Made by a program: the position numbers and the translations under genes. From UHGV virus genome UHGV-0167591: 64,000 nucleotides of DNA, one strand, 5' to 3'. Below the pieces are notes generated by a model that saw nothing but the letters and a program-made list of their open reading frames with translations, was not told the origin of the DNA and made no database searches. The DNA comes from a virus. This document shows positions 1 through 64,000 of this stretch, piece by piece. How positions within the stretch are numbered: the first letter of the stretch is position 1; the number at the start of each line of letters is the position of its first letter.

Positions 1-83
1 CGACTCTGAACCCCAAAGCAGCCTGGACCTCCGATCTCCTCCGTTCAGATAATTCAGATATGTAGCACTCCTACGCCAACGAT

Positions 84-2150
84 ATGATCGAAATGCAGAT
101 GTATACCGCGAAGGATGACGGCGAACGTCTGGCAATGATGCAGGTTCAAATGGATAAGGCGAAAGCTGCGAAACGCGCTCGCCAGAAAGAACAGGCTACT
201 ATCGACCTTCAGAACTACATCAAGGCGCAGCACGCAGCTGGTGAGGATGTGGAGGTACTTACCGCTGAATTGGAGCGAAGCAAAGCGGAACTTGAAAAGA
301 CCACCGCCGACGTCGCCAAATTCAAACAGGCGGTAATGGCCAAAGCAGCTGATAACGCAGACTGGAAAGCCCGCTGGGGTAGCGTCCATCACACAGACCG
401 TATGTTGTTAGCACAGTATCGCGCGTCGTTGAAAAGCGCCATTCAGCGCAAGGCTAATATCTCTCAGGCCATCTCCCGCTATGAGAAATTATTGAACCGT
501 ACTCAGAAGGCCGCGACGGATATCAAACGCCTGCGCCCGCTGGTGGAGGATGCAATAAATAAAGGCATTCTGGATGTTGATCCTGATCTGGTTAACCATG
601 CGAATGAGTTCCTTGTTATCGGCGATCGCTCATGGCGTGTAGGCCAATACTATGATTGTGCCGGTGATATCGTTCGCATTAAGTCGCTGGACTTCGACAG
701 CCAGCGCGCAGACGTGGAGATCATCTTTACCTTCAAAGGCACCAAATCGGGTAACTGGGATGTGAAGACGCTGGATAAACAGGTTGATGTAACTCCCGAT
801 GAAGATGCTGTTATGCAGAAAATCAGTGGTGGCGTCTCCATCGCCGGGATTAACGACATCATTTCCTGTGACGATTTCTACCGTTTCCAGCAGCGCGGCA
901 TGATCAAAATCACTGACTCATACGGCGTTCAGACTACAGAGTCAGGCTATAGCATTGATTTTGTTGGTACCTATACGGACCCACTGAAGCATGCGGTTTA
1001 CCCGGATCGCCGTGACGGCGCGCTGAAGTCGTCAATTGCAAAATGGGTGCTTGGTATGATGTCGGAAGGGAATAACCGCCAGATCCGTTCGGCAGAAACA
1101 TTCCTGGTTGAACTGTTTGGCTCCAATTATGGCGATGTAATCGCGTCATACGGAGATACGCTATCCCCTGAAGCAATTCAGGAGAAAATAGCGGATGCGA
1201 TCGCCAGAATGCCGGAAAAAACAAGCCAGGGGGCTACTCGTAACGGGGATTCTGAACTTGAAGTCACCAATGCCATTTTCGGTACCAATGAGTTCCGGGC
1301 GTCAGATTATGAGATCACCACAGCACAGTTTGGCACCATTGGCATTTACAGCAATAAAGCCGAGATCAAGCAGGCAATGGACGCAGCAAGCGCGCGCATC
1401 GCAGCAGAACGGGAAGCCAATCTGAATCATGCAGTCGCCGCACTGACTCAATCGTGGGTAACAGCAATCAGGGAGGCCGCCACCACAGGGAAAATCACAC
1501 CTGCAATTGCGGATGTCGTAAACGACGGCTCTAAATTTATGGATGCCTATCAAATGGATGCGGTGCAGTTGCCATCAGCCTATGGCCAACTCAGCTATCG
1601 CATGACCTACAACCTGGTATCAATGTTTACTGACCTTGCCATCCTTGGGCTGGTGGACCTTAACGAGGTTACGCCGGAATTACTCAGCATGCGCAAGAAT
1701 CATGTTGAGATATTGCAGAGAATTAACACGGTTCTTGCCGGGCGCACCGATGAAGAGAAACAGGCCGACGCTGATCGGATAAACCTGGCCCTAGGCAACA
1801 TCACGGAGGAAGAAATTGCCGCCAGAAACGAGAAACAAGAAGAGTTATCATCAATACAGGGTGATGCCACCAGCATAGCTCAGTCTCTTGGGCTGAATTA
1901 TCGCGTATCCACCGCCGACCTGAAGATGATGTACGCACCAAAATTCGCCGCTGGCGAGGTATTTGGGCTTCAGGAAGCCTCCGGCATGAAAGGGGTTCTT
2001 TTCCGTGCGAAAGACGCAATCAAGGCGAAATTCGGCGCTCGCTGGTTGCCAGCGAAGGCGAAGAACAGCGACTTCCCAGGTAACTGGTGGATTATCGAGA
2101 CAAAACACAACGTGGCGGACGTTCTGGCCGTCATCCAACAATACGCATAA
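84..2150 (+). CDS. Large coiled-coil protein of unknown function (688 aa), upstream of the ulx/lxc pair
   Basis: Complete ORF; in-frame stop at 63-65 precedes it; N-terminal A/K/E/Q-rich coiled coil; no nucleotide-binding or helicase motifs seen. No clear SD, start uncertain. Confidence 0.6.
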   Translation: MIEMQMYTAKDDGERLAMMQVQMDKAKAAKRARQKEQATIDLQNYIKAQHAAGEDVEVLTAELERSKAELEKTTADVAKFKQAVMAKAADNADWKARWGSVHHTDRMLLAQYRASLKSAIQRKANISQAISRYEKLLNRTQKAATDIKRLRPLVEDAINKGILDVDPDLVNHANEFLVIGDRSWRVGQYYDCAGDIVRIKSLDFDSQRADVEIIFTFKGTKSGNWDVKTLDKQVDVTPDEDAVMQKISGGVSIAGINDIISCDDFYRFQQRGMIKITDSYGVQTTESGYSIDFVGTYTDPLKHAVYPDRRDGALKSSIAKWVLGMMSEGNNRQIRSAETFLVELFGSNYGDVIASYGDTLSPEAIQEKIADAIARMPEKTSQGATRNGDSELEVTNAIFGTNEFRASDYEITTAQFGTIGIYSNKAEIKQAMDAASARIAAEREANLNHAVAALTQSWVTAIREAATTGKITPAIADVVNDGSKFMDAYQMDAVQLPSAYGQLSYRMTYNLVSMFTDLAILGLVDLNEVTPELLSMRKNHVEILQRINTVLAGRTDEEKQADADRINLALGNITEEEIAARNEKQEELSSIQGDATSIAQSLGLNYRVSTADLKMMYAPKFAAGEVFGLQEASGMKGVLFRAKDAIKAKFGARWLPAKAKNSDFPGNWWIIETKHNVADVLAVIQQYA

Positions 2151-2183
2151 CAGGAGCGCCCGGTTCGCCGGGCGTCGCATAAT

Positions 2184-2624
2184 ATGGCCACATTATCTGA
2201 TACAATAAAACCGAATAAAACATATCTTGAGGCGGTGCTGCGTACGGCGTTGTTAGGAAAGACAGAAGACGAATACGTTGATTTCTTCCTGTCAGGGCTA
2301 CGCGGGCGATTACTGAAAAATCCCCGCCTGTACCGCAGCTATGGTCCATACTGGCCGGAAATTAAAAAATTATTACTGGAGCGCGGTTATGGTAATTTCG
2401 GTCGTCTCGTTGACCGTGACGTTCGCAAAATTTACCGTTATGACCGTCCGGCGCTGACGCTCATAGCCGCGACGCTCTACAGCCAGGAGCGTTTTGATAA
2501 TGGTCAGATATACTCAGCCTGGCATTTACTGCCAGTGCCTGAAGAGGTTGACGACCAGGACTATGAGTTTGAGTCTTACGATTTGGAAGTTGAAGCCTTG
2601 GCACAGGCTGGAGAGAAAACTTGA
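2184..2624 (+). CDS. Ulx-like protein (gene upstream of lxc), 146 aa
   Basis: ORF immediately upstream of and overlapping the lxc start (TTGA overlap); position matches P1 ulx; sequence identity not verifiable. Confidence 0.55.
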   Translation: MATLSDTIKPNKTYLEAVLRTALLGKTEDEYVDFFLSGLRGRLLKNPRLYRSYGPYWPEIKKLLLERGYGNFGRLVDRDVRKIYRYDRPALTLIAATLYSQERFDNGQIYSAWHLLPVPEEVDDQDYEFESYDLEVEALAQAGEKT

Positions 2625-2869
2625 AAAAGCGATACTACACAGTAAAGCATGGGACGCTACGAGCATTACAAGAGTTTGCTGATAAGCATAACGTTGAGGT
2701 GCGCAGGGAAGGGGGAAGTAAAGCTCTGCGCATGTACCGTCCGGACGGGAAATGGCGTACGGTCGTCGATTTCAAAACTAACAGCGTTCCCCAGGGCGTC
2801 CGCGACCGGGCATTCGAAGAATGGGAGCAGATCATCATAGATAATGCATTGCTCCTGAATGCTGATTGA
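2621..2869 (+). CDS. lxc: Lxc/Bof-like C1 co-repressor, 82 aa, TTG start
   Basis: 82 aa basic protein with TTG start overlapping upstream stop; size, start codon and position match my recollection of P1 bof/lxc. Confidence 0.55.
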   Translation: MKKRYYTVKHGTLRALQEFADKHNVEVRREGGSKALRMYRPDGKWRTVVDFKTNSVPQGVRDRAFEEWEQIIIDNALLLNAD

Positions 2870-2930
2870 TTTCCTGTTAGGTCACTTTATTTTTTAGAGT
2901 GGCCTAAATTACTCTTAATGAGGATGTGAT

Positions 2931-3881
2931 ATGAATGTTTTTATTGATACAAATCTATATTTGGAATTTTACAGGATGGGTAAAGATAAACTAGATGAGC
3001 TGGATAAAGTATTTGCCTTACATCAATATGGTCGTTTAAAACTTTGGTTACCAGAGCTTTTAGTGAATGAGTTCTGGAGGAATCGTTCTAAAGTTCTCTC
3101 TGAAACCATAAAGGAAATAACAAAAGATTATAAGCCCGCGCTTCCCCAGATTTTTAGGCAACATGAAAAGCATTCACAATTTAATGATAAGGTTATAGAA
3201 GCAGGTAGGTTAAAGAATGAAATTATTACAGATATCCAGAAATTGTTTAAAGAGGAGGCTTTGGCTGCCGATATTGTAATTAAAAGGATTTTTGATGCAG
3301 CATCTAAAATAGAGGCTGATGATGAAACAATAGATAAGGGGAAACTTCGATTTGATCTTGGAAACCCGCCTGGCAAAAATAAATCATATGGTGACGCAGT
3401 TAATTGGGAATGTTTGCTAAAAGCGATACCAGACGGTGAGGATATATATATCATAACTGAAGATGGTGATTATAAAAGTGCCTTTATAAAGGATGATATG
3501 AATGAATATTTGAAGCATGAGTGGAAAAAAAAGAAAAATTCAGAACCACATATCTATTCCCGCTTATCAGAGTTTATAGGCGAGCACTTTCCTCAAGCTA
3601 GTAACTTGGTGGAAATGGAAGTTAATCTCACTATAGATGAATTACGACACTCTGGCAGTTTTGCTACAACACATCGAGTTGTAGCAAAATTATTAAAGCT
3701 CACTCACTTTACACAAGAGCAAATCCTAAAAATAATTGATATTTATTTTGAAAATGATCAGGTTGGTTACATCAAAGATGATGATGATGTGAAACTTCTT
3801 GCCAGAAGACTAATATCATTAGGTGACGAGGATAAAGATCCTGAAGGGATGCTGGAGACATTCCGTGTATTTATTGATTAG
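2931..3881 (+). CDS. PIN-like domain protein (predicted nuclease), 316 aa; candidate defence/abortive-infection gene in the P1 res-mod slot
   Basis: N-terminal MNVFIDTN motif typical of PIN first strand; further acidic motifs (LPELLVNEF, GDAVNWE, IITEDGDY); strong SD GAGGA 8 nt upstream; visibly AT-rich versus flanks. Confidence 0.75.
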   Translation: MNVFIDTNLYLEFYRMGKDKLDELDKVFALHQYGRLKLWLPELLVNEFWRNRSKVLSETIKEITKDYKPALPQIFRQHEKHSQFNDKVIEAGRLKNEIITDIQKLFKEEALAADIVIKRIFDAASKIEADDETIDKGKLRFDLGNPPGKNKSYGDAVNWECLLKAIPDGEDIYIITEDGDYKSAFIKDDMNEYLKHEWKKKKNSEPHIYSRLSEFIGEHFPQASNLVEMEVNLTIDELRHSGSFATTHRVVAKLLKLTHFTQEQILKIIDIYFENDQVGYIKDDDDVKLLARRLISLGDEDKDPEGMLETFRVFID

Positions 3882-3887
3882 TATAAT

Positions 3888-3906
3888 GGGCGCATAGTTA
3901 GCGCCC
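3888..3906. terminator. Stem-loop between convergent genes (GGGCGC-atagtta-GCGCCC)
   Basis: Perfect 6 bp GC stem with 7 nt loop between the stops of the 2931-3881 and 3914-4555 genes; no strong U-tract. Confidence 0.35.
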
Positions 3907-3913
3907 AATAAGT

Positions 3914-4555
3914 TTAAAGATAATTATCTTTACCAGTTAATGAACCTTTAGGCACTTTCCGCGCGGCAATTTCATGAGTAGCTTGAATTATATTCACTAG
4001 GGGACTTAGTAACGACGTATCCTGATTGGCCTCAACTTCTCCTGCCATTGACCTGATGTAGTCGGCGCTGGCAACGTTGTTGTATTCCGTCGCAAAGCAA
4101 CATAGTAAGGTCAGAACATGCTCTGTCGTTATTTCGCTCCAGTTGATGTTGAAAAATTCATCGCCTTTTTTATCGTGTTCGGAATCGAAGATGCTTTGGT
4201 GGAGGATGTATTTGCCGGATTCCTTGCGCGGTAACTTGATTGCTTTCTGGCGTTCCAGCTCCTTATAAATCTGCATTGCTTCAATCAGTACCGGTCTGCC
4301 GTTCATGAAGGGATCACGCAACCTTACACGCTGGCCAACTCGACCGGTAATAAAGCTGTTTTCCTCTTCCACCAGCACGATAAAACCCTTTTCCTCTTTT
4401 TCTCGCAATTCGCGCAGCAGCTGGAGTTCCATATCGCGGCGGCGTTCAGGGTAGCTGGTCCGCTCAGCCATTATCAGCTCATTGTTGATCCATGCAGCAG
4501 TCATTGACGCCGGTTTGCCGACGCTCATTGAAACAACGCATATTTTCTTATCCAT
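3914..4555 (-). CDS. Hypothetical protein (213 aa) downstream of ref, in the position of P1 mat
   Basis: ORF on same strand as ref, about 190 bp downstream; ATG at 4555 chosen over upstream GTG at 4582; no recognisable motifs. Confidence 0.55.
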   Translation of the reverse strand: MDKKICVVSMSVGKPASMTAAWINNELIMAERTSYPERRRDMELQLLRELREKEEKGFIVLVEEENSFITGRVGQRVRLRDPFMNGRPVLIEAMQIYKELERQKAIKLPRKESGKYILHQSIFDSEHDKKGDEFFNINWSEITTEHVLTLLCCFATEYNNVASADYIRSMAGEVEANQDTSLLSPLVNIIQATHEIAARKVPKGSLTGKDNYL

Positions 4556-4743
4556 AGCGCCCCTACAAAAAAGAAAAGCCACCAGCGGCGGCTTAGCAAT
4601 ACAACTGAAGGTAGCGCCCGGTACTCAGACTGTGCCGTCCATGGAATATTTGAAAAGGGATCCATCCGTACCGGGCGTGTGATGATTCTGACTGAAGTCA
4701 CTTGTCAGTTGTCAATCATTTATCATTAAAAATAATATATTTA

Positions 4744-5304
4744 TTAGTGCATGATGTTTGCCATCTCATAGGCGTCAGCCAGTAACTCCATCTCTGACTT
4801 GTTCAGCAAGGTGAATTCTTTCTTGCCTCCAACCACACCATCGGCATGAACAGGGACCAGCCATGGGTATTTTTCTCTTACTTCAGCCGGAGCTGCATGC
4901 TGGTGGTGCCATCTACAAAGTGGCAATTGCTTTTTATGACAACCCGGCGCGGTACGACCGGCGATATGGTGCAGAGACACCTCATTAGATATTACTCCAT
5001 GCATATAGCAGGCAATGCAGGGGAGAGCGCCAAGAGCATTGGCGATGCGCCGTTCCTCCGCCGTTGGTGTTCTCCCCTTCAAGCCACGAGATTTTATTTT
5101 TACCGCGATTTTCCGCGTTTTGCTGGCTGGTGGGCGCTCTTTCTGTTTAGCGATACGGCGGTCGAGAGTATCCCGCATTTTCTGATATTGAGATTCTCGC
5201 CAGACCGGATCAGCCAACTTCTCCCGTTGCCGAGCGATCGCTCGTTCTCTGGCTGCCTTCTGCCACTTGCGGCACTGTTCAATTTTTTGTTCGATTGTTT
5301 TCAT
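4744..5304 (-). CDS. ref: Ref recombination enhancement function (HNH endonuclease), 186 aa
   Basis: 186 aa; Cys/His-rich HNH-like C-terminal half (CIACYMHG, HHIAGR, CRWHH); basic N-terminus; C1 operator upstream; matches P1 Ref. Confidence 0.85.
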   Translation of the reverse strand: MKTIEQKIEQCRKWQKAARERAIARQREKLADPVWRESQYQKMRDTLDRRIAKQKERPPASKTRKIAVKIKSRGLKGRTPTAEERRIANALGALPCIACYMHGVISNEVSLHHIAGRTAPGCHKKQLPLCRWHHQHAAPAEVREKYPWLVPVHADGVVGGKKEFTLLNKSEMELLADAYEMANIMH

Positions 5305-5401
5305 ATGGCAAAAAAAGGCGGCCTAATGGCCGCCAATGATGTCAAGGAGTGAAGTAATGGCAACGTCTTCGTAGTTGACAAAAACTGCGGCTCAATTATA
5401 G

Positions 5402-5418
5402 CAATGAATTAGAGCAAT
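5402..5418. promoter_or_regulatory. C1 repressor operator-like site upstream of ref
   Basis: 14/17 match to reverse complement of P1 operator consensus ATTGCTCTAATAAATTT; second related motif 5391-5407. Confidence 0.5.
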
Positions 5419-5551
5419 GATAGATATTTTGTTTATCGCGAATCACATTTTTTCACTTCAGTACCTGTGTGCTATACTCCTTCTTGATTGATTGGATGCG
5501 GAATACAACCCCGCTCTTTTGTGCAGCCTGGCTCCTTGCCAGGCTTTTTTT

Positions 5552-5863
5552 TTATTTCATCATGGAAGCTGTTAACGCTTTGGACCTTGCTGAACTGATT
5601 GAAAGGACATTGTTAACCTTACCCAAGAGTTCGCCAAACTCAGACATCACTTTAGCAAAACCGCGCCGTGCTTCTTCCTCGGTGGCATTCATCACGAAAT
5701 GTTCAGCACTACGCATACTTTTGACAGGAAACGCAACGGATATTGAGTCAATATCAGGCATTCTATCGCTCAGCTTTACAGTGACAATGACGGCTGGCGA
5801 CTGAATATTAGTGCTTACAGACAGCACTACATATTTTCCGTCGATGTTGAAATCCTTTCTCAT
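5552..5863 (-). CDS. Hypothetical protein (103 aa) immediately downstream of cre (position of P1 cra)
   Basis: ORF on cre strand 50 bp after cre stop, with operator-like motif in between; function unknown. Confidence 0.45.
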   Translation of the reverse strand: MRKDFNIDGKYVVLSVSTNIQSPAVIVTVKLSDRMPDIDSISVAFPVKSMRSAEHFVMNATEEEARRGFAKVMSEFGELLGKVNNVLSISSARSKALTASMMK

Positions 5864-5879
5864 ATGTCACCATAAATAT

Positions 5880-5896
5880 CAAAGAATTAGAGCAAT
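5880..5896. promoter_or_regulatory. C1 operator-like site between cre and the downstream ORF
   Basis: 13/17 match to operator consensus (GAATTAGAGCAAT core). Confidence 0.4.
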
Positions 5897-5913
5897 CATT
5901 TACGCGTTAATGG

Positions 5914-6945
5914 CTAATCGCCATCTTCCAGCAGGCGCACCATTGCCCCTGTTTCACTATCCAGGTTACGGATATAGTTCATGACAATATTTACGTTGGT
6001 CCAGCCACCAGCTTGCATGATCTCCGGTATTGAAACTCCGGCACGGGCCATATCTCGCGCGGCTCCGACACGGGCACTGTGTCCAGACCAGGCCAGGTAT
6101 CTCTGACCAGAGTCATCCTTAGCGCCGTAAATCAATCGATGAGTTGCTTCAAAAATCCCTTCCAGGGCGCGAGTTGATAGCTGGCTGGTGGCAGATGGCG
6201 CGGCAACACCATTTTTTCTGACCCGGCAAAACAGGTAGTTATTCGGATCATCAGCTACACCAGAGACGGAAATCCATCGCTCGACCAGTTTAGTTACCCC
6301 CAGGCTAAGTGCCTTCTCTACACCTGCGGTGCTAACCAGCGTTTTCGTTCTGCCAATAAGGATTAACATTCTCCCACCGTCAGTACGTGAGATATCTTTA
6401 ACCCTGATCCTGGCAATTTCGGCTATACGTAACAGGGTGTTATAAGCAATCCCCAGAAATGCCAGATTACGTATATCCTGGCAGCGATCGCTATTTCCCA
6501 TGAGTGAACGAACCTGGTCGAAATCAGTGCGTTCGAACGCTAGAGCCTGTTTTGCACGTTCACCGGCATCAACGTTTTCTTTTCGGATCCGCCGCATAAC
6601 CAGTGAAACAGCATTGCTGTCACTTGGTCGTGGCAGCCCGGACCGACGATGAAGCATGTTTAGCTGGCCCAAATGTTGCTGGATAGTTTTTACTGCCAGA
6701 CCGCGCGCCTGAAGATATAGAAGATAATCGCGAACATCTTCAGGTTCTGCGGGAAACCATTTCCGGTTATTCAACTTGCACCATGCCGCCCACGACCGGC
6801 AAACGGACAGAAGCATTTTCCAGGTATGCTCAGAAAACGCCTGGCGATCCCTGAACATGTCCATCAGGTTCTTGCGAACCTCATCACTCGTTGCATCGAC
6901 CGGTAATGCAGGCAAATTTTGGTGTACGGTCAGTAAATTGGACAT
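5914..6945 (-). CDS. cre: Cre site-specific tyrosine recombinase, 343 aa
   Basis: Translation begins MSNLLTVHQNLPALPVDATSDEVRKNLMDMFRDRQAFSEHTWKMLLSVCRSWAAWCKLNNRKWFPAEPEDVRDYLLYLQARGLAVKTIQQHLGQLNMLHRRSGLPRPSDSNAVSLVMRRIRKENVDAGERAKQALAFERTDFDQVRSLMENSDRCQDIRNLAFLGIAYNTLLRIAEIARIRVKDISRTDGGRMLIHIGRTKTLVSTAGVEKALSLGVTKLVERWISVSGVADDPNNYLFCRVRKNGVAAPSATSQLSTRALEGIFEATHRLIYGAKDDSGQRYLAWSGHSARVGAARDMARAGVSIPEIMQAGGWTNVNIVMNYIRNLDSETGAMVRLLEDGD. Confidence 0.97.
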   Translation of the reverse strand: MSNLLTVHQNLPALPVDATSDEVRKNLMDMFRDRQAFSEHTWKMLLSVCRSWAAWCKLNNRKWFPAEPEDVRDYLLYLQARGLAVKTIQQHLGQLNMLHRRSGLPRPSDSNAVSLVMRRIRKENVDAGERAKQALAFERTDFDQVRSLMGNSDRCQDIRNLAFLGIAYNTLLRIAEIARIRVKDISRTDGGRMLILIGRTKTLVSTAGVEKALSLGVTKLVERWISVSGVADDPNNYLFCRVRKNGVAAPSATSQLSTRALEGIFEATHRLIYGAKDDSGQRYLAWSGHSARVGAARDMARAGVSIPEIMQAGGWTNVNIVMNYIRNLDSETGAMVRLLEDGD

Positions 6946-6952
6946 TTAACAC

Positions 6953-7174
6953 TCAGATAATGGTTTTAAGTAAAGTGTACAGGATCGGCTCTGCCTTTAC
7001 CTGTTTATGGTTCTCGTCATAGAAACGCCAGCGACCGCGCGTGCGTTCTATTTTCTCTTCACCGCGCGATAATGACAGTTGACAACTATCACGATCAAAC
7101 CCTTTTGCCCGCCAGTAACCACGGTTTTTCTCAAGCTCAATATGAGTGGACACTTTAGCAGCTGAATATCCCAT
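6953..7174 (-). CDS. Small basic ORF (73 aa) between loxP and cre; coding status doubtful
   Basis: ORF only; lies in the cre promoter region about 190 bp from loxP. Confidence 0.2.
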   Translation of the reverse strand: MGYSAAKVSTHIELEKNRGYWRAKGFDRDSCQLSLSRGEEKIERTRGRWRFYDENHKQVKAEPILYTLLKTII

Positions 7175-7363
7175 TTTTCACCTCTGATTGATTGGTGGTG
7201 CTAAGTGCGCTACGCGAAATCTGGAGCACTAACACTGCCAACATTTCGCAGATTTTACGTAGCGCAACCTTGATCAAATGATCAAGTGATCACTATTTGA
7301 CCTGATAAGGTATTGAACTGTATGGATTTACAGGTAAATTGATCATGTTCAATAACCCTTAAA

Positions 7364-7397
7364 ATAACTTCGTATAATGTATGCTATACGAAGTTAT
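7364..7397. other. loxP recombination site (34 bp)
   Basis: Exact ATAACTTCGTATA-ATGTATGC-TATACGAAGTTAT, two 13 bp inverted repeats around 8 bp spacer, about 420 bp upstream of cre. Confidence 0.98.
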
Positions 7398-7440
7398 CAG
7401 GTCAGAAGAGGAGTTTACGTCCAGCTGCGCACAAAAATCA

Positions 7441-7457
7441 AGAATTATTAGAGCAAT
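7441..7457. promoter_or_regulatory. C1 operator (immC region)
   Basis: 15/17 match to operator consensus (reverse orientation). Confidence 0.6.
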
Positions 7458-7514
7458 ACAATAAACCACTTTCTTCCAGCAAAAATCTGGATTGTTTTTC
7501 ATAGTTGTTTGACA

Positions 7515-7531
7515 ATTGCTCTAATAAATTA
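7515..7531. promoter_or_regulatory. C1 operator (immC region)
   Basis: ATTGCTCTAATAAATTA, 16/17 match to consensus ATTGCTCTAATAAATTT. Confidence 0.7.
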
Positions 7532-7601
7532 TAGTTTTGCCGCCGTTTCGTAATATGACACCAAGGCCACCTTCAGGTGTTATAGAGCGGCTCAGAGGGA
7601 A

Positions 7602-7706
7602 ATGAGCAAACAGGGAAACCTTATACAAACGGCATTACGGCTATGCATTGCTCATCTTACACACAGCGCAATGTTGTTAGATAACCCCAGCATGGATTAT
7701 GGGTGA
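7602..7706 (+). CDS. Small ORF (34 aa) upstream of coi (imcA/imcB-like position)
   Basis: ATG preceded by AGAGGGA SD; ends 54 bp before coi start; below the ORF-track size cutoff. Confidence 0.3.
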   Translation: MSKQGNLIQTALRLCIAHLTHSAMLLDNPSMDYG

Positions 7707-7759
7707 AACAGTAGGTCAGAGCTTCAGGCTCTGTGTTGTCAATACAGTGAGGCATAATT

Positions 7760-7969
7760 ATGGCTTTCATTCCACCAACCATCGACGACGTTAGACATTG
7801 CTCTAACGCTTTATCTGTAGACCCCGCCGAAACCGACGCTGCTCGCGCCATTGCTGAACACTACTCAAAGATATCCAATCAGGAGTACCGCATCACCCAA
7901 GACGACCTTGATGATCTCACTGACACAATCGAATATCTCATGGCCACTAACCAGCCAGACTCACAATAA
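7760..7969 (+). CDS. coi: Coi, C1 inactivator, 69 aa
   Basis: 69 aa acidic protein immediately upstream of c1; matches P1 Coi in size and position; SD GTGAGG. Confidence 0.85.
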   Translation: MAFIPPTIDDVRHCSNALSVDPAETDAARAIAEHYSKISNQEYRITQDDLDDLTDTIEYLMATNQPDSQ

Positions 7970-8079
7970 ATGCACTAATAAATCTATTATTTTTGCTGGA
8001 TCCTTCTATAATGGTGGTCAACAACTCTCAGTGTTATCCGCTGTGAGTTGTTGGCCATGTCAATTCTGGAGGAGGATCA

Positions 8080-8931
8080 ATGATAAATTATGTCTACGGC
8101 GAACAACTGTACCAGGAGTTCGTCAGCTTCAGGGATCTCTTTCTAAAAAAAGCTGTTGCACGCGCCCAACATGTTGATGCCGCCAGCGACGGACGTCCTG
8201 TACGCCCTGTTGTCGTTCTGCCGTTTAAAGAAACGGACAGCATTCAAGCTGAAATTGATAAATGGACATTAATGGCGAAGGAGCTGGAACAGTACCCAGA
8301 CCTGAATATCCCAAAAACAATTTTATATCCTGTTCCTAACATACTTCGCGGTGTGCGGAAGGTGACAACTTATCGGACGGAGGCTGTTAATAGCGTAAAT
8401 ATGACTGCCGGTCGCATTATCCATCTGATCGACAGAGATATTCGAATCCAAAAAAGCGCAGGTATTAGCGAACACAGCGCAAAGTACATAGAGAACCTGG
8501 AAACAACGAAAGAGCTGATGATGCAGTATCCGGAAGATGAGAAATTCCGTATGCGCGTACACGGCTTTAGTGAGACCATGCTCCGCGTCCACTACATTTC
8601 CAGCAGTCCTAACTATAATGGCGGTAAATCAGTTAGTTATCACGTCCCATTATGTGGCGTATTTATTTGTGACGAAACTCTCCGCGATGGGATTATCATC
8701 AATGGCGAGTTTGAGAAAGCAAAATTTAGTATTTACGACTCTATAGAGCCAATCATCTGCGATCGTTGGCCACAGGCGAAAATATATCGCCTGGCAGATA
8801 TTGAAAACGTAAAAAAACAAATTGCCATCACTCGCGAAGAGAAGAAGGTTAAATCAGCCGCATCAGTTACGCGTAGCCGTAAAACTAAGAAGGGGCAGCC
8901 GGTTAACGACAACCCCGAAAGCGCGCAATAG
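8080..8931 (+). CDS. c1: C1 immunity repressor, 283 aa
   Basis: 283 aa; begins MINYVYGEQLYQEF; SD GGAGG; located by loxP with coi upstream, as in P1 immC. Confidence 0.92.
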   Translation: MINYVYGEQLYQEFVSFRDLFLKKAVARAQHVDAASDGRPVRPVVVLPFKETDSIQAEIDKWTLMAKELEQYPDLNIPKTILYPVPNILRGVRKVTTYRTEAVNSVNMTAGRIIHLIDRDIRIQKSAGISEHSAKYIENLETTKELMMQYPEDEKFRMRVHGFSETMLRVHYISSSPNYNGGKSVSYHVPLCGVFICDETLRDGIIINGEFEKAKFSIYDSIEPIICDRWPQAKIYRLADIENVKKQIAITREEKKVKSAASVTRSRKTKKGQPVNDNPESAQ

Positions 8932-8955
8932 TTTCCGCCCGGCATGGTTAAAGAG

Positions 8956-10440
8956 CTATTCATTAAGCCATGCCAGAGCTTCATCAACCTGTGCTTCGTC
9001 TTCGACGCTAAGCACCTCATCCTGGGGAACATAATCCGCCAGCATAGCGAAACAATACGTATCCCAATGGTCTGGTGAGTGCAGGTTGAACTTTTTCTTC
9101 ATGTCTTCCTTAGTCATCACCCTCCATTGACCTGCGGAGTTAATACCTACAGGTATTTTCGACGCCTCCTCAATGGTTGCATTCCCCTTATCCAGTCTCA
9201 TACGACCAGATTTTACGGCCTCTGCGGCTTGAACGTTCGCATACGCACGCTTATCGTAGTACAGGCTTTTATCTTCACGGCTATGCATCTTTTTACCCCA
9301 GCGTATACGCTGTACGGTAATTCCATAATGCTCGTACATCAGATCCGCCGTTGCTTTCCCCAGGCCATCGCCGTCAATAGCTATAGTGATATTAGGGAAT
9401 CGTTCCGGGTTACATTCTGCGAAAATCTTTGCGGCAAGCTGCGTTTCTGTAACGTCTGTGTATTCCAGCATACGATAGTTAATTACACGGCGTTTATTTC
9501 GCTGTCCGGAAACCATCATGATATTGATAACGGACTTATCCCGACCTGTGCCACCAGCAACGTCAACACATGCAACCCATCCCCATCCTTTGGCGATCTT
9601 GACCTTGCGCCGCGTCGCACGCTCAACCTCATCACGACCAAGAAGGAAGCCATCCTGTGATTTAGGGAATAGGCCGCGTACCTTGATCAGGTACATAGGG
9701 TTATCACGCCCGCCATACTCCGCAAGTTTTGCTCGTATAAATTTTGCGTCTACAAGCGGAGACTCTTCACTATTCAGTGTTATCGCAGTAAACAATCCAT
9801 CAGGATTTCCTGGGCGAATCGCCAGTCTGTGGTGTGAATCGTAGAAATATCCAGAAGGTCGCGTAGGCTGAGAAAGAAGAAGAATACGGTTATCCTTACC
9901 AGTCAGCGCCCCTGTTATCACACTGAATGCTTTATCGCTAACACCCGAAGCTTCGTCGATGATATACAGGAGATGATCGGCGTGTTCACCAGCCAACGCC
10001 TCCTCATTTCCCGGGCGACAGGACTTTATCAGTATTGTCCAAACACCCTTGCCGGTTATCTCAAAAAAAGACGTTTCTGTAAGAATGAAATACTTTGACA
10101 ACCAGGGGAATCGGCTAACCGCAGTAGCCCAATTGCTCTTTATGTATTTAAAAATACCATCAAGCACTTGCTGTCTTTTGTTTGCGACCAGAATGACGCG
10201 AGCACCAGGGAAAAATATGATAAAGAGAATTGCAATGATACTCGTCATATCCGACTTACCAGTACCATGACCAGAGGTCACACTTGTCCAGCTTCCATCC
10301 TGTTGCGTGGACTCAATTATCTCATCCTGCTGCCAGGTTGGCGTCTTCCCGAACAAAACATCGGCGGCCGCAATCCAGTCATAACGATATAGAGCCACCA
10401 GCTCCCGCCAGCGTGGATCCGTAACGCAACTTCTGGCCAT
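8956..10440 (-). CDS. pacB: PacB terminase large subunit, 494 aa
   Basis: 494 aa; terminase-like ATPase/nuclease features; directly downstream of pacA with start/stop overlap. Confidence 0.88.
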
Positions 10441-11633
10441 TAATCATTATCCCCGTATAGCTTGCGGGTAACCTCTTCGTCTTCCTCCTCGTCTTCGTCA
10501 AGGTCTTGTTCCAGCCATGGATCGTTTGATACGCCTTCAGTATCAACATCGCCATAACCGCCTGTATCAACGATATCGGCGATTTCTTCCCTACGTTGTT
10601 CAATCCACAATGCAGCATCAGCGCGACGGTTAGCGGCCCGTTCTCGCGCGATTTTATCCAGATCTTCAAGCGATGGTGCGCCTGATGCTGTTTGGCTTTC
10701 CTCGTCATCTGCATTAGCTTTAGGAGCGCGCAGATCGGCTTTGATTTGCTCCAGCATCAGGGGTGGTACTTTCCCACCATGCGCCTCGATGAATTCGGCT
10801 GCTTCCAGCACTGACCAGTTGTTTTCGCGCTTTCGTTCGTATGCCAGCTTAACAATGCCTGCCTGCCCCATAGACAAAGCGTGCTTTTCCGCCTCCCGGC
10901 TTTCCTTTCGATAGTTATTCCGGATGCTGTAAATGGTGTTGATCAGGCTGCTTATCTGCGCGGAACAGCTGTTTAGCATGCTCGCGATACGGTATTCAGG
11001 CGGAGTCCCTTCATCATCGTCTTTTTGCTGATCGCGCATTTCCTGCACCAGGCGAATACACGTATCCCTGGCGTTTTCCAGCATAAGGAGATGAGAGAGT
11101 GACTTTTCCAGAAGAGTGGTTTCCAGAACGTCAGCCCCGGAACGACGCAACATTGCGCGCGCTGCCTTCCGCGCTTCAACGTTATCTATCAGGTAATCAC
11201 CTGCTTCGAATTCAAAGCGTTCCCCATCATCATCAAGGGTGTCGCGCTCCAGGCGATCACGTAAAGTCCGGTGGGCGCGGGTGATCACATCATGATCATC
11301 CGAACGATCCTTTATGCGCTTATTTTGGCGTTTCGCATTCTCGACAGCGGCACTGACAACAGCATTAACCCTCTGTTTTTCCACAATTTCAGCCACAATA
11401 TGATCACCAGCACGTTGATCATTAGCGTGATCAATGATCATGCTTTTCAGTGGCTTCCTGACCGGTTTATTTGGCTTGCGGCTGTCCGCTGTTCTGGTGT
11501 CTTCTTTGAAGGCACGGAGATAACGACGTGCGGTGTTTGGGTTGAGATTAAACTCGGCGGCATACTGTGCGATGGTGTAACCACCATCTCGCGCCAGGCG
11601 AGCAAAATTCTTCTTGTGATCGTCCCAGGTCAC
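10440..11633 (-). CDS. pacA: PacA terminase small/pac-recognition subunit, 397 aa
   Basis: 397 aa; contains the pac site with clustered TGATCA hexamers inside its coding sequence, as in P1. Confidence 0.9.
11282..11440. other. pac packaging site (Dam-methylatable TGATCA hexamer clusters)
   Basis: Three GATC hexamers at 11282-11310 and four at 11401-11440 inside pacA, matching the 7-site P1 pac architecture. Confidence 0.85.
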
Positions 11634-11719
11634 TTATGCTTCCTTTCGTATAAAACTCTTTTTGACGCGAGGGTAACGAAAGTCACATGTCAAAAGACCC
11701 GGAACGGGTAAACAATCAA

Positions 11720-12172
11720 TCAGATACGTGCTGAAGCGGCATTACCGAACTGACGGTGCTGACGGGCAACCTTATTGAAAAGTTGACGTGCCATTACCCA
11801 AGGCTGGTGTTCTCGGCGTTCCTTTTCGTCCTGCGTCATATAGAGTTCATTCTGGAGTTTTTCATCAAACCGGCGCGGGGCACGGCTACGGCGAAAGAAT
11901 TCAGGGTTCAGAGAGTGGATCTGAAATCTACGCGGGCGCGTACTGTCATCAATCAGAACAGACGAATATTTAGACACTGCAATAGCCTTTAAGCGCAGAT
12001 AGACATCGCGCTTATCGACATCAAGATGCGGGTATTCCTTTTCAAGGATTGCTGCGAGTTCTTTCGCTGATAGAAAAGACTTAGTGCGGATCATGTAATC
12101 CGCGATCTCATACGATGTTATTCGTGAGTGGTTTATTTCCATGAATTGGCGTCCCTGCCAGCTAAGTAACAT
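11720..12172 (-). CDS. lpa: Lpa late promoter activator (gp10-like), 150 aa
   Basis: 150 aa basic protein directly upstream of pacA; C1 operator in its upstream region; SD AGGTGA. Confidence 0.75.
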   Translation of the reverse strand: MLLSWQGRQFMEINHSRITSYEIADYMIRTKSFLSAKELAAILEKEYPHLDVDKRDVYLRLKAIAVSKYSSVLIDDSTRPRRFQIHSLNPEFFRRSRAPRRFDEKLQNELYMTQDEKERREHQPWVMARQLFNKVARQHRQFGNAASARI

Positions 12173-12242
12173 CCTGTCACCTACTGATTAGCCCATGTCA
12201 ACTAATCAACGATGGATATAATACTCTCGATTAAATAAATAG

Positions 12243-12259
12243 CAATACATTAGAGCAAT
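12243..12259. promoter_or_regulatory. C1 operator upstream of lpa
   Basis: 14/17 match to operator consensus (CATTAGAGCAAT core). Confidence 0.55.
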
Positions 12260-12260
12260 T

Positions 12261-13304
12261 TTATCTAACGATTGACGAGTGACTTGTGATAGCGCCTACT
12301 CCGAGCGCGTAATCAAAGAACAATCGTTGATGCATCGCCAGCCTACCGTGCTTACTCTCCCAATCATCGCGGTCACGCTCAATATCACGCTGGCATGACT
12401 GACATAGCGGAATCGCGTAAATGTCATGCGCGCATAATCGACTATGACGAACGATATAGGGCGTAATGTGAGCACCATCCCCCGCAGCTCCACAAGCACA
12501 ACATGGACGAGAAGCAACAAAGTCCATGTATTCGGGCAATTTTAGCGATTGCAGTTTTGGTATTTTGAAATGCGCCATACCTGGATCGGGGTCAACATCC
12601 ACAGGACATACTTTTGCACGCATCGGCGCGGCGCGTTCTTCCATCATCTGAACATATGCTGTAGCTCGATCGTCATACGGGCGAATATCCGCCTCTTTCA
12701 GAGGTCCGCTATCCTGCGGTGCAGCCTTCATCTTATTTATTGATATGCGGCAGACTTCTTCCGGCATCAGGTGCATCATGTTGCGTATGAAAGCCCACCA
12801 GCACAGCTCCTGAATACTTAAATCATGCCCATCTGAAAGGCCCATTTCCTGACGGGCTACATCCAGTATCCAGTTAACGCGATTATTATGCAGCGTTTCT
12901 GTCAGCTCATTAAAACCACGCATCCGGTAATGGTTATCGTGATGCCAGCACAACAACACCGCGCTATTGTCTCGTTCAGCGTGGACAATATGGTTGTCAC
13001 ACCAACTACGATCTGCGGCCTGGCATTGCCCCTCTTTCCTACGCAACCACGCCACCAGCGCGTCAATTCCACCAAGACGACGAAACAGTTCATCGCTGTT
13101 AAAAAACGGCTGCAATGCTTCGTTTGTTGCCATGGATTGCTCGGTAACAACGAGGCCATCTTCCATGTGCTCGATTAACTCGCGCGGCACCGGCTCCATA
13201 ATAAATTTACGGCCAGCCTCCACCAGCTTTCTGACCTCCTGATCCACTTTGAACGTGGCGAGGCCAAGCTCTTTCTGAACAAAGGGAGTAATTACGGCTT
13301 TCAC
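12261..13304 (-). CDS. Hypothetical protein, 347 aa, Cys-rich C-terminus (position of P1 pdcB)
   Basis: ORF between doc-side genes and lpa; C-terminal CCACG..C..CQSC cluster suggests zinc binding. Confidence 0.6.
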
Positions 13305-13331
13305 ATCACACCTTTCATCACTGATTGGGCT

Positions 13332-13532
13332 TTATCTGCTGCCCGGCATTCTCTGTTTAAGCACAACCATTTCCTGACGGCATAACACAGCAATAGCGGT
13401 CCTGACTCCAATTTGCTTACCAACCAGGTATTGCTTTACCTTGCGGCGACTCACGCCATCAAGAAGCATCTTTAACGCTTCACGGGACAATTTGTTGTAT
13501 TTGCGTGCCATTAATCTACTCCGCAGAACCAT
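13332..13532 (-). CDS. Small hypothetical protein, 66 aa (position of P1 pdcA)
   Basis: Short ORF overlapping the doc 3' end by 17 bp; coding status uncertain. Confidence 0.35.
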
Positions 13533-13896
13533 ACAATCTACGTAACGTGTCGGCGACAGAAGATACAGATATCTCGCCAGTCGCAGCGCCTACAGTAAGG
13601 TCTGCCAGTTCAGGTGAATCAAATACCTGCACCCCGTTACGGCGTAGAAATAGCAGCGCACTGTTTAGCGCGGTACGCTTATTGGCATCATTGAATATAT
13701 GCCCTCTCGCAGTAGCCACCAGGTAGGTGGCGGAGACTTCGAAAAGGTCGGTGATCTCTTCGTAGGCAACTCTGGCCTGAACTCTCCCGATAATGGCCTC
13801 TGCCCTACCCGGATCTGACATTCCCGGCAGGCCGCCGTAGCGGTTTATATTCGCATCATGAAGCGCAATAAGTTCTTCCGGTGATATATGCCTCAT
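13516..13896 (-). CDS. doc: Doc toxin (death on curing), 126 aa
   Basis: 126 aa, begins [22 protein letters not shown], Fic-family motif region; start overlaps phd stop. Confidence 0.95.
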
Positions 13897-14117
13897 TATC
13901 GGTTAACCAGTTCCTTGTTGGTGGAGTCCAGGGTGTCAAACAGGGATGCAAATTCAGCATCCAGCGCCGCTTTTTTGTAGGCTTCGAAAGTAGCCTTGCT
14001 GACAATTACTGCTGGCTCACGGCCTCTGCGGGTGATTTCAACCTCTTCCCCGGCTTCAACATTGTTGAGCACTTCAGAAAGGTTGCCGCGCGCGGTACGG
14101 AAGTTAATGGATTGCAT
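13896..14117 (-). CDS. phd: Phd antitoxin (prevent host death), 73 aa
   Basis: 73 aa from ATG at 14117 ([16 protein letters not shown]...); overlaps doc start by 1 nt. Confidence 0.95.
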
Positions 14118-14189
14118 AAACACCTCGTGTACTCGTTATGTGTACACAATTATAAACCTCACAGGCATAAAGCACCAGCCCTTTGCAGC

Positions 14190-14579
14190 TTAAATAACCG
14201 GACAATCATCAAACTCCCCACTTCGGGCATCATTGATGACATGAGTGATCACACCAAAAACAGCATTACTGCCCGTGCATCCATCGTCATCTACTGGTAA
14301 CGCCTCTTTCTTCCCGGTGCTTAAATCCTCCAGGTGCTGGCGCGGATACTTCCTGTATCTCTTTATGCGATATTCACCCTCCATAGCGCACACAAGCAGA
14401 GAACCATCAACCGGAGTAAGCGAGGAATCAACCACCAGCAAAGCACCCTGCAATATTCCCTCACGGTGATGGCTATCAGCTGCCCGCATGAAGTAGGTTG
14501 CTGATGGATGCCTGATTAGTTGCTGATCAAGAGAAATACGGCTCTCTGCATAATCCGCCGCAGGAGAAGGGAAGCCCAT
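14190..14579 (-). CDS. humD: HumD, UmuD'-like SOS mutagenesis protein, 129 aa
   Basis: S24 peptidase-like C-terminal domain lacking the UmuD N-terminal arm; LexA box directly upstream. Confidence 0.85.
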   Translation of the reverse strand: MGFPSPAADYAESRISLDQQLIRHPSATYFMRAADSHHREGILQGALLVVDSSLTPVDGSLLVCAMEGEYRIKRYRKYPRQHLEDLSTGKKEALPVDDDGCTGSNAVFGVITHVINDARSGEFDDCPVI

Positions 14580-14597
14580 AGCGTTTTACCTCAACAA

Positions 14598-14617
14598 TAC
14601 TGTTTATTCATACAGTA
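14598..14617. promoter_or_regulatory. LexA (SOS) box upstream of humD
   Basis: TACTGTTTATTCATACAGTA: perfect CTGT-N8-ACAG palindrome about 20 bp upstream of the humD start. Confidence 0.85.
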
Positions 14618-14678
14618 TACATTGAAAAGGCATAGTTTGTGAAAGCGGGGTTTGTACGCGCGCCACGCTGGGGGCTAA

Positions 14679-15029
14679 TCACATTGGTGGCGTGAACTTG
14701 CCATTCATATATTGCAAAATGCTTGACTCGATTTTTTCATTAAAATCAGAATGATACTCCTCAAGGACAAAGCGCGCCTTATTGTTGCGCACAATAACCT
14801 CCGCCAACGGCTTAACCAGAGATGTGGAGTTAGAGATTTTCTCGGCGCGCTCTACATCGCTTTTAAACGTTACGATGAAGTGCTGGTGGCCTGGTGACCG
14901 GCGACACAACATGCGTCGCACTTCCACGGTATCTTCACGGCCTTGAGTATGTACAGGAAAGCTATCGACCACCGCTGTATTGGTGCGGATTGTCTGCATA
15001 GAACGCGTGTTGTCGTGATAGTTAAGCAT
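14679..15029 (-). CDS. Hypothetical protein, 116 aa (position of P1 lxr); paralogue of 15337-15693
   Basis: ORF between hot and humD; shares QTIR...VV.S.P and F(I/L)xTxKS motifs with the divergent ORF at 15337. Confidence 0.6.
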   Translation of the reverse strand: MLNYHDNTRSMQTIRTNTAVVDSFPVHTQGREDTVEVRRMLCRRSPGHQHFIVTFKSDVERAEKISNSTSLVKPLAEVIVRNNKARFVLEEYHSDFNEKIESSILQYMNGKFTPPM

Positions 15030-15053
15030 GTTTAAGTCTCCCCCATCTTGCCG

Positions 15054-15305
15054 TTATTTTTTTTGCGCATCCTCGTTCTGATACACCGGATCGCTCCCTT
15101 TTGGCAACTGGAGGCTTAACTGCCGGTAGTGCCGTAGCCGTTCCATGAAATAGGCGCGCAGGTTTTCCGGTTGCTCACGGGCCACCTGCTCTGCAATCAC
15201 AGGTATATTCAGCCGTTCTTTGTAAGCAACGCCGCTGGCGGCAAGGTCTACGTTCACCTTGTCTCGCTCTTCCTGGCTTTTATCTGCTATATTTCGATCT
15301 GACAT
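15054..15305 (-). CDS. hot: Hot, homologue of DNA polymerase III theta subunit (HolE), 83 aa
   Basis: Motifs [33 protein letters not shown] closely resemble E. coli HolE. Confidence 0.88.
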
Positions 15306-15336
15306 AAGAACCTCCCGGAGTTAGTGGATCAGGCAC

Positions 15337-15693
15337 ATGCACAATAACGTTCTCAATGTTAGCCGTTCAATTCAGACAATCAGAGACTGCACCAGTGTGG
15401 TGGCATCAATCCCATTGCGAAATAGCATAGACGAACTGCAAATTCGTGTATTGAACCTGAATCATGCCAATGCAATTAAGCAATTGCGCTTTATTTTGAC
15501 GCTTAAAAGTGAAGCAGAGGGGGTAAAGCACAGCGTAAAAGTGTTTTCTGAGGCCATTCTGCTTAATGGGAAGCTCCGGCATCTGGTAAGGCCAGAACGT
15601 CAATATCCTGACGTCCTGGCTCGTGAAAAATACCTTCTTTCCGAAGTTCAAGATAAGGTGATCGATTTCGTTAAATCTCATCCCCTGCATTGA
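15337..15693 (+). CDS. Hypothetical protein, 118 aa, paralogue of the lxr-position protein
   Basis: Divergently placed 31 bp from the hot start; shares N-terminal motifs with the 14679-15029 product. Confidence 0.5.
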   Translation: MHNNVLNVSRSIQTIRDCTSVVASIPLRNSIDELQIRVLNLNHANAIKQLRFILTLKSEAEGVKHSVKVFSEAILLNGKLRHLVRPERQYPDVLAREKYLLSEVQDKVIDFVKSHPLH

Positions 15694-15732
15694 GAGCAGG
15701 TGTTCCTCTTTGAAACAAAGATGCCACCAGCA

Positions 15733-15999
15733 TTATGGTTCGCATTTCCAAATGGTGTTCTGAACGCCCGTGCCGGGCGCGAGATGTGGATTAGCGTTCG
15801 CGCTATGCTGATATACGGCTTTAGACTTTCCATATTGCTGACAGGCTTTATCTGCGGTTTTTTGCAGACTATCCAGCCCATACCAGCCATCTGACTGGAT
15901 GCTTACCTTTTCACCGTCGTTGTATTGCACCATTGCACACCCAGACATAGCCAAGATCGCGCCGACAATAACGCTTTTCCATAAAACTCTATGCAACAT
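15733..15999 (-). CDS. Putative lipoprotein, about 88 aa
   Basis: Signal peptide with lipobox LAMSGC near the N-terminus; start placed at the third Met of the ORF. Confidence 0.5.
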   Translation of the reverse strand: MLHRVLWKSVIVGAILAMSGCAMVQYNDGEKVSIQSDGWYGLDSLQKTADKACQQYGKSKAVYQHSANANPHLAPGTGVQNTIWKCEP

Positions 16000-16108
16000 A
16001 TACAAAAATCCCCTCTGTGAATTGAGGGGATTTTAGCATGGTGATCAGATATCAGCTTTATTCAGAATTTTACCCACCAGCTATGTGATTTTTTCTGACA
16101 GGTCATCT

Positions 16109-16915
16109 TTAATACTTGCACTTATGACATGCGAATCTCCACTGTTCATGGTCAAAGCACCAGAATACTTCCCTGGGCAGATTGTGTTTTTTCATTTGCG
16201 CCAGCACGTGCGTTGGCGTATTTGCGGGGATTTCTGGTAGCAAAGCCTTAGCCATTTCATGAATTAACATAGCATCTATTACCCCAAGCGTATGCCCCGC
16301 CTTAATCTTTAATGCGGTTTCAAGATGGCCCCTTTCCAGAGTTGTACTCACTCTTGGCTTCGGCGCTTGTGGATGGGTATCCAGACGGTTGCCAGATTCA
16401 TAGGCTACCCGCAGCCAGTGCATGAATGTTTCCGTAGACACACAACCGCAGTCCTGGTCGATTTTTTCGTGTTGCTGCCCCAGCCACTGCTCAAAATTTA
16501 ACTTGTTGGATGCTTCTAGAGCCTCTTCGTATTGTTTGCGCGAAATTATTTCCGTGTATTCCTCACGATCAAGGTTACTTATCGGGAGTCTGACCTCAAG
16601 GCAAAAATGGCGTCCTCGCAGGCTTTTTGCCGGGTCAGAGCCAAAAGCAAAGAGGCCATATGATGGTTCATACTCGTCCTCTCTAACCATGCGACAATCG
16701 AGCACATCATCAGGCCACCCTCCACGCTTTGGCAGCTCCTGCACCAATAAGTCAATCAGCTTTATTGTTTCACCATCCTTGCAGGTTGCTAACGCTATTT
16801 TGGCAAGCTCCAACACCTCATCTGCCGTATATCCAGCACCGTGACCATACATTTCTATTCGTGCGATAATGTCCAATAAACGAGTTTTAGTTATCCTCAT
16901 ATCGCTCACCATCAT
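16109..16915 (-). CDS. Hypothetical protein, about 268 aa
   Basis: ORF; start placed at internal ATG overlapping the upstream gene stop (translational coupling). Confidence 0.55.
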   Translation of the reverse strand: MMVSDMRITKTRLLDIIARIEMYGHGAGYTADEVLELAKIALATCKDGETIKLIDLLVQELPKRGGWPDDVLDCRMVREDEYEPSYGLFAFGSDPAKSLRGRHFCLEVRLPISNLDREEYTEIISRKQYEEALEASNKLNFEQWLGQQHEKIDQDCGCVSTETFMHWLRVAYESGNRLDTHPQAPKPRVSTTLERGHLETALKIKAGHTLGVIDAMLIHEMAKALLPEIPANTPTHVLAQMKKHNLPREVFWCFDHEQWRFACHKCKY

Positions 16916-17220
16916 AGATACACAAAAACCAAAACCCAAAGGCAGGCGACAGTAGGGACGGTAAAATCCTGCAAGCTCGCCATATCCCATACGCGTGGAT
17001 CGAAACCGCCCCACCAGGGCATATTGCTGCGCTTACCGTTCCCGAACTTGTTTATCCATCGGTATTCAGCCTGGGTGTGTTCACGCGCAATAAAGAACGT
17101 GATCCCTGCTATCGCTCCATAAATCCAGTTGCCAGTTAATGTGCCCATAAGCACCTGAGCTAAAACGGCACAAGCCGCATGTAATAATGGGGTAATATCA
17201 AAGGACTTATTATTTTTCAT
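16912..17220 (-). CDS. Putative membrane protein, 102 aa
   Basis: Two hydrophobic segments; part of a co-oriented gene string. Confidence 0.5.
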   Translation of the reverse strand: MKNNKSFDITPLLHAACAVLAQVLMGTLTGNWIYGAIAGITFFIAREHTQAEYRWINKFGNGKRSNMPWWGGFDPRVWDMASLQDFTVPTVACLWVLVFVYL

Positions 17221-17596
17221 TGCGTGACATCCTCTTCCATTTCTTTTCGCATTCCTTAGTCCAATTTTTAATGTTCATTTTGGCAATGTCAGTCATTCCA
17301 TCGCCTAAGAAATACTTTTTCCGGTATGTCTTACACTTAAACCACACTACAATAGCCACCAACCAGAAAATAAAAGGCCATACAGCAATGCCAACGACAG
17401 CCGCGATAAAGCCCAATAGCCATAAATGAAGCTCTCCTACTTCTGTTTCAGGCAATATCTTTAAAGAGTTAAACAGCAGACTGAACGAATGGTCGTATGC
17501 AGTGGCGGTATAAGACATGCAATCCATATAATTAAAATCATAGCCTGCGGCTGCCGCCCATAATGGGCGGTCAAGAAAATGTTTGAATGTCATCAT
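17210..17596 (-). CDS. Putative membrane protein, 128 aa
   Basis: Hydrophobic central region (LWLLGFIAAVVGIAVWPFIFWLVAIVVWF). Confidence 0.5.
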   Translation of the reverse strand: MMTFKHFLDRPLWAAAAGYDFNYMDCMSYTATAYDHSFSLLFNSLKILPETEVGELHLWLLGFIAAVVGIAVWPFIFWLVAIVVWFKCKTYRKKYFLGDGMTDIAKMNIKNWTKECEKKWKRMSRNEK

Positions 17597-17602
17597 ATGA
17601 AT

Positions 17603-17992
17603 TTAAGGTTCAGACCAGTTATCTTCAATAACAATACTTAATCTCTGTAGCCATTCTGCTAATTTCAGCATTGCTTCTCTTTCGCTTAACCCGCGCGGGA
17701 AATCATCAAGCGATATTGTTGGCTTGAAGTTCCCGAAATTATCCATTTCAACGGTCAGATTTTGCTCCAGCACGGTATTCCTTGCGCGACTATTGTGCCG
17801 AAGCAAATATACTGAATGTGATTCATTGGTTTTGTGGTCGAACGTATATTCGGTAAGTATCATCTGGCTTTTGCCATGACTATTACCTCTCCACATACTT
17901 ACCTCACTTAATAAAACAACTCCATGCGTAGTTGATGATTTTTTCCCACGCAATATAAATCTGCACTCCGGCAGTAAAACCAAAGCCAACAA
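17603..17992 (-). CDS. Hypothetical protein, 129 aa
   Basis: ORF in co-oriented string; no motif recognised. Confidence 0.45.
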   Translation of the reverse strand: MLALVLLPECRFILRGKKSSTTHGVVLLSEVSMWRGNSHGKSQMILTEYTFDHKTNESHSVYLLRHNSRARNTVLEQNLTVEMDNFGNFKPTISLDDFPRGLSEREAMLKLAEWLQRLSIVIEDNWSEP

Positions 17993-18074
17993 TTGCTGAA
18001 AAAATCAAAATATTTACTTTTGACATTATAAAATTTCTCTCGGTGCAGTAGGTGATAGCACCATAATTGATAAT

Positions 18075-18326
18075 TTAGTGAGTTAGCAGTTCCATTTTTT
18101 TGATGATTTCCGCATGAGCATCATCGTTATCAACACTTAGCTCGTTTAATGCTTCTCGCACTACATCAACCTCTTCAGGCTGAAGGAAGTCGTCGCGGTA
18201 ATCACCAAATAGAACCGAAACCAGCCTGCCACCAGCAACATCAAGATTGGCGCTAACAGGTGGCTCTTTGCCATCCTCAAATTCGACTACAAAAGTTAAT
18301 TTTCCCATCGTTACCCCCTGCGACAA
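18075..18326 (-). CDS. Hypothetical acidic protein, 83 aa
   Basis: ORF only. Confidence 0.45.
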   Translation of the reverse strand: MSQGVTMGKLTFVVEFEDGKEPPVSANLDVAGGRLVSVLFGDYRDDFLQPEEVDVVREALNELSVDNDDAHAEIIKKMELLTH

Positions 18327-18390
18327 ATTGAATACACAACCAGTGCTACCGCCATTGCAATTCCGACCGTGGTGAATGCCTCAGGCCAGC

Positions 18391-19068
18391 TCATTGATCG
18401 ACCTCCTGCGGCGGTTCTGGTAGCGGCATCCAGTGAGTTACGTCATCCAAGATATTTCCTGATAAATACGTGAAAGCTCTATATTTTTTGTAATCAATTG
18501 GATTTACAACCCAGTTCCAATATGCGGCCACGATTTCACCTTGACTAAATGCCAGTAACATTTTGGTGTCTTCCGGCATTCGATCACTACAGCTTATCCA
18601 ACCATCCGGAGTTACCGGAGAGTTGCCAGATAGCTCGTTCAACTTGTAAGTTTGGCTTACAGGTTCGGCACCATGAAGCATGGCAGCACGGCAGGCGTTC
18701 CAGCCAGCTGTTCGCCCAAGCGAGTAAACTTCAGATGGCTCAAGATAATCAATGTCATGCCCGTCCTCATCGTCGTTCTCAGGTAATGCAGCAGGTACTA
18801 CTGGCACTGGAGGGGCAGCATAAACAGGAATAACGTCCGCTTGCTCTTTATTGCTTTCATCCGTTAAAGCCCAGAATAATTTCCCGGCCGGATGTTTGAA
18901 AATATAAGCAACTGGTTCTGCGCTATCAGCTTCGCGCCGCTTCTGTAGCTCTGCTGCCATTGCTCTCACGACTTCAACTGGTGCCCTTGCAGCAAACTCT
19001 ATGTTGGTGATCAGCTCATTAAGATATTGCTCGCTGGGATACTGTTTCTTATTGGTAATAGTGGTCAT
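18391..19068 (-). CDS. Hypothetical protein, 225 aa
   Basis: ORF; stop overlaps the next gene start. Confidence 0.55.
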   Translation of the reverse strand: MTTITNKKQYPSEQYLNELITNIEFAARAPVEVVRAMAAELQKRREADSAEPVAYIFKHPAGKLFWALTDESNKEQADVIPVYAAPPVPVVPAALPENDDEDGHDIDYLEPSEVYSLGRTAGWNACRAAMLHGAEPVSQTYKLNELSGNSPVTPDGWISCSDRMPEDTKMLLAFSQGEIVAAYWNWVVNPIDYKKYRAFTYLSGNILDDVTHWMPLPEPPQEVDQ

Positions 19069-19580
19069 GCCGCGTTTCCTTCTTTCTTATTAACAATTAC
19101 ACCGTCATATATTTCATTAAGGTGCCCTCTCAACTCCATGCGCCTTAATGCAGATAACATGTAATCGCATTCAACCTGCTTATTTCCAGTAAATGGCTTA
19201 TCGTCAGGATTACCCCAACAGCAATTACCCTTGGGCCACCCATGTACTTTCCGTACTCTTCCGTTAACAACGTGAAGTAATCCCCAGCCAGGTGGTAAAT
19301 CCTCGATTGAAATAATTCCAGGCTCACTAATAAAGAATCGCCAGTCGCCCATTCCAAGAGACGGATTTTTACGGAAACGCTTTTTTCTATCTGCCAACAA
19401 GTCAGCACGAGAACACTTCGCCTCTATCAGGCATGATGCTGAATTTCTGAATCCCATAGCATCTGGCTGTTCTCCGGTACTGGTTACAGCTATAAAGCGG
19501 TCATGAAAACAAACCTTGAACCCGTTGCGCTTAAGGAACTTGTACGCAATCTGACAGAGTTCGCGGTGTGTTAACGCCAT
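19065..19580 (-). CDS. Putative PD-(D/E)xK-type nuclease, about 171 aa
   Basis: Motif QPD...LIEAKC consistent with PD-(D/E)xK; start placed at ATG 1 nt after the upstream stop. Confidence 0.5.
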   Translation of the reverse strand: MALTHRELCQIAYKFLKRNGFKVCFHDRFIAVTSTGEQPDAMGFRNSASCLIEAKCSRADLLADRKKRFRKNPSLGMGDWRFFISEPGIISIEDLPPGWGLLHVVNGRVRKVHGWPKGNCCWGNPDDKPFTGNKQVECDYMLSALRRMELRGHLNEIYDGVIVNKKEGNAA

Positions 19581-19581
19581 A

Positions 19582-42584: not shown

Positions 42585-43007
42585 ATGTCATTCTTTTCTA
42601 CGTTAAAAACAGCTTTGTCTTTGAAGGAGAAACTTGCTGCTACTGGTGTTCTTGTTCTGATTTGCGCACTTGTTGGTGCTGGGTTTGCATGGGAACGTTA
42701 TCAGCTAAAGCAAGCCTTGGAGAAAATTGGCAGTCTTGATCAGGCTGTTAAGGAGCGTGATAAGTCAATAATGGATCTTAACCAGACCATTGAGACGATG
42801 AACAAAGCAGATCAACATTTTCACAGCCAGGAAGTGAAAAATGAATCAGAACAAGCCAAGTATGCTGACAGGCAAATGGAACGAAAAGCAGAAGTTCAGA
42901 AACAACTGGTTGCGGCGGGTAATGTTCGCCAGCGCATTCCTGCTGACACTCAGCGGTTGCTCCGGAAGTCGATCAGCGAATTTAACGCCGACGCCGACAA
43001 AGGTTAA
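42585..43007 (+). CDS. Membrane-anchored coiled-coil protein (i-spanin-like topology), 140 aa
   Basis: N-terminal TM helix (ATGVLVLICALVGAGFAW) followed by coiled-coil; SD GGAGGAAG. Confidence 0.55.
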   Translation: MSFFSTLKTALSLKEKLAATGVLVLICALVGAGFAWERYQLKQALEKIGSLDQAVKERDKSIMDLNQTIETMNKADQHFHSQEVKNESEQAKYADRQMERKAEVQKQLVAAGNVRQRIPADTQRLLRKSISEFNADADKG

Positions 43008-43173
43008 CCACCCTGCCCCCAAAAGTGCATTTATGTGCAGGATGCCGGAGTTTAGCAGTGAATATTTTGATGATCTGCCAGCGTATATCCTCGATACAGA
43101 AACGATGCTGATGGGGATTAACAGGAAGAATCGCAACGTTAATGATTACAACCGCGCTATCAGCGGTAACTAA
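42841..43173 (+). CDS. Lipoprotein encoded in alternative frame overlapping the preceding gene (o-spanin-like arrangement), 110 aa
   Basis: Lipobox LLTLSGC; starts inside 42585-43007 in another frame (SD AGGAAG); extends 166 bp beyond it. Confidence 0.45.
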   Translation: MNQNKPSMLTGKWNEKQKFRNNWLRRVMFASAFLLTLSGCSGSRSANLTPTPTKVNHPAPKSAFMCRMPEFSSEYFDDLPAYILDTETMLMGINRKNRNVNDYNRAISGN

Positions 43174-43184
43174 AAGGGATTTTT

Positions 43185-43577
43185 ATGTCTGATAAAGTAA
43201 CAGTAAAGCAAACTATCAACAAAGCGACTTCAATCTACAAAATTGAGCAAATCACTGTTGGCAAGCCAGGATCTGAACAATTCCGTCATGCTTTCGAACT
43301 TGCCGATCAGCTTGGTTTAAAACATCCAGATTGTATTGAGCATGTATTTCCAACTTATGCTGATGAGCAATGTACTCAAGTGCTTACTGAAGAGGATTTC
43401 TTCAGCACTGAAGAACGAGAAGGTGTTGATCGCTGCATTGGTGTGATTTGTTCTTCAGTGAGTGATGAGTTATTCCCTAATGTGCCTGAATATGGTGGTA
43501 TTGGATACCAGTTCTTGTACGAGGGCGATGAGCTTAAATGCTATGAACATGGCCTTCTCATTGAAAGCGTAGAATAA
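43185..43577 (+). CDS. Hypothetical protein, 130 aa
   Basis: ORF followed by a rho-independent terminator. Confidence 0.5.
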   Translation: MSDKVTVKQTINKATSIYKIEQITVGKPGSEQFRHAFELADQLGLKHPDCIEHVFPTYADEQCTQVLTEEDFFSTEEREGVDRCIGVICSSVSDELFPNVPEYGGIGYQFLYEGDELKCYEHGLLIESVE

Positions 43578-43591
43578 TACGACTCCCTTCC

Positions 43592-43616
43592 AACCGGCTA
43601 CGTTGGCCGGTTTTTC
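43592..43616. terminator. Rho-independent terminator
   Basis: CCGGC-tacgttg-GCCGG followed by TTTTT. Confidence 0.7.
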
Positions 43617-43618
43617 AC

Positions 43619-43700
43619 TTATCCACATTATCCACTGGATAGATCCAATAATTAGACCCATACAGATCCTAATTAGATCCATATAGATCCCTGATCGTTG
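43619..43700. other. Plasmid origin oriR core: tandem DnaA boxes plus GATC heptamer repeats
   Basis: TTATCCACA and TTATCCACT DnaA boxes at 43619-43636, then five GATC-containing heptamers (AGATCCA-like). Confidence 0.85.
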
Positions 43701-43736
43701 CAGGCCGCGCCACGTCTGGCTTAGAAGCCTTTCGCG

Positions 43737-43838
43737 ATGTGTGCTGGAGGGAAAACGATGTGCGCTGGAGGGAAAAAAATGTGTGCTGACGGGTTGCTAA
43801 TGTGTGCTGGCGGGATATAGGATGTGTGCTGACGGGAA
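43737..43838. repeat. incC iterons (five 19 bp RepA-binding repeats)
   Basis: Five direct copies of GATGTGTGCTGGAGGGAAA-like units upstream of repA. Confidence 0.9.
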
Positions 43839-43896
43839 AGCATGGGTAGTTATCATCACTTATAAAAACTATCCACATAATTCTGGAAAAGCTAAT

Positions 43897-44757
43897 ATGA
43901 ATCAATCTTTTATCTCCGATATTCTTTACGCAGACATTGAGAGTAAGGCAAAAGAACTAACAGTTAATTCAAACAACACTGTGCAGCCTGTAGCGTTGAT
44001 GCGTTTGGGGGTATTCGTGCCGAAGCCATCAAAGAGCAAAGGAGAAAGTAAAGAGATTGATGCCACCAAAGCGTTTTCTCAGTTGGAGATAGCTAAAGCC
44101 GAAGGTTACGATGACATTAAAATCACCGGTCCTCGACTCGATATGGATACTGATTTCAAAACGTGGATCGGTGTTATCTACGCGTTCAGCAAATACGGCT
44201 TGTCCTCAAACACCATCCAGTTATCGTTTCAGGAATTCGCTAAAGCCTGTGGTTTCCCCTCAAAACGTCTGGATGCGAAACTGCGTTTAACCATTCATGA
44301 ATCACTTGGCCGCTTGCGTAACAAGGGTATCGCTTTTAAGCGCGGTAAAGATGCTAAAGGTGGCTACCAGACTGGTCTGTTGAAGGTCGGACGTTTCGAT
44401 GCTGACCTCGATCTGATCGAGCTGGAAGCCGACTCGAAGCTGTGGGAGCTGTTCCAGCTTGATTATCGCGTCCTGTTGCAGCACCACGCCTTGCGTGCCC
44501 TTCCGAAGAAAGAAGCTGCGCAAGCTATTTACACCTTCATTGAAAGCCTTCCGCAGAACCCGTTGCCGCTATCGTTCGCGCGAATCCGCGAGCGCCTGGC
44601 TTTGCAGTCAGCCGTTGGCGAACAAAACCGTATCATTAAGAAAGCGATAGAACAGCTTAAAACAATCGGCTATCTCGACTGTTCAATTGAGAAGAAAGGC
44701 CGGGAAAGTTTTGTAATCGTCCATTCTCGCAATCCAAAGCTGAAACTTCCCGAATAA
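43897..44757 (+). CDS. repA: RepA plasmid replication initiator, 286 aa
   Basis: Begins MNQSFISDILYADIESKAKELTVNSN; flanked by incC and incA iterons as in the P1 R replicon. Confidence 0.93.
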   Translation: MNQSFISDILYADIESKAKELTVNSNNTVQPVALMRLGVFVPKPSKSKGESKEIDATKAFSQLEIAKAEGYDDIKITGPRLDMDTDFKTWIGVIYAFSKYGLSSNTIQLSFQEFAKACGFPSKRLDAKLRLTIHESLGRLRNKGIAFKRGKDAKGGYQTGLLKVGRFDADLDLIELEADSKLWELFQLDYRVLLQHHALRALPKKEAAQAIYTFIESLPQNPLPLSFARIRERLALQSAVGEQNRIIKKAIEQLKTIGYLDCSIEKKGRESFVIVHSRNPKLKLPE

Positions 44758-45041
44758 GTGTGTGCTGGAGGGAAGCTGCATTAAAAAAATGTGTGCTGCC
44801 GGGAAGGCTTGTCCAATTTCCTGTTTTTGATGTGCGCTGGAGGGGGACGCCCCGCAGTTTGCCCAGACTTTCCCTCCAGCACACATCTGTCCATCCGTTT
44901 TTCCCTCCAGTGCACATGTAATTCTCTGCCTTTCCCTCCAGCACACATATTTGATACCAGCGATCCCTCCACAGCACATAATTCAATGCGACTTCCCTCT
45001 ATCGCACATTCTGGTCCTGCATCATCCCTCCAGCACACATC
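44758..45041. repeat. incA copy-control iterons (nine repeats, three forward and six inverted)
   Basis: Nine copies of the TGTGCTGGAGGGAA core in both orientations downstream of repA. Confidence 0.88.
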
Positions 45042-45156
45042 TAATAGCCCCTTCGCTATTGCATAACGTGCAATAAATAACGCACATATCAAAAAAAGTT
45101 GCACGTAACAGAATCACACGTACAATTCACTTATACGAAACGATAAGGAGATGATG

Positions 45157-46362
45157 ATGAAACGCGATTACGGCGGTGTCGGCACCATAGCTCTTCGTGC
45201 AAGCGCATTGCTGAAGGCCATGAGCCAGGATATCGAAGATCAGCGCAAAGAGTTCAATCAGACCGAGTATTATCAGACGTTTACTCGTAACGCTGTGGCA
45301 AAGTTGCCGAAGCTGAGCCGCCGCATTGTGGAGCAGGCCATCAAAGAGATGGAAGATGATGGGTACCAGTTCAACAAGAAACAGGTCGGTAACGTTGAAC
45401 AGTATGCGCTTACCATCCAGAACGTCATTGATATCTATGCCCACCGCAAGGTTCCCAAATATCGCGACATTCACAAATCGCCTTACGTTATTTTTGTCGT
45501 AAACCTGAAAGGTGGCGTATCCAAAACGGTTTCCACAGTCACGTTGGCGCACGCGCTGCGTGTGCATCAGGATTTACTGCGTCACGACCTGCGCATTCTG
45601 GTTATTGACCTTGACCCGCAGGCATCCAGCACAATGTTCCTCGACCATACTCACAGTATTGGATCCATTCTGGAAACAGCCGCACAGGCGATGCTGAACG
45701 ACCTGGACGCGGAGACGCTACGCAAAGAGGTGATTCGTCCGACCATCGTTCCTGGCGTAGACGTGATTCCAGCCTCTATCGACGATGGCTTTGTTGCCAG
45801 CCAATGGAAAGAGCTAGTTGAAGAGCATCTTCCTGGACAAAATCAGTACGAAATCCTTCGACGCAATATCATTGATCGTGTTGCTGACGATTATGACTTT
45901 ATCTTTATCGATACCGGTCCGCACCTGGATCCGTTCCTGCTTAACGGTCTGGCGGCAAGCGATCTGTTGCTTACCCCTACCCCACCAGCCCAGGTTGATT
46001 TCCACTCAACTCTGAAATATCTCACCCGTCTGCCAGAAATGCTGGAGCAACTGGAGGAGGAAGGCGTAGAGCCGCGTTTAAGCGCCAGCATTGGTTTTAT
46101 GTCGAAGATGACCGGCAAGCGCGATCACGAGACATCACACAGCCTTGCGCGCGAGGTTTACGCCAGCAACATTCTGGACTCTTCTCTGCCTCGCCTGGAT
46201 GGCTTCGAGCGATGCGGCGAGTCTTTCGACACCGTAATCAGTGCCAACCCGCAATCGTATCCAGGCAGTGCTGAGGCACTGAAGAAGGCACGAACCGAGG
46301 CCGAGCGTTTCACTAAGGCTGTGTTTGATCGGATTGAGTTTGTCAGGGGTGAGTCGGCATGA
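45157..46362 (+). CDS. parA: ParA partition ATPase, about 401 aa
   Basis: Walker A NLKGGVSKT; large ParA with N-terminal regulatory domain; ATG 45157 chosen 6 nt after AAGGAG. Confidence 0.9.
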   Translation: MKRDYGGVGTIALRASALLKAMSQDIEDQRKEFNQTEYYQTFTRNAVAKLPKLSRRIVEQAIKEMEDDGYQFNKKQVGNVEQYALTIQNVIDIYAHRKVPKYRDIHKSPYVIFVVNLKGGVSKTVSTVTLAHALRVHQDLLRHDLRILVIDLDPQASSTMFLDHTHSIGSILETAAQAMLNDLDAETLRKEVIRPTIVPGVDVIPASIDDGFVASQWKELVEEHLPGQNQYEILRRNIIDRVADDYDFIFIDTGPHLDPFLLNGLAASDLLLTPTPPAQVDFHSTLKYLTRLPEMLEQLEEEGVEPRLSASIGFMSKMTGKRDHETSHSLAREVYASNILDSSLPRLDGFERCGESFDTVISANPQSYPGSAEALKKARTEAERFTKAVFDRIEFVRGESA

Positions 46363-47324
46363 AGAAAATAGTTTCCCGTGGACGAGTGCTGGGTAAGAAT
46401 AGCTCCGAGTTTGCTCGCATGCTTGAAGGCAGTGAAGGCACCAAAACCTTTACCCTAAAATCTGGCCGCCAGGCTAAATTTTTGCTTACCGTTGTGCTGA
46501 GTGGTGAGATTGAGTCGCGCACGTTCGTTGACCCGGCAGTTAACGGCCGCGATCAGTCTCTGCTTACTCCTGAGTCGGTAAGCGATATTTCCCGCACCAT
46601 TAAATTGCAACAGTTCTTCCCGGCTATCGGTCGTATGGTTGGGGAGCGCATTGAGGTATTGGACGGATCACGCCGCCGTGCTGCGTGTATCTTCAATGAA
46701 ACGAAATTTGAGATTCTGGTGACAAAAGATGAGATCAGCCTGGCGGATGCCCGCCAGCTGGCCATTGATATCCAGACAGCCCGCGAACACACCCTGCGCG
46801 AGCTGGGTAAACGCTTCGAGGTTATGTACGGCAAGAATATGACCAAAGAAGAGATCGCCCGAGCTGAGAACATCTCAAAGGCTAAAGTGACGCGAGCTTT
46901 CCAGGCTGCGGCGGTGCCGGATGAGATGATTGCTGTCTTCCCTGTTGCCAGCGATCTCGCCCTGCCTGATTACCAGTTGCTGCTCCAGATCTCCGAAGAT
47001 GCTAACGCTAAAAACGTACCGATTGGAGAACTGGTTGATACGGTGCGCGAGCGAATTGCAGAGACTGAGGGCGCGAAAGAGGATAAAGCGAAGATACTGG
47101 CTATCTTCAAAGCGGAAAGCAAAAGCCTGAAACCTGCGCCGGTTAAATCTGTAGTGGTAGAGAAGCTGCGAGATTTCTCTGACCGACGCCAGTACGCACG
47201 AAAGAAGACCGATCCAAAAAAACGGGTAGTCGCTTACGAGTTCTCCCGACTCCCGTCTGAAGTGCAAACTGAAATTGACGAAGCAATAAAAAAAATCATT
47301 GGAAAAATGTCTGCTGGGGAATAA
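46359..47324 (+). CDS. parB: ParB centromere-binding protein, 321 aa
   Basis: ParB/Spo0J-like core (EVLDGSRRRAA); start overlaps parA stop (ATGA). Confidence 0.88.
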   Translation: MKKIVSRGRVLGKNSSEFARMLEGSEGTKTFTLKSGRQAKFLLTVVLSGEIESRTFVDPAVNGRDQSLLTPESVSDISRTIKLQQFFPAIGRMVGERIEVLDGSRRRAACIFNETKFEILVTKDEISLADARQLAIDIQTAREHTLRELGKRFEVMYGKNMTKEEIARAENISKAKVTRAFQAAAVPDEMIAVFPVASDLALPDYQLLLQISEDANAKNVPIGELVDTVRERIAETEGAKEDKAKILAIFKAESKSLKPAPVKSVVVEKLRDFSDRRQYARKKTDPKKRVVAYEFSRLPSEVQTEIDEAIKKIIGKMSAGE

Positions 47325-47369
47325 TTCCGCTGGTGGGAGGTGGTGTTATCCCCTCCCCTTCCTAAAATG

Positions 47370-47470
47370 TCCCGCGCCAATTTCATGTTTAACTGTATGA
47401 TATATATAGATATTCATGAAAAATTTCAGGCTGAAATTCCCACGATTTAACGCCTGCTTTCACCGTCCAC
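47370..47470. other. Candidate parS centromere
   Basis: AT-rich block followed by inverted heptamers AAATTTCAGGCTGAAATT and further ATTTCA-like boxes just after parB. Confidence 0.5.
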
Positions 47471-47567
47471 TTCCCCGCATAAAAAATTTAAAAAATTACT
47501 TTTCGCGAGAAAGTCAACAAGTGACTTTCAATAAAATCTCTTCCGAAAAGGGATTCACACAAGTGCC

Positions 47568-49295
47568 TTGTGTTTAAGGAAGAGTAACTTGAGTAACTTA
47601 CGCGAATACCAGAATCGTATTGCAGATATCGCAAAACGCTCTAAAGCCGTTCTTGGCTGGGCAAGTACAGCACAGTTCGGTACTGATAACCAATTCATCA
47701 AAGATGATGCTGCGCGTGCCGCATCTATCCTTGAAGCTGCACGCAAAGACCCGATTTTTGCTGGTATCTCTGATAATGCCACCGCTCAAATTGCTACCGC
47801 GTGGGCAAGTGCACTGGCTGACTATGCCGCAACACATAAATCTATGCCGCGTCCGGAAATTCTGGCCTCCTGCCACCAGACGCTGGAAAACTGCCTGATT
47901 GAGTCCACCCGCAATAGCATGGACTCCACCAATAAAGCGATGCTGGAATCAGTCGCGGCAGAGATGATGAGTGTTTCTGACGGTGTTATGCGTCTGCCTT
48001 TATTCCTGGCGATGATCCTGCCTGTTCAGTTGGGGGCAGCTACCGCTGATGCGTGTACCTTCATTCCGGTTACGCGTGACCAGTCCGACATCTACGAAGT
48101 CTTTAACGTGGCGGGTTCTTCTTTTGGTTCTTATGCTGCTGGTGATGTTCTGGACATGCAATCCGTTGGTGTGTACAGCCAGTTACGCCGCCGCTATGTG
48201 CTGGTGGCAAGCTCCGATGGCACCAGCAAAACCGCAACCTTCAAGATGGAAGATTTCGAAGGCCAGAATGTCCCAATCCGCAAAGGTCGCACTAACATCT
48301 ACGTTAACCGTATTAAGTCTGTTGTTGATAACGGCTCCGGCAGCCTACTTCACTCGTTTACTAATGCTGCTGGGGAGCAAATCACTGTTACCTGCTCTCT
48401 GAACTACAACATTGGTCAGATTGCCCTGTCGTTCTCCAAAGCGCCGGATAAAGGCACTGAGATCGCAATTGAGACGGAAATCAATATTGAAGCCGCTCCT
48501 GAGCTTATCCCGCTGATCAACCACGAAATGAAGAAATACACCCTGTTCCCAAGCCAGTTCGTTATCGCGGCTGAGCACACGGTACAGGCGGCGTATGAAG
48601 CACAGCGTGAGTTTGGTCTGGACCTGGGGTCCCTACAGTTCCGCACCCTGAAGGAATACCTGTCTCATGAACAGGATATGCTGCGTCTTCGCATCATGAT
48701 CTGGCGTACTCTTGCGACCGACTCCTTTGACATCGCTCTGCCGGTTAACCAGTCCTTTGATGTATGGGCAACCATCATTCGCGGCAAATTCCAGACTGTA
48801 TATCGCGACATTATTGAGCGCGTTAAATCTTCTGGTGCGATGGGGATGTTTGCTGGTGCTGATGCTGCATCTTTCTTCAAACAGCTTCCGAAGGATTTCT
48901 TCCAGCCAGCTGAAGAATATACCCAGACTCCGTACGTACACTTCATCGGCACCCTGTTCGGTAACGTGAAGGTGTACGAAGTACCTGAGGGTATTTGCAC
49001 GAACCTGACCGCCGAAGGTATCCAGTTCAGCCCGATGGATGTGCTGTGCTACGTCCGTGATGAAAATCCGGGCAAGGCAGGCTTCGTGACTGGTGATGCG
49101 GTCCCGGCTATCCCATTCCAGCATCCGACCACCCCGGCACTGGTCAACCGAACCACTCTGTGGGGTTCTGCTATTAACGATATGCATCCACGCAACGGTG
49201 CTGACTACTTCACCCGTGTAACTCTGACTATGGCCAAAAATGGCGGAATTAACTTCCTGACCGGTAACACGATTGATGCTGGTGACTCTGAGTAA
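47568..49295 (+). CDS. Putative major head protein (gene 23 position), 575 aa
   Basis: Long ORF after parS, TTG start (47568 or 47589 after AAGGAAG); first gene of a structural block. Confidence 0.6.
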   Translation: MCLRKSNLSNLREYQNRIADIAKRSKAVLGWASTAQFGTDNQFIKDDAARAASILEAARKDPIFAGISDNATAQIATAWASALADYAATHKSMPRPEILASCHQTLENCLIESTRNSMDSTNKAMLESVAAEMMSVSDGVMRLPLFLAMILPVQLGAATADACTFIPVTRDQSDIYEVFNVAGSSFGSYAAGDVLDMQSVGVYSQLRRRYVLVASSDGTSKTATFKMEDFEGQNVPIRKGRTNIYVNRIKSVVDNGSGSLLHSFTNAAGEQITVTCSLNYNIGQIALSFSKAPDKGTEIAIETEINIEAAPELIPLINHEMKKYTLFPSQFVIAAEHTVQAAYEAQREFGLDLGSLQFRTLKEYLSHEQDMLRLRIMIWRTLATDSFDIALPVNQSFDVWATIIRGKFQTVYRDIIERVKSSGAMGMFAGADAASFFKQLPKDFFQPAEEYTQTPYVHFIGTLFGNVKVYEVPEGICTNLTAEGIQFSPMDVLCYVRDENPGKAGFVTGDAVPAIPFQHPTTPALVNRTTLWGSAINDMHPRNGADYFTRVTLTMAKNGGINFLTGNTIDAGDSE

Positions 49296-49355
49296 TCAGG
49301 GGAAGCTCTCCGTTTAACATAGCGCCCCCGCGCGGGGCGCATAACAGGGAAAGTT

Positions 49356-50945
49356 ATGTCTCAATATTCAATTCAACAGTCATTAGGTAATGCATCCGGC
49401 GTAGCGGTTAGTCCGATCAATGCCGATGCGACGTTATCTACCGGTGTTGCATTAAATAGCAGCTTATGGGCTGGTATTGGCGTATTTGCGCGTGGCAAGC
49501 CGTTTACTGTTCTCGCTGTTACTGAGTCCAATTACGAAGATGTTCTCGGCGAACCGTTGAAGCCATCTTCCGGCTCACAGTTCGAACCAATTCGTCATGT
49601 GTACGAAGCTATTCAGCAAACGTCTGGTTATGTTGTTCGTGCTGTTCCGGATGATGCGAAGTTCCCGATTATTATGTTCGATGAATCAGGCGAACCGGCT
49701 TACAGCGCGTTGCCATACGGTTCTGAAATTGAACTTGATAGCGGCGAAGCCTTTGCGATCTACGTTGATGACGGCGACCCATGCGTTTCACCTACGCGTG
49801 AGTTAACCATCGAAACGGCAGCTGCGGACAGCGCAGGTAATGAACGCTTCCTCCTGAAACTGACCCAGACGACTTCGCTCGGTGTGGTTACGACCCTGGA
49901 GACACATATTGTATCTTTGGCGGAAGAAGCGAAAGATGACATGGGCCGCTTGTGTTATCTGCCTACGGCTCTGGAAGCCCGTTCTAAATATCTGCGCGCG
50001 GTTGTTAATGAAGAGCTGATTTCTACCGCGAAAGTAACAAATAAAAAATCGCTGGCGTTCACTGGCGGTACCAACGGCGATCAGTCGAAAATCTCAACTG
50101 CTGCTTACCTGCGTGCGGTGAAAGTGCTGAACAATGCGCCGTACATGTACACCGCTGTTCTCGGCCTGGGTTGCTATGACAATGCGGCGATCACCGCGTT
50201 AGGTAATATCTGTTCTGATCGCCTGATTGATGGCTTCTTTGATGTCAAACCGACATTGACGTACACGGAAGCGATCTCTGCTGTTGAAGATACCGGTTTA
50301 CTTGGTACCGATTATGTAAGCTGTGCTGTCTATCACTTTCCGTTCTCCTGCAAAGACAAATGGACCCAATCCCGTGTGGTCTTCGGTCTGTCTGGCGCGG
50401 CGTATGCGGCGAAAGCTCGTGGCGTTAAGAAAAACTCCGATGTCGGCGGTTGGCATTACTCACCGGCTGGTGAAGAACGTGCCGTCATTGCTCGTGCATC
50501 ACTTCAGCCGCTGTATCCGGAAGACACCCCGGACGAAGAAGCTATGGTTAAGGGGCGTCTCAATAAAGTATCTGTAGGCACCTCTGGCCAGATGATCATC
50601 GATGATGCTTTAACTTGCTGCACGCAGGACAACTATCTGCATTTCCAGCACGTACCATCCTTGATGAATGCAATCAGCCGTTTCTTTGTCCAGTTAGCCA
50701 GACAGATGAAGCATAGCCCGGACGGCATTACTGCGGCTGGCCTGACTAAAGGGATGACGAAACTTTTAGATCGCTTTGTTGCCTCCGGCGCTCTGGTGGC
50801 TCCTCGTGATCCGGATGCTGACGGTACAGAACCGTATGTGCTGAAAGTTACGCAGGCGGAATTCGATAAATGGGAAGTGGTCTGGGCCTGCTGCCCGACA
50901 GGTGTAGCCCGTCGTATCCAGGGCGTACCGCTGCTTATTAAGTAA
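49356..50945 (+). CDS. Putative tail sheath protein (gene 22 position), 529 aa
   Basis: Size and composition consistent with contractile sheath; SD AGGGAA. Confidence 0.55.
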   Translation: MSQYSIQQSLGNASGVAVSPINADATLSTGVALNSSLWAGIGVFARGKPFTVLAVTESNYEDVLGEPLKPSSGSQFEPIRHVYEAIQQTSGYVVRAVPDDAKFPIIMFDESGEPAYSALPYGSEIELDSGEAFAIYVDDGDPCVSPTRELTIETAAADSAGNERFLLKLTQTTSLGVVTTLETHIVSLAEEAKDDMGRLCYLPTALEARSKYLRAVVNEELISTAKVTNKKSLAFTGGTNGDQSKISTAAYLRAVKVLNNAPYMYTAVLGLGCYDNAAITALGNICSDRLIDGFFDVKPTLTYTEAISAVEDTGLLGTDYVSCAVYHFPFSCKDKWTQSRVVFGLSGAAYAAKARGVKKNSDVGGWHYSPAGEERAVIARASLQPLYPEDTPDEEAMVKGRLNKVSVGTSGQMIIDDALTCCTQDNYLHFQHVPSLMNAISRFFVQLARQMKHSPDGITAAGLTKGMTKLLDRFVASGALVAPRDPDADGTEPYVLKVTQAEFDKWEVVWACCPTGVARRIQGVPLLIK

Positions 50946-50954
50946 GGGAATACA

Positions 50955-51770
50955 ATGAGCAAAAACTTTTTTCAATCCGGGGCATTTTTGGGAAATGAAT
51001 TGTCCCGTTTCGCTTTGAACGCTGATCCGGTGCAGTTGATGGAATCTGCCCGTGCAAGTGCCCAACCGCCAACCGAACCGGAGATTAATAATAATCCGGA
51101 ACAGGCGGCACAGATTAACGAGAACGTTCCACCTGACCAGGCTCCTGAGCAAATCCTGGAAGGGAAAGAAGGTAAAGAATGGACCGTCGAACAGGCGCAC
51201 CAGATGATTCTGGAAGCTGCAAATCGAAGTGCTATGCAGAATGCGTTGAGTAATGCGGCTGATGCCGTTTTCGCCTGGGCTGATAGCGGTGATCTGACTT
51301 TCGACTCCCTTGATGGTTTCGTTCAGGCTATCGCTGGTATCTCTGACGACGACGATACCGAAGTTACAGAAGAACAGGACGATGCCTATAACGAAGCATG
51401 GGCAAATGTTGCTGACTTCCTCGCAGCATGCGGTGTAGATGATGACCTGATCGAAGCACTGGCTGACGATGAAGACGACGACGCAGCTGCTGATGTCGGT
51501 TCCGCTATTGCAGGTTTGGATAGCGACGACCGCGACGAACTGGAAGCGGCGTTTGTTGTTGCTGGCACTTCTGATGAAATGCTGACTGAAGCATTTAAGA
51601 AGGTTGTTCGTAACGGTGAGATCAAACTCATCCGTAAACGCCTGCGTAAAAAACGTCTGACTGCGGCTCAAAAATCGGCGCTGAAAAAAGCGCGTCGAAA
51701 AGCCCAGACTGGCGCGGCAAAACTTGCCCGCAAAAAGTCAATGAAACTGCGCCGTAAGCGCCTTGGCTAA
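50955..51770 (+). CDS. Virion-associated protein with acidic core and basic C-terminal tail, 271 aa
   Basis: Highly acidic central region and Lys/Arg-rich C-terminus; SD AAGGGA. Confidence 0.55.
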   Translation: MSKNFFQSGAFLGNELSRFALNADPVQLMESARASAQPPTEPEINNNPEQAAQINENVPPDQAPEQILEGKEGKEWTVEQAHQMILEAANRSAMQNALSNAADAVFAWADSGDLTFDSLDGFVQAIAGISDDDDTEVTEEQDDAYNEAWANVADFLAACGVDDDLIEALADDEDDDAAADVGSAIAGLDSDDRDELEAAFVVAGTSDEMLTEAFKKVVRNGEIKLIRKRLRKKRLTAAQKSALKKARRKAQTGAAKLARKKSMKLRRKRLG

Positions 51771-51805
51771 AGGAGGAGGCCGGAGAACTCCGGCCTTTAA
51801 CTTGA

Positions 51806-52387
51806 ATGGCTCCTATAGCTTATGGGGTTTACAGCCAGGCTGACGGTGTATCGCCATATCTGAAAGTTACTTTAACGAACTCTCAGTACCAGGTTACCGG
51901 ATATATCAGCCAGGGAGCGGCAATGAACATGGCCCAGAATTGGGAAGCGCCGTTTACCGGTATGTCCATGGGATCTGTTTCTGGTGCTCTGGGTGGTTTT
52001 GTGCAAGTAGGTACTGAAACAACGTCAGTTGCCCGTTGGAATAGCTTAATGGTTTGGGAAGGGGGGACACCGCCGACGTTCACGCTGCCCGTAACTTTCA
52101 TTGCTTTGAACAATCCATTCATTGAAGTTTCAGGCGCTATAGCCGCGTTGACAGCCATGATTAGCCCGGAACTAAAAGCGGCCAATGTTGGCGGTCGAAT
52201 CCCGGAGCGTGTGACGCTAAACATTGGTCGCCGGATCAACATCACCGATGTCGCCATCCAGGACTTAAGTTTTGATCTCGATGCGCCAAGGGACAGTAAT
52301 GGATATTTCCTGAAAAACACCGTCAACCTCCAGTTGACCGGTTCTTCGATATATAACAGCTCCGATATTGTTCGGGCGTTCCAGTAA
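51806..52387 (+). CDS. Putative tail structural protein, 193 aa
   Basis: ORF in structural block; hairpin between the upstream AGGAGG and the ATG. Confidence 0.5.
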   Translation: MAPIAYGVYSQADGVSPYLKVTLTNSQYQVTGYISQGAAMNMAQNWEAPFTGMSMGSVSGALGGFVQVGTETTSVARWNSLMVWEGGTPPTFTLPVTFIALNNPFIEVSGAIAALTAMISPELKAANVGGRIPERVTLNIGRRINITDVAIQDLSFDLDAPRDSNGYFLKNTVNLQLTGSSIYNSSDIVRAFQ

Positions 52388-52398
52388 AAGGATTTTAT

Positions 52399-52908
52399 AT
52401 GGGGCACAATAACACTAAGGGAAACAGTAAATTTATTAAGGGCCGCTATACTGCCAACGCGGCCAAAGGCGAACGACTGGTATCTTCTGAATTCCAGCTC
52501 ACTTTTGCAGGCTATGAAGATATCAGTGTACTTGTTCGTACGTCGCAAATCCCTGAAATGACTCGCGAGGATGTGGAGGACTATGGTCCGAATGGTGTCA
52601 AGTTCAACCAGCACGGTCCAATTCGAAACTCTGGGGAAATCCAGGTCCAGTGCGTGGAGACTATCGAAGGCGATATTCTTCAGTTCATTAAAGATCGCAT
52701 TGCGGCGAAGGACTATGTTGATATCACGATGGCTGCGACCCCTGAATCCAAATCTTCCGGGGTTAACGCTGTGACAAAAGCTGCTACAACAATTGAAATG
52801 TTGGACTGCAAAATCTACAGTGATGCAATCGACTTTAGTACCGAAGATGTGACTGCCGCTGTGCGTCCGTCACTTCGTATCGTCTACAACTGGATTGAGT
52901 GGGATTAA
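52399..52908 (+). CDS. Putative tail/baseplate structural protein, 169 aa
   Basis: ORF with SD AAGGA; followed by a strong terminator. Confidence 0.5.
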   Translation: MGHNNTKGNSKFIKGRYTANAAKGERLVSSEFQLTFAGYEDISVLVRTSQIPEMTREDVEDYGPNGVKFNQHGPIRNSGEIQVQCVETIEGDILQFIKDRIAAKDYVDITMAATPESKSSGVNAVTKAATTIEMLDCKIYSDAIDFSTEDVTAAVRPSLRIVYNWIEWD

Positions 52909-52927
52909 GAGTCATCCCTTGTATTTT

Positions 52928-52951
52928 AAAGCTCCTTCGGGAGCTTTTTTG
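52928..52951. terminator. Rho-independent terminator
   Basis: AAAGCTCC-ttcg-GGAGCTTTTTT hairpin with U-tract. Confidence 0.85.
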
Positions 52952-52991
52952 TGCTTAAATTATGCCGGTATAGATAGATTTTGAGCATGTA

Positions 52992-53288
52992 ATGGAAATT
53001 GATTTCTCATACTCTCCTGAGACGATAGAAAGAAGATTCGAAATAATTGGATGCATAACTATTTCAGATGAGCATTATTGGATTCTCTATGATGCCAATA
53101 CATGGTTATGTGCCTTAGCAGAATGTCAGCCATCGTTATGTGTAGGGGAGGGGGCTTTTCGACATAAGGTGCTGGCTACACTTGAAGTGAACACGTTACG
53201 ATATTGGTGTGTAGAAATACTTAGTGATAACAAAGAATTGCATTTATTATTGCTGAATAAGTGTGCTTCTCTGCGCAGAAAAGCATGA
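52992..53288 (+). CDS. Hypothetical protein, 98 aa, AT-rich
   Basis: ORF in an AT-rich islet; no motifs recognised. Confidence 0.35.
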   Translation: MEIDFSYSPETIERRFEIIGCITISDEHYWILYDANTWLCALAECQPSLCVGEGAFRHKVLATLEVNTLRYWCVEILSDNKELHLLLLNKCASLRRKA

Positions 53289-53452
53289 GAAAACCCAACC
53301 GCTCTCCCGAATTATCAGAAGAATATGTGCGGAAAGTTATAGCTAGCTATTGAAAAGCTAAAGTAGATCGGTTAGAGTTGCCTTACTCATCTACCATGTG
53401 TAGAAAGAGCGATCGAACCCGATACATAGCAATATGTGTCGGGTTCAGCTTT

Positions 53453-53917
53453 TTATGTCCCAAGTGCTCTTTTTCTGCTTTGTTTGAGTGTTCTGATTTT
53501 ACTGTCATAGGTTACAACATAGGCTGTTTTGAGAAGCCAATAGTCTCTACGTGCGGATAGCACAACAACGTAGTTTTCACACTCATTCCAGATTACCCAC
53601 TCTTCAGTTGGTCCTCGTCTTTCAGACCAACATGATATATCGCAATGGTTATAATTCCTTATCATATGCGCGATCCAGCGAATTCGCTTGCACCGTTCAA
53701 GATCGGGTATACGTTCTTCTTCTATTTTTCCCTCTGATACTAAATGCCAAAATCCGAATTCTTTCCCATCATATTCCGGTGAATAACGTAATCGAACAGG
53801 GAGACCCTTAAACGTTATATTAGAGATTAAAATATCTTCTCTAACAACATCATATACATCGTCTATATACTCTTGCCAACTTCCATTGAAGTACAATAAA
53901 TCTGGCATTTGAAGCAT
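53453..53917 (-). CDS. Hypothetical protein, 154 aa; second gene of an AT-rich coupled pair (rlfB position)
   Basis: ATG 53917 preceded by GGAGG (7 nt spacing); start overlaps the upstream stop (TGATG). Confidence 0.6.
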   Translation of the reverse strand: MLQMPDLLYFNGSWQEYIDDVYDVVREDILISNITFKGLPVRLRYSPEYDGKEFGFWHLVSEGKIEEERIPDLERCKRIRWIAHMIRNYNHCDISCWSERRGPTEEWVIWNECENYVVVLSARRDYWLLKTAYVVTYDSKIRTLKQSRKRALGT

Positions 53918-54621
53918 CAACGAGCCTCCCACACGAAAATATTAAATTTACTTTCTGTTGGAAGAGTGCTTTTTAGTAACTCCCTGTTTGTATGTGATTT
54001 TATCCTATTTATGACTTGGATTTTTCCCGCGTTGCTATTCATTCCTCGATGAACGTAGCCTAACGCACCAATGAAAAGATCCGTTAGCTGCAATTGTTGC
54101 ACTTCATGAGATCGTATATGTTGAATTCTGTTTATCGACTCATGATTGTAATCATAGCGATCATTGTGAAGAACCCCTCTTAATTTCTCAATTTTTTCAA
54201 TACCTAAAGTATCTTTTATATCTAGGTAGATATTGTATGTGTTGTTACTTTCTATTATGTTTTTTAAGACATAAAAAAACATCTTATAATAGAAAGTATT
54301 ATGATCTTGATGGAATCGAGCATGGTCCAGTTGCTCTTTATCAGGAACAACAACACCTCTAAAGCGCAATGCTGGGTTGCTGAAGAAGTAATCTACGACA
54401 TCTAAGTAAAATTCAACTTTGGACGCAGATACTTTAGTCCACTTGATTTCGAAATCAGGTTTTAGATTGTGTTTTAATTTTAATTCCTTGATATCTCTAG
54501 CAATTTTTTTTGTGATAGTGCCAGGGCACCAAAGCGCACCCAATACCATGACTTTATTATGATCATTTAGTAGGTGACAGGATTCATCGCAGAATACATT
54601 AAATGTTCTTCGGTTCAACAT
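53917..54621 (-). CDS. Hypothetical protein with possible DUF3800-like N-terminus, 234 aa (rlfA position)
   Basis: N-terminal FNVFCDESCH motif; AT-rich; immediately downstream of repL on the same strand. Confidence 0.6.
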   Translation of the reverse strand: MLNRRTFNVFCDESCHLLNDHNKVMVLGALWCPGTITKKIARDIKELKLKHNLKPDFEIKWTKVSASKVEFYLDVVDYFFSNPALRFRGVVVPDKEQLDHARFHQDHNTFYYKMFFYVLKNIIESNNTYNIYLDIKDTLGIEKIEKLRGVLHNDRYDYNHESINRIQHIRSHEVQQLQLTDLFIGALGYVHRGMNSNAGKIQVINRIKSHTNRELLKSTLPTESKFNIFVWEAR

Positions 54622-54789
54622 GTTAACTCCACTTATTGTTAGGTAGAATTGTCCGTTAGTTGTTTATTAATTGCAATAATGGGACGTCCAGTTTTGGCAA
54701 CTGTGTCCTCTTACCAAGACGCCTATGAGTTCGCCTCATGGCAAACTAGAAGTGTTGAAAGTATGCATGGTTCTAATTAGAGCAATTTA

Positions 54790-55635
54790 TTAACCTCTGA
54801 ATCCTGCCGGTATACCCCATTGTTCGTTATCTTTATTTTTGGCTAAAACCGCATTAAGAGCTTCGTTTACCGTCATGCAATGCGGCAGATTATCGAAGTT
54901 TGATATCCCACCAATATCAGGAGAACGCTTGTTCTTCAGGTAAGCATATTTCCGCGCTGCCGCCTCTACTTTCTGCTTGAACTCATGTTTTTGAGCGCGT
55001 TTTTTGGATAACCGCAGATTGTCAGCCTTTGCTTTTGCCTCAGCGATCCATGAAGTCAATTTTTTGAGTCTGGTCGTTCCGGCACCGCCGGAAACTGATC
55101 TTTTTGTTTTTTTAACTTGTGACTTCTTATTCTTTATTGCCACGTCATCCTGACAGGGGGAGGGGGTATCATTTTGACATGGGGGTGTGGATAAAAAATC
55201 AAATAAAGCCAATGTCTTAGCGAGAACAGCTTTAACCTTGGTTGCGGCTGAAGAGATCTTTAATTTGCTTTCAGTCAGCGCGTTTTTAGCTTGTTGTGCG
55301 AAGGCCAAAAAGGATGGTGTAAACCGGTACAGGTTAGCGCGGCGTTCACGGTGATCGCCGATAACAATCTCTACAGACAGGATTCCTTTGTTTACAGCTT
55401 CACGGAATGCACGAACGACGGTTGATTGACTATAACCAGTTTCTGCCGCGATCAGGCGGTGAGGCTTGTGAATGAAGTATTCACTGGTTGTAGCCGCGAG
55501 ATTTGCACATTGCGACAGGATATACCCGGCGCTACGGGATAGACCGGAGTGTGTTACAAAGCAGGCCAATTCATAGCCAGAAAAAGTAAAATCGCTCATC
55601 GTTATACAGCTCAGGAAAGTGACTTTAGCCAGCAT
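54790..55635 (-). CDS. repL: RepL lytic replication initiator, 281 aa
   Basis: 281 aa, begins MLAKVTFLSCITMSDFTFSGYELACFVTHSGLSRSAGYILSQC; directly downstream of kilA as in P1. Confidence 0.88.
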   Translation of the reverse strand: MLAKVTFLSCITMSDFTFSGYELACFVTHSGLSRSAGYILSQCANLAATTSEYFIHKPHRLIAAETGYSQSTVVRAFREAVNKGILSVEIVIGDHRERRANLYRFTPSFLAFAQQAKNALTESKLKISSAATKVKAVLAKTLALFDFLSTPPCQNDTPSPCQDDVAIKNKKSQVKKTKRSVSGGAGTTRLKKLTSWIAEAKAKADNLRLSKKRAQKHEFKQKVEAAARKYAYLKNKRSPDIGGISNFDNLPHCMTVNEALNAVLAKNKDNEQWGIPAGFRG

Positions 55636-55664
55636 TACAATGCTGGTGGTTCTTACTACGTCTG

Positions 55665-56465
55665 TTAGCGCGTTGCCGCGACAGGTACCAGCACACCAGC
55701 ATCAAGCAATCGCTTCATCAGCCACTGCTGACCTTTGCCGGTTATACGAGTCGTGAAAGAAATCCTGCTTCCATTGCTTGTATCGATCACGGTTTCTTTG
55801 AGGGTGAAATACCCACGGGATATGTATTCTTGTTTTGGGACGTTCCTGCGCTCACCGGTTGCGATCAGAATTCCGTTATCACGCAACCAGGTGAAGAGAT
55901 AGTTTTGGCCCAGGCCGAGCACTTTGGCATAGTTGCCGATTAGAACCCCGCTGGCGGTAGCAACGCGTTCGGCAAATTCGACTTTAGGGGCATCCAGAAG
56001 CATTTTTTGCTCCAGCCGTTGCTTTTGCTCTGCCAGGTCGGCAGCCAAACGGAGAGCTTCAGGGAGACTCTGCGGAATAGCAGGTTGTAATCTTCCGGCT
56101 CGATAGTCGATAAATGTCTGGTTTACCTTCAGCCGAAACGCGGGAGAAATCCAGCCTGCGTACTCCACAGCGAGCAATTCATGGGCAAAAGTGCCGCCGC
56201 CACGGCCTTCGAACGAAACTATGCAATTCTGCATAGTTTCTTTTTCCAGCTCTTCGATGAGCTGTTTGGCTGACAGCGTTCTTAGCCATTGAGCTGGCGC
56301 TTTATGGGCACCGAGTCCGCTCGCTCTGTGTAGAGCATTAAGGTTGTAACGGCCAGCGCGGTCGGTCGTAATTTCAACACCACAAATAACAGGCAGAGTG
56401 GTTGAAGGATCGACATTTTGATGAAGGTTTGATATATTCATATCCGCATTGAATGTTTGTTGCAT
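55665..56465 (-). CDS. kilA: KilA (KilA-N domain protein), 266 aa
   Basis: 266 aa; C-terminal region shares the SLPEALRLAA(D/E)LAEQK motif with Ant; upstream C1 operator. Confidence 0.85.
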   Translation of the reverse strand: MQQTFNADMNISNLHQNVDPSTTLPVICGVEITTDRAGRYNLNALHRASGLGAHKAPAQWLRTLSAKQLIEELEKETMQNCIVSFEGRGGGTFAHELLAVEYAGWISPAFRLKVNQTFIDYRAGRLQPAIPQSLPEALRLAADLAEQKQRLEQKMLLDAPKVEFAERVATASGVLIGNYAKVLGLGQNYLFTWLRDNGILIATGERRNVPKQEYISRGYFTLKETVIDTSNGSRISFTTRITGKGQQWLMKRLLDAGVLVPVAATR

Positions 56466-56534
56466 TTTTTCTCCAAATTTGCATCAACCTTCAATCACCA
56501 GCTCGAAATGGTGATTCTTTGCACTTAGAAAACG

Positions 56535-56551
56535 AAATTTATTAGAGCAAA
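56535..56551. promoter_or_regulatory. C1 operator upstream of kilA-repL (Op53-like)
   Basis: AAATTTATTAGAGCAAA, 16/17 match. Confidence 0.7.
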
Positions 56552-57104
56552 TTTTTCCAGTCCGATCCAGATCGGGTTGGTCGATCTGCTCAGAAACCTG
56601 CCAGTTAGCTGGCAGGTTTTTTTGTATAAGGCGTTTTTCAATGTGGATTTGTGGCTGGCTAAAACGGAAAAGGCCACAGGTTTTACCCTGTGGCCTGTTC
56701 GGGCGCAACGCGCTGCTGTTACACTGCGAACTAACGCCCTTCAATGTTGTTATGCAATGTGGAGAAGTGAGGCAATCACTGATGCCAACACAGAACTTGA
56801 AGCTCCGATGATGACAGGAACAATGATGTTGGTCACAATCCACTTGCAAGCTTTTTGAAGAGTCATTACGAAGCTCCGCACACTTGCAACAGCAACTGCT
56901 TGCGGCTATCCTCTTGTTGATCAGACATAAGGAATGCCCTCGCTGGTTGCCTCCATGCAACGTTGTGGCGAGGGTTTTTTCTGTCTGGAGGCTACGCATC
57001 CAGGAGTTCATAACCCCCGCATAACGTTGCGCCTCCCCTGAAAAACAGGGTTGGGCATATCGTACACATGCCTGTAATTTATGGCAAATCCTGGTCTGAA
57101 TACG

Positions 57105-58151
57105 TTAAGACAAGGACGCCACTGGTTTTAACAAACCAGCATCAAGTAGCTTGCGAGTTAACCACTGCTGGCCTTTACCCGTTAATTGGGGCGTCAGCCG
57201 TATCTGGTAGCCATTTTCATCATCCAGCACCACTTCTTTCACCGTGAAATACCCGGCGTTGATGTACTGTTGGCGCGGTACGTTTTTGCGCGCTCCAAAA
57301 GCCATGAGAATGCCATTCTGGCGCAACCATGAGAAAAGGGCGTTTTGCTTAAGTCCAACGACCTTTGCAAAGTTCCCGATCAGGATTCCATTGGCCACTG
57401 ATACCCGGTCGGCAAAATCGACTTTAGGGGCTGCGGCCACCAGCTGTTGTTCCAACTGCATTTTCTGTTCTGCTAACTCGGCAGCCAGGCGTAGGGCTTC
57501 TGGTAATGTCTGGGGGATCGATGGGGTAGGGGAGTTTGCCTGCTGTAATTCTTCCAGTTTGTCGATCAGCGAACGGCGGACCGCTTTCGATTCGCGCGCG
57601 GCGACTCGCAGGGCTTGTTTGTAGGTCATGGTTATGACAACCATAGGCGTACCGCCACCTGGCGGCACGGTTGCACTTTTTGTGTAACCGTCCTCACCTT
57701 CTAATTCGTCGAGTATTTTTTCGATGAATTTGTTGTTCCGAACCTCTGGTTCCCCACATAACTTACGCGCTTCATTGACCATCTTTAACAGTGTCAGGCT
57801 GTCGATTGTGTCTCCGGTGGTGGGGATGACATTCACGGCTGGTGCTGGCGTTGCTGAAGCAACAGGTGCTGGTTTTTCAACATTTAAATTATTACCGGTC
57901 ATTCTATGTGCCTCCTTTCTCATTTCTGCTGCCACTGTTGCGTAACGTAGACGTCCTTGTTCAATCAAATAATCCCTGATCTCGGCTATCAGTAGCCTGT
58001 TGATCACAGCCTTATCTGTTCGGGTATAAAAACGTCTGGTTATCATGAAATAGTTAGCAATTGCGCCGGGGATCTCCCGTGTCGGCATACAGGTAGTATG
58101 CAAGGCGATCGCTTCGGCTATTTCATTACGGGTGACGAGAGGTGTTTTCAT
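57105..58151 (-). CDS. ant: Ant antirepressor, 348 aa
   Basis: Follows icd with overlapping start; C-terminal ANT domain shared with KilA. Confidence 0.8.
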   Translation of the reverse strand: MKTPLVTRNEIAEAIALHTTCMPTREIPGAIANYFMITRRFYTRTDKAVINRLLIAEIRDYLIEQGRLRYATVAAEMRKEAHRMTGNNLNVEKPAPVASATPAPAVNVIPTTGDTIDSLTLLKMVNEARKLCGEPEVRNNKFIEKILDELEGEDGYTKSATVPPGGGTPMVVITMTYKQALRVAARESKAVRRSLIDKLEELQQANSPTPSIPQTLPEALRLAAELAEQKMQLEQQLVAAAPKVDFADRVSVANGILIGNFAKVVGLKQNALFSWLRQNGILMAFGARKNVPRQQYINAGYFTVKEVVLDDENGYQIRLTPQLTGKGQQWLTRKLLDAGLLKPVASLS

Positions 58152-58369
58152 AAACCCCCCTGAACGTCGGCAGAGAAGGGGAGGCTCCAGTAACTAAGTG
58201 AATTGCGCGAGTCAGTTGAAAAACGGGCAGTAAAAATGCAGGGGCCATCAGGCAATTGAGAGCGTGCTTCGTCTTCAGTTGCTGCGATAACGAAGTGATA
58301 GTGGTGTTTTTTACAGGAATAGAAACGCCAGATGAATTCTGGGCGTGCGCAAGGATTGGCATTAACCAT
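58148..58369 (-). CDS. icd: Icd (interference with cell division), 73 aa
   Basis: 73 aa ORF overlapping the ant start, as in P1 immI. Confidence 0.8.
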   Translation of the reverse strand: MVNANPCARPEFIWRFYSCKKHHYHFVIAATEDEARSQLPDGPCIFTARFSTDSRNSLSYWSLPFSADVQGGL

Positions 58370-58399
58370 AGTTACGGCCTCACTAACAGGTTTAACAAC

Positions 58400-58600
58400 C
58401 TGCTACCCGCTGCTAAACAGGTGGCAGGACGTGACGGGGTTAGCAGACTGGCGTTAGTGAAACCAGCAGGCCGAAGCCTCCCCATCACGCCCCACCATAA
58501 TTTGGGCGTAACGCGGTTTTACGGACACAAAAATACCGCAATATCGGATATCTGCGGTTGTCCGCACTAACATTCAGGCTGCTAAACCCGGTCGCAGAAT
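58400..58600 (-). ncRNA. c4: immI leader region expected to encode the c4 antisense RNA (ends not determined)
   Basis: Non-coding interval between the operator and icd; direct repeat GCTGCTAAAC at 58409-58418 and 58578-58587 plus a near-complementary GTTAGCAG block. Confidence 0.35.
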
Positions 58601-58683
58601 TTGCTACGACGGCGGAACTATAAGCCTGAACGATTAAAAGGTCAATATGATGCGAAAAGATAGCATTCGCGACTTAAAAATAC

Positions 58684-58700
58684 AAATTTATTAGAGCATT
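58684..58700. promoter_or_regulatory. C1 operator upstream of immI (Op51-like)
   Basis: AAATTTATTAGAGCATT, 16/17 match. Confidence 0.7.
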
Positions 58701-58796
58701 AATTGTATAGTAAATACACAAATGGATCTAATAACCTCTTTTTTTTAAAGGCGAAAATATGTACCCTAAATGGGTTGTAAGGCAGGTGAGGTTATA

Positions 58797-59444
58797 ATGA
58801 GAAAACTATTATTACCGTTATTATTTATGGCTGGGACTGTTAATGCAGCATCAAGTGTAAAGGAGATTTGTACCGATTATACGAAATACCTTGGGCACGT
58901 TTACGGCTTTGCTGTCAGTCAAGACGAATCCATGCGCAAGAAGTTACTGTCAGATATGAAACGTCTTAAACTTTCTGAAGCGATGGTGCAGCAAGAACTA
59001 TATAAAGTCGCAACCAACGAAAATGCTAAATATCAATATTCTCGCCTATTAAATCCCGACGCAAACGAGATCAATCGAAGCACTTTCGATTATATGGTAA
59101 AGGCATGCGAAACCGCTCCTGATTTTGCTATCCCTAGCTGGGGTGTGCTGGTGGCGAGCAATGCCGTTAATAAAGAAGATGTTGGAAGAAATGGCATTGA
59201 CTCAATCAGAAATGCCCCAGGAATGCGCCATCAAAGCGTGCAGAGTACGCTTGAAGAGCGGGCCAGGGGGCCGGGTACAAACTCCCCAATGGGAAACCTC
59301 TCACCAGAGGAATTGCAAGAGTATAACCAACGGATGGAGCAGTATGAGAAAGCGGCACGCGAACAAATGGAACAACAAAAGAACGGCTCACTTAATACCT
59401 TCCAGCAAGGTTTAAAGGCGCTTAATTTACCATATGAATGGTGA
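58797..59444 (+). CDS. Secreted protein with signal peptide, about 215 aa
   Basis: MRKLLLPLLFMAGTVNAASS signal peptide; ATG preceded by GGTGAGG. Confidence 0.55.
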   Translation: MRKLLLPLLFMAGTVNAASSVKEICTDYTKYLGHVYGFAVSQDESMRKKLLSDMKRLKLSEAMVQQELYKVATNENAKYQYSRLLNPDANEINRSTFDYMVKACETAPDFAIPSWGVLVASNAVNKEDVGRNGIDSIRNAPGMRHQSVQSTLEERARGPGTNSPMGNLSPEELQEYNQRMEQYEKAAREQMEQQKNGSLNTFQQGLKALNLPYEW

Positions 59445-59495
59445 ATATATGGTGGTTAACTAATTAAAATATTAATATCCAAAGGAGATAAATTA

Positions 59496-59972
59496 ATGCA
59501 CATCAAACGATTTTTTCTAATTCTTGCTTTGCTTACTCCTTTTTCGTCAATGGCAAATGTAAGCAAATGGTCAACCAGCGAGACTCATGGTGTTCGTTCT
59601 TATGCTGTTTCCAGCAAAGATAATTATACGCTTACATTTGAGTGCGATGTTGGATTTAATAATACGGATCCCAATCAAGTAGGAACACGACTACTCACTC
59701 TCATGAAAACAGAACCTGGCGGTGAGTCATTTGATGCTAAAAAAGAACAAATAACGCTGAAAGTTGGTGATGATGAATATCCTATCAGTTCTATCGGTTC
59801 CTCTGTGGGTGATAGTTACTGGTATGGTTTCTGGTCAGATACCCCTGATATGGAAGTTAAAACATTCGATGCATACGTAGACGGAAAAAAAATCGCAACA
59901 TTTACGCTACGTAAGGCCGCAGAGCTTTTCAACGCGGCACCTAAAGATGGCTGCCTGAAGCGCGCAAAATGA
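59496..59972 (+). CDS. Secreted protein with signal peptide, 158 aa
   Basis: MHIKRFFLILALLTPFSSMA signal peptide; SD AGGAG. Confidence 0.55.
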   Translation: MHIKRFFLILALLTPFSSMANVSKWSTSETHGVRSYAVSSKDNYTLTFECDVGFNNTDPNQVGTRLLTLMKTEPGGESFDAKKEQITLKVGDDEYPISSIGSSVGDSYWYGFWSDTPDMEVKTFDAYVDGKKIATFTLRKAAELFNAAPKDGCLKRAK

Positions 59973-60006
59973 CCTGTCACAAATGACTACTCGTAGAATC
60001 GGTTAA

Positions 60007-60597
<591 letters not shown>

Positions 60598-60607
60598 GGG
60601 GGCTGAT

Positions 60608-61219
60608 ATGGGGCTTTATGTTGCTTCAGTAAAGTCTTATGTATCTTCGGCATTAACGACGACATTATTTGGCTCCGGCGTTGGTGAGCGGGAAGTTGGT
60701 AAGCTGACGTCAATCATCATGAACAAAATGCTGTTCGCGCAAGGATGGCAGTTCTCTGTCGAAGTTGATGGTCTGGAGGGGGCAGACTTCTTTGCTAAAG
60801 ACATTACCTACCACGATTACAGCATCGAATATGAAACGATTAAAATCGGCGGAGGGAATATCCTTCAGCCAACGGAGCGTTCGCCTGGGCAGATAACAAT
60901 GATGGTCAGGGATACCGTTGATGGCCTCGTTTTGGACTGGTTTAAGACGGCAAAAAGTCGGGTGATCAATCCGGACGGTACCGGGAATATACCGTCTAAA
61001 TATTTGCTCAATGTGCGTATTTATCGGTTGCTGTCCTCCGGTTTAACCAAACTGGAAAATGAGATGACGGTATTCCCGGTCACTACCGGCGATGTCACCT
61101 ATGCGAGGGATCAGGTTACGGAATTTAAGTCATTCCCAATGACCTTCGCATTGCACAGCACGTTTAACCAATCCTCAAGTTCTTTAGCTTCCCTTCTGGG
61201 CTTTAGTTTTTCGCTTTAA
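60608..61219 (+). CDS. Putative tail tube-like protein, 203 aa
   Basis: Size and position (two genes upstream of the tape-measure-like sit) suggest a tube protein; tentative. Confidence 0.45.
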   Translation: MGLYVASVKSYVSSALTTTLFGSGVGEREVGKLTSIIMNKMLFAQGWQFSVEVDGLEGADFFAKDITYHDYSIEYETIKIGGGNILQPTERSPGQITMMVRDTVDGLVLDWFKTAKSRVINPDGTGNIPSKYLLNVRIYRLLSSGLTKLENEMTVFPVTTGDVTYARDQVTEFKSFPMTFALHSTFNQSSSSLASLLGFSFSL

Positions 61220-61233
61220 ATTAAGGAGCAAGG

Positions 61234-62115
61234 ATGCTTTTACCCCTTTTCCCGCTACCATCGCGGCCAACTGAATTAATCCAGTTCCGTCAGCCAAATA
61301 TTGCTGATGCGATGCGTTTCAACTCGATAACACCGGAGGAACAAGAACAGCAGACAACGGCGTATTTAAAAGCCTTGCTGGCTGAACCTGCGAAACATGA
61401 TCCCCTGACATGGACGGCGCAGGACCGGATTACCGCGTTATGGTGGATATTTACTGGCTCCCGTGAAACACCGGTCGAGACATTCACCTACACCTGTAAA
61501 CATTGCGGTAAAGAGCATTATTACGATTGCGATATGAATGCTCTGGCTGAAGATATCCAGGTCCTGGAAGTGGAACCGTTCATTGACGATATTGAGGTGT
61601 CTGTAGAGGGCGTGCCTTATCAATGGCGTATCGTGCCGCTTGATGGTTGGGCAATGGAAATGCTGGAGATGCGCCGTGCAGCATTGCCACCTGAAGACGA
61701 CGCGGAATTCAAAGAAGCGATCGTTGATTTGCGTTTTTGGGAATTCGCTTATCAGTGTGAACTTTATAACGATGTTAGCGGTACTCGTGAAGAGCAGGCA
61801 GAGCGTCGTTATGAAACGATCAAACGGATGGCCATTGATACTGAATTTATGAAGCTGGCGGCACACATCCGGCTGGCTCATGAAAAGCTCGAACATGGTT
61901 TACCGTGCTACATCGATAAAGGCGAAATGCGTCTTCGTCTCCCGCCGCACAAATGCCCAAACCAGGATACAAAGGAGTCCACAGAGGGTGCGTATACCCG
62001 TCTGTGGGTGCCCTTTCGGGCTACCGACTTCATTCCACAGGTGGGGATTGAAAAGCTATCAGACCTTAGTGTCCAACCTGGTTTTGTATGGGGGTATACC
62101 GATTCAGGACGCTGA
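61234..62115 (+). CDS. Putative tail assembly protein, 293 aa
   Basis: ORF with SD AAGGAG immediately upstream of sit. Confidence 0.5.
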   Translation: MLLPLFPLPSRPTELIQFRQPNIADAMRFNSITPEEQEQQTTAYLKALLAEPAKHDPLTWTAQDRITALWWIFTGSRETPVETFTYTCKHCGKEHYYDCDMNALAEDIQVLEVEPFIDDIEVSVEGVPYQWRIVPLDGWAMEMLEMRRAALPPEDDAEFKEAIVDLRFWEFAYQCELYNDVSGTREEQAERRYETIKRMAIDTEFMKLAAHIRLAHEKLEHGLPCYIDKGEMRLRLPPHKCPNQDTKESTEGAYTRLWVPFRATDFIPQVGIEKLSDLSVQPGFVWGYTDSGR

Positions 62116-62196
62116 AAGGCTCACTGAATCCTATGCGTTTTTCCTGTTGGAGAAACTGGAAGAAAAACTTAAACCGAAGCGGTAGGCGATAAGATC

Positions 62197-64000
62197 ATGG
62201 AAAGAAAAAACGCCAACATTGACGATGTGATAAGGACGGTTGAAACCGCCAGCGCAAAAGAGCTGGAAGAGCTTGCAGGTATTCGGGAAGCTGTTGAAGA
62301 TTTGAAAGGGGGGCGAGTTGCAACTGTTGATCCTGTCTCTCGCAGTGTGTCGGCATTAAATCGCACAATCGAAAATTCCCAGTCAGACTTTGTGGCCAAA
62401 GCGCCATCAGTGGACCCTATTGTTGAGGCAATGAAACGGCTTAATTTAGGGGACGTTCCTCGTGTAGTTCAGGAGGATGTTGCTCTACAGGAACCGCAGG
62501 CCAAATCAACTACGCGAAAGGGTAAAAAACGACGCAGGAAGGCTATAACAGAAGATGTAAAGGCGCAACGGACCGAAGCAGCCGAACACGCCCGCGAAAT
62601 GTTCGGTCAAAAAGACGGTACGCAAAAAAGCCAAAACCAACGCGATGCGCGTGGTCGTTTTATTGGAAAGTCAGGGAGTAAGGCCGCAGCGGAAGATGCC
62701 CGTGCTGAACGCGCTGAAAAGGCCAGGCGCAAAGAGGATGATGAGCGTCTAAATGCTGAATCAGGTTTATTAAAAAAACTGTCAAAAGTAGCTGAAGGTA
62801 TAGGTAACCCTTCAGAGACTCGTGCCGTCGATGCTTTAGGTTATGCCGTTGCTGGCCCATTGTGGGCAGCGGGAAAAGAGCTTGGCGGGATATCAAAAGA
62901 AGTTGGCGGATCGCTTAATGGTGCCAGAAAGTCTATTGCCGATGTGATTCGTGGCAATGACGATAACAGCCGTAAAAAAGGTTTTTTTAGGCGTAAATCG
63001 CAAAGTAGTGCCGATGTCGTTCAGGTTAACACCCAAAAACGGACGGTTCAGGAACTTCAGGATCAGACCAGCGAAATTAAAGAGGGCAATGACAAGATTC
63101 TCAGCGCCCTTGAGCAGATAGCCAAAAACACCGGGAAAAAGAAGGGCGGCTTGCTGTCCAAATTATTTAGCTTGTTAGGGAAGGGGGCCGGAGGCGTCGC
63201 GTCGTTATTAATGGGGCGTGGCATGCTGAAAAAAGCGGGAGCACTCGCTTTTGGCGCTCTGGGGGCAAAGAGACTCGTAGGAATGCTACGCGGTGGGGGC
63301 AAGAAGACTCTCGCCCATGAAGGCGGAGACTTGGCTGCCCGGGCAGCTGGTAAACTGGGGTTAAAGGCAGTTGGTAAAGGGGCGTTACGCGCAATTCCCC
63401 TAGTCGGCACAGTGGCTGGAGGTATTTATGATGCGGTAACCGGTTGGAATGATACAGAAGCGCAACGTCGAGCGTTTGGGCTTAAATCAGGACAAGATCC
63501 ATCATTCCAGCAAAAAGCCGCTTATACGTTAGCCAATGTTCTCGATATGGGGGGACTGGTATCTGGTATTAGCAGTGCTATTGGTGATGTTCTCAAATCA
63601 CTTGGATTTGAGGATATCGGCAATATGTTGCAATCATTTTCGACGGAAAGTATTGCCCAGGCCATTGATAGCGGGGTTACCAACTTAGAAACATATATTT
63701 CTAACCTTGGCGACACCATTTCTACCAAGTTCGATGATTACACAGCAAAGATTGGTGATGCTGTTTCAGCATGGTTTAGCGATACATCTAATAAGTTGCT
63801 TGAAAAGCTGGATGCCATAAAAGACTTCTTTACTGTCGATAACCTGAAACAGGTTTTCAGTGATGCAATTGATAGTGCAATTGACTTCATTAAGAACCCA
63901 GGGAAACACATTAAAGAGGCGGCTGGTAATATTTGGGATGGGGTTAAAAATTTACCCGGTAAAGCATTAGATGCAGCGGTTGATGCCGTTAAAAATACCC
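62197..64000 (+). CDS. sit: Sit-like tail tape-measure / injection transglycosylase, N-terminal part (3' partial)
   Basis: ORF open from ATG 62197 to the window end; K/A/G-rich coiled-coil with glycine-zipper membrane-like segment, typical of tape-measure proteins. Confidence 0.7.
   Translation, partial: MERKNANIDDVIRTVETASAKELEELAGIREAVEDLKGGRVATVDPVSRSVSALNRTIENSQSDFVAKAPSVDPIVEAMKRLNLGDVPRVVQEDVALQEPQAKSTTRKGKKRRRKAITEDVKAQRTEAAEHAREMFGQKDGTQKSQNQRDARGRFIGKSGSKAAAEDARAERAEKARRKEDDERLNAESGLLKKLSKVAEGIGNPSETRAVDALGYAVAGPLWAAGKELGGISKEVGGSLNGARKSIADVIRGNDDNSRKKGFFRRKSQSSADVVQVNTQKRTVQELQDQTSEIKEGNDKILSALEQIAKNTGKKKGGLLSKLFSLLGKGAGGVASLLMGRGMLKKAGALAFGALGAKRLVGMLRGGGKKTLAHEGGDLAARAAGKLGLKAVGKGALRAIPLVGTVAGGIYDAVTGWNDTEAQRRAFGLKSGQDPSFQQKAAYTLANVLDMGGLVSGISSAIGDVLKSLGFEDIGNMLQSFSTESIAQAIDSGVTNLETYISNLGDTISTKFDDYTAKIGDAVSAWFSDTSNKLLEKLDAIKDFFTVDNLKQVFSDAIDSAIDFIKNPGKHIKEAAGNIWDGVKNLPGKALDAAVDAVKNT

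Follow-up and report, generated by a model that had tools for sequence, protein, structure and literature searches.

The last third of a P1-like darB gene at the start of a metagenome contig

The locus and its genes

The window, by which we mean the whole stretch of 64,000 nucleotides analysed here from the virus genome UHGV-0167591, opens with an ORF on the + strand that runs from an ATG at 84 to a stop codon at 2148–2150 and encodes 688 aa. An in-frame TAG stands ahead of it at 63–65. A preliminary description of this DNA, made from its letters, had reported both, and the ORF listing and the raw sequence agree with it exactly. Two genes follow on the same strand: ulx (2184–2624, 146 aa), the Dar-system gene directly downstream of darB, and lxc (2621–2869, 82 aa), a modulator of the C1 repressor. 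Both have the length and position of their P1 counterparts, which lie at 8183–8623 and 8620–8868 of the P1 record L001. In that record darB encodes 2255 aa (1382–8149), and ulx and lxc, of 146 and 82 aa, come directly after it; the preliminary description had likewise placed a darB of more than 2000 aa before ulx and lxc in P1.

The ORF is the end of darB, the gene for a protein of about 250 kDa. In a BLASTP comparison with P1 DarB, its product aligned without gaps to residues 1568–2255, with 676 of 688 residues identical (98%). Clustering at 90% identity places it among 16,340 members, which are represented by a 2255-aa DarB (labelled ‘N-6 DNA methylase’), and the exact 688-aa product was found on one contig only. 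At the DNA level, positions 2–2867 of the window matched 12617–9752 of P1 (AF234172) at 97.4%, in a single ungapped block over darB, ulx and lxc. A megablast search of phage genomes with window bases 1–4000 matched 18 P1-like records, and across darB-ulx-lxc the DNA identity of P1, P7, SJ46 and RCS47 to the window was 97.4–97.9%.

The homology to DarB does not begin at the ATG. In the frame of ATG 84 it starts already at base 3, where the window reads TLNPKAAWTSDLLRSDNSDM followed by the stop and P1 reads TLKRKAGWISDILRSDKSEME. Because the homology runs from base 3, the frame that ends at 63–65 is the darB frame itself. Bases 3–2150 (+) correspond to P1 DarB codons 1541–2255 plus the stop codon, in a frame that is continuous with that of P1 darB and free of indels. 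The 688-aa ORF within it corresponds to residues 1568–2255, and ATG 84 is the conserved internal Met1568 and not a real start codon. We conclude that bases 1–2150 come from a P1-like phage-plasmid and make up the 3’ third of its darB, an already known gene that is truncated here by the start of the contig and of the window. In residues 1568–2255, in frame, in strand and in its position directly upstream of ulx and lxc, it is like P1 darB (AAQ13985.1 / YP_006479.1, 2255 aa). It differs in that the window holds the last third only, in that codon 1561 is TAG and not GAG, and in 13 more unique substitutions in the first 72 nt.

The preliminary description had proposed aligning the product and the bases before it to P1 DarB. 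That alignment placed both in DarB, in the same frame from base 3. Where it suspected that a larger gene had been split by a frameshift, it was right that the ORF is a fragment of a larger gene, the 2255-aa darB, but the frameshift itself is ruled out by the gapless, in-frame alignment to P1 darB. It also mentioned another reading frame ending at 50–52. A TAA is indeed present there, out of frame, but no upstream gene ends at it: P1 has the identical out-of-frame triplet at the same position, in a frame that is open for only 11 codons in P1.

A Pfam search of the 688 aa found no methyltransferase or helicase domain, in line with the earlier remark that the product shows no methyltransferase or Walker motifs; the sole match was Par3_HAL, below threshold. 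Such motifs are missing because all the domains of DarB precede residue 1517: in the full-length proteins of P1 and plasmid p28Eco12, Pfam places N6_Mtase/Eco57I at 145–290, SNF2/ResIII at 833–911 and Helicase_C at 1455–1517. An AlphaFold2 model of the 688 aa, built from a shallow alignment of 10 sequences, had a mean pLDDT of 47 and a pTM of 0.23, which is too poor for a fold search. At that low confidence, it predicts long helices only for residues ~12–159 and a mixture of alpha and beta structure beyond, so the label ‘coiled-coil’ that had been given to the protein is at best partly supported.

The slot downstream of lxc differs among these elements. Where P1 has the mod and res genes of the type III restriction-modification system EcoPI, the window has a single gene (2931–3881, +, within 2868–3984) for a 316-aa PIN-domain protein (PF16289 PIN_12, E = 1.9e-16; also PF18476 PIN_8). 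The PIN gene is found at this place in phage JL22 and plasmid p28Eco12 too, and in SJ46, 673R5 and p266917_2_02 a RelA/SpoT-domain gene fills the slot. The interval between lxc and mat thus resembles a hot-spot at which defence-type cargo is exchanged. In the mat region (3914–4701, −), one nucleotide of a G run near codon 36 is missing from the window, relative to the 250-aa P1 Mat annotation. This leaves an ORF of 213/222 aa from at or near MDKKICVV and a separate upstream ORF of 58 aa. The same split is annotated in JL22, and in several relatives the 213-aa form is the only one annotated. It is probably a common allele or an issue of start-codon annotation and not a defect.

The contig edge and the rest of darB

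An exact protein look-up placed the 688-aa gene at 84–2150 of ena:ERZ1311710:NODE_155_length_93538_cov_6.057596, so base 1 of the window is base 1 of the contig. This is a SPAdes-style metagenome contig of 93,538 bp with low coverage (~6x). Two sample entries, one in ENA and one in NCBI, hold it, and they are copies of one assembly and not independent confirmation of each other.

Apart from known variable regions, the window is colinear with P1. Its start corresponds to P1 12618, and its right end (64000) falls within sit, at P1 42607. The 29.5 kb of the contig beyond the window is comparable in length with the 30.0 kb of P1 that lies between 42606 and 12618. We infer that the contig represents a circular P1-like replicon of ~93.5 kb, essentially complete and opened within darB, and that the first ~1540 codons of the gene, its methyltransferase and helicase two-thirds, would be found beyond the window, at the opposite end of the contig. 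The assembly may have linearised a circular P1-like element in darB, in which case the window opens at DarB codon 1541. An insertion at the break in the contig, such as an IS, was considered and rejected, as bases 1–72 are still colinear with darB (58 of 72 identical).

The gene looks short for two reasons. Base 1 of the window is base 1 of the contig, which leaves the other 4.6 kb of darB outside the window, and within an error-like tip of 72 bases one G-to-T change has converted GAG to TAG. More generally, when an ORF starts less than ~100 bases from where a window or contig begins or ends, it can turn out to be the final part of a larger, already known gene.

Substitutions at the contig tip and the in-frame stop

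Bases 1–72 (+) carry 14 substitutions that are unique to this sequence. The best relative, p266917_2_02, differs from the window at 14 positions within bases 1–72 and at 18 within bases 73–2150 (Fisher p = 1.8e-13), with identity jumping directly after base 72 to 99.1% for the remainder. Among the differences from five references that are unique to the window in its first 2900 nt, 14 of 30 fall within bases 1–72. The TAG at 63–65 (+), which is GAG (DarB E1561) in P1 and in all relatives, arises from one of these 14, a G-to-T change at base 63. It is the single interruption of the darB frame within the window, and it sits inside the error-like tip.

The spectrum of the cluster is abnormal. Every one of the 14 substitutions is to C or T (P = 1e-4), and 12 of them are transversions. 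The two transitions compare with a transition background of 58% (P = 9e-4), which was taken from the 603 substitutions that separate the window, over its first 12 kb, from a close relative. Residues are altered by 12 of the 13 tip changes in complete codons, one of them to a stop. Of the canonical bases that were altered, 8 were G, 4 were A and 2 were T. Programmed hypermutation by a DGR, which involves a template repeat and a reverse transcriptase close by, would change template adenines only, so this set of bases does not have that signature, and the substitution spectrum rules out hypermutation of the DGR or deaminase type.

We found no other copy of the variant. Over bases 1–160, none of 589 plasmid records and 597 E. 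coli genome records exceeded 91.8% identity to the window, a ceiling that equals 13 alignable mismatches. Exact scans of IMG/VR and of GTDB genomes gave 0 matches to the tip variant, and the canonical counterpart of the tip sequence had 56 matches in IMG/VR. In 62 related loci, the corresponding 86-nt stretch occurs as five haplotypes only, which are at most 2 nt apart, and the window is 14–16 nt away from them. The tip substitutions were shared by none of the ~600 plasmid records, the ~600 E. coli genome records or these 62 loci. A junction with a divergent natural darB allele was rejected on the same grounds, as 12 of 13 changes alter residues, transversions dominate and the variant is absent from the databases.

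The cluster is therefore unique to this sequence, sharply bounded, asymmetric between the strands, unselected, abnormal in its spectrum and placed at the end of the contig. It is most likely a sequencing or assembly error that derives from a single poor read, probably through its low-quality tail. In such a process the error-rich 3’ tail of one read would have extended the contig tip and brought in the 14 substitutions of bases 1–72, the TAG included. Judging from this pattern, what looks like a stop codon most probably came in with errors at the end of the assembly. Where coverage is low, errors from read tails can enter the terminal bases of a de Bruijn-graph contig and pass for nonsense mutations. 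We give a probability of about 85% to the joint reading that the locus is the 3’ third of darB, that the contig was opened in darB, and that the TAG lies within a tip of read-tail errors.

A small but real chance remains for the stop being genuine. It does stand in the deposited sequence, and it would then be a nonsense mutation at DarB codon 1561, leaving a methyltransferase-helicase product of 1560 aa from a truncation allele or pseudogene of darB, with the last 688 codons untranslated or weakly re-initiated at Met1568. There is a precedent in the Salmonella phage SJ46, whose darB is interrupted in frame by a stop at codon 1499 and is split in its annotation into two CDS (AMR59972.1, 1493 aa, and AMR59973.1, 696 aa), and many of the matches in our homologue search are deleted or truncated derivatives of DarB. 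Like the window, SJ46 has a P1-like darB with an in-frame stop after the helicase C-terminal domain and a C-terminal ORF of ~690 aa upstream of ulx. Unlike that of the window, its stop is an isolated single change in the middle of a complete genome, with no cluster of odd substitutions around it, and SJ46 is canonical across the stretch that corresponds to window bases 1–150. In the window, 13 other unique substitutions accompany the TAG within 72 nt of the contig end, with a spectrum (14/14 to pyrimidine, 12/14 transversions, 12/13 residue-altering) that is unlike the natural divergence elsewhere in the window. Identity returns to 99.1% right after the tip, the tip substitutions occur in none of more than 1,200 related records, and there is no decay 3’ of the stop, where the protein is still 98% identical and free of indels.

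It is very improbable that the 688-aa product is expressed separately, as the second part of a natural two-gene darB with its own start at 84. The ATG does come 18 nt after the stop, and the 696-aa CDS of SJ46 is annotated from an ATG equivalent to window 60–62. Against this, the sequence before ATG 84, 93 and 99 has no Shine-Dalgarno complementarity (+0.1 to +0.3 kcal/mol). The value for ATG 84 is +0.3 kcal/mol, compared with −5.9 for the true start of P1 darB and −7.0 for the neighbouring PIN gene. In all relatives Met1568 is internal to a 2255-aa protein. The capsid-targeting signal of DarB has been mapped by experiment to the N-terminal 30 residues (PMC9024508), a region outside the window, so packaging of a C-terminal fragment on its own would be unexpected. 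Our homologue search for the C-terminal region also found no free-standing or distant homologues, only Escherichia and Salmonella DarB fragments and deletion derivatives. As for the other option in the preliminary description, that a different cargo gene has replaced darB in this slot, a short ORF with motifs missing could have suggested it, and the slot downstream of lxc truly is variable (PIN_12 here, res/mod in P1, RelA/SpoT in SJ46). We leave it next to no chance, since the ORF is 98% identical over its whole length to DarB 1568–2255, the DNA aligns ungapped to P1 darB, and the order darB-ulx-lxc is the normal one; these refute it. The reading that we prefer is still a darB cut by the contig start, with its stop in an error-rich tip.

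DarB in related elements and other regions of the window

DarB is a ‘defence against restriction’ protein of P1 that is packaged in the capsid, with the help of Ulx and DdrB. Presumably it enters the cell along with the DNA, which it shields from the type I restriction systems EcoB and EcoK (PMC9024508; PMC12810830). The role of the C-terminal ~700 residues is left undefined in both papers (PMC9024508; PMC12810830). The darB segment of the window leaves what is known of P1 and DarB unchanged. If the TAG were true, this DarB would be without its C-terminal 695 residues, like the SJ46 allele that stops at 1499. It would then hint that P1 relatives residing as plasmids can do without the C-terminal third or are losing it, and it would be one more darB-null allele among P1-like plasmids, which would be of minor interest.

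The gene order darB-ulx-lxc-PIN-mat-ref-cre of the window is also that of phage JL22 and plasmid p28Eco12, with 95–95.5% DNA identity over 4–12 kb. In these two, unlike the window, darB (gp010 and WP_060579130.1, respectively) is uninterrupted at 2255 aa. In SJ46 (KU760857.1; L003 7876–7878) an isolated change of Leu1499 to a stop lies just past helicase motif VI, and in vB_EcoM-673R5 darB is annotated in four pieces. Database proteins of 825–1022 aa (P0001–P0003, P0022 and P0027) combine the N-terminal methyltransferase domains of DarB with its C-terminal region and are without the helicase. Their sequences suggest that internal in-frame deletions of darB circulate among P1-like plasmids of Escherichia (E. 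coli and E. fergusonii).

Elsewhere in the window, the c1/coi-pacAB-lpa-pdc region (7381–14340) is 92.9% identical to P1, compared with 97–98% in other parts. The next 7 kb (14341–21324), beside phd/doc, has no counterpart in the P1 reference records that we used. Its genes include an S24 peptidase (HumD/UmuD-like), a DUF551 protein, an Ead/Ea22-like protein and several ORFs with no Pfam match, and it matches other P1-like phages piecemeal (at most 43% coverage) as well as many lambdoid and Stx phages. Four shorter segments of 0.4–1 kb (35793–36273, 38923–39363, 56624–57117 and 58937–59978) also have no match in P1, and they are located near tRNA/tci, inside dmt, and in the immunity I / sim area.

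Follow-up and report, generated by a model that had tools for sequence, protein, structure and literature searches.

The interval between lxc and ref in the window, a 64,000-nucleotide stretch of DNA from a P1-type phage-plasmid, carries a single foreign cargo gene set in a variable slot between lxc and mat. The gene encodes a 316-aa protein with an N-terminal PIN domain and an all-helical C-terminal domain, is under purifying selection, and has no partner gene. Judging by association, from the content of the same slot in related elements and the genomic contexts of homologues, we think that it is probably an anti-phage defense made of one polypeptide, of the fused toxin–sensor type. We inspected the lxc-to-ref interval for open reading frames and domains; its features are listed below.

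2621–2869, plus strand: lxc (modulator of C1), left anchor of the hotspot
2870 to ~4040, no strand: variable cassette segment, from identity to nine P1-type loci and GC content
2877–2907, plus strand: hairpin/palindrome with a 13-bp stem right after lxc, from a terminator-like scan
2931–3881, plus strand: PIN cargo gene, 316 aa, from the ORF scan and Pfam
2931–3485, plus strand: predicted PIN nuclease domain at the N terminus, aa 1 to ~185; a long helical insert spans aa 42–123
3486–3878, plus strand: C-terminal all-helical domain, aa 186–316, a proposed sensor/autoinhibitory module
3887–3907, no strand: GC hairpin between the two stop codons, from fold energy and shuffles
3914–4555, minus strand: mat (maturation control), 213 aa, backbone gene, from PHROG 1837, annotation and synteny
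3914–4040, minus strand: mosaic 3′ end of mat, roughly the final 45 codons, from C-terminal allele classes
4560–4563, minus strand: G4 run (C4 on the plus strand) just 5′ of the mat ATG, from alignment
4744–5304, minus strand: ref (RecA-dependent nuclease), backbone gene, from Pfam RecA_dep_nuc (E = 2.3e-51) and P1 annotation

The lxc–mat slot and its alternative cargo

The lxc gene is 96–99.6% identical to the lxc of nine P1-type elements, and the similarity stops exactly at its stop codon. Similarity to P1 and eight further elements is lost there and regained at ~4040–4070, inside mat; sliding identity to the nine P1-type loci is 0.07–0.8 up to ~4040 and 0.8–1.0 past that point. The left edge of the variable segment is the first base past the lxc stop, and the right edge is approximate, ~125–160 nt within the 3′ end of mat. 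From ~4040 to 4600 the sequence is conserved P1 backbone (mat), with 94–100% identity to nine other P1-type elements. The GC content is 0.33–0.36 over 2850–3900 against ~0.50 in the flanks. Positions 2870–3913 have a GC content of 0.346 (0.477 for the whole window), and the 1-kb block 3001–4000 is the GC minimum of the entire 64 kb. This low value agrees with a foreign origin of the cargo.

With lxc and mat as flanks, a break in similarity at both, and other cargo in relatives, the locus is an lxc–mat hotspot. The variable segment is the published res-mod region, which has been described as variable region 1 of P1-like plasmids and as low in GC (PMC9603915). The preliminary description had drawn the hotspot from lxc to ref, at about 1.7 kb. 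It was right that this is the position of P1 res/mod with other content, and the synteny comparison that it called for placed the edges of the slot and found res/mod there in P1 itself. The extent has to be narrowed to lxc–mat, 2870 to ~4040.

In P1 the slot is filled by EcoP1I res/mod (the P1 reference has an IS5 in mod because it is a mod749::IS5 mutant). That cargo shares with ours its position, its left edge at the lxc stop and its low GC content as accessory DNA, but it is a 6.3-kb, two-gene type III restriction-modification (R-M) system, whereas here ~1 kb holds one nuclease gene and no methylase. In SJ46 the slot contains a RelA/SpoT gene with a full-length match to PADLOC PDC-S33 (E = 7e-87), which we take to be CapRel(SJ46), a validated fused toxin–antitoxin defense (PMC9712102). 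Other slots hold SIR2 proteins matching PDC-S25/ThsA (PADLOC), a JukA-like gene with an HTH gene, a DUF2971 protein matching PDC-S31, a GNAT or, in three elements, an HTH gene paired with a 200–230-aa gene. RCS47 has an empty slot, with just 40 bp from lxc to mat. These cargo types were taken from a sample of 12 elements, the flanks being matched by 701 PLSDB plasmids; flank matches merge into one only if the cargo is shorter than ~1.3 kb. Neither the GNAT nor the pair of an HTH and a 200–230-aa gene has a PADLOC match, and not all slot cargo is evidently defensive. Most of the sampled types are validated systems (type III R-M, CapRel) or match PADLOC models or candidates (SIR2, JukA-like, DUF2971), and the P1 res-mod slot acts like an exchange site for defense genes. 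Cassettes are exchanged by recombination, with the end of lxc on one side and the mat 3′ end on the other; the present one is ~1.0–1.2 kb of low-GC foreign DNA with a hairpin at each side and a single gene.

The ORF list and Pfam gave no methylase, helicase or transposase domain in the interval, in agreement with the earlier statement that methyltransferase, helicase and IS1 transposase frames are absent. A type III R-M system like EcoP1I is likewise missing, with no Mod or Res domain within the interval. The lack of IS1, correct in itself, says little, as there is no reason to expect IS1 here: its genes isaA-insB-insA-isaB make up another variable region (PMC9603915). A search of the window for an IS1 end motif found no copy, a result to which we give little weight.

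The convergent gene mat and the flanking hairpins

The genes mat and ref are co-oriented on the minus strand, and the PIN gene on the plus strand converges with mat. The two convergent genes around a stem-loop that had been noticed before were confirmed; the stem-loop, then placed at 3888–3906, spans 3887–3907. The minus-strand ORF at 3914–4582 encodes 222 aa from a GTG, or 213 aa from the ATG at 4555.

For this 213-aa gene two identities had been proposed, the native mat and a partner for the PIN protein. By homology and synteny it is identified as P1 mat, an ordinary backbone gene and not a partner, and only the first half of the proposal stands. The protein matches PHROG 1837 over the whole 212-position profile (E = 2.9e-110) and has no match in Pfam. 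Its DNA is ~97% identical to P1 mat from ~4040 on; over window positions 3985–4700 identity to P1 mat is 94.7% (blastn), and over 3985–5400 identity to P1 is 97.3% (megablast). The annotations of JL22, RCS47, SJ46 and P1 name the gene mat or maturation control protein. In 10 of the 10 P1-type elements compared, RCS47 with its empty site among them, mat adjoins ref or the place where ref is expected, whatever the cargo. The preliminary description had itself set such conservation as a refutation, and here it refutes the partner idea. A co-occurrence of the two proteins in other genomes, raised as a check, did not appear: none of the PIN homologues examined outside P1 has a mat-like neighbor.

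About four allele classes can be told apart in the C-terminal sequence of Mat, and by and large they follow the cargo. One comprises the window and JL22, one P1 and the plasmid with the JukA-like gene, one SJ46, RCS47 and a SIR2 plasmid, and one the three elements with an HTH and a 200–230-aa gene. Since the class follows the cargo type, the recombination junction lies within the 3′ end of mat. At the other end of the gene, P1 has G5 in place of the G4 run, which fuses an upstream reading frame to mat and gives the annotated 250-aa Mat; G4 is found in 6 of 10 elements and G5 in 4.

The hairpin between the stop codons consists of UGGGCGC, a 7-nt loop and GCGCCCA, with a 7-bp stem. Its energy is −13.7 kcal/mol on the plus strand and −14.4 on the minus strand (z = −3.3 and −5.3, respectively, against dinucleotide shuffles). 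It has the GC stem of an intrinsic (Rho-independent) terminator but no T-run (U-tract) on either strand, and the terminator scan did not report it. It is likely a weak two-way terminator or an insulator that arrived with the cassette; the same hairpin is present in JL22, and P1, SJ46, RCS47 and others have different hairpins at the same place. The hairpin at 2877–2907 (fold of 2870–2933, −21.4 kcal/mol) is kept in the 91%-identical JL22 allele, and each other cargo type has its own hairpin in that place. It could be the terminator of lxc, or act on the cargo gene as its leader or operator. The PIN gene itself has a GAGGA ribosome-binding site ~7 nt before its start and no convincing promoter upstream, the best candidate matching 8 of 12 positions. 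Its homologues elsewhere have terminators of their own, hairpins with T-runs after the gene.

The PIN cargo protein and its relatives

The plus-strand gene had been called PIN-like from its sequence, and Pfam upholds this. The 316-aa protein matches PIN_12/DUF4935 (PF16289) over profile positions 1–172 of 172 (E = 1.9e-16; 61.4 bits against a cut-off of 32), and PIN_8 also scores above its cut-off. Residues D6, E47, D114, D155, D178 and D180 are invariant, and the four to five conserved acidic residues of a PIN fold are present. The N-terminal domain is predicted to be a VapC-type PIN endonuclease domain with all its catalytic acidic residues intact. AlphaFold2 modeled the protein with a pLDDT of 91. 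Foldseek against the PDB returned only weak VapC and solenoid matches, and sequence searches of the PDB with the protein and two profiles yielded no significant hit. Between the two P1-borne alleles (window and JL22), dS is 0.43 and dN/dS is 0.07; the gene is under purifying selection.

A VapC toxin is ~135 aa long and is paired with VapB, whereas the PIN protein has 316 aa, its PIN domain being interrupted by a long insert of helices and followed by a fused C-terminal domain. A VapB-like antitoxin gene is absent from the locus: only 61 bp, containing the hairpin, separate the lxc stop from the PIN start, and mat converges downstream. The ten contexts examined outside P1 have no neighbor in common, VapB-like or other.

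The C-terminal domain matches PADLOC PDC-S34 in 47 of 47 members (best E = 1.6e-16), and C-terminal domains alone reach E = 2.5e-17 at best. In all 57 proteins scanned the match is limited to positions ~254–381 of 384 (the last 70–120) and falls short of full-length PDC-S34; the N-terminal ~250 positions of the profile have no match in any of the 57. The two families are thus clearly homologous in the C-terminal domain and differ in the N-terminal region, and PDC-S34 therefore has another effector there, or else a PIN domain that has diverged very far. PDC-S34 is itself a computational candidate family only. In fold, the C-terminal domain is a helical solenoid of a generic kind. A profile search with this domain gave 1375 clusters, and all 150 listed have the PIN architecture or are fragments; tblastn of the domain against plasmids returned only the 23 P1-type copies.

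A weaker resemblance is to PD-T7-3, whose profile positions 293–399 match aa 178–281 (E = 7e-5). It was seen in 1 of 47 full-length members and in 3 of 21 C-terminal domains (best E = 6.6e-4). DARNA/PD-T7-3 is an ssDNA-activated HEPN tRNase in a single protein, its RNase N-terminal and its sensor domain helical and C-terminal, which is the plan that we propose for the PIN protein; both C-terminal domains are of the HEAT-like class. The effectors differ, being HEPN with an RX4H motif in DARNA and PIN here; the N-terminal HEPN domain is absent from our protein. In DARNA the ssDNA-reading residues are F368, D372, W406 and N408 (bioRxiv 10.64898/2026.02.22.705581), and the matched region of PD-T7-3 corresponds, with approximate numbering, to the part that reads ssDNA bases. 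In their supplement, Vassallo et al. list only accession RCP48690.1, and DUF4935 is not named there. A preprint on a NAP sensor (10.64898/2026.04.06.716658) was checked and set aside as not relevant.

The PIN gene occurs in 23 of the 701 PLSDB plasmids that match the flanks (~3% of P1-type plasmids) and in 30 of 5426 complete E. coli genomes, where every copy is on a plasmid. The allele of the window is found in O157:H7 and O111:H8 strains, on P1-type plasmids. Most homologues lie on chromosomes, in bacteria from Proteobacteria to Bacteroidota. One lies in an integrative island with type I R-M, Mrr and McrA-like genes, one at the end of a Pantoea prophage, and one, in Serratia, next to the Hachiman genes HamA and helicase. 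Another is immediately 3′ of an MmeI-type R-M gene, and others are near AbiGi, a Zeta toxin and DUF3800, or near EndoU and DUF3800. Most homologues thus have known defense genes beside them; one, in Aeromonas, lies among metabolic genes. Ralstonia phage RSA1 carries, as a reverse-oriented insert among backbone (tail) genes, ORF18, a protein of this PIN subtype with the same motifs (25% identity over aa 3–201, E = 3e-12) but an unrelated C-terminal domain with no match to PDC-S34. Such a combination is in keeping with modularity, one effector being joined to sensors that can be exchanged.

Proposed function and competing readings

The shared slot, the strong purifying selection and the defense neighbors in distant bacteria make the PIN gene a good, cheap candidate for a single-gene defense. 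In the mechanism we propose, the C-terminal domain would keep the nuclease inactive in the lysogen until a cue of infection; the PIN domain would then cleave RNA, the likeliest targets being tRNA or rRNA, as for VapC enzymes, and this cleavage would abort the infection. The closest parallel is CapRel(SJ46), also a single gene of ~1.1 kb in the lxc–mat slot of a P1-type element, with a toxic enzyme at the N terminus and a regulatory and sensor domain at the C terminus (PMC9712102), and itself listed by PADLOC as the single-gene candidate PDC-S33. The two proteins have no sequence similarity; the effector of CapRel is a RelA/SpoT-type tRNA pyrophosphokinase rather than a PIN nuclease, and its gene has the opposite orientation in the slot. 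CapRel has also been validated experimentally, whereas for the PIN gene we infer a role in defense.

A protein of this fold on a low-copy plasmid prophage could also serve plasmid addiction, as a fused toxin–antitoxin that kills cells losing the P1-type plasmid and so stabilizes the prophage. The fold is VapC-like and fused designs such as CapRel are known; with no separate antitoxin gene, the antitoxin function would have to sit in the same protein. A single stable polypeptide, however, has no obvious route to killing after plasmid loss, for which an unstable antitoxin is normally needed. Addiction is also hard to reconcile with a gene that so few P1-type plasmids have and with homologues that are mostly chromosomal, beside R-M or Hachiman genes. 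The P1 family, moreover, has phd-doc already, and on balance we regard addiction as quite improbable. (A mention of phd-doc is found in PMC9603915.) We are similarly disinclined to see the protein as a nuclease that serves the phage in lytic growth or entry, degrading host RNA or countering host defense in the manner of the anti-restriction genes darB and ulx. The PIN gene does follow directly on darB-ulx-lxc in the same orientation and, as no convincing promoter was found for it, transcription from that operon may extend into it. But the gene is variable and rare among P1-type elements, the slot is otherwise filled by defense genes (R-M, CapRel, SIR2), and the homologues are widespread in chromosomes, in defense-type neighborhoods and not in phage lytic modules, which makes a phage-serving role unlikely.

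The remaining readings are far less probable. Low GC content, foreign origin, the lack of a known function and the lack of a clear promoter might suggest an inert passenger, a gene in decay or without function that does no more than occupy the slot. The reading frame is unbroken over its full length, the catalytic and motif residues are all conserved, and the selection signal between the two P1-borne alleles contradicts such a reading, which we consider very unlikely. A two-gene system in which the PIN and 213-aa proteins act together would account for the convergent genes with their common hairpin and for a mat 3′ end that varies with cargo type. The recombination junction at that end explains the variation, and with mat present beside any cargo and at the empty site, and lacking beside PIN homologues outside P1, synteny contradicts the partnership; we rejected it, and its probability is minimal.

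Within the single-gene defense that we favor, the C-terminal similarities could be taken further. The PIN protein might be a counterpart of DARNA with a PIN effector, in which a portable helical sensor of phage replication intermediates, coupled in evolution to at least three effectors, switches on tRNA or rRNA cleavage by PIN. The cue would be ssDNA that phage SSB presents, or some nucleic acid like it, and the effectors would be PIN, the PDC-S34 N-terminus and HEPN. From the profile matches, we see this extension as a speculative one and rather doubtful. The 2017 classification of PIN domains, which describes PIN_12/DUF4935 as "function unknown" (PMC5499597), was all that our literature search on PDC-S34, PIN_12 or PF16289 as a defense gene returned; no function has been assigned to the family since, and validation of the PIN gene would supply one and would also show that a sensor domain has been put to use with more than one type of effector. 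The practical relevance is modest: in O157:H7 and O111:H8 strains the gene could affect phage susceptibility.

Layout and edges of the interval between lxc and ref

The window belongs to a P1-type phage-plasmid of the genus Punavirus and runs opposite to the P1 map. The preliminary description, which placed here a PIN-like plus-strand gene in a convergent pair around a stem-loop, without res/mod, concerned a real feature and had mostly read it correctly. The gene order is as follows.

Genes in and around the interval
84-2150, +, darB (end of gene)
2184-2624, +, ulx
2621-2869, +, lxc
2931-3881, +, 316-aa ORF (the PIN gene)
3914-4582 from GTG, or 213 aa from the ATG at 4555, -, ORF at the mat position
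4744-5304, -, ref
5552-5863, -, c8
5914-6945, -, cre

Pfam matched the 316-aa protein to PIN_12 and PIN_8 only and gave no match for the 213-aa protein; no methylase, helicase or transposase was found among the ORFs between lxc and ref. The two genes meet at a hairpin at 3887-3907 (7-bp stem, 7-nt loop), which folds at -13.7 kcal/mol as the plus strand (z = -3.3 against dinucleotide shuffles) and at -14.4 kcal/mol as the minus strand (z = -5.3). This hairpin has no U-tract and was not called by the terminator scan. Each cargo type has its own hairpins at both edges, and the one at 3887-3907 is an edge element of this generic sort. GC content falls to 0.33-0.36 across 2850-3900, against approximately 0.50 in the flanks, and 3001-4000 is the lowest-GC block of the 64-kb window.

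On the left, homology to P1 ends exactly at the lxc stop codon. On the right it returns only within mat, roughly 125-160 nt in from the 3' end of the gene. The last ~45 codons occur there in about four classes of allele, which largely follow the cargo type. These breaks and allele classes therefore point to cassette exchange in which the homology arms are lxc and the body of mat. The variable segment had been placed between lxc and ref; its position is indeed that of res/mod in P1, and its right edge lies inside mat rather than at ref. The hotspot is already known: res-mod is the published variable region 1 of P1-like plasmids, described as low in GC, with the IS1 genes assigned to another one, region 2 (PMC9603915). 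Because of this separation, the lack of a transposase in the interval, which had been taken as a sign of remodelling, is correct as an observation but uninformative. The IS5 in the P1 reference comes from the mod749::IS5 mutant.

Identity of the 213-aa gene

By sequence comparison, the 213-aa gene is mat, an ordinary backbone gene. From ~4040 onward the window is 94-100% identical to P1, JL22, SJ46, RCS47 and five other P1-type elements, record annotations name the gene mat or maturation control protein, and PHROG 1837 matches the protein end to end (E = 2.9e-110). The preliminary description had left a choice between mat and a partner of the PIN protein. We rejected the partner because mat is found in all ten elements compared, irrespective of what lies between lxc and mat, including RCS47, where the two stop codons are just 40 bp apart. 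A PIN-Mat pair is very improbable.

P1 Mat is annotated as 250 aa because one extra G in a run upstream of the ATG (4560-4563) opens an upstream frame. On the mat strand this run is G4 in six of the ten elements (the window and the inducible phage SJ46 among them), for which a 213-214-aa Mat is the only possible form, and G5 in the other four, including P1. The G4 allele leaves a separate 46-aa ORF (4525-4665) overlapping the mat start; G5 fuses an upstream frame to mat. The difference could reflect a sequencing artefact, could be neutral or could work as a switch. A strong terminator-like hairpin on the minus strand (4576-4594; 8-bp stem, then TTCTTTTTT) lies between the position of the P1 Pmat/LPmat promoters and the ATG at 4555, and therefore within the mat leader (in P1, within the 250-aa frame). 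It may act as an attenuator.

The PIN gene and its relatives

Of the 701 PLSDB plasmids with flank matches, 23 carried the PIN gene; among 5426 complete E. coli genomes it occurred in 30, in these exclusively on plasmids of 90-108 kb. Plasmids from O157:H7, O111:H8 and other strains carry the window allele at ≥99% identity. Homologues at 34-76% identity, all ~315-335 aa and with the same two Pfam matches, occur in Pantoea, Klebsiella, Serratia, Aeromonas, Vibrio, Flavobacteriia and many metagenomes. Residues invariant in the 47 aligned homologues include D6, N8, E47, D114, R140, P146-K149, G154, D155, W159, D178 and D180, which comprise the PIN acidic set and a GNPPGK...GDxxNWE motif; the PIN active site is intact and conserved. 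The promoter search found no good promoter between the lxc stop and the PIN start codon, and a 13-bp-stem hairpin (2877-2907) occupies the expected leader or operator position, so the gene may plausibly be transcribed by read-through from the lxc promoters.

The PADLOC family PDC-S34 matched the region of residues 227-298 in 47 of 47 PIN members (best E = 1.6e-16), limited to positions ~254 to 381 of its 384. The fused C-terminal helical domain is therefore common to a family whose N-terminal region is different or else very divergent, and is reused by this other candidate defence family. Conversely, ORF18 of Ralstonia phage RSA1 joins the same subtype of PIN domain to an unrelated C-terminus. 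Defence proteins typically shuffle effector and sensor modules in this way. Against 1.84 billion representatives, a C-terminal profile matched 1375 clusters (E ≤ 0.001); all of the 150 clusters listed had the same architecture or were fragments of it. In P2-like RSA1 (L018, 2468-3409) the PIN gene stands between tail genes and baseplate genes, is oriented against them and is likely an accessory insert in another phage family.

The only other recurring PADLOC family was PD-T7-3, which weakly matched one of 47 full-length members and three of 21 isolated C-terminal domains (best E 6.6e-4); each remaining family matched at most one member. PD-T7-3, renamed DARNA, is a tRNase of the HEPN type; its C-terminal domain is helical and binds the ssDNA that phage SSB presents (bioRxiv 10.64898/2026.02.22.705581). 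The matched profile positions, 293-399, fall within the part said to read DNA bases, and this weak profile match makes a domain link to the PIN protein possible.

Neighbourhoods of PIN homologues in ten non-P1 contexts
Integrative island: type I R-M, Mrr, McrA-like HNH, KlcA
Pantoea: prophage end, adjoining integrase
Serratia: directly adjoining the Hachiman genes HamA and helicase
Metagenome-assembled genome (L024, 7001-7990): immediately 3' of an MmeI-type R-M fusion gene, PIN start overlapping its stop by 4 nt
Islands: AbiGi, Zeta toxin, DUF3800
Further context: EndoU, YopA, DUF3800
Further context: large DUF4011 helicases
Further context: AEP-helicase, FRG, RadC, N4/N6 methylase genes
Aeromonas and Labilibaculum: two uninformative contexts

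No neighbour gene was common to the ten contexts, in each of which the homologue has its own terminator hairpin. The 4-nt overlap suggests that the homologue in L024 is co-transcribed with the restriction system.

Slot contents and a candidate defence role

Contents of the lxc-mat slot in other P1-type elements
P1: EcoP1I res/mod, 6.3 kb
SJ46: RelA/SpoT gene, full-length match to PADLOC PDC-S33
Two plasmids: SIR2 proteins matching PDC-S25 and ThsA
One plasmid: JukA-like gene with an HTH gene and others
One plasmid: DUF2971 protein matching PDC-S31
Many plasmids: GNAT
Three elements: HTH gene and a 200-230-aa gene
RCS47: empty

Apart from the present cassette, the slot holds mainly defence systems. 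The SJ46 gene is taken to be CapRel(SJ46), a validated fused toxin-antitoxin defence (PMC9712102). A 2025 survey of P1-like elements with DefenseFinder listed type III R-M, CapRel, dGTPase and PrrC, and did not mention a PIN gene.

The present cassette is foreign and consists of a single gene with neither antitoxin nor partner gene. We think it reasonably probable that the PIN protein is a self-contained sensor-nuclease. Its C-terminal domain would restrain the PIN domain before infection; once a cue signalled infection, cleavage of RNA would halt both the infected cell and the phage. In its logic the protein would resemble both CapRel(SJ46), from the same slot, and DARNA. A role in plasmid addiction is unlikely. 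We consider it similarly doubtful that the nuclease works for the phage itself, in its lytic cycle or in counter-defence. That the gene is an inert passenger is very improbable: its two alleles (~91% DNA identity; the second is carried by JL22) differ with dS 0.43 and dN/dS 0.07, so it is under strong purifying selection. What is newly noted is modest but concrete, namely an uncharacterised PIN_12/DUF4935 candidate sensor-nuclease in a defence-exchange slot, and the gene is an easily testable candidate for defence.

Across L003, L011, L020, L021 and L013 the slot forms a compact sampler of single-gene defence candidates, the JukA-like gene among them. In the record of a 'P1 isolate del res del mod' (L005, OP279344.1) two genes, 702 and 690 nt long, occupy the slot (1471-3187), with the gene arrangement and mat 3' allele of the natural elements Ro157c2YLVW and pTB211; these sequence features make the content look like another naturally occurring cassette and not a plain deletion.

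A second low-GC island in the window (53453-54621, minus strand, GC 0.37-0.39) carries the two-gene PADLOC candidate system PDC-M04, which is adjoined by a 281-aa ORF at 54790-55635.

Components of PDC-M04
53917-54621, -, component A (E = 6.7e-96)
53453-53932, -, component B (E = 1.5e-51)

Follow-up and report, generated by a model that had tools for sequence, protein, structure and literature searches.

The question raised by this locus is what a P1-like phage-plasmid carries at the site where P1 itself carries a type III restriction-modification (R-M) system, and what the gene found there might do. The window, by which we mean the whole analysed stretch of 64,000 nt from virus genome UHGV-0167591, represents a P1-like phage-plasmid (Punavirus). 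Its gene order is darB (3′ end), ulx, lxc, an ORF of 316 aa, mat, ref, c8, cre and cra, with mat and the genes following it encoded on the minus strand. The features which define the locus are:

84..2150: 3′ end of darB
2184..2624: ulx
2621..2869, plus strand: lxc (82 aa), which borders the hotspot on the left and whose stop codon is the end of homology to P1
2931..3881, plus strand: ORF of 316 aa with ATG start, coding for a PIN_12 nuclease with a C-terminal helical, sensor-like domain
3887..3907, either strand: GC-rich hairpin with a 7-bp stem and a GGGCGC / GCGCCC core, between the convergent ORF and mat (z -3.95 on the plus strand, -6.4 on the minus strand)
3914..4582, minus strand: mat, right boundary of the hotspot

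In P1 (NC_005856) and P7, the type III genes res and mod are located between mat and lxc. When the window was aligned with P1 and with phage JL22, homology to P1 was lost at the lxc stop codon (2869) and regained at the hairpin at 3887-3907, which defines a swapped cassette of approximately 2870-3890. According to these boundaries, about 1 kb cleanly substitutes for about 6 kb of P1. The proposal, made from the sequence alone, that the ORF takes the place of the type III R-M system is thus borne out by the comparison with P1 and P7: res and mod are replaced by a single-ORF cassette, and the 951-bp ORF is all that the slot contains. Its protein does not match any R-M family. Two details of the same proposal had to be revised. 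The slot is not the interval from ref to lxc but that between lxc and mat, since mat lies between the ORF and ref, and the insertion sequence in this interval of sequenced P1 is not IS1 but an IS5 inside mod, the IS1 of P1 being found at 22,626-23,393 between isaA and isaB. Within the window there is neither an IS1 nor an SSB gene. The hairpin at 3887-3907 is likely to act as a bidirectional terminator and to mark the right recombination junction with P1-type sequence.

The cassette differs from its surroundings in composition. GC content is 0.33-0.36 over 2850-3900 as compared to about 0.49-0.53 on both flanks, and the ORF itself has a GC of 0.344 and a GC3 of 0.281, while GC3 ranges from 0.48 to 0.57 in darB, ulx, lxc, mat, ref and cre. 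The ORF had been described as AT-rich relative to both flanks, and with 34% GC against about 50% this is correct. Existing annotation names the gene only as "hypothetical", "PIN domain-containing" or "DUF4935". It was found in one phage record (JL22, 90% nucleotide identity), in 23 PLSDB plasmids and in 30 of 5,426 complete E. coli genomes, where all copies reside on plasmids of 90-108 kb and none on a chromosome. Two E. coli alleles exist, with about 99.6% and about 90% identity to the window. As P1-like ulx-lxc sequences are present in 699 of the 5,426 genomes (about 13%), approximately 4% of P1-like elements carry the PIN gene. It is absent from P1, P7 and RCS47 and is thus not a core gene of the P1 family.

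Between the two alleles (window type and JL22 type) we obtained dS = 0.43, dN = 0.031 and ω = 0.07, with ω being 0.05 for the PIN part and 0.13 for the C-terminal part. Both domains are under strong purifying selection, which excludes that the cassette is junk DNA. The adjoining lxc is 97% identical between carriers of the two alleles, and the cassette alleles must therefore be far older than the backbone in which they reside.

Several sister elements carry other genes at this position:

P1 and P7: EcoP1/EcoP7 res-mod
RCS47: no occupant, gap of 39 bp
MH422554.1, 3221-4261, plus strand: unannotated DUF2971 ORF of 346 aa, matching PDC-S31 (E 2e-16)
vB_EcoM-673R5 (ON470615.2), 3429-4528, minus strand: RelA/SpoT-family gene, matching PDC-S33 (E 3e-42)

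Among the complete E. coli genomes, res was encountered 57 times on plasmids, the DUF2971 gene in 62 genomes and the RelA/SpoT gene in 83, to be compared with the 30 genomes that carry the PIN gene. The RelA/SpoT gene is split into two ORFs in ON470615.2 and is a single gene in other genomes, so that the split is probably a frameshift or a sequencing error. The lxc|mat slot of P1-like phage-plasmids is a multi-allelic defence hotspot, documented here with type III R-M, PDC-S31, PDC-S33 or the PIN gene as alternative occupants, and the earlier view of a module swapped into a hotspot agrees with this. In having a fixed site with alternative AT-rich defence cassettes in near-identical elements it resembles the hotspots of P2 and P4 (Rousset et al. 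2022, PMC9122126), the differences being the type of element, here a P1-like phage-plasmid, and the site, here lxc|mat. A non-exhaustive literature search did not reveal a paper describing this hotspot, which is of relevance to host-range prediction in phage therapy and to transduction or delivery with P1 as the vehicle. The "P1" record OP279344.1 carries an engineered res/mod deletion with two inserted ORFs and was excluded from natural variation.

Some further rearrangements were seen close to the slot. The RelA/SpoT cassette of ON470615.2 also displaces mat and ref. In vB_EcoM-Ro157c2YLVW (MH160767.1, 3207-5568), the usual arrangement directly after lxc is replaced by genes for an HTH protein of the AraC family and for a protein with an EAL domain (of the cyclic-di-GMP phosphodiesterase type), a pair which is non-defence cargo near the slot. 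Salmonella phage SJ46 carries Tn1721, IS903D and blaCTX-M-27 between mat and ref (400-8810), which makes the mat|ref junction a second insertion-prone site, occupied there by resistance genes. In P7, a Tn3 is located at the end of ref.

The protein encoded by the ORF consists of two domains:

2931..3590, plus strand: PIN_12/DUF4935 nuclease domain, residues 1 to about 220
3594..3878, plus strand: helical C-terminal domain, residues 222-316, a HEAT/ARM-like solenoid
3618..3863, plus strand: segment of residues 230-311, aligned by hhalign to residues 354-439 of DARNA, its ssDNA-reading region

It is a member of PIN_12/DUF4935 (PF16289), which it matches with 61.4 bits (gathering cut-off 32), residues 3-181 covering model positions 1-172 of 172. 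Precomputed PF16289 assignments exist for essentially all of 120 homologues among those listed. The motifs MNVFIDTN, LPELLVNEF, GDAVNWE and IITEDGDY, on which a PIN-type nuclease had been postulated, are all present, and the full-length model match, the VapC-type alpha/beta/alpha fold and the conserved acidic residues agree in confirming this assignment. In 209 relatives, D6 is found in 208, E47, D114, D155 and D178 in all 209, and D180 in 205; R50, R52, R140 and the GNPPGK loop at 144-149 are also invariant or nearly so. The alignment shows that the PIN head has a complete, invariant set of metal-binding acidic residues, and an intact active site is predicted. Within the PIN-like superfamily, PIN_12/DUF4935 is placed in the structural group of VapC (Matelska et al. 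2017, PMC5499597), and its genes are reported there to be mono-cistronic. PF16289 is annotated as "function unknown", and its C-terminal region has been described as lacking any detectable homologue. The window protein shares with this family not only the full-length match and the acidic residues but also a long helical insert after strand 2 and the mono-cistronic gene. In the literature searched, neither a defence role proposed for PIN_12/DUF4935 nor experimental work on any member of the PIN plus C-domain family was found. Other resources did not extend the assignment: NCBIfam gave no match, the family matched in PHROG has no assigned function, Foldseek retrieved nothing but weak matches from the PDB, and sequence searches with the single protein and with profiles of the full-length protein and the C-domain had no match in the PDB, which lacks coordinates for DARNA.

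Structurally, the PIN head comes nearest to VapC toxins, and we considered a type II toxin-antitoxin system of the VapBC type. The protein has only 10-17% sequence identity to VapC toxins and is twice their size; instead of a single-domain toxin of about 130-150 aa we find 316 aa in two domains, with a fused extra domain and a large helical insert. There is no adjacent VapB gene, the 61-bp upstream spacer being devoid of ORFs and the neighbours varying by context. Because the antitoxin gene is missing, this classification was dropped.

The C-terminal 95 residues were predicted to fold on their own (pLDDT 95), and the model thus shows an independently folding helical domain. Its fold is that of a generic helical solenoid without a discriminating structural match. 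The domain is matched by the PADLOC profile PDC-S34 (PDLC05001) in all 41 family members scanned (30/30, 10/10 and 1/1), with E 1.2e-11 for the window protein and 1.6e-16 as the best value in the family. In each of the 41, the match is restricted to positions of about 275-380 of the 384 in the profile. Given this partial match, the protein is outside PDC-S34 proper, though the C-terminal module is common to both, and the first 275 or so positions of PDC-S34 presumably represent a different N-terminal effector. The idea that PDC-S34 might be a longer version of the PIN plus C-domain protein, co-linear with phrog_9788, was not supported: no long or divergent member, no viral PIN protein and not ORF18 of RSA1 carries a PDC-S34 match further towards the N-terminus. 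A published validation of the single-gene candidate PDC-S34 was not found in the literature searched. A tblastn search of plasmids and phages with the C-domain returned only the same gene. In an exhaustive profile search with the C-domain, 1,362 matches were obtained, and the 150 listed are all members of the PIN plus C-domain family or fragments thereof. P0190 (428 aa) at first resembled a new architecture and proved to be a PIN protein truncated at its N-terminus and extended at its C-terminus.

PDC-S31, PDC-S33 and PDC-S34 have near-consecutive PADLOC numbers, and all of them either occur in the lxc|mat slot or share a domain with a cassette that does. This pattern suggests that one type of hotspot was the source from which these candidates were mined.

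In other phages and viral contigs, reverse-oriented morons were observed in which a PIN_12 head is joined to an unrelated C-terminal tail:

3968-4909 in the P2-like Ralstonia phage RSA1 (L019): 92 bits, between a virion-morphogenesis gene and the baseplate spike gene
3929-4846 in viral contig L031
3884-5098 in the low-GC phage contig L037: the downstream ORF starts, by eye, like a terminase small subunit

None of these three PIN_12 proteins matches the PDC-S34 profile. As the head also occurs on unrelated tails, head and tail are separately mobile modules.

The C-domain led to a connection with DARNA (PD-T7-3), an ssDNA-activated HEPN tRNA anticodon nuclease from E. coli ECOR30 (Vassallo et al. 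2022, PMC9519451; Puteikiene et al. 2026, bioRxiv 10.64898/2026.02.22.705581). DARNA is dodecameric, is activated by ssDNA presented by a phage SSB and cleaves the tRNA anticodon loop; the mutations F368A and W406A abolish its function, and D372 reads cytosine (bioRxiv 10.64898/2026.02.22.705581). The PADLOC profile PD-T7-3 is reached by 3 of 40 members of the PIN family. In a first scan it was matched by one of 30 members, the window protein, and the two further matches are in the same register (P0174, E 3e-4; P0210, E 4e-3). The match of the window protein has 20.2 bits over 104 residues and covers positions 293-398 of 432, in contrast to true DARNA, which is matched over positions 3-429 with 546 bits. 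For a direct comparison, the DARNA sequence was rebuilt from an OCR-processed alignment in the supplement of PMC10799925 and was then used to find P0268, a protein of 455 aa. P0268 matches PD-T7-3 at E 2e-164 and has R117, H122, F368, D372, N402, Q403, Y405, W406 and N408 all at their published numbers.

An alignment of the C-domain (22 sequences) was compared by hhalign with an alignment of the DARNA family (30 members), which gave E 3.7e-5, a probability of 71% and a score of 40.3 over 81 columns with 14% identity. Use of the full-length family alignment gave E 1.3e-4, and only DARNA residues 354-439 were aligned. After 300 column shuffles of either alignment, scores had a mean of 14.8 (SD 2.7) and a maximum of 24.4, which places the real score at z of about 9, and a reversed profile scored 14.4. 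The similarity is therefore not an artefact of composition. The segment of residues 230-311 has conserved positions at S241, F244, H248, N275, Q277, Y280 and D286, which pair with DARNA positions as follows (209 proteins of the PIN family, 112 of the DARNA family):

S241 (196 of 209) with S365 (107 of 112)
F244 (F in 200, Y in 8) with F368 (F in 89, Y in 22)
position 248 (H in 156, R in 47) with D372 (D in 101)
N275 (209 of 209) with N401 (111 of 112)
Q277 (206 of 209) with Q403 (110 of 112)
position 280 (W in 149, Y in 13) with W406 (W in 60)
D286 (199 of 209) with D415 (92 of 112)

Counterparts of F368, Q403 and W406 are thus present, the last one as Y280 in the window protein. The exception is position 248, where the cytosine-reading Asp is systematically replaced by His or Arg. 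By analogy, this suggests a specificity for a different base, motif or ligand. At position 280 (nt 3768-3770) the window allele codes for Y and the JL22-type allele for F, so that a residue which putatively stacks on the ligand is not the same in the two E. coli alleles.

The match of the C-domain to the distal, ssDNA-reading part of DARNA is, at the level of sequence profiles, remote yet reproducible. The two proteins have in common that a single gene codes for an N-terminal RNase-type effector and a C-terminal all-helical solenoid, and that a module of about 80 residues, apparently homologous, has counterparts of S365, F368, N401, Q403, W406 and D415. They differ in their effector, which is HEPN with an RX4H motif in DARNA and PIN without such a motif here, in their length (455 aa as compared to 316 aa, DARNA residues 160-353 being without counterpart), and in the residues at D372 (H/R here) and W406 (Y in the window protein). 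With the HEPN domain missing and a match to only part of the profile, the protein is outside the DARNA family. DARNA-family proteins do not match PDC-S34 (0 of 30). Judged from the profile comparisons, we nevertheless consider it quite probable that the module is homologous in these three otherwise different protein families (PIN, DARNA and PDC-S34). The window protein would be best described, by analogy, as a predicted swap of a PIN for a HEPN effector on a DARNA-type sensor.

Outside P1-like elements, homologues occur in diverse contexts, among them several defence islands. The Vibrio europaeus homologue is found directly after Hhe (E 0) among PDC-M14B, PDC-S50 and PDC-S71 genes, and that from Serratia adjoins Hachiman, with HamA and its helicase. 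In Klebsiella, the homologue is part of an integrated island together with genes for HNH, a Mrr-type PDC-S02 protein, HsdM, ScoMcrA-HNH and CbtA/CbeA. The Salegentibacter homologue comes after an EndoU toxin, the one from Pantoea sits in a prophage, and for that from Aeromonas no neighbour is obviously related to defence. The contexts examined do not share any conserved neighbour, which identifies the gene as a single-gene unit, in accordance with what had been proposed at the outset.

With respect to expression, the 61-bp spacer between lxc and the ORF contains two secondary structures:

2877..2907, plus strand: hairpin with a 13-bp stem and without a U-tract, kept in JL22 by a change from a G-U to a G-C pair
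2908..2930, plus strand: small stem just before the ATG, which pairs the Shine-Dalgarno sequence GAGGA (2920-2924)

The gene does have its own Shine-Dalgarno sequence, as had been noted, located 6 nt before the ATG. The fold of the spacer (hairpin and Shine-Dalgarno stem) has -21.4 kcal/mol and a z of -4.0. Pairing of the Shine-Dalgarno sequence would be a possible means of translational damping, and hairpin and stem together may serve to attenuate a gene that could be toxic or to throttle its translation. The interval from lxc to the ORF showed no sigma-70-like promoter. The three annotated lxc promoters inside ulx are conserved in a region that is 99% identical to P1. Lxc is a lysogenic co-repressor, which is also stated in the annotation of the P1 record. 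We thus infer that low-level read-through in lysogens is the likeliest mode of expression.

These results support the original interpretation of the gene, which very probably serves as a single-gene defence against phages. We give somewhat better than even chances to a reading in which it codes for a single-protein anti-phage nuclease, acting by abortive infection or superinfection exclusion, that has taken the place of the EcoP1I R-M system and works as follows. In the lysogen, transcription starting at the lxc promoters would run on into the ORF, and the enzyme would be kept in a latent state. Replication of a competing phage would expose nucleic acid, which would bind to the pocket formed by F244, H248, N275, Q277 and Y280. 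By analogy to DARNA, the ligand would be ssDNA, perhaps presented by a phage SSB of non-host type. Binding would switch on the PIN site, possibly via oligomerisation, and the PIN domain would then cut cellular RNA (tRNA or rRNA, as VapC enzymes do), which is the most likely substrate given the VapC-like fold. Translation would stop before the invader has completed its cycle, resulting in abortive infection. The Ssb of P1 is host-like, sharing 65% identity with the SSB of E. coli and having the same C-terminal tip, and on this admittedly speculative basis replication of P1 itself would not be expected to act as a trigger.

PIN-superfamily enzymes can cut DNA as well, which leaves RNA as a probable rather than a certain substrate. 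Alternatively, the protein might attack the invading nucleic acid itself, as a DNA or structure-specific nuclease that confers direct immunity rather than abortive infection via host RNA, a reading which we regard as unlikely. The structural proximity of the head to VapC toxins and the location of the gene on a low-copy plasmid prophage could also point to plasmid addiction by a fused toxin-antitoxin protein, in which the C-domain restrains the PIN domain in cis, so that the gene stabilises the P1-like plasmid or persists selfishly without sensing phages. CapRel, cited in the DARNA preprint, is a precedent for such an architecture, and sister elements have a RelA/SpoT-family gene (PDC-S33) as their cassette at this position. 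However, with the sole exception of a contig of 1.2 kb that contains just the gene, homologues with an examined context are chromosomal or prophage-borne; several belong to defence islands, and none is in a region for plasmid maintenance. In addition, P1-type elements already have phd-doc (as seen in SJ46), there is no antitoxin gene, the spacer being 61 bp long and the neighbours variable, and simple cis-inhibition leaves unexplained why a conserved pocket of the base-reading type is shared with DARNA. Addiction as the function of the gene is quite unlikely on this evidence, even if addiction and phage defence are not mutually exclusive.

The gene might instead serve the P1-like phage's own cycle or counter-defence, for example by degrading the RNA of the host during lytic growth or by acting together with the adjacent Dar anti-restriction genes, and not protect the host. 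It is located immediately downstream of darB-ulx-lxc, beside genes annotated as anti-restriction, on the same strand as lxc and probably on the same transcript. But homologues without dar genes exist in chromosomes of Vibrio, Serratia, Klebsiella and Bacteroidota, the other occupants of the slot are defence genes, and presence in only some 4% of P1-like elements, with P1, P7 and RCS47 among those lacking it, argues against a core function; we give this reading a small chance. Foreign composition and patchy distribution would also be expected of cargo that is decaying or has no function and was carried along into a site prone to recombination. The low ω over a considerable dS between the two alleles, an architecture and catalytic residues that are invariant in 209 relatives from several phyla, and an intact ORF with an intact Shine-Dalgarno sequence leave hardly any room for this explanation, which the selection analysis largely refutes.

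Beyond the preferred reading as a defence nuclease, we tentatively propose that the helical module of about 80 residues is a portable infection sensor for nucleic acid, probably ssDNA, which would be mounted on at least three heads (HEPN in DARNA, PIN here, and that of PDC-S34, whatever its kind). The PIN version, with His or Arg in place of Asp, would read a different motif. Abortive-infection systems consisting of a single protein would thereby gain a large new family, with more than 1,300 representative clusters in Proteobacteria and Bacteroidota, used by P1-like phage-plasmids against competitors with their own SSB of non-host type. As a joint proposal, this is possible but falls short of being probable. 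DARNA, described in a 2026 preprint, is the only mechanistically understood case of an immune trigger consisting of ssDNA presented by a viral SSB, and this trigger would, if the proposal is true, be extended from one HEPN protein to a modular sensor across nuclease classes. A function would be assigned to DUF4935/PIN_12, a Pfam family that has counted as "unknown" since 2017, and the change from D to H/R at the base-reading position would provide a handle on how such sensors tune their specificity.

A minor observation concerns mat, the right neighbour of the cassette. Its 5′ region on the minus strand (4583-4590 of the window) has GGGG where P1 and MH422554 have GGGGG. This 1-bp deletion frameshifts the N-terminal extension of 37 aa in the annotated 250-aa Mat of P1, and mat of the window keeps only an internal MDKK/GTG start (222 or 213 aa). 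Either Mat does not need the N-terminal extension or its gene is impaired in this lineage. In JL22, mat is annotated as two pieces, seemingly because of the same 1-bp deletion in the G-run.

Follow-up and report, generated by a model that had tools for sequence, protein, structure and literature searches.

The question raised by this locus is whether the palindrome at positions 14598-14617 of the window, by which we mean the whole stretch of 64,000 nucleotides that was analysed, is the operator through which the host's LexA represses humD. The window belongs to a P1-family phage-plasmid, with Escherichia phage RCS47 as its best match (98% identity). The genes around the palindrome follow one another on the minus strand in the order hot (a homologue of the theta subunit of DNA polymerase III, 15054-15305), ORF116 (14679-15029), the box, humD (14190-14579), phd (13896-14123) and doc (13516-13896).

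A LexA site at this place is already known. The P1 GenBank record (AF234172) has a protein_bind feature at 87545-87564 described as 'LexA binding site in the regulatory region of lxr and humD' and the P7 record (AF503408) has one at 94404-94423 described as 'LexA; regulation of humD expression'. In PMC9603915 humD is treated as an SOS gene regulated by LexA. In the literature that was accessible to our search we found no direct measurement of LexA binding or of SOS induction for P1 humD; Ronayne 2016 measured humD during thermal lytic induction and not during the SOS response. We consider it very probable, judging from the sequence, that in this P1-family phage-plasmid, too, the palindrome serves host LexA as the operator for the repression of humD. 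The value of this result lies mainly in correct annotation, namely that a P1-like phage-plasmid keeps both the humD and the P2coi operators.

Sequence and score of the box

The 20-mer at 14598-14617 is TACTGTTTATTCATACAGTA (coordinates checked, exact); on the minus strand, which is the humD sense, the letters are TACTGTATGAATAAACAGTA. In that sense it agrees with the LexA consensus TACTGTATATATATACAGTA at 17 of 20 positions and both arms (TACTGT...ACAGTA) are perfect. No other place in the 64-kb window matches TACTGT-N8-ACAGTA with zero mismatches. The gap between the box and the humD ATG (14579, minus strand) is 18 nt. The preliminary description had called the match to the consensus almost perfect and had placed it within 20 bp of the humD start, and both statements were borne out.

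We scored the window with a log-odds position weight matrix (PWM) and with the Berg-von Hippel heterology index (HI), both derived from the 18 documented E. coli boxes in Table 4 of PMC3009722. The box reached 25.2 bits with an HI of 2.56 in humD-sense and 23.6 bits with an HI of 3.65 on the plus strand, where the HI refers to the 18-site matrix and not to the original Lewis 1994 matrix, so that they should not be set directly against published values. When the 18 true E. coli sites were themselves scored leave-one-out we observed 10.5-27.5 bits and HI values of 0.6-12.8, a range that includes the box. Its rank is between recN (25.2 bits) and dinD (24.4 bits) and well above lexA (20.0 bits) and recA (18.4 bits), all leave-one-out. 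Scored in the way that the preliminary description had proposed, the box is found at the strong end of the proven E. coli sites and is the top PWM match in the whole window. From the exact distribution of scores we calculated p = 7.9e-10 per position, which amounts to 1.0e-4 expected matches per window over both strands. By score, 14598-14617 is a top-tier host LexA operator for which binding is predicted.

Only one other site in the window exceeds 13 bits. It is located at 7316-7335 (ACCTGTAAATCCATACAGTT on the minus strand; 17.9 bits, HI 7.8, 0.056 expected), 30 bp from loxP (7365-7398) and between cra/cre and coi/c1. Its sequence is the same as that of the other LexA site annotated in P1, at 46-65, which overlaps P2coi beside loxP. 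As the sole other strong match is a site that P1 is known to have, we regard the matrix as validated, and the presence of both boxes indicates that both known SOS inputs of P1 are kept here. The P2coi site is weaker than the humD box and controls the C1-inactivator Coi, which acts in the lysis-lysogeny switch, and not a repair function. We also searched for the C1-operator consensus ATTGCTCTAATAAATTT with at most 3 mismatches and found 15 sites in the window compared to 0.3 expected. They span 5402-58700 (for example 37803-37819, 7515-7531 and 22177-22193), which suggests that the C1 immunity network of P1 is intact across the window. No C1 operator was found within 2 kb of humD, and hence humD does not seem to be wired to the phage repressor.

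In P1 and P7 the PWM matches fall on the annotated LexA coordinates. The P1/P7 site is orthologous to the one described here and has the same arms, but it stands 19 nt from the ATG instead of 18 nt and differs in two spacer bases (ATAAATGA in P1/P7, ATGAATAA here), with scores of 22.9 and 25.2 bits, respectively. The upstream neighbour is the divergent lxr (P1) or upf94.2 (P7), whereas here it is the co-directional ORF116 (phrog_2594), and the −10-like hexamer is TGTACT in P1 but TATACT in P7 and here. The differences from P1 in the spacer, the neighbour and the −10 are refinements and not discoveries.

Predicted promoter and mode of repression

For all comparisons between genomes we used two collections. 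The first consists of 13 relatives with HumD identities of 67-98%, which include P1, P7, RCS47, D6, Cyrano and plasmids from E. coli, E. marmotae, Salmonella and Klebsiella. For the second, IMG/VR was scanned for the HumD-type start Met-Gly-Phe-Pro-Ser-Pro-Ala-Ala-Asp; a box was not required and 95 distinct loci were obtained.

The best predicted sigma-70 promoter for humD is TTCACA-18-TATACT, which matches the consensus at 10 of 12 positions (this is a consensus match only). The −35 hexamer lies at 14638-14643 and the −10 hexamer at 14614-14619, both on the minus strand with a spacer of 18 bp between them. The Shine-Dalgarno sequence GAGG, read from the sequence, is located at 14589-14592 on the same strand, 9 nt before the humD ATG. 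The −10 and the box overlap by 4 nt: the end of TATACT supplies the first four bases of the box. An overlap with the core promoter is expected of a LexA operator and is present here for the predicted −10, and the −35 register seen across the family is consistent with it. TATACT is kept in 12 of the 13 relatives and in 26 of the 47 IMG/VR loci with a proximal box, and either GAGG or GGAG is found at the Shine-Dalgarno place in the aligned relatives.

Our first test of the −35, which assumed a fixed −10 register, was not discriminating (14 of 43 loci compared to at most 10 of 43 in the controls). A register scan across the IMG/VR loci gave a clear peak: a TTGACA-like hexamer with at least 4 of 6 matches occurred 22-26 nt before the start of the box in 27 of 32 distinct upstream-sequence groups, as against roughly 1 in 32 groups for a −35-like hexamer in other registers. 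The window's own −35 hexamer is in register 26. With a −35 in this register, the −10 of sequences that are otherwise unrelated falls on the 5' arm of the box to within 2 nt, and the recurrence of a −35 in a fixed register in unrelated upstream DNA argues for a local promoter. TATTGT, on the 3' arm, was considered as a −10 that would have given a recA-like geometry, but we rejected it, since a −35 partner is missing and hardly any leader would be left before the Shine-Dalgarno sequence.

HumD expression in P1 is reportedly weak. Two independent P1 sequences, AF234172 (locus L002 in our set) and M95666 (L136), read TGTACT 2 nt upstream of the box (compare position 14618 of the window), where this window, P7 and 10 other relatives have TATACT instead. 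With a G for the critical A at −11 of the predicted humD −10, laboratory P1 may carry a promoter-down allele, and this A-to-G change could explain the weak expression. The P1 record puts its 'predicted sigma 70 promoter PhumD' at a different place (87080-87106, equivalent to 2658-2684 of L002), inside lxr and ∼440-480 bp upstream of humD. The corresponding DNA is absent from this window (compared over 14620-15030), from RCS47, from D6 and from the 110-kb plasmids, which makes it more likely that the conserved promoter is the one overlapping the box. The conserved humD promoter thus probably overlaps the box and is not at the position given in the P1 record, which is a small addition to the existing annotation.

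The gene order of hot, ORF116 and humD raises the possibility that most humD transcripts come by read-through from promoters that lie before hot and ORF116 and that LexA acts as a roadblock or modulator. The three genes run in one direction and are separated by short gaps, our scan of 14100-15100 gave no terminator-like site, and in P1 a late promoter before hot (LPhot) is annotated in addition to the distal PhumD. However, the P1 sequences of both promoters are absent from the window, where LPhot is not conserved upstream of hot, and the −35 recurs in its fixed register with the box in unrelated upstream sequences. Furthermore the modules of P1, P7 and pC606_3 have no co-directional gene upstream at all. 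We regard read-through as the main source of humD transcripts as very unlikely, though transcripts from the co-directional genes could reach humD in addition to those of its own promoter.

The preferred reading is repression by LexA at the local promoter. We infer that a LexA dimer bound at 14598-14617 would cover the last four bases of the −10 (TATACT, 14619-14614) and also the predicted transcription start ∼7 nt downstream, at about 14605-14609 on the minus strand, and would in this way block the open complex of RNA polymerase (promoter occlusion). Upon DNA damage RecA filaments would trigger the self-cleavage of LexA and the operator would be vacated. humD would then be transcribed and its transcript translated from the GAGG ribosome-binding site. 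The low HI predicts that repression would be tight and induction late, as for umuDC.

The box in relatives and in IMG/VR

A box of 22-28 bits is present in all 13 relatives. In eleven of the annotated loci it stands 16-19 nt before the humD ATG, and in the Klebsiella plasmid pC606_3 it stands 44 nt before it, between humD and a divergent dinI. The box is also present in pSa1423, where humD is unannotated and which was for that reason left out of the spacing figures. The TACTGT and ACAGTA arms are near-invariant among the relatives and the 8-bp spacer is variable. Homology to the window fades just upstream of the promoter and the upstream gene varies: P1 has lxr there and P7 has upf94.2, in RCS47, D6 and pK91 the next gene is directly hot, this window and two plasmids have ORF116, and the 110-kb plasmids have unannotated DNA. 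The gene that stays with the box throughout is humD. That box and humD move as a unit among differing backbones is another small addition. One could go further and propose that the box, the local promoter, the ribosome-binding site and humD form a self-contained SOS cassette which has been moved among unrelated backbones, and that the local promoter is the real one and not the distal PhumD; we consider this stronger proposal doubtful.

Several details of the neighbourhood were observed in the course of this comparison. PMC9603915 describes hot-lxr-humD as a variable region of P1-like plasmids. ORF116 (116 aa, phrog_2594, no Pfam match) stands in for lxr of P1 and upf94.2 of P7 and shares 99% identity with a protein encoded by an E. 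marmotae plasmid. It has a paralogue in the window, ORF118 (15337-15693 on the plus strand, 118 aa, phrog_2594), to which it is 35% identical, and the two flank hot on opposite strands. RCS47 has the ORF118 copy only. In pC606_3 (Klebsiella pneumoniae; 1581-1657 of L009) the humD homologue (67% identical) is divergent from dinI around one strong box, TACTGTATATGCATACAGTA (25.1 bits), beside which there is a degenerate second copy. The humD/dinI pair forms a compact bidirectional SOS module that adjoins the sopA/parB partition genes.

Divergent arrangements of this kind suggest a different role for the box, in which it mainly serves a divergent neighbour and humD is only incidentally adjacent. 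The P1 record gives the site to both humD and lxr, the latter annotated as 'LexA-regulated function', and in pC606_3 the box has the divergent dinI on its other side. The window itself has no divergent neighbour: ORF116 is co-directional with humD and there is no lxr. Among the relatives, the upstream gene changes whereas humD and its 15-21 nt spacing from box to ATG are constant, and the box overlaps the −10 of a predicted promoter that is directed towards humD. With no divergent gene in the window and different genes upstream in the relatives, it is highly improbable that the box here mainly serves a divergent gene.

For the 95 IMG/VR loci we observed a box of at least 15 bits at 15-21 nt (occasionally 43-47 nt) upstream of the HumD-type gene in 55 cases. 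Of the remaining 40 loci 37 carry a strong box farther upstream, at 254-285 nt and in front of a leader ORF, which brings the number of boxed genes to 92 of 95, and two of the three exceptions simply have no upstream sequence. Among control segments of the same size 0 of 280 carried a box, and the background density was 0.068 boxes per kb. A LexA box precedes nearly all phage-borne UmuD'-type genes, in one of two layouts. A chance palindrome with no regulatory role, for which one could argue that AT-rich palindromes do occur in intergenic DNA and that a loose search (at most 2 mismatches) returned 3 matches in the window compared to 1.3 expected, is practically ruled out by the exact-score expectation given above together with the near-invariant arms that enclose a variable spacer in all 13 relatives and the contrast between these boxed genes and the controls. 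The claim of the preliminary description that the box couples humD to the host SOS response is supported by the score, the overlap with the predicted −10, the conservation, the P1/P7 annotation and PMC9603915, and such a coupling is what we would expect for this locus.

The second layout accounts for ∼40% of the IMG/VR matches (L027, L033, L035, L046, L068, L079 and ∼30 more). Its leader ORF has 79-80 aa (MPRR.DI...FNPNGGL, phrog_3893; no Pfam match for the 79-aa leader ORFs) and is translationally coupled to the UmuD'-type gene, which is the second of the pair, encodes 105-130 aa and is often 26-40% identical to HumD. One or two strong LexA boxes are found at the upstream distance given above. 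At 4573-5525 of L079 the pair follows lambdoid tail-fibre genes and is divergent from dinI. We considered whether this layout is the Gifsy dinI-antirepressor-irsA operon and rejected this; it is similar, but the arrangement is not the same. The dinI/antirepressor operons of the Gifsy prophages (PMC3121763) likewise use prophage SOS boxes, adjoining dinI, to tie an accessory operon to host LexA, though their cargo is an antirepressor and not a UmuD'-like protein. They compare better with the lambdoid layout of leader ORF plus UmuD'-like gene than with this window.

HumD, its partner and the downstream genes

The protein encoded by humD has 129 aa. All three comparisons assigned it by homology to the UmuD / S24 peptidase fold: with Pfam (Peptidase_S24, PF00717, 6e-9), with phrog_811 UmuD-like proteins (1.8e-54) and with the UmuD' structure 1UMU (8e-23). 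Residue 2 of HumD, a Gly, aligns to residue 1 of UmuD' (1UMU), which is residue 25 of full-length UmuD (8GMT_B). HumD is without the N-terminal 24 residues of UmuD and its start corresponds to the cleavage product at Gly25. The term UmuD'-like, used in the preliminary description, is literally correct because HumD is in the register of UmuD', and the protein can be described as a pre-truncated UmuD. With such a start HumD would be made directly as a UmuD' and the RecA-mediated cleavage step would be skipped.

The HumD proteins of P1 and P7 are 98% identical to that of the window, and P1 HumD is reported to complement UmuD' function in SOS mutagenesis and to bind UmuC and RecA filaments. By analogy, the HumD of the window would function as an activated UmuD and would complement UmuD' as P1 HumD does. 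In PMC7092418 HumD is presented as a shorter UmuD that is already activated, and the summary of McLenigan 1999 given there states that P1 HumD complements UmuD'.

No cognate umuC is located beside humD, where phd and doc lie downstream and ORF116 and hot upstream. We scanned 20 of the 24 frames of at least 300 aa in the window for a Y-family polymerase Pfam domain and none was detected in these; the other four frames have 303-343 aa and one of them is cre. Pol V has the composition UmuD'2C and host UmuC is itself controlled by LexA. As no phage umuC was found in the 20 scanned frames, HumD would pair with host UmuC, and from what is known of Pol V this is its likely partner.

The closest comparison is the umuDC operator of E. 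coli (TACTGTATATAAAAACAGTA). It is likewise a strong box (HI below 3 with the 18-site matrix) that stands before a gene of the UmuD family and overlaps the core of the promoter. The two operators share a logic by which mutagenic translesion synthesis is off until the SOS response. E. coli umuD, on the other hand, encodes a full-length protein which needs RecA-mediated cleavage and is co-transcribed with umuC, whereas humD is pre-truncated and without a cognate umuC in the scanned frames. As far as can be read from the DNA, a mutagenesis subunit that is already activated would here be kept under tight LexA control.

Downstream of humD, the adjacency to phd is not universal among the relatives: D6 and pSL26_91 have an extra ORF in between and the 110-kb plasmids are without phd-doc at this place. 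In the window the gap from the humD stop to the phd start is 66 nt (14124-14189). As no terminator-like site was detected between the two genes, SOS-induced transcripts could continue into phd-doc. If this is true, humD transcripts entering phd-doc could make the addiction module responsive to DNA damage.

Follow-up and report, generated by a model that had tools for sequence, protein, structure and literature searches.

The overlapping genes ppfA and mlp very probably encode the two-component spanin of a P1-like phage-plasmid. They lie in a 64,000-nucleotide stretch of viral DNA (UHGV virus genome UHGV-0167591), the whole of which is called the window here. Gene identity with P1, the topology signals, the overlapped architecture, purifying selection on two reading frames and the operon layout with its synteny are direct observations, and these together with the prior identification and a link to LysB of phage P2 lead to the spanin reading. 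The spanin identity of the pair and its position away from the lysis genes are already known. Their identification here adds nothing new, because publications have described the pair and its position since 2007 and RefSeq annotates the pair as well.

Identity of the locus and prior identification

The DNA of the locus is 96.8% identical to phage P1 (NC_005856, positions 62827-64227, minus strand), and the identity to P7 over the interval is 95.9%. By its sequence, the window is a P1-like phage-plasmid. Comparison with the P1 annotation, as the preliminary description of the window had proposed, identifies the two open reading frames (ORFs) as ppfA (gp064) and mlp (gp063). The annotated gene order in P1 is upfC, upfB, ppfA, mlp and upfA, followed by oriR, repA, incA, parA and parB. 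The features of the locus in the window are as follows.

41464-41748, plus strand: upfC, first gene of the operon, PAAR-type spike-tip protein (Pfam PAAR_motif, E=1.1e-5; phrog_281; P1 annotation)
41757-42545, plus strand: upfB, baseplate "tripod" protein (phrog_1559 matches residues 20-281)
42574-42579, plus strand: Shine-Dalgarno (SD) sequence AGGAGG of ppfA, invariant in the six-lineage alignment
42585-43007, plus strand: ppfA (P1 gp064), predicted i-spanin, type II inner-membrane protein of 140 aa, ATG at 42585
42633-42692, plus strand: N-terminal transmembrane segment of PpfA, about residues 17-36
42829-42834, plus strand: SD sequence of mlp, AGGAAG here and AGGAGG in diverged lineages
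42841-43173, plus strand: mlp (P1 gp063), +1-frame gene for a lipoprotein precursor of 110 aa, the predicted o-spanin of the outer membrane
42841-43007, plus strand: two-frame region of 167 nt in which ppfA and mlp overlap
42910-42960, plus strand: core signal peptide and lipobox of Mlp, residues 24-40, LRRVMFASAFLLTLSGC
43185-43577, plus strand: upfA, last gene of the operon (phrog_1453), a variable slot
43592-43617, plus strand: terminator-like hairpin with a U run; the GC-rich 9-bp stem lies at 43592-43612, and the DnaA boxes of oriR follow

The position of oriR was taken from the P1 annotation. The mechanically called ORF of upfB begins at 41700, and the diverged relatives begin with MLEKDYQL or MLDKDYQL; the Met of MLEKDYQL is the likely start.

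The preliminary description had recognised the hallmark of an Rz/Rz1-type spanin pair, and this reading agrees with the literature (PMC9025707, PMC6139136) and with the labels in RefSeq and GenBank. RefSeq labels mlp as "Rz-like spanin", and several GenBank records of P1-like elements name the pair Rz/Rz1. Kongari et al. (2018; PMC6139136) list P1 gp064/gp063 and P7 Upf62.7/62.4 in their Table S1 as an overlapped ("ovl") two-component spanin of family "P1". They remark on a "too long signal sequence" of 39 aa with LipoP cleavage at 39, and count one periplasmic cysteine in the o-spanin but none in the i-spanin (PMC6139136). Bednarek et al. (2022; PMC9025707) describe ppfA and mlp as the P1 spanin genes, which share part of their sequence and are placed in "yet another unlinked operon". 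The same paper states that Summer et al. identified them in 2007 from predicted features without experimental verification, and it swaps the o- and i- labels of the two proteins (PMC9025707). A literature search for experimental work on the P1 spanins found none. Both genes are among 21 extremely conserved ones in a survey of 77 P1-like phage-plasmids (PMC9603915). P1 is a workhorse phage, and a simple genetic test of the predicted spanin function of PpfA and Mlp is worthwhile.

The notes of Kongari et al. also mention a second candidate pair for P7, Upf50.0/50.5 (PMC6139136). The ORFs at 58770-59972 of the window, which may correspond to this pair, were considered as a second spanin pair and rejected; they carry ordinary Sec signals and no lipobox.

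Features of PpfA and Mlp

PpfA is 97% identical to its P1 counterpart and Mlp 98%, and the lengths of 140 and 110 aa are the same in both phages. PpfA differs from the P1 protein by H39Y, I45L, E76D and E128K, the last of which is silent in the mlp frame, and Mlp differs by L17Q and V32A. By near-identity and synteny, the two genes belong to the P1 PpfA/Mlp orthologue group.

The N-terminal transmembrane helix that had been assigned to the 140-aa protein is borne out by its hydrophobicity. The Kyte-Doolittle hydrophobicity over 19 residues reaches its maximum of 2.35 at residues 17-35, over LAATGVLVLICALVGAGFA, and the hydrophobic N-terminal segment is kept in all relatives. The coiled-coil body that had been described for the rest of the protein stands only in part. 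AlphaFold2, run with a nine-sequence alignment, predicts long helices (residues 3-110 and 120-139, joined by a loop at 111-119; mean pLDDT 76). However, the 3.5-residue hydrophobic periodicity is weak, with a p value of about 0.04 here and non-significant values in most relatives. Because of this weak heptad periodicity, "long helical body" is a safer wording than "coiled coil". The periplasmic domain is 35% charged and has no cysteine. PpfA shows what the criteria of Summer 2007 and Kongari 2018 expect of an i-spanin, namely type II topology, a single N-terminal transmembrane domain (TMD) and a mostly helical periplasmic domain. Its match in PHROGs is phrog_89, "Rz-like spanin" (E=1e-23).

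The lipoprotein ORF had been described as starting inside ppfA in a different frame and extending past its stop, and this is what the coordinates show: mlp lies in the +1 frame, shares 167 nt with ppfA and runs 166 nt beyond the ppfA stop. Its own SD sequence AGGAAG and the lipobox LLTLSGC were both confirmed. The SD sequence ends 6 nt 5' of the ATG at 42841. The lipobox comprises residues 34-40, with the codon of Cys40 at 42958-42960 and Ser41 at position +2. Mature Mlp consists of 71 aa from Cys40 and contains a proline-rich stretch (six prolines) and one further cysteine. As a small lipoprotein with a lipobox cysteine and no Asp at +2, Mlp has the characteristics of an o-spanin, and its signal peptide is 39 aa long if the first ATG is used. 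The AlphaFold2 model of Mlp is poor (pLDDT 55). In PHROGs, Mlp matches phrog_30284 over all 110 positions (E=3e-77). Because this end-to-end match probably reflects the P1 Mlp family itself, the label of phrog_30284 is not independent evidence.

Conservation and purifying selection on both reading frames

Relatives were compared at three distances: 80 P1-like loci from IMG/VR; five lineages of about 60% protein identity, from Cronobacter, Salmonella, Klebsiella and metagenomes; and L090, a 94-kb element with 29% identity in PpfA and 47% in Mlp. A 140-aa PpfA and an intact lipoprotein ORF are present at all 80 IMG/VR loci, the latter with 110 aa at 79 of them and 118 aa at one; three of the 80 carry the lipobox variant LLILSGC. 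All six diverged lineages keep both ORFs as well, with a +1-frame ORF of 109-111 aa. Throughout the relatives the lipobox reads L(T/I)L(S/N)(G/A)C with an invariant lipidated cysteine and Ser at +2, and the mature protein has 70-72 aa with a proline-rich stretch. A second invariant cysteine (Cys66) and the motifs AFMC.MP, DDLP.Y and INRKN.N are found in Mlp of every diverged lineage. The overlapped arrangement, with the o-spanin gene downstream, is likewise kept in all relatives, and the two genes are adjacent as in other two-component spanins. The preliminary description had named loss of the lipoprotein ORF in relatives as an observation that would speak against its reading. Instead, the ORF, the lipobox and the mature domain were present in every relative examined.

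Selection was assessed from the mean pairwise diversity among six lineages at ppfA codon positions 1/2/3, which gave the following values.

ppfA-only segment: 0.19/0.15/0.41, ppfA frame constrained
mlp codons 2-23 (42844-42909): 0.17/0.12/0.42, ppfA pattern only
42910-43004: 0.12/0.08/0.16, both frames constrained
mlp-only segment, 3' of the ppfA stop: 0.41/0.16/0.12, where the 0.41 falls on mlp position 3

On account of this codon-position diversity, both genes are under purifying selection, which acts on mlp from about codon 24 only.

These values also bear on whether the lipoprotein ORF is a chance open frame that is not translated. ORF length does not discriminate here, since the region also contains ORFs of 90-116 aa in alternative frames and on the antisense strand. 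Moreover, gene callers often miss mlp or cut it to a fragment of 45-52 aa, an error that has spread into a PHROG family. However, the antisense and +2-frame ORFs across the locus show no conservation among relatives, whereas mlp is intact at 80 of 80 loci and retains its ORF, lipobox, Cys66 and C-terminal motifs down to 47% identity. Past the ppfA stop, the variation is carried by mlp position 3 (0.41 against 0.16 and 0.12), and the overlap is doubly constrained. The conservation pattern rules out a chance frame, which is given next to no weight.

Comparison with known spanins

Pfam gave no informative match for either PpfA or Mlp, and none to PF03245 or PF06085 at E values up to 0.1. A word-indexed protein search and an exhaustive HMMER search of 1.8 billion representatives yielded P1-like relatives, a few short full-length relatives (P0102, P0108 and P0122) and otherwise coiled-coil noise only, and neither directly found a homologue in a canonical lysis cassette. 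By the HMMER search, PpfA belongs to a small family that occurs in P1-like elements only. A locus search with the PpfA alignment retrieved near-identical P1-like contigs only, and no viral locus was found for P0108. The NCBIfam model TIGR03495 (LysB) gave PpfA 17.7 bits (E=0.003), below its cut-off of 92.75, and P0102 21.3 bits. Similarly, Mlp scored 14.4 bits (E=0.033) with NF038368 (LysC; P2_Rz1), below the cut-off of 27, and the L090 homologue scored 19.2 bits. Weak as they are, the two hits pair each protein with its counterpart model from P2.

LysB and LysC profiles were built from nine P2-like phages with holin-endolysin-lysA-lysB-lysC cassettes. PpfA aligned with the LysB profile over its full length in hhalign with a probability of 94% (E=1.8e-7). 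When the TMDs were left out, the P value was 7e-5, compared with 0.05-0.7 for six unrelated i-spanins. IPADTQRLL of PpfA aligns with LPDDVxRL of LysB, and both proteins have the motif (I/L)P(A/D)D(T/V)xRL near the C-terminus. These alignments make a remote relationship of PpfA to P2 LysB likely. Mlp gave a probability of 90% with P2 LysC alone, 39% with the LysC profile, and P=0.019 when only the mature parts were compared. Homology between Mlp and LysC is not claimed: the similarity lies mostly in the signal peptide, the lipobox and the proline-rich stretch, and it is weak with the profile and without the signal. A remote relationship between Mlp and LysC, judged from these alignments, is therefore unproven.

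P1 and P7 carry this very PpfA-Mlp gene pair, which overlaps in the same way there and is likewise accompanied by upfB, upfA and oriR/repA. LysB/LysC of P2 is the prototype of the overlapped architecture and resembles the P1 pair in several respects. The i-spanin LysB is similar to PpfA in length (about 140 aa) and in having its TMD at the N-terminus, and the lipoprotein LysC, like Mlp, begins inside the i-spanin gene in another frame and runs beyond its stop. However, the P2 pair is part of a lysis cassette, in which it comes behind holin, endolysin and lysA, whereas ppfA/mlp follow baseplate genes and are unlinked. There are four periplasmic cysteines in LysC and two in LysB, compared with one in Mlp and none in PpfA, and the signal peptide of LysC has 20 aa compared with 39 aa in Mlp.

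Rz/Rz1 of lambda likewise pairs a helical type II protein of the inner membrane with an outer-membrane lipoprotein that is read from the same DNA in the +1 frame, and for both pairs disruption of the outer membrane is the presumed function. However, rz1 is wholly embedded in rz, whereas mlp overlaps just the 3' part of ppfA, and the lambda genes lie in the lysis cassette whereas the P1 pair is unlinked. The periplasmic cysteines of lambda Rz form intermolecular disulfides, and PpfA has none. No similarity to lambda Rz/Rz1 was detected with Pfam or in hhalign comparisons with the lambda-type Rz/Rz1 of P22 (P=0.26 and 0.04). PseT.3/PseT.2 of T4 belong to the same functional class, but these proteins are encoded by separated, non-overlapping genes. 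As reportedly noted by Summer in 2007, the T4 spanin genes are also not adjacent to the endolysin and holin genes. T1 gp11, again of the same functional class, differs in being unimolecular, a single polypeptide.

Operon context and proposed role in lysis

The preliminary description had placed the pair beside the plasmid replicon, which is correct, although upfA and the hairpin stand between mlp and oriR/repA. It had also set the pair apart from the lysis genes. The annotation of one related P1 record shows neither a lysozyme nor a holin gene in the 20 kb to either side of the pair, in agreement with the "unlinked operon" of Bednarek et al. (PMC9025707). A location in the lysis cassette, which is usual but not obligatory for spanins, is thus not seen for ppfA/mlp.

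All relatives have retained the order upfC-upfB-ppfA-mlp-(variable gene)-repA-parA, and among them the upfA slot holds a Gp49-like gene, cargo genes or nothing. The gaps on the two sides of the ppfA/mlp pair are 39 nt and 11 nt, and the hairpin 3' of upfA has a folding energy of -12.8 kcal/mol (z = -2.8). Because of the tight packing and the terminator-like hairpin before oriR, ppfA and mlp belong to a transcription unit with virion genes, and the replicon merely adjoins it. The 2026 cryoEM structure of P1 shows UpfC as a PAAR-like spike tip on the baseplate, like T4 gp5.4, and UpfB as a trimeric baseplate "tripod" that is a component of the virion (PMC12810830). The puzzle of the location is thereby partly resolved, in that the pair lies in an operon led by two baseplate genes. 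Such an operon is a reasonable explanation of late expression without linkage to lysis genes. No late-promoter-like motif was found 5' of upfC with the -22 box and -10 element of LP23 (AAGTGACTT N4 TAAAAT) as the query, a weak negative because the motif comes from a single example. A generic sigma-70 scan gave no excess over the shuffled expectation.

In the proposed mechanism, the N-terminal helix of PpfA would hold the protein in the inner membrane, from which a mostly helical domain of about 100 residues would extend into the periplasm. Mlp would be exported and lipidated on Cys40, and its expected destination is the inner leaflet of the outer membrane because Ser, not Asp, occupies position +2. 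Mature Mlp has a proline-rich stretch, and its C-terminal half is conserved. By analogy with lambda Rz/Rz1 and P2 LysB/LysC, PpfA and Mlp may join through their periplasmic ends and so span the periplasm. The complex would presumably be held in check by the peptidoglycan mesh, as in those systems. Once the SAR-endolysin Lyz has degraded the wall, it could fuse or disrupt the outer membrane as the last step of lysis. Co-transcription with upfC and upfB would supply the two proteins late, despite the lack of linkage between their genes and lyz or lydA/lydB.

Several points count against the spanin reading. PpfA lacks periplasmic cysteines, Pfam gives no match, and the NCBIfam scores are far below their cut-offs. 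Further points are the non-essentiality of the genes in a CRISPRi screen, the 39-aa signal peptide, the partly circular PHROG labels and the lack of a late-promoter motif. In this genome-wide CRISPRi screen, the efficiency of plating (EOP) was 0.24 and 0.19 for mlp and 1.3 and 1.2 for ppfA, so that both are non-essential for plaques, and lambda Rz was scored as essential (PMC10695390). The non-essentiality of ppfA and mlp does not contradict the spanin reading, because lambda spanin defects are conditional in the laboratory. Lambda spanin mutants are said to form plaques under ordinary conditions, as attributed to Summer in 2007 and Berry in 2012.

PpfA and Mlp could alternatively be envelope proteins with a role other than lysis, such as superinfection exclusion or receptor masking by the prophage, like T5 Llp and Cor, or tail-tip assembly or DNA entry. 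Such a role would fit the position of the genes next to the plasmid maintenance region and far from lyz and lydAB, as well as the sigma-70 promoters P1ppfA and P2ppfA that the P1 annotation predicts just 5' of ppfA. It would also fit the synteny with upfC and upfB in every relative, with co-transcription of the pair with spike-tip proteins, and the dispensability of both genes for plaques (PMC10695390); moreover, the spanin function of the P1 pair is prediction-based according to Bednarek et al. (PMC9025707). However, a type II membrane protein and an outer-membrane lipoprotein whose genes overlap in the +1 frame form the defining arrangement of spanins, and PpfA resembles P2 LysB at the profile level, with no such similarity to the control proteins. 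In addition, the list of proteins identified in the density maps of the P1 virion contains neither PpfA nor Mlp (PMC12810830). Dispensability is itself expected of spanin genes, since lambda spanin mutants reportedly form plaques too. A non-lysis role is considered very unlikely.

Translation start of Mlp

The spanin reading leaves two candidate regions for the start of Mlp. The annotated start, ATG 42841, is favoured by the alignment because its SD sequence and ATG are conserved, whereas the internal candidates shift in position and have no SD sequence. The motif CAGGA(A/G)G with an ATG 6-9 nt 3' of it is present in all aligned lineages, and the strong SD sequence (AGGAAG or AGGAGG) with the ATG at codon 1 of mlp is the only start signal common to all of them.

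Alternatively, the same spanin pair could be produced from an internal mlp start near codons 24-28 (TTG 42910 or ATG 42922). The signal peptide would then have 13-17 residues, and the first 23 codons would lie outside the protein, or two starts would be used. Codons 2-23 are free of mlp-frame constraint, their diversity (0.17/0.12/0.42) being like that of the ppfA-only segment, and the invariant columns of the Mlp alignment begin at A30. An ATG lies 16-17 codons before the cysteine in three lineages; the candidates in P1 are TTG24 and ATG28, and a GTG is present in two lineages. Read from TTG24 (as fMet), MRRVMFASAFLLTLSGC is a textbook lipoprotein signal. Consistently, the signal peptide of P2 LysC aligns with Mlp residues 27-40, and a different start was also suspected by Kongari et al. 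(PMC6139136). However, these candidates differ among lineages in codon as well as in position, ATG28 is replaced by GTG in some close relatives, and in JK004, L008 and L090 no further ATG occurs in frame before the lipobox. The n-region from the annotated start, 21-26 residues long, is basic in every lineage (6-8 Lys and Arg against 0-1 Asp and Glu), which also speaks against an internal start, though the ppfA frame may account for this. An internal or dual start is rated as doubtful.

The unconstrained and strongly basic N-terminal extension of Mlp, about the first 23 codons, may be translated, or two mlp starts may be in use, and either could slow or gate the export of the o-spanin; this proposal is rather improbable. 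If it is true, a long or dual-start Mlp could tune the timing of outer-membrane disruption, loosely like the dual-start holin/antiholin pairs, and the coupling with the baseplate operon instead of the lysis genes would contribute to this timing.

Spanin assignment and annotation of mlp

According to the Introduction of PMC9025707, ppfA encodes the o-spanin and mlp encodes the i-spanin. However, the sequences show the opposite assignment, with the predicted transmembrane domain lying in PpfA and the lipobox in Mlp. Among the sequences compared, the window is the only one to carry the PpfA substitution E128K (GAG to AAG at 42966), a position occupied by E or Q in relatives; the same change is silent in the mlp frame (GGG to GGA).

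The mlp gene is frequently skipped by gene callers or reduced to a 3' fragment of 45-52 aa that starts at the internal Met of MCRMPEF, as exemplified by 'Rz1' in MH422554, gene_24 in the P1-like relative JK004 and the Logan calls. The fragment has the following coordinates in the window and in the loci of P1-like relatives (L numbers).

Window 43033-43173
L002 2228-2368
L003 3958-4092
L004 3431-3589
L007 3449-3589
L008 3049-3186

The phrog_15803 profile 'lipoprotein' (46 positions), which is devoid of a lipobox, appears to represent this shortened product.

The start of the upstream baseplate gene upfB has been placed at 41700 by mechanical ORF calling and by the P1 annotation, producing a 49-nt overlap with upfC. 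Diverged relatives and the PHROG profile of upfB begin at MLEKDYQL (41757), suggesting that the gene has been annotated with a start codon lying upstream of the real one.

The interval between mlp and oriR/repA

The content of this interval differs between P1-like elements (window 43174-43800; L004-L008; L090, the most diverged locus, 8608-10795).

Window, 43174-43800: upfA
L004 and L007: Gp49-like gene
L005 and L006: empty
L090, 8608-10795: about 2 kb of ORFs

The upfA gene of phage JL22 carries a blaCTX-M-55 insertion (PMC9603915), and the interval looks like a preferred cargo site.

Other features of the window

Two ORFs encode proteins with ordinary Sec-type signal peptides and without a lipobox.

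58770-59444, plus strand
59496-59972, plus strand

They probably constitute the sim superinfection-exclusion region and may correspond to Upf50.0/50.5, the second candidate pair of P7 in the table of Kongari 2018. With these signals and no lipobox, they do not have the appearance of a spanin pair, and this reading was rejected.

Of the following features, the first two were identified by Rfam and mark the immI region of P1; the other three are tRNA genes.

58417-58502, minus strand: C4 antisense RNA (70 bits)
58571-58623, minus strand: a1/b1 target element of C4 (55.5 bits)
35472-35547, minus strand: tRNA, anticodon CAT
36980-37055, minus strand: tRNA, anticodon TGT
37058-37133, minus strand: tRNA, anticodon GTT

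Instead of a tRNA-Met, the gene with anticodon CAT may encode the tRNA-Ile of P1, in which decoding follows lysidine modification. The scan for late-promoter motifs also hit a loxP-like sequence (ATAACTTCGTATAATGTATGCTATACGA...) at 7365-7398, which would fit if the window includes the lox-cre end of a P1-like circular prophage.

Follow-up and report, generated by a model that had tools for sequence, protein, structure and literature searches.

A candidate split ribosome-binding site bridged by an intercistronic hairpin upstream of pmgG in P1-type phages

Experimentally supported split ribosome-binding sites are very few, genes 25 and 38 of phage T4 being the textbook cases. In the mRNA of T4 gene 25, a hairpin reduces the distance between the Shine–Dalgarno (SD) sequence and the AUG from 27 to 11 nt (Nivinskas et al., 1999; Malys and Nivinskas, 2009; reviewed in PMC3014915). 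In that of T4 gene 38, a hairpin reduces it from 22 to 5 nt (PMC3014915). At these split sites, mutations that destabilize the stem lower initiation, and DMS probing confirms the structure. The gene 25 arrangement is confined to close T-even phages (PMC3014915). The junction between gene 21 and pmgG in a P1-type phage-plasmid, described here, would be a new example of this known, rare design of the initiation region rather than an element of a new kind. No mention of this junction was found in the P1 literature that was searched.

The window, i.e., the whole 64-kb stretch of DNA that was analyzed, is a P1-type phage-plasmid with 95–97.5% identity to phages P1, P7 and SJ46 and to many P1-type phage-plasmids. 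According to the P1 annotation, the late operon 23-22-21-pmgG-bplB runs from promoter LP23, and no promoter or terminator is annotated in P1 between gene 21 and the end of bplB. The operon comprises the following features.

47568–49295: gene 23, major capsid (P1 annotation).
49322–49340, + strand: GC-rich hairpin GCGCCCC-cgcgc-GGGGCGC, lacking a U-tract; the gap in which it lies measures 60 nt and separates capsid gene 23 from sheath gene 22 (sequence).
49356–50945: gene 22, tail sheath (P1 annotation).
50955–51770, + strand: gene 21, described as ‘baseplate or tail tube’ in P1 (list of open reading frames; P1 annotation at 97% DNA identity).
51806–52387, + strand: pmgG, T4 gp48-like baseplate/tail-tube junction protein (open reading frame, P1 annotation, PHROG, literature).
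52399–52908, + strand: bplB, tail tube protein (open reading frame, P1 annotation, PHROG, cryo-EM preprint).
52928–52953, + strand: canonical intrinsic terminator AAAGCTCC-TTCG-GGAGCTTT with TTTTGT behind it, at the end of the late operon (terminator scan).

The PHROG matches of the operon genes are to sheath, PmgG-like and tail tube families; gene 21 falls in PHROG 1053, to which no function is assigned, and Pfam gave no match. PmgG is essential and virion-associated, like T4 gp48 at the baseplate/tail-tube junction (PMC9024508), and forms one hexameric ring in the virion (cryo-EM preprint). BplB makes up the tail tube and gp22 is present in 322 copies (cryo-EM preprint).

The gap between gene 21 and pmgG measures 35 nt. 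Its layout is TAA (51768–51770)-AGGAGGA-GGCCGGAGAACTCCGGCC-TTTAACTTGA-ATG (51806), in which TAA is the stop codon of gene 21. The elements within it are the following.

51770–51779, + strand: SD run AAGGAGGAGG, directly 3′ of the gene 21 stop (sequence).
51778–51795, + strand: core RNA hairpin GGCCGGA-GAAC-TCCGGCC (folding; −13.0 kcal/mol).
51796–51805, + strand: A/U-rich spacer of 10 nt, TTTAACTTGA, without an SD (sequence).

The preliminary description of this DNA had claimed a perfect inverted repeat of 8 bp between the AGGAGG and the ATG at 51806. The repeat is indeed perfect and is one base longer, with 9 nt per arm (AGGCCGGAG at 51777–51785 and CTCCGGCCT at 51788–51796) and 2 nt separating the arms. 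Since a 2-nt loop cannot form, the RNA hairpin consists of 7 bp (G78-C95 to A84-U89) closed by a GAAC loop. The pairs A77-U96, G76·U97 and G75·U98 can extend it to 10 bp (51775–51798; −16.6 kcal/mol). Upon RNA folding, the core pairs have a probability of 0.87–1.0 in contexts of 63, 121 and 201 nt, and the fold of the 81-nt region has a z-score of −4.0 compared to dinucleotide shuffles. The last GG of the run AGGAGGAGG (51771–51779) consequently represents stem bases and not free SD. A version of this run designed to lack the SD is ACCACCAGG, in which G78-G79 are kept.

The best SD register is AAGGAGG at 51770–51776, which forms a duplex of −12.1 kcal/mol with the anti-SD. It is separated from the ATG by 29 nt and is thus too distant to act linearly, for which the limit was put at approximately 15 nt. 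An ordinary SD for pmgG was searched for by pairing the 3′ end of the 16S rRNA to every 9-mer ending 2–10 nt before the ATG, and the best pairing in this range reached only −1.7 kcal/mol. The last three bases of the spacer form an in-frame TGA (51803–51805) that adjoins the ATG and shuts the pmgG frame on its upstream side. Further downstream, the first in-frame ATG is codon 40, which lies past residues that are invariant in nine homologues (G7, S16, K20, V30, G32), the N-terminus of PmgG being conserved among homologues. An alternative start for pmgG is rejected because of this abutting TGA and the position of the next ATG. Another conventional SD and start for the gene had been named in the preliminary description as what would contradict a structural role of the repeat; none was found, so the structural reading is not refuted. 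The hairpin is situated wholly between the SD and the start codon, and its folding would bring the spacing to an effective 11 nt, within the working range of 5–13 nt.

A programmed frameshift or readthrough at the gene 21 stop was also considered, and rejected. The sequence CTT GGC TAA AGG at this stop holds no slippery heptamer of the type X XXY YYZ, which would be expected 5–9 nt ahead of the hairpin, and the extension open reading frames are short and not conserved. The pmgG gene is in the −1 frame compared to gene 21, and from the gene 21 stop the −1 frame closes at the TGA at 51803–51805; a 0-frame extension would add 9 codons, and the lengths of such extensions vary among relatives. The hairpin begins 7 nt past this stop.

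To see how common the arrangement is, both strands of the 64-kb window were scanned for a strong SD abutting a hairpin of which the end lies 5–13 nt before an open reading frame of at least 60 aa without an ordinary SD. The pmgG junction is the sole place with this design. The other junctions in the operon are ordinary, with AGGGAAAGTT-ATG for gene 22 (after a hairpin of its own), TAAGGGAATACA-ATG for gene 21 and AAGGATTTTAT-ATG for bplB, in which the SD (AAGGA) lies 6 nt before the ATG.

The geometry of the junction resembles that of T4 gene 25, which is located at the gene 26-25 junction. In both cases, a distant SD (27 nt in T4, 29 nt for pmgG) and a stable hairpin between SD and start codon give an effective distance of 11 nt. 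Both are intercistronic junctions of a myovirus baseplate gene, and both arrangements are restricted to a subclade and absent in distant relatives. However, there is no sequence homology between them, and PmgG is gp48-like, not gp25-like. The T4 genes overlap, whereas the SD of pmgG comes right after the upstream stop in a gap of 35 nt. In addition, the pmgG hairpin is older than the split site, as it is found in outgroups that have an ordinary SD after the hairpin. T4 gene 25 has been proven by mutation and DMS probing, whereas the pmgG case is known from sequence and folding. With T4 gene 38, the junction shares a hairpin between SD and AUG that shortens an otherwise non-functional spacing. 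The spacing in T4 is shorter, however, and gene 38 encodes an unrelated protein, a tail-fiber assembly factor, without homology to PmgG.

The preliminary description had proposed, as one of two options, a structural device that brings the SD near the start codon. All available computational tests favor this option, and on the basis of comparative sequence data and modeled folds the hairpin, on balance, probably bridges the two parts of a split pmgG ribosome-binding site in the window phage and in the P1 subclade. When folded, it would loop out 18 of the 29 nt and leave approximately 11 nt between SD and AUG, made up of A77 and the 10-nt spacer. A 30S subunit could then pair with the SD while the AUG sits in the P site, whether this subunit comes from the free pool or from termination at the gene 21 stop, the AUG itself being mostly unpaired by prediction (0.81–0.85). 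We infer that the upstream SD is the one in use, that the hairpin remains folded on the 30S subunit and in which direction expression is affected. Taking the width of the helix into account, an effective spacing of 11 nt would be at the long end of the workable range. The SD moreover falls within the stretch covered by a ribosome that terminates at the gene 21 stop, which would make initiation inefficient. It is also partly masked by the GGA/UUU extension of the stem, with a probability of being unpaired of 0.17–0.31, so that thermodynamic folding predicts a mostly paired SD. This is a counterpoint to the split site. The weak GGA/UUU extension and the long effective spacing probably keep the output of pmgG modest. 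One may speculate that a modest output suits PmgG, a six-copy protein encoded between genes that are needed at hundreds of copies, although it is odd that the strongest SD of the operon would serve its lowest-copy protein.

The junction was compared with that of its relatives in a set of 50 distinct gene 21–pmgG junctions, taken from phages P1, JK004 and D6, from plasmids, from IMG/VR contigs and from contigs with intermediate PmgG homologues. One genome per species was scanned for junctions as well, using a profile from a 7-sequence alignment, and a plasmid search with the JK004 protein yielded no additional intermediate lineages. Nearly all relatives from the Enterobacterales carry a GC-rich hairpin after gene 21, in the form of 28 distinct stems, and it always starts 3–10 nt past the gene 21 stop. 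In most hairpin-bearing junctions, an ordinary SD is present 3′ of the hairpin. The junctions were grouped as follows.

Group A (P1 subclade, putative split site): the window, P1/P7 and the variants L038 and L130; JK004; the Salmonella members L004, L103, L234, L243 and L245; L235 and L246; Klebsiella aerogenes L236.
Group B (hairpin followed by an ordinary SD): D6-like, Pantoea/Enterobacter-like and Citrobacter-like lineages; Serratia, Erwinia and Chimaeribacter; L207, L223, L229, L239 and L244; L237 and L238, the closest outgroup.
Group C (no hairpin): Aeromonas, two Vibrio lineages and Pseudoalteromonas, with gaps of −1 to 19 nt and an adjacent SD or overlapping genes.

Group A comprises PmgG proteins that are 69–100% identical to that of the window. 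None of its junctions has an ordinary SD; instead, an SD of −7.4 to −12.2 kcal/mol lies against the 5′ base of the stem, in forms such as AGGAGGA, CAGGAGA, GAAGGAGG, ATGGAGG and CAGCAGGAGA. The distance from the Watson–Crick stem to the ATG is exactly 10 nt, with the exception of the K. aerogenes junction, in which it is 9 nt and the stem is one G-C pair longer; the effective spacing between SD and ATG is thereby 10–11 nt throughout the group. The stretch from SD to ATG aligns without gaps. The spacers themselves differ (TTTAACTTGA, TTTATCTTGA, TTGAATTATC, TTATTGACAG, TTAACCTGAT, TACATTGCA), and only 2–5 of the 10 bases are common to the window and the diverged lineages of JK004 and Salmonella. 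The arrangement is thus conserved despite divergence of the sequence. The loops vary as well (GAAC, GAGC, GCGA, TTTC, TTCCC, TTCG, TTCA, ATA), as does the loop-closing pair (A-U, G·U or G-C). At 80 P1/P7-type loci in IMG/VR, no more than three single-base variants of the 35-nt gap occur; among these, A84 to G (as in P1) retains the pair as G·U.

The constancy of the upstream SD bears on a different explanation, in which pmgG is translated without any upstream SD. Translation would then rely on re-initiation 35 nt past gene 21 or on S1-assisted binding to the A/U-rich spacer, the AGGAGG being irrelevant or used otherwise. The A+T content of the spacer, 67–80% in every member of the subclade, and the predicted accessibility of the pmgG AUG are consistent with this explanation, and so is the position of the SD within the footprint of the ribosome terminating at 51768–51770. 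However, all lineages of the subclade retain a GGAG core at an unchanging position next to the stem, while its flanking bases and the spacer vary. The upstream SD is furthermore present exactly where the downstream SD is lost; in lineages with an ordinary SD, nothing comparable is found upstream except weak GGGA motifs. SD-independent initiation is therefore considered very unlikely.

Group B junctions have stems of 6–13 bp, an SD of −6 to −10.7 kcal/mol and a start codon 9–20 nt after the stem. Their stems are wholly different between lineages, as illustrated by the arm pairs AGGCCGCCT/AGGTGGCCT, GCCGCCGGG/CCCGGCGGC, GCAGCCGGG/CCCGGCTGC, GAGCCACCAGC/GCTGGTGGCTT, TGCCCACC/GGTGGGCA and ATCAGGCCATCA/TGATGGCCTGAT. 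Every stem position shows several pair types among the relatives, formal pair counts being informative for the core stem only, because the MAFFT alignment of the junctions places L236 one column off and the outer pairs of L237 and L238 in insertion columns. The GGCCGG/CCGGCC core is invariant in the P1 subclade and in the sister lineages L237 and L238, which thus carry the same hairpin as P1.

These comparisons indicate that the hairpin is almost certainly real and under selection. A chance palindrome is ruled out by the relatives together with random windows: a simple hairpin of −14 kcal/mol or lower occurs in approximately 2% of 57-nt windows drawn at random from these loci, versus 41 of the 44 hairpin-bearing junctions. 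A protein-binding palindrome at the DNA level is unlikely, as the sequence of the stem is wholly different between lineages while pairing is retained. An RNase III site requires a longer stem, and with 7–13 bp the stems at this junction are too short for it. Rfam covariance models gave no match at the junction at E ≤ 1; over positions 47000–53500 two matches were obtained, both chance snoRNA matches away from the junction.

In a neighbor-joining tree of PmgG, group A is monophyletic with L237 and L238 as its sister, the other members of group B branch further out and group C is basal. As judged from these sequences, the SD appears to have switched sides a single time, in the common ancestor of the P1 subclade, and the Enterobacterales lineage either gained or retained the hairpin. 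The relocation counts as one evolutionary event, so the link between loss of the downstream SD and gain of the upstream SD amounts to one observation plus its later maintenance. Groups A and B share the hairpin and not the position of the SD, from which it follows that bridging cannot be its original role; the comparison suggests that the hairpin predates the split arrangement.

Such an older role brings in a third explanation. Intercistronic hairpins are known to stabilize segments of polycistronic mRNAs, examples being the REP elements in malEFG and the hairpins of the puf operon. The hairpin after gene 21 could likewise block 3′-to-5′ exonucleases or insulate cistrons, so that the 23-22-21 part of the mRNA outlasts the rest, its placement between SD and ATG being incidental in P1. 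Like the REP and puf stabilizers, it is a GC-rich stem-loop without a U-tract just past a stop codon inside an operon, with a conserved structure; unlike them, it does not belong to a family of repeated elements, and a high-copy gene is among the genes downstream. In its favor, almost every relative from the Enterobacterales conserves the structure rather than the sequence, irrespective of the side on which the SD lies, with the 28 stems, the low folding energies of 41 of the 44 junctions and the constant distance from the gene 21 stop all pointing in this direction. The gene that precedes the sheath gene is likewise followed by a comparable hairpin lacking a U-tract. In the 23-22 gap this hairpin precedes the ordinary SD of gene 22, and at the corresponding position P1, JK004, D6 and a Pantoea plasmid each have a different hairpin, again with an ordinary SD behind it. 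The highest copy numbers are those of genes 23 and 22, and gp21 is absent from the listed virion proteome. On the other hand, bplB is needed about as much as the sheath gene and lies downstream on the same transcript, so favoring the upstream segment is not obviously useful. Stabilization also leaves unexplained why the P1 subclade lacks an ordinary SD and keeps a strong one at the stem, with a spacer fixed at 10 nt. As the full account of the junction in P1, it is rather unlikely. As the ancestral role of the hairpin, a barrier to exonucleases or an insulator between cistrons is probable, and this role may coexist with a split ribosome-binding site.

A wider scenario that builds on the split site can be offered tentatively. 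In the ancestor of the P1 subclade, the SD of pmgG would have moved from the 3′ to the 5′ side of an older hairpin, a natural experiment in which a bridged SD replaces an adjacent one. The split site would act as a throttle on a six-copy protein encoded between genes for approximately 300-copy proteins on the same mRNA, and both this hairpin and the one that follows the capsid gene would be punctuation elements of P1/D6-type late operons.

The second option of the preliminary description, an intergenic attenuator, finds no support as a conserved function. In this explanation, the hairpin would be a leaky rho-independent terminator that lowers the transcription of pmgG and bplB compared to genes 23, 22 and 21. 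Resemblances to such terminators certainly exist: the stem is GC-rich with a typical stability of −13 to −16 kcal/mol, five of the eight bases following C51795 are T, and a full U-tract is present in some relatives. In the Citrobacter-type relatives L092, L203, L205 and L206, the homologous hairpin has a stem of 11–12 bp and is followed by 5–6 T, which gives it the look of a true terminator situated mid-operon, immediately upstream of the pmgG SD. Some termination may occur in these lineages, to judge from their sequence. In the window, however, the tract TTTAACTT after the core stem is short, its first three T are predicted to pair with 51775–51777, and the hairpin was not called in a scan for consensus terminators. 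A conserved U-rich tract is lacking, as most relatives have none at this place (JK004 TTGAATTA, Salmonella TTATTGAC, L236 CTACATTG, D6 CTCTACCT, Pantoea AATGAGGA, L237 GGGGTGAG). Moreover, bplB, a gene required in high copy, lacks an annotated promoter of its own, and the true terminator of the operon comes after bplB. A role as terminator or attenuator is accordingly unlikely, and a leaky terminator that sets the level of pmgG and bplB is improbable. In the papers searched, neither 3′-end mapping of P1 late RNA nor reporter, probing or toeprint results for P1 were found, and the main text of the P1 RNA-seq and CRISPRi papers gives neither transcript ends nor per-gene values at this junction.

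Hairpins are abundant elsewhere in the window. Perfect hairpins of at least 7 bp with at least 5 G-C pairs make up 36 entries, compared to 5.0 ± 2.7 in dinucleotide shuffles. Those at 5525–5545, 22122–22144 and 56594–56619 have T-tracts and are terminator-like, and others of 10–11 bp have no T-tract. Further examples are found at 16005–16034, 22724–22752, 32782–32808, 35747–35773, 39955–39978 and 56671–56696. Between pmgF and the convergent rlfB, a hairpin of 14 bp (53415–53446) is followed by AGCTTTTTAT and looks like a strong terminator.

If the bridging function of the pmgG hairpin holds true, a second, unrelated phage lineage would show a geometry in which approximately 29 nt are reduced to 11 nt, which would mean that the design recurs. 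The relatives that have the same hairpin with an ordinary SD constitute a ready set of variants for tests of the distance and structure that a 30S subunit can bridge. As a genetic tool P1 is in wide use, it is a common carrier of resistance genes, and pmgG is essential. No major concept is changed by the finding. In practice, gene callers and predictors of ribosome-binding sites that scan 5–15 nt upstream would score pmgG as lacking such a site.

The start of pmgG is probably misplaced already in the annotation of some relatives. The annotated ATG starts in D6 (L003, MF356679.1; 2477 versus 2495) and in a D6-like E. coli plasmid (L006, NZ_CP104667.1; 1480 versus 1522) are probably wrong. An upstream in-frame TTG in D6, or GTG in the plasmid, has a GGGAG SD 8 nt away and restores the N-terminus MICGA...DG(I/V)SP.

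Gene 21 itself deserves mention as well. It is reported to be essential, yet it has no Pfam match, and the published table of virion proteins has no entry for it (position 56; PMC9024508). The gp21 protein has an acidic middle section and a Lys/Arg-rich C-terminal tail, ...KKSMKLRRKRLG, which is strongly conserved, and it may be an assembly factor. In the contig L015 / L120 (IMGVR_UViG_2617271072_000004), a run of seven A (CGTAAAAAACG) replaces the six present in the window at the equivalent of 51648–51653. The extra A causes a frameshift in gene 21 that shortens the protein by approximately 77 codons, the extra base being either an error of sequencing or a genuine frameshift in the homopolymer.

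What the first reader, a model, noticed from the sequence alone, without database searches (positions are those of the whole stretch)
53453..54621. AT-rich, translationally coupled two-gene module downstream of repL
Two minus-strand genes (234 aa and 154 aa) overlap in a TGATG junction, with a GGAGG SD for the second gene embedded in the end of the first. The first protein has an N-terminal FNVFCDESCH motif reminiscent of DUF3800-type proteins. The module sits in a distinctly AT-rich islet between the tail gene terminator (52928-52951) and repL. Position corresponds to the P1 rlfA/rlfB genes of unknown function, and the composition and tight coupling suggest a horizontally acquired toxin-like or defence-like pair.
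Basis: partly seen in the sequence, partly recalled or inferred. Interest (0 to 1): 0.55.

Follow-up and report, generated by a model that had tools for sequence, protein, structure and literature searches.

The report
P1 rlfAB pair plus hidden sRNA
The two coupled genes are the known phage P1 genes rlfA/rlfB (an RNase H-like nuclease and a small partner, listed as an untested anti-phage defence candidate), but they turn out to travel with an unannotated, highly conserved small RNA gene that many other phages carry on its own.

Summary
Two minus-strand genes of 234 and 154 aa overlap in TGATG with an embedded GGAGG, and their GC is 36% against 48% for the window. They are P1 rlfA/rlfB (P7 rapA/rapB). 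RlfA is a DUF3800 protein with a type-2 RNase H fold and all its acidic motif residues. RlfB is an orphan family whose resemblance to RelE/colicin D-type RNases is weak. Together they match PADLOC candidate PDC-M04, which is untested. In about a third of chromosomal loci the pair sits inside type I restriction-modification operons. P1 does not need either gene for lytic growth.

The new result is a third part. A roughly 72-nt structured small RNA gene lies at 53385-53457 on the plus strand, convergent with rlfB, with its own promoter and terminator. It is present in every complete rlfAB locus I examined, across many phyla. Its structure is supported by covariation. It matches no Rfam 15 family and is unannotated in P1, P7 and SPbeta. 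Copies without rlfAB are enriched in phage genomes, often inside tRNA arrays.

My best reading is an RNA-controlled, toxin-antitoxin-like defence or addiction module, with the phage copies acting as mimics. Function and mechanism are inferred, not shown.

The parts
53917..54621 (-). rlfA (P7 rapA): 234-aa DUF3800 protein with a type-2 RNase H-like fold
53453..53917 (-). rlfB (P7 rapB): 154-aa partner protein of an orphan family, translationally coupled to rlfA
53915..53929 (-). Coupling junction: GGAGG (53929-53925), 7-nt spacer, TGATG (53919-53915)
   Evidence: Read from the sequence. Overlaps of -1 or -4 occur in 51 of 78 homologous loci.
53385..53457 (+). Unannotated structured small RNA gene of about 72 nt, convergent with rlfB. 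5' hairpin at 53386-53409 (CUCAUCUACCAUGUGUAGAAAGAG), linker, terminator hairpin at 53415-53446, and a U-tract at 53450-53454 that overlaps the rlfB stop codon.
   Evidence: Covariance model R1 hit at 53382-53458 (+), 73 bits, E 3e-17. The exact 24-nt motif occurs once in the window with 0 expected. In the 66-sequence alignment 97.0% of cells are paired against 84.8% in shuffles (0/500), and 14 of 18 pairs show changes on both sides. For strand choice, 97.0% of cells pair on this strand (9.2% G.U) against 88.5% on the rlfB strand. MFE is -29.8 kcal/mol, z -6.6. A plus-strand terminator is called here. No Rfam 15 match.
53350..53378 (+). Promoter of the small RNA: -35 TTGAAA (53350-53355), 17-nt spacer, -10 TAGAGT (53373-53378); start at about 53385
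   Evidence: Promoter scan. With 86 loci from many phyla anchored on the RNA 5' end, a TTGACA-like box sits at -37..-32, a TATAAT-like box at -14..-9, and a purine at -2 in 77 of 86.
54770..54786 (-). C1 repressor operator (P1 Orlf/Op55 equivalent, ATTGCTCTAATTAGAAC) between the repL stop and rlfA
   Evidence: P1 annotates a 17-bp C1 operator 4 nt after repL. The window sequence differs from it at one base. Whether it controls rlfAB was not tested.
52992..53288 (+). pmgF: a 98-aa ORF that shares the low-GC islet. It is cargo of the same variable slot, not a conserved part of the module.
   Evidence: GC 38%. No family match beyond phage families of unknown function. Absent from homologous loci outside P1-like phages. 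Replaced together with rlfAB in other P1-like elements.

Best explanation
The locus is a mobile three-part module: RlfA (a DUF3800 nuclease with a type-2 RNase H fold), RlfB (a small partner made in step with it by translational coupling), and a dedicated small RNA of about 72 nt transcribed convergently from its own promoter. I think it most likely works as an RNA-controlled toxin-antitoxin-type system. That would serve anti-phage abortive infection in bacterial chromosomes and, on the P1 plasmid prophage, exclusion of competitors and/or plasmid addiction. In this model the small RNA is made continuously and binds RlfB and/or RlfA, holding the nuclease activity in check. When an infecting phage shuts off host transcription or destroys or displaces the RNA, the proteins are released and cut nucleic acid. 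Candidate targets are the RNA strand of RNA:DNA hybrids or structured RNA for RlfA, and possibly tRNA or mRNA for RlfB. Phages that carry the RNA alone would be supplying a mimic that keeps the system silent. SHOWN here: the three parts exist, they are co-inherited across phyla, the RNA is structured and independently transcribed judging from its promoter and terminator signals, RlfA keeps its acidic motif residues, chromosomal copies sit in R-M operons and defence islands, and RNA-only copies are enriched in phages. INFERRED: any binding, any toxicity, any anti-phage effect, and the direction of control (inhibitor rather than guide or activator).
For: Gene identity and families. RlfA fold and invariant D12/E13/D134/D181. 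Strict A-to-B order in 111 of 112 loci, with the one exception cut by a contig end. Coupling conserved. Wide, patchy spread typical of mobile defence or TA genes: 477 of 185,579 species genomes across Proteobacteria, Nitrospirota, Planctomycetota, Saccharibacteria, Chloroflexota, Bacteroidota and Cyanobacteria, and 1,791 clusters at 50% identity. Embedded in type I R-M: Methylase_S 14, N6_Mtase 9, HSDR_N 11 of 42 loci; PADLOC MTase_I 18, Specificity_I 16, REase_I 11; other neighbours include DarT, SymE, AAA_15 and PDC-S05. Not needed for P1 lytic growth (PMC10695390). The slot is variable and low-GC in P1-like elements, as are res/mod and sim (PMC9603915). The small RNA gives one strong hit directly after rlfB in all 80 genome loci and in 29 of 32 viral loci, where the three misses are a contig end or a truncated rlfB. 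It gives no hit in the three P1-like phages that lack rlfAB. Covariation, strand and promoter. The RNA acts in trans rather than as a cis-antisense: its orientation is flipped in L107, L109 and L112, and orphan copies exist. Orphans are enriched in viral contigs: 89 of 116 against 21 of 105 in metagenomes, OR 13.2, p 9e-18. 24 of 69 distinct orphan contexts lie in same-strand tRNA arrays. Orphan copies occur in SPbeta, phi3T and Vibrio phages and in an E. coli satellite- or prophage-like element. Precedents: DUF3800 is the effector of type VII retrons, next to a structured nucleic acid (PMC7736814). DUF3800 genes associate with 11 other ncRNA motifs (PMC5737381). From my own knowledge, phage phiTE escapes ToxIN by carrying a pseudo-ToxI RNA.
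Confidence: 0.45

Rival explanations
1. The small RNA is not an inhibitor but a working partner of the nuclease: a guide, scaffold, activator or substrate. RlfB would bind or process it, and RlfA, whose RNase H fold is shared with PIWI and RuvC nucleases, would use it to find or cut a target.
Against: The RNA has no variable, spacer-like segment. Apart from the terminator stem, whose sequence varies only with compensation, everything is conserved. Nothing suggests a way to acquire programmable targeting. Orphan copies in phages are harder to explain for a guide than for an inhibitor.
Confidence: 0.2
2. This is mainly a plasmid-addiction (post-segregational killing) module for the P1 prophage plasmid. 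A short-lived RNA antitoxin and stable protein toxin(s) would kill cells that lose P1.
For: P1 is maintained as a low-copy plasmid. 123 of 128 places in E. coli complete genomes are on plasmids. The tightly coupled proteins plus a separately transcribed convergent RNA recall type I and type III TA layouts.
Against: Most family members are chromosomal and lie inside R-M operons, not on plasmids. Many P1-like phage-plasmids lack the module. From my own knowledge P1 already has phd-doc. This rival overlaps the best explanation rather than excluding it.
Confidence: 0.15
3. The original annotation is right: rlfA/rlfB are accessory factors of P1 lytic replication. For example, an RNase H-type enzyme could process the transcript or R-loop that activates oriL inside repL.
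For: The genes lie directly downstream of kilA-repL in the same orientation, with a C1 operator between them. They are co-regulated with repL early in P1vir infection. RNase H enzymes act on RNA:DNA hybrids. PHROGs and RefSeq name RlfB 'replication protein', a name inherited from P1.
Against: Both genes are non-essential in the CRISPRi screen. They are absent from many P1-like elements that keep repL. None of the 42 chromosomal loci with full flanks shows a replication-gene neighbourhood; the recurring neighbours are R-M genes. Low GC marks the region as foreign cargo. A replication role does not explain the conserved RNA or its orphan copies.
Confidence: 0.07
4. The conserved element after rlfB is only a shared bidirectional terminator or a DNA-level site such as a recombination or mobility site, not a functional RNA.
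For: It contains a hairpin that can terminate both convergent transcripts. The module is mobile.
Against: The best-conserved part is the 5' hairpin outside the terminator. A positioned -35/-10 promoter is conserved across phyla. G.U pairs are tolerated on one strand only. The loop of hairpin 1 accepts long insertions that keep the stem. The element occurs alone in tRNA arrays on the tRNA strand.
Confidence: 0.05

Closest known systems
Phage P1 rlfA/rlfB (P7 rapA/rapB), 'replication-linked function' genes
   Same: The same genes: 97.8-98.1% nucleotide identity, and the same position between repL and pmgF/bplB.
   Different: Nothing differs in the proteins. The P1 and P7 records annotate no RNA gene between rlfB and pmgF, and the 'replication' label rests on position only.
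PADLOC phage defence candidate PDC-M04 (Payne et al., bioRxiv 10.1101/2024.01.29.577857)
   Same: Both proteins hit the A and B models at 1e-95 and 1.8e-51. I reproduced the embedding in type I R-M operons independently.
   Different: PDC-M04 is defined as two proteins and is untested. Here it is carried by a phage-plasmid away from any R-M operon, and it has a third, RNA component.
DUF3800-associated RNA motifs DUF3800-I to -XI (Weinberg et al. 2017, PMC5737381; Rfam RF02969, RF02968 and others)
   Same: A structured RNA sits next to a DUF3800 gene, in either orientation, and ends in an intrinsic terminator.
   Different: No Rfam 15 model matches, even with a 131-base query at E up to 10. I could not read the paper's supplement, so I cannot rule out identity with a motif that never entered Rfam.
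Type VII retrons (RT + msDNA + DUF3800 effector; Mestre et al. 2020, PMC7736814)
   Same: A DUF3800 protein with the N-terminal DE motif is paired with a dedicated structured nucleic acid in a defence-type locus.
   Different: There is no reverse transcriptase. RlfA keeps the QxxD motif that the retron proteins lack. The partner is RlfB plus an ordinary transcript.
Type III toxin-antitoxin / abortive infection systems (ToxIN, CptIN, TenpIN)
   Same: The proposed logic is the same: an RNA made from the locus restrains a nuclease, and phages escape by carrying the RNA. This comparison rests on my own knowledge.
   Different: The RNA is a single copy, not tandem repeats. It is transcribed convergently from its own promoter. 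The proteins are not ToxN/Kid-like. None of the logic has been tested.
PrrC/EcoprrI anticodon nuclease embedded in a type I R-M operon
   Same: An RNase-type accessory nested in a type I R-M operon, as in about a third of the chromosomal loci here.
   Different: No sequence or fold relationship was found, and the P1 copy is not next to any R-M genes.

Membership tests
Pfam DUF3800 (PF12686) | Profile match above the curated gathering score | tested here: met
   54.2 bits against a cut-off of 21, E 3.5e-14, profile positions 1-148 of 149.
Pfam DUF3800 (PF12686) | N-terminal DE motif and C-terminal QxxD motif (as described in PMC7736814) | tested here: met
   D12-E13 and Q178-x-x-D181 are invariant in 27 homologues.
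Pfam DUF3800 (PF12686) | RNase H-like fold | tested here: met
Type 2 RNase H (RNase HII/HIII) | Sequence-level membership and a proven DEDD active site acting on RNA:DNA hybrids | tested here: inconclusive
   The fold matches, and four invariant acidic residues lie at the end of strand 1, after strand 4 and in a helix. No RNase H Pfam or PDB sequence hit was found. I could not superpose residues because model coordinates are not exported. Activity was not tested.
PADLOC PDC-M04 | Adjacent same-strand genes matching the M04A and M04B models | tested here: met
   1e-95 and 1.8e-51; the genes overlap by one base.
PADLOC PDC-M04 | Demonstrated anti-phage activity | not testable with these tools
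   The authors list PDC systems as untested candidates. No paper in the library names PDC-M04.
RelE/ParE-colicin D (BECR-fold) RNase toxins, for RlfB | Significant structural or sequence similarity and the family's catalytic residues | tested here: inconclusive
Type III toxin-antitoxin | Tandem-repeat RNA antitoxin upstream of, and co-transcribed with, a ToxN-like endoRNase | tested here: not met
   The RNA is a single copy, convergent, with its own promoter. Tandem second copies appear in only a few loci (L007, L057, L078, SPbeta). The proteins are unrelated to ToxN.
Type I toxin-antitoxin | Antisense RNA overlapping the mRNA of a small hydrophobic toxin peptide | tested here: not met
   Only the U-tract overlaps the rlfB stop codon. 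The orientation is reversed in three loci. RlfB is a 154-aa soluble-looking alpha/beta protein.
Rfam DUF3800-x, drum and skipping-rope RNA families | Covariance-model match | tested here: not met
   No hit at gathering score or at E up to 10 in the window, in a 131-base excerpt, or in 26 other loci.
Retron (type VII) | Reverse transcriptase and msr/msd next to the DUF3800 gene | tested here: not met
   No reverse-transcriptase domain is among the 25 commonest Pfam families of the four nearest flanking ORFs in 42 loci. In P1 the neighbours are repL and pmgF.

The most novel reading that the evidence does not exclude
The roughly 72-nt RNA is the control element (antitoxin or switch) of a widespread, so far unrecognised class of RNA-governed RNase H-like defence systems. 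Phages from Gram-negative and Gram-positive hosts (P1-host satellite-like elements, SPbeta, Vibrio phages, large phages with tRNA arrays) carry orphan copies as an RNA-mimicry counter-defence. Classical phage P1 would then hold both a new defence system and a new small RNA that have been missed since its 2004 annotation.
Probability: 0.3. Interest if true: 0.8.

Novelty: new variant of a known kind. Interest (0 to 1): 0.6.

Why it matters
The gene pair alone is old news: it was annotated in P1 in 2004 and is listed as a PADLOC candidate. Three things here may be useful.

1. The results link a textbook phage to an untested defence candidate. P1 and E. coli therefore become a ready genetic system for testing PDC-M04.

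2. The system has an RNA component that protein-based defence finders cannot see. Anyone cloning only the two genes may get a toxic or inactive construct.

3. The same RNA, without the proteins, is common in phage genomes and phage tRNA arrays, and occurs in SPbeta. This suggests an RNA-level arms race. It also gives a first functional lead for the long-standing puzzle of why DUF3800 genes keep company with structured RNAs.

Tried and rejected
RlfB family searches: Pfam, NCBIfam and PDB sequence searches, both single sequence and profile, gave nothing. The only faint signal was a YefM-type antitoxin at E 1.2, which I treated as noise.

Rfam: five scans at several stringencies gave no family for the RNA.

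Literature: the P1 genome paper (tried as PMC523184, an id recalled from memory) and the Weinberg supplement are not held. One preprint that mentions DUF3800 could not be opened. No paper mentions PDC-M04, an RNA between rlfB and pmgF, or a function for DUF3800-I, drum or skipping-rope.

Is the bplB-repL slot a dedicated defence hotspot? Not supported. Other P1-like phages carry Lom, a transposase or unknown ORFs there.

Is there a protein partner for the orphan RNA copies? No family is shared by more than 13 of 69 contexts, and no RlfA/RlfB relatives appear even at E 10.

Other readings of the RNA considered and dropped:
- A small ORF or CreT-like rare-codon trap (AUG UGU AGA AGG). The codons change along with the compensatory stem changes, so the structure is what is conserved, not the coding.
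- A tRNA-like element. ARAGORN does not call it.
- A cis-antisense regulator of rlfB. The orientation flips in three loci, and orphan copies exist.

Full report
1. THE OBSERVATION

The two minus-strand ORFs are real: 54621..53917 (234 aa) and 53917..53453 (154 aa). The stop of the first and the start of the second share one base in TGATG (53919-53915). A GGAGG lies 7 nt upstream, at 53929-53925.

The pair has 36.3% GC against 47.7% for the window. Only 0.8% of windows of the same length are as low, and GC3 is 0.32-0.33 against 0.43-0.50 for repL, kilA and bplB. The low-GC islet runs about 52741-55380 and includes the 98-aa pmgF ORF.

The whole stretch is 97.8% identical to P1 (rlfA, rlfB, pmgF) and 98.1% identical to P7 (rapA, rapB).

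2. THE PROTEINS

In 27 homologues down to 52% identity, the DE motif (D12, E13), D134/D137 and the QxxD motif (Q178, D181) are invariant. The protein therefore looks like an active metal-dependent nuclease. This agrees with what the literature says about DUF3800.

RlfB has no Pfam, NCBIfam or PDB sequence relatives. RefSeq calls it 'oxidoreductase', 'replication protein' or 'hypothetical', or does not call the gene at all. PHROGs repeats 'replication protein'. These names have no visible basis.

An exhaustive profile search finds 1,791 clusters of stand-alone proteins of 150-190 aa. Across 51 distant members P5, F56 and H58 are invariant, and K52, W57, R69, R75, C76, R78, W81 and W97 are nearly so. 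That pattern fits an RNA-binding or RNase site.

3. THE PAIR AS A UNIT

Both proteins hit PADLOC candidate PDC-M04 (1e-95 and 1.8e-51). PDC systems are 145 candidates that were proposed because they sit inside BREX, DISARM or type I R-M operons, and none has been tested.

I checked the association independently. Relatives of RlfB occur in 477 of 185,579 species genomes, across many phyla. A DUF3800 gene lies directly upstream on the same strand in 79 of 80 loci fetched, with the exception cut by a contig end, and in 32 of 32 viral loci. In 51 of 78 loci the genes overlap by 1 or 4 bases. RlfA is more conserved than RlfB in 74 of 78 loci.

Among 42 loci with full flanks, the two ORFs upstream include a type I specificity subunit in 14-16 loci and a methylase in 9-18. 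The two ORFs downstream include the restriction subunit in 11. Other neighbours include DarT, SymE, AAA_15 and further PADLOC candidates.

4. THE SETTING IN P1

A CRISPRi screen scored rlfA and rlfB as non-essential for P1 lytic growth (PMC10695390).

The rlfA-rlfB-pmgF region is one of eight variable, low-GC regions of P1-like phage-plasmids, alongside res/mod and sim (PMC9603915). In other P1-like elements it is replaced by other cargo: a toxin gene, a transposase, Lom, or unknown ORFs.

In E. coli, 121 of 5,426 complete genomes carry the pair, almost always on plasmids.

P1 annotates a C1 operator just after repL. The window keeps it at 54770-54786 with one base changed. In P1vir infection the genes behave like early genes alongside repL. 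Whether they are expressed in lysogens is unknown. This is the main gap for a defence reading.

5. THE UNEXPECTED THIRD PART

DUF3800 genes are known to sit near structured RNAs (PMC5737381), so I compared the DNA after the rlfB stop codon across loci. It is conserved at the nucleotide level between phyla.

Read on the strand opposite to rlfB, it is a small RNA gene with these features:
- A sigma-70 promoter. The window has TTGAAA at 53350-53355 and TAGAGT at 53373-53378. In 86 loci the -35 and -10 boxes and a purine start are conserved in position.
- A 5' hairpin, CUCAUCUACCAUGUGUAGAAGGAG-like, at window 53386-53409.
- A short linker.
- A GC-rich hairpin of variable sequence followed by a U-run, at window 53415-53454. 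The scan calls this a plus-strand terminator.

RNAalifold predicts exactly these two helices. In 66 distinct copies, 97.0% of pair cells are standard pairs, against 84.8% after shuffling (0 of 500 shuffles reach it) and 38-51% when partners are slid. 14 of 18 pairs show changes on both sides.

G.U pairs make up 9.2% of cells on this strand. On the rlfB strand they would be mismatches, leaving 88.5% paired, which fixes the transcribed strand. The window copy folds at -29.8 kcal/mol, z -6.6.

A covariance model finds one strong hit (40-82 bits) directly after rlfB in all 80 genome loci and in 29 of 32 viral loci. The three misses are a contig end and two truncated rlfB genes. There is no hit in three P1-like phages that lack rlfAB. 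The window hit is 53382-53458 (+), 73 bits.

No Rfam 15 family matches at any stringency I tried. The P1, P7 and SPbeta records annotate nothing there.

6. ORPHAN COPIES

The exact 24-nt core occurs in 117 viral contigs. Of the 116 stretches read, only 27 have rlfA/rlfB next to the motif; 89 do not, even at permissive thresholds. The model matches these orphan copies over their full length (32-68 bits), again with covariation in the second helix.

24 of 69 distinct orphan contexts lie among same-strand tRNA genes, in arrays of up to 37 tRNAs. No protein family accompanies them consistently.

Named phages with orphan copies include Bacillus SPbeta (two tandem copies in the unannotated yonN-yonK gap), phi3T and two Vibrio phages. 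In E. coli, 53 further records carry a chromosomal variant 80-90% identical to the P1 RNA. The one example I inspected sits at the edge of a capsid-encoding satellite- or prophage-like element with no DUF3800 gene within 6 kb.

In an unselected metagenome sample the proportions are reversed: 84 copies linked to rlfA/B, 21 orphan-type and 15 undecidable. The difference from the viral contigs is strong (odds ratio 13.2, p 9e-18).

7. INTERPRETATION

Well supported:
- The unit has three parts.
- It is mobile.
- In bacteria it keeps the company of restriction systems.
- The RNA acts in trans, because its orientation can flip (L107, L109, L112) and it exists without the genes.

Inferred: the function. 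I favour an RNA-restrained nuclease system of the toxin-antitoxin or abortive-infection kind, with phage-borne orphan RNAs acting as mimics (confidence 0.45). The reasoning is by analogy with type VII retrons, where DUF3800 is paired with msDNA, and with ToxIN and pseudo-ToxI, which I cite from my own knowledge.

The main rival is that the RNA is a cofactor or guide rather than an inhibitor (0.2). A pure plasmid-addiction role (0.15) overlaps the favoured model. The historical 'replication-linked' role (0.07) is poorly supported by the non-essentiality, the patchy presence in P1-like elements and the non-replicative neighbourhoods. The 'mere terminator or DNA site' reading (0.05) is contradicted by the promoter, the strand-specific G.U pairs and the copies inside tRNA arrays.

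8. NOVELTY AND CAVEATS

The genes themselves are known, and the defence candidacy is already in PADLOC. The low GC and variability are published.

As far as Rfam 15 and the held literature show, the RNA is new, as is its near-universal linkage to the pair and its orphan distribution in phages. It is a new variant within a known theme, DUF3800 genes with structured RNAs.

Caveats:
- I could not read the Weinberg supplement, so the RNA could be a motif that never entered Rfam.
- The orphan counts rest on an exact 24-nt pattern and on collections capped at 117-120 rows.
- All functional statements are untested.

Noticed in passing
window 2931-3881 (+), within the low-GC islet 2461-4440: A 316-aa ORF with a PIN domain (Pfam PIN_12 1.9e-16, PIN_8 1.7e-13) and a weak C-terminal PADLOC hit (PDC-S34 1.2e-11). 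Only phage JL22 shares the whole stretch. In SJ46 and vB_EcoM-673R5 the same mat-lxc slot holds a 'RelA/SpoT family protein', which from my own knowledge is the CapRel(SJ46) defence gene. This looks like a second swap site for defence-type cargo in P1-like phage-plasmids.
   Followed up: partly
window 58611-59840 (ORFs 58770-59444 and 59496-59972, +), next to C4 RNA at 58417-58502 and its a1/b1 target at 58571-58623 (-): A third low-GC islet at the position of the P1 sim (superimmunity) genes. It has no PADLOC hit and only a marginal Pfam hit.
   Followed up: no
L233 3000-3054 and 3059-3127 (Bacillus phage SPBc2/SPbeta NC_001884, around 59.5-59.66 kb): Two tandem orphan copies of the small RNA lie in a 1.7-kb unannotated gap between yonN and yonK. 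The same motif is present in phi3T and in the Goe11-14 and SPbetaL phages.
   Followed up: partly
L355 6001-6071 (E. coli NZ_CP033635 2380519-2380589): An orphan RNA copy about 85% identical to the P1 RNA sits at the end of a capsid/head-decoration/PerC/SSB element inserted beside a truncated autoinducer-2 transporter gene. 53 E. coli records carry this chromosomal variant.
   Followed up: partly
L203, L230, L184 and other IMG/VR loci: Orphan RNA copies are embedded between tRNA genes on the same strand in large phage tRNA arrays of 11-37 tRNAs. In L142 the copy begins 4 nt after a tRNA 3' CCA end.
   Followed up: partly
L007 10589-10668, L057 10531-10601, L078 10446-10522: Weak second copies of the RNA lie next to the main copy in a few bacterial loci (18-29 bits), so occasional tandem duplication occurs.
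   Followed up: no
L101, L102 (IMG/VR P1-like contigs): rlfB is truncated after residue 82 while rlfA is intact, and the RNA is not detected. This is a natural partial deletion of the module.
   Followed up: no
RefSeq, GenBank and PHROG annotation of rlfB homologues: rlfB is variously named 'oxidoreductase', 'replication protein' or 'hypothetical protein', or is left uncalled in many E. coli plasmid records. No profile supports any of these names.
   Followed up: yes
window 35475-35547, 36983-37055, 37061-37133 (-): Three tRNA genes, as expected for a P1-like phage. The small RNA is not near them in this genome.
   Followed up: no
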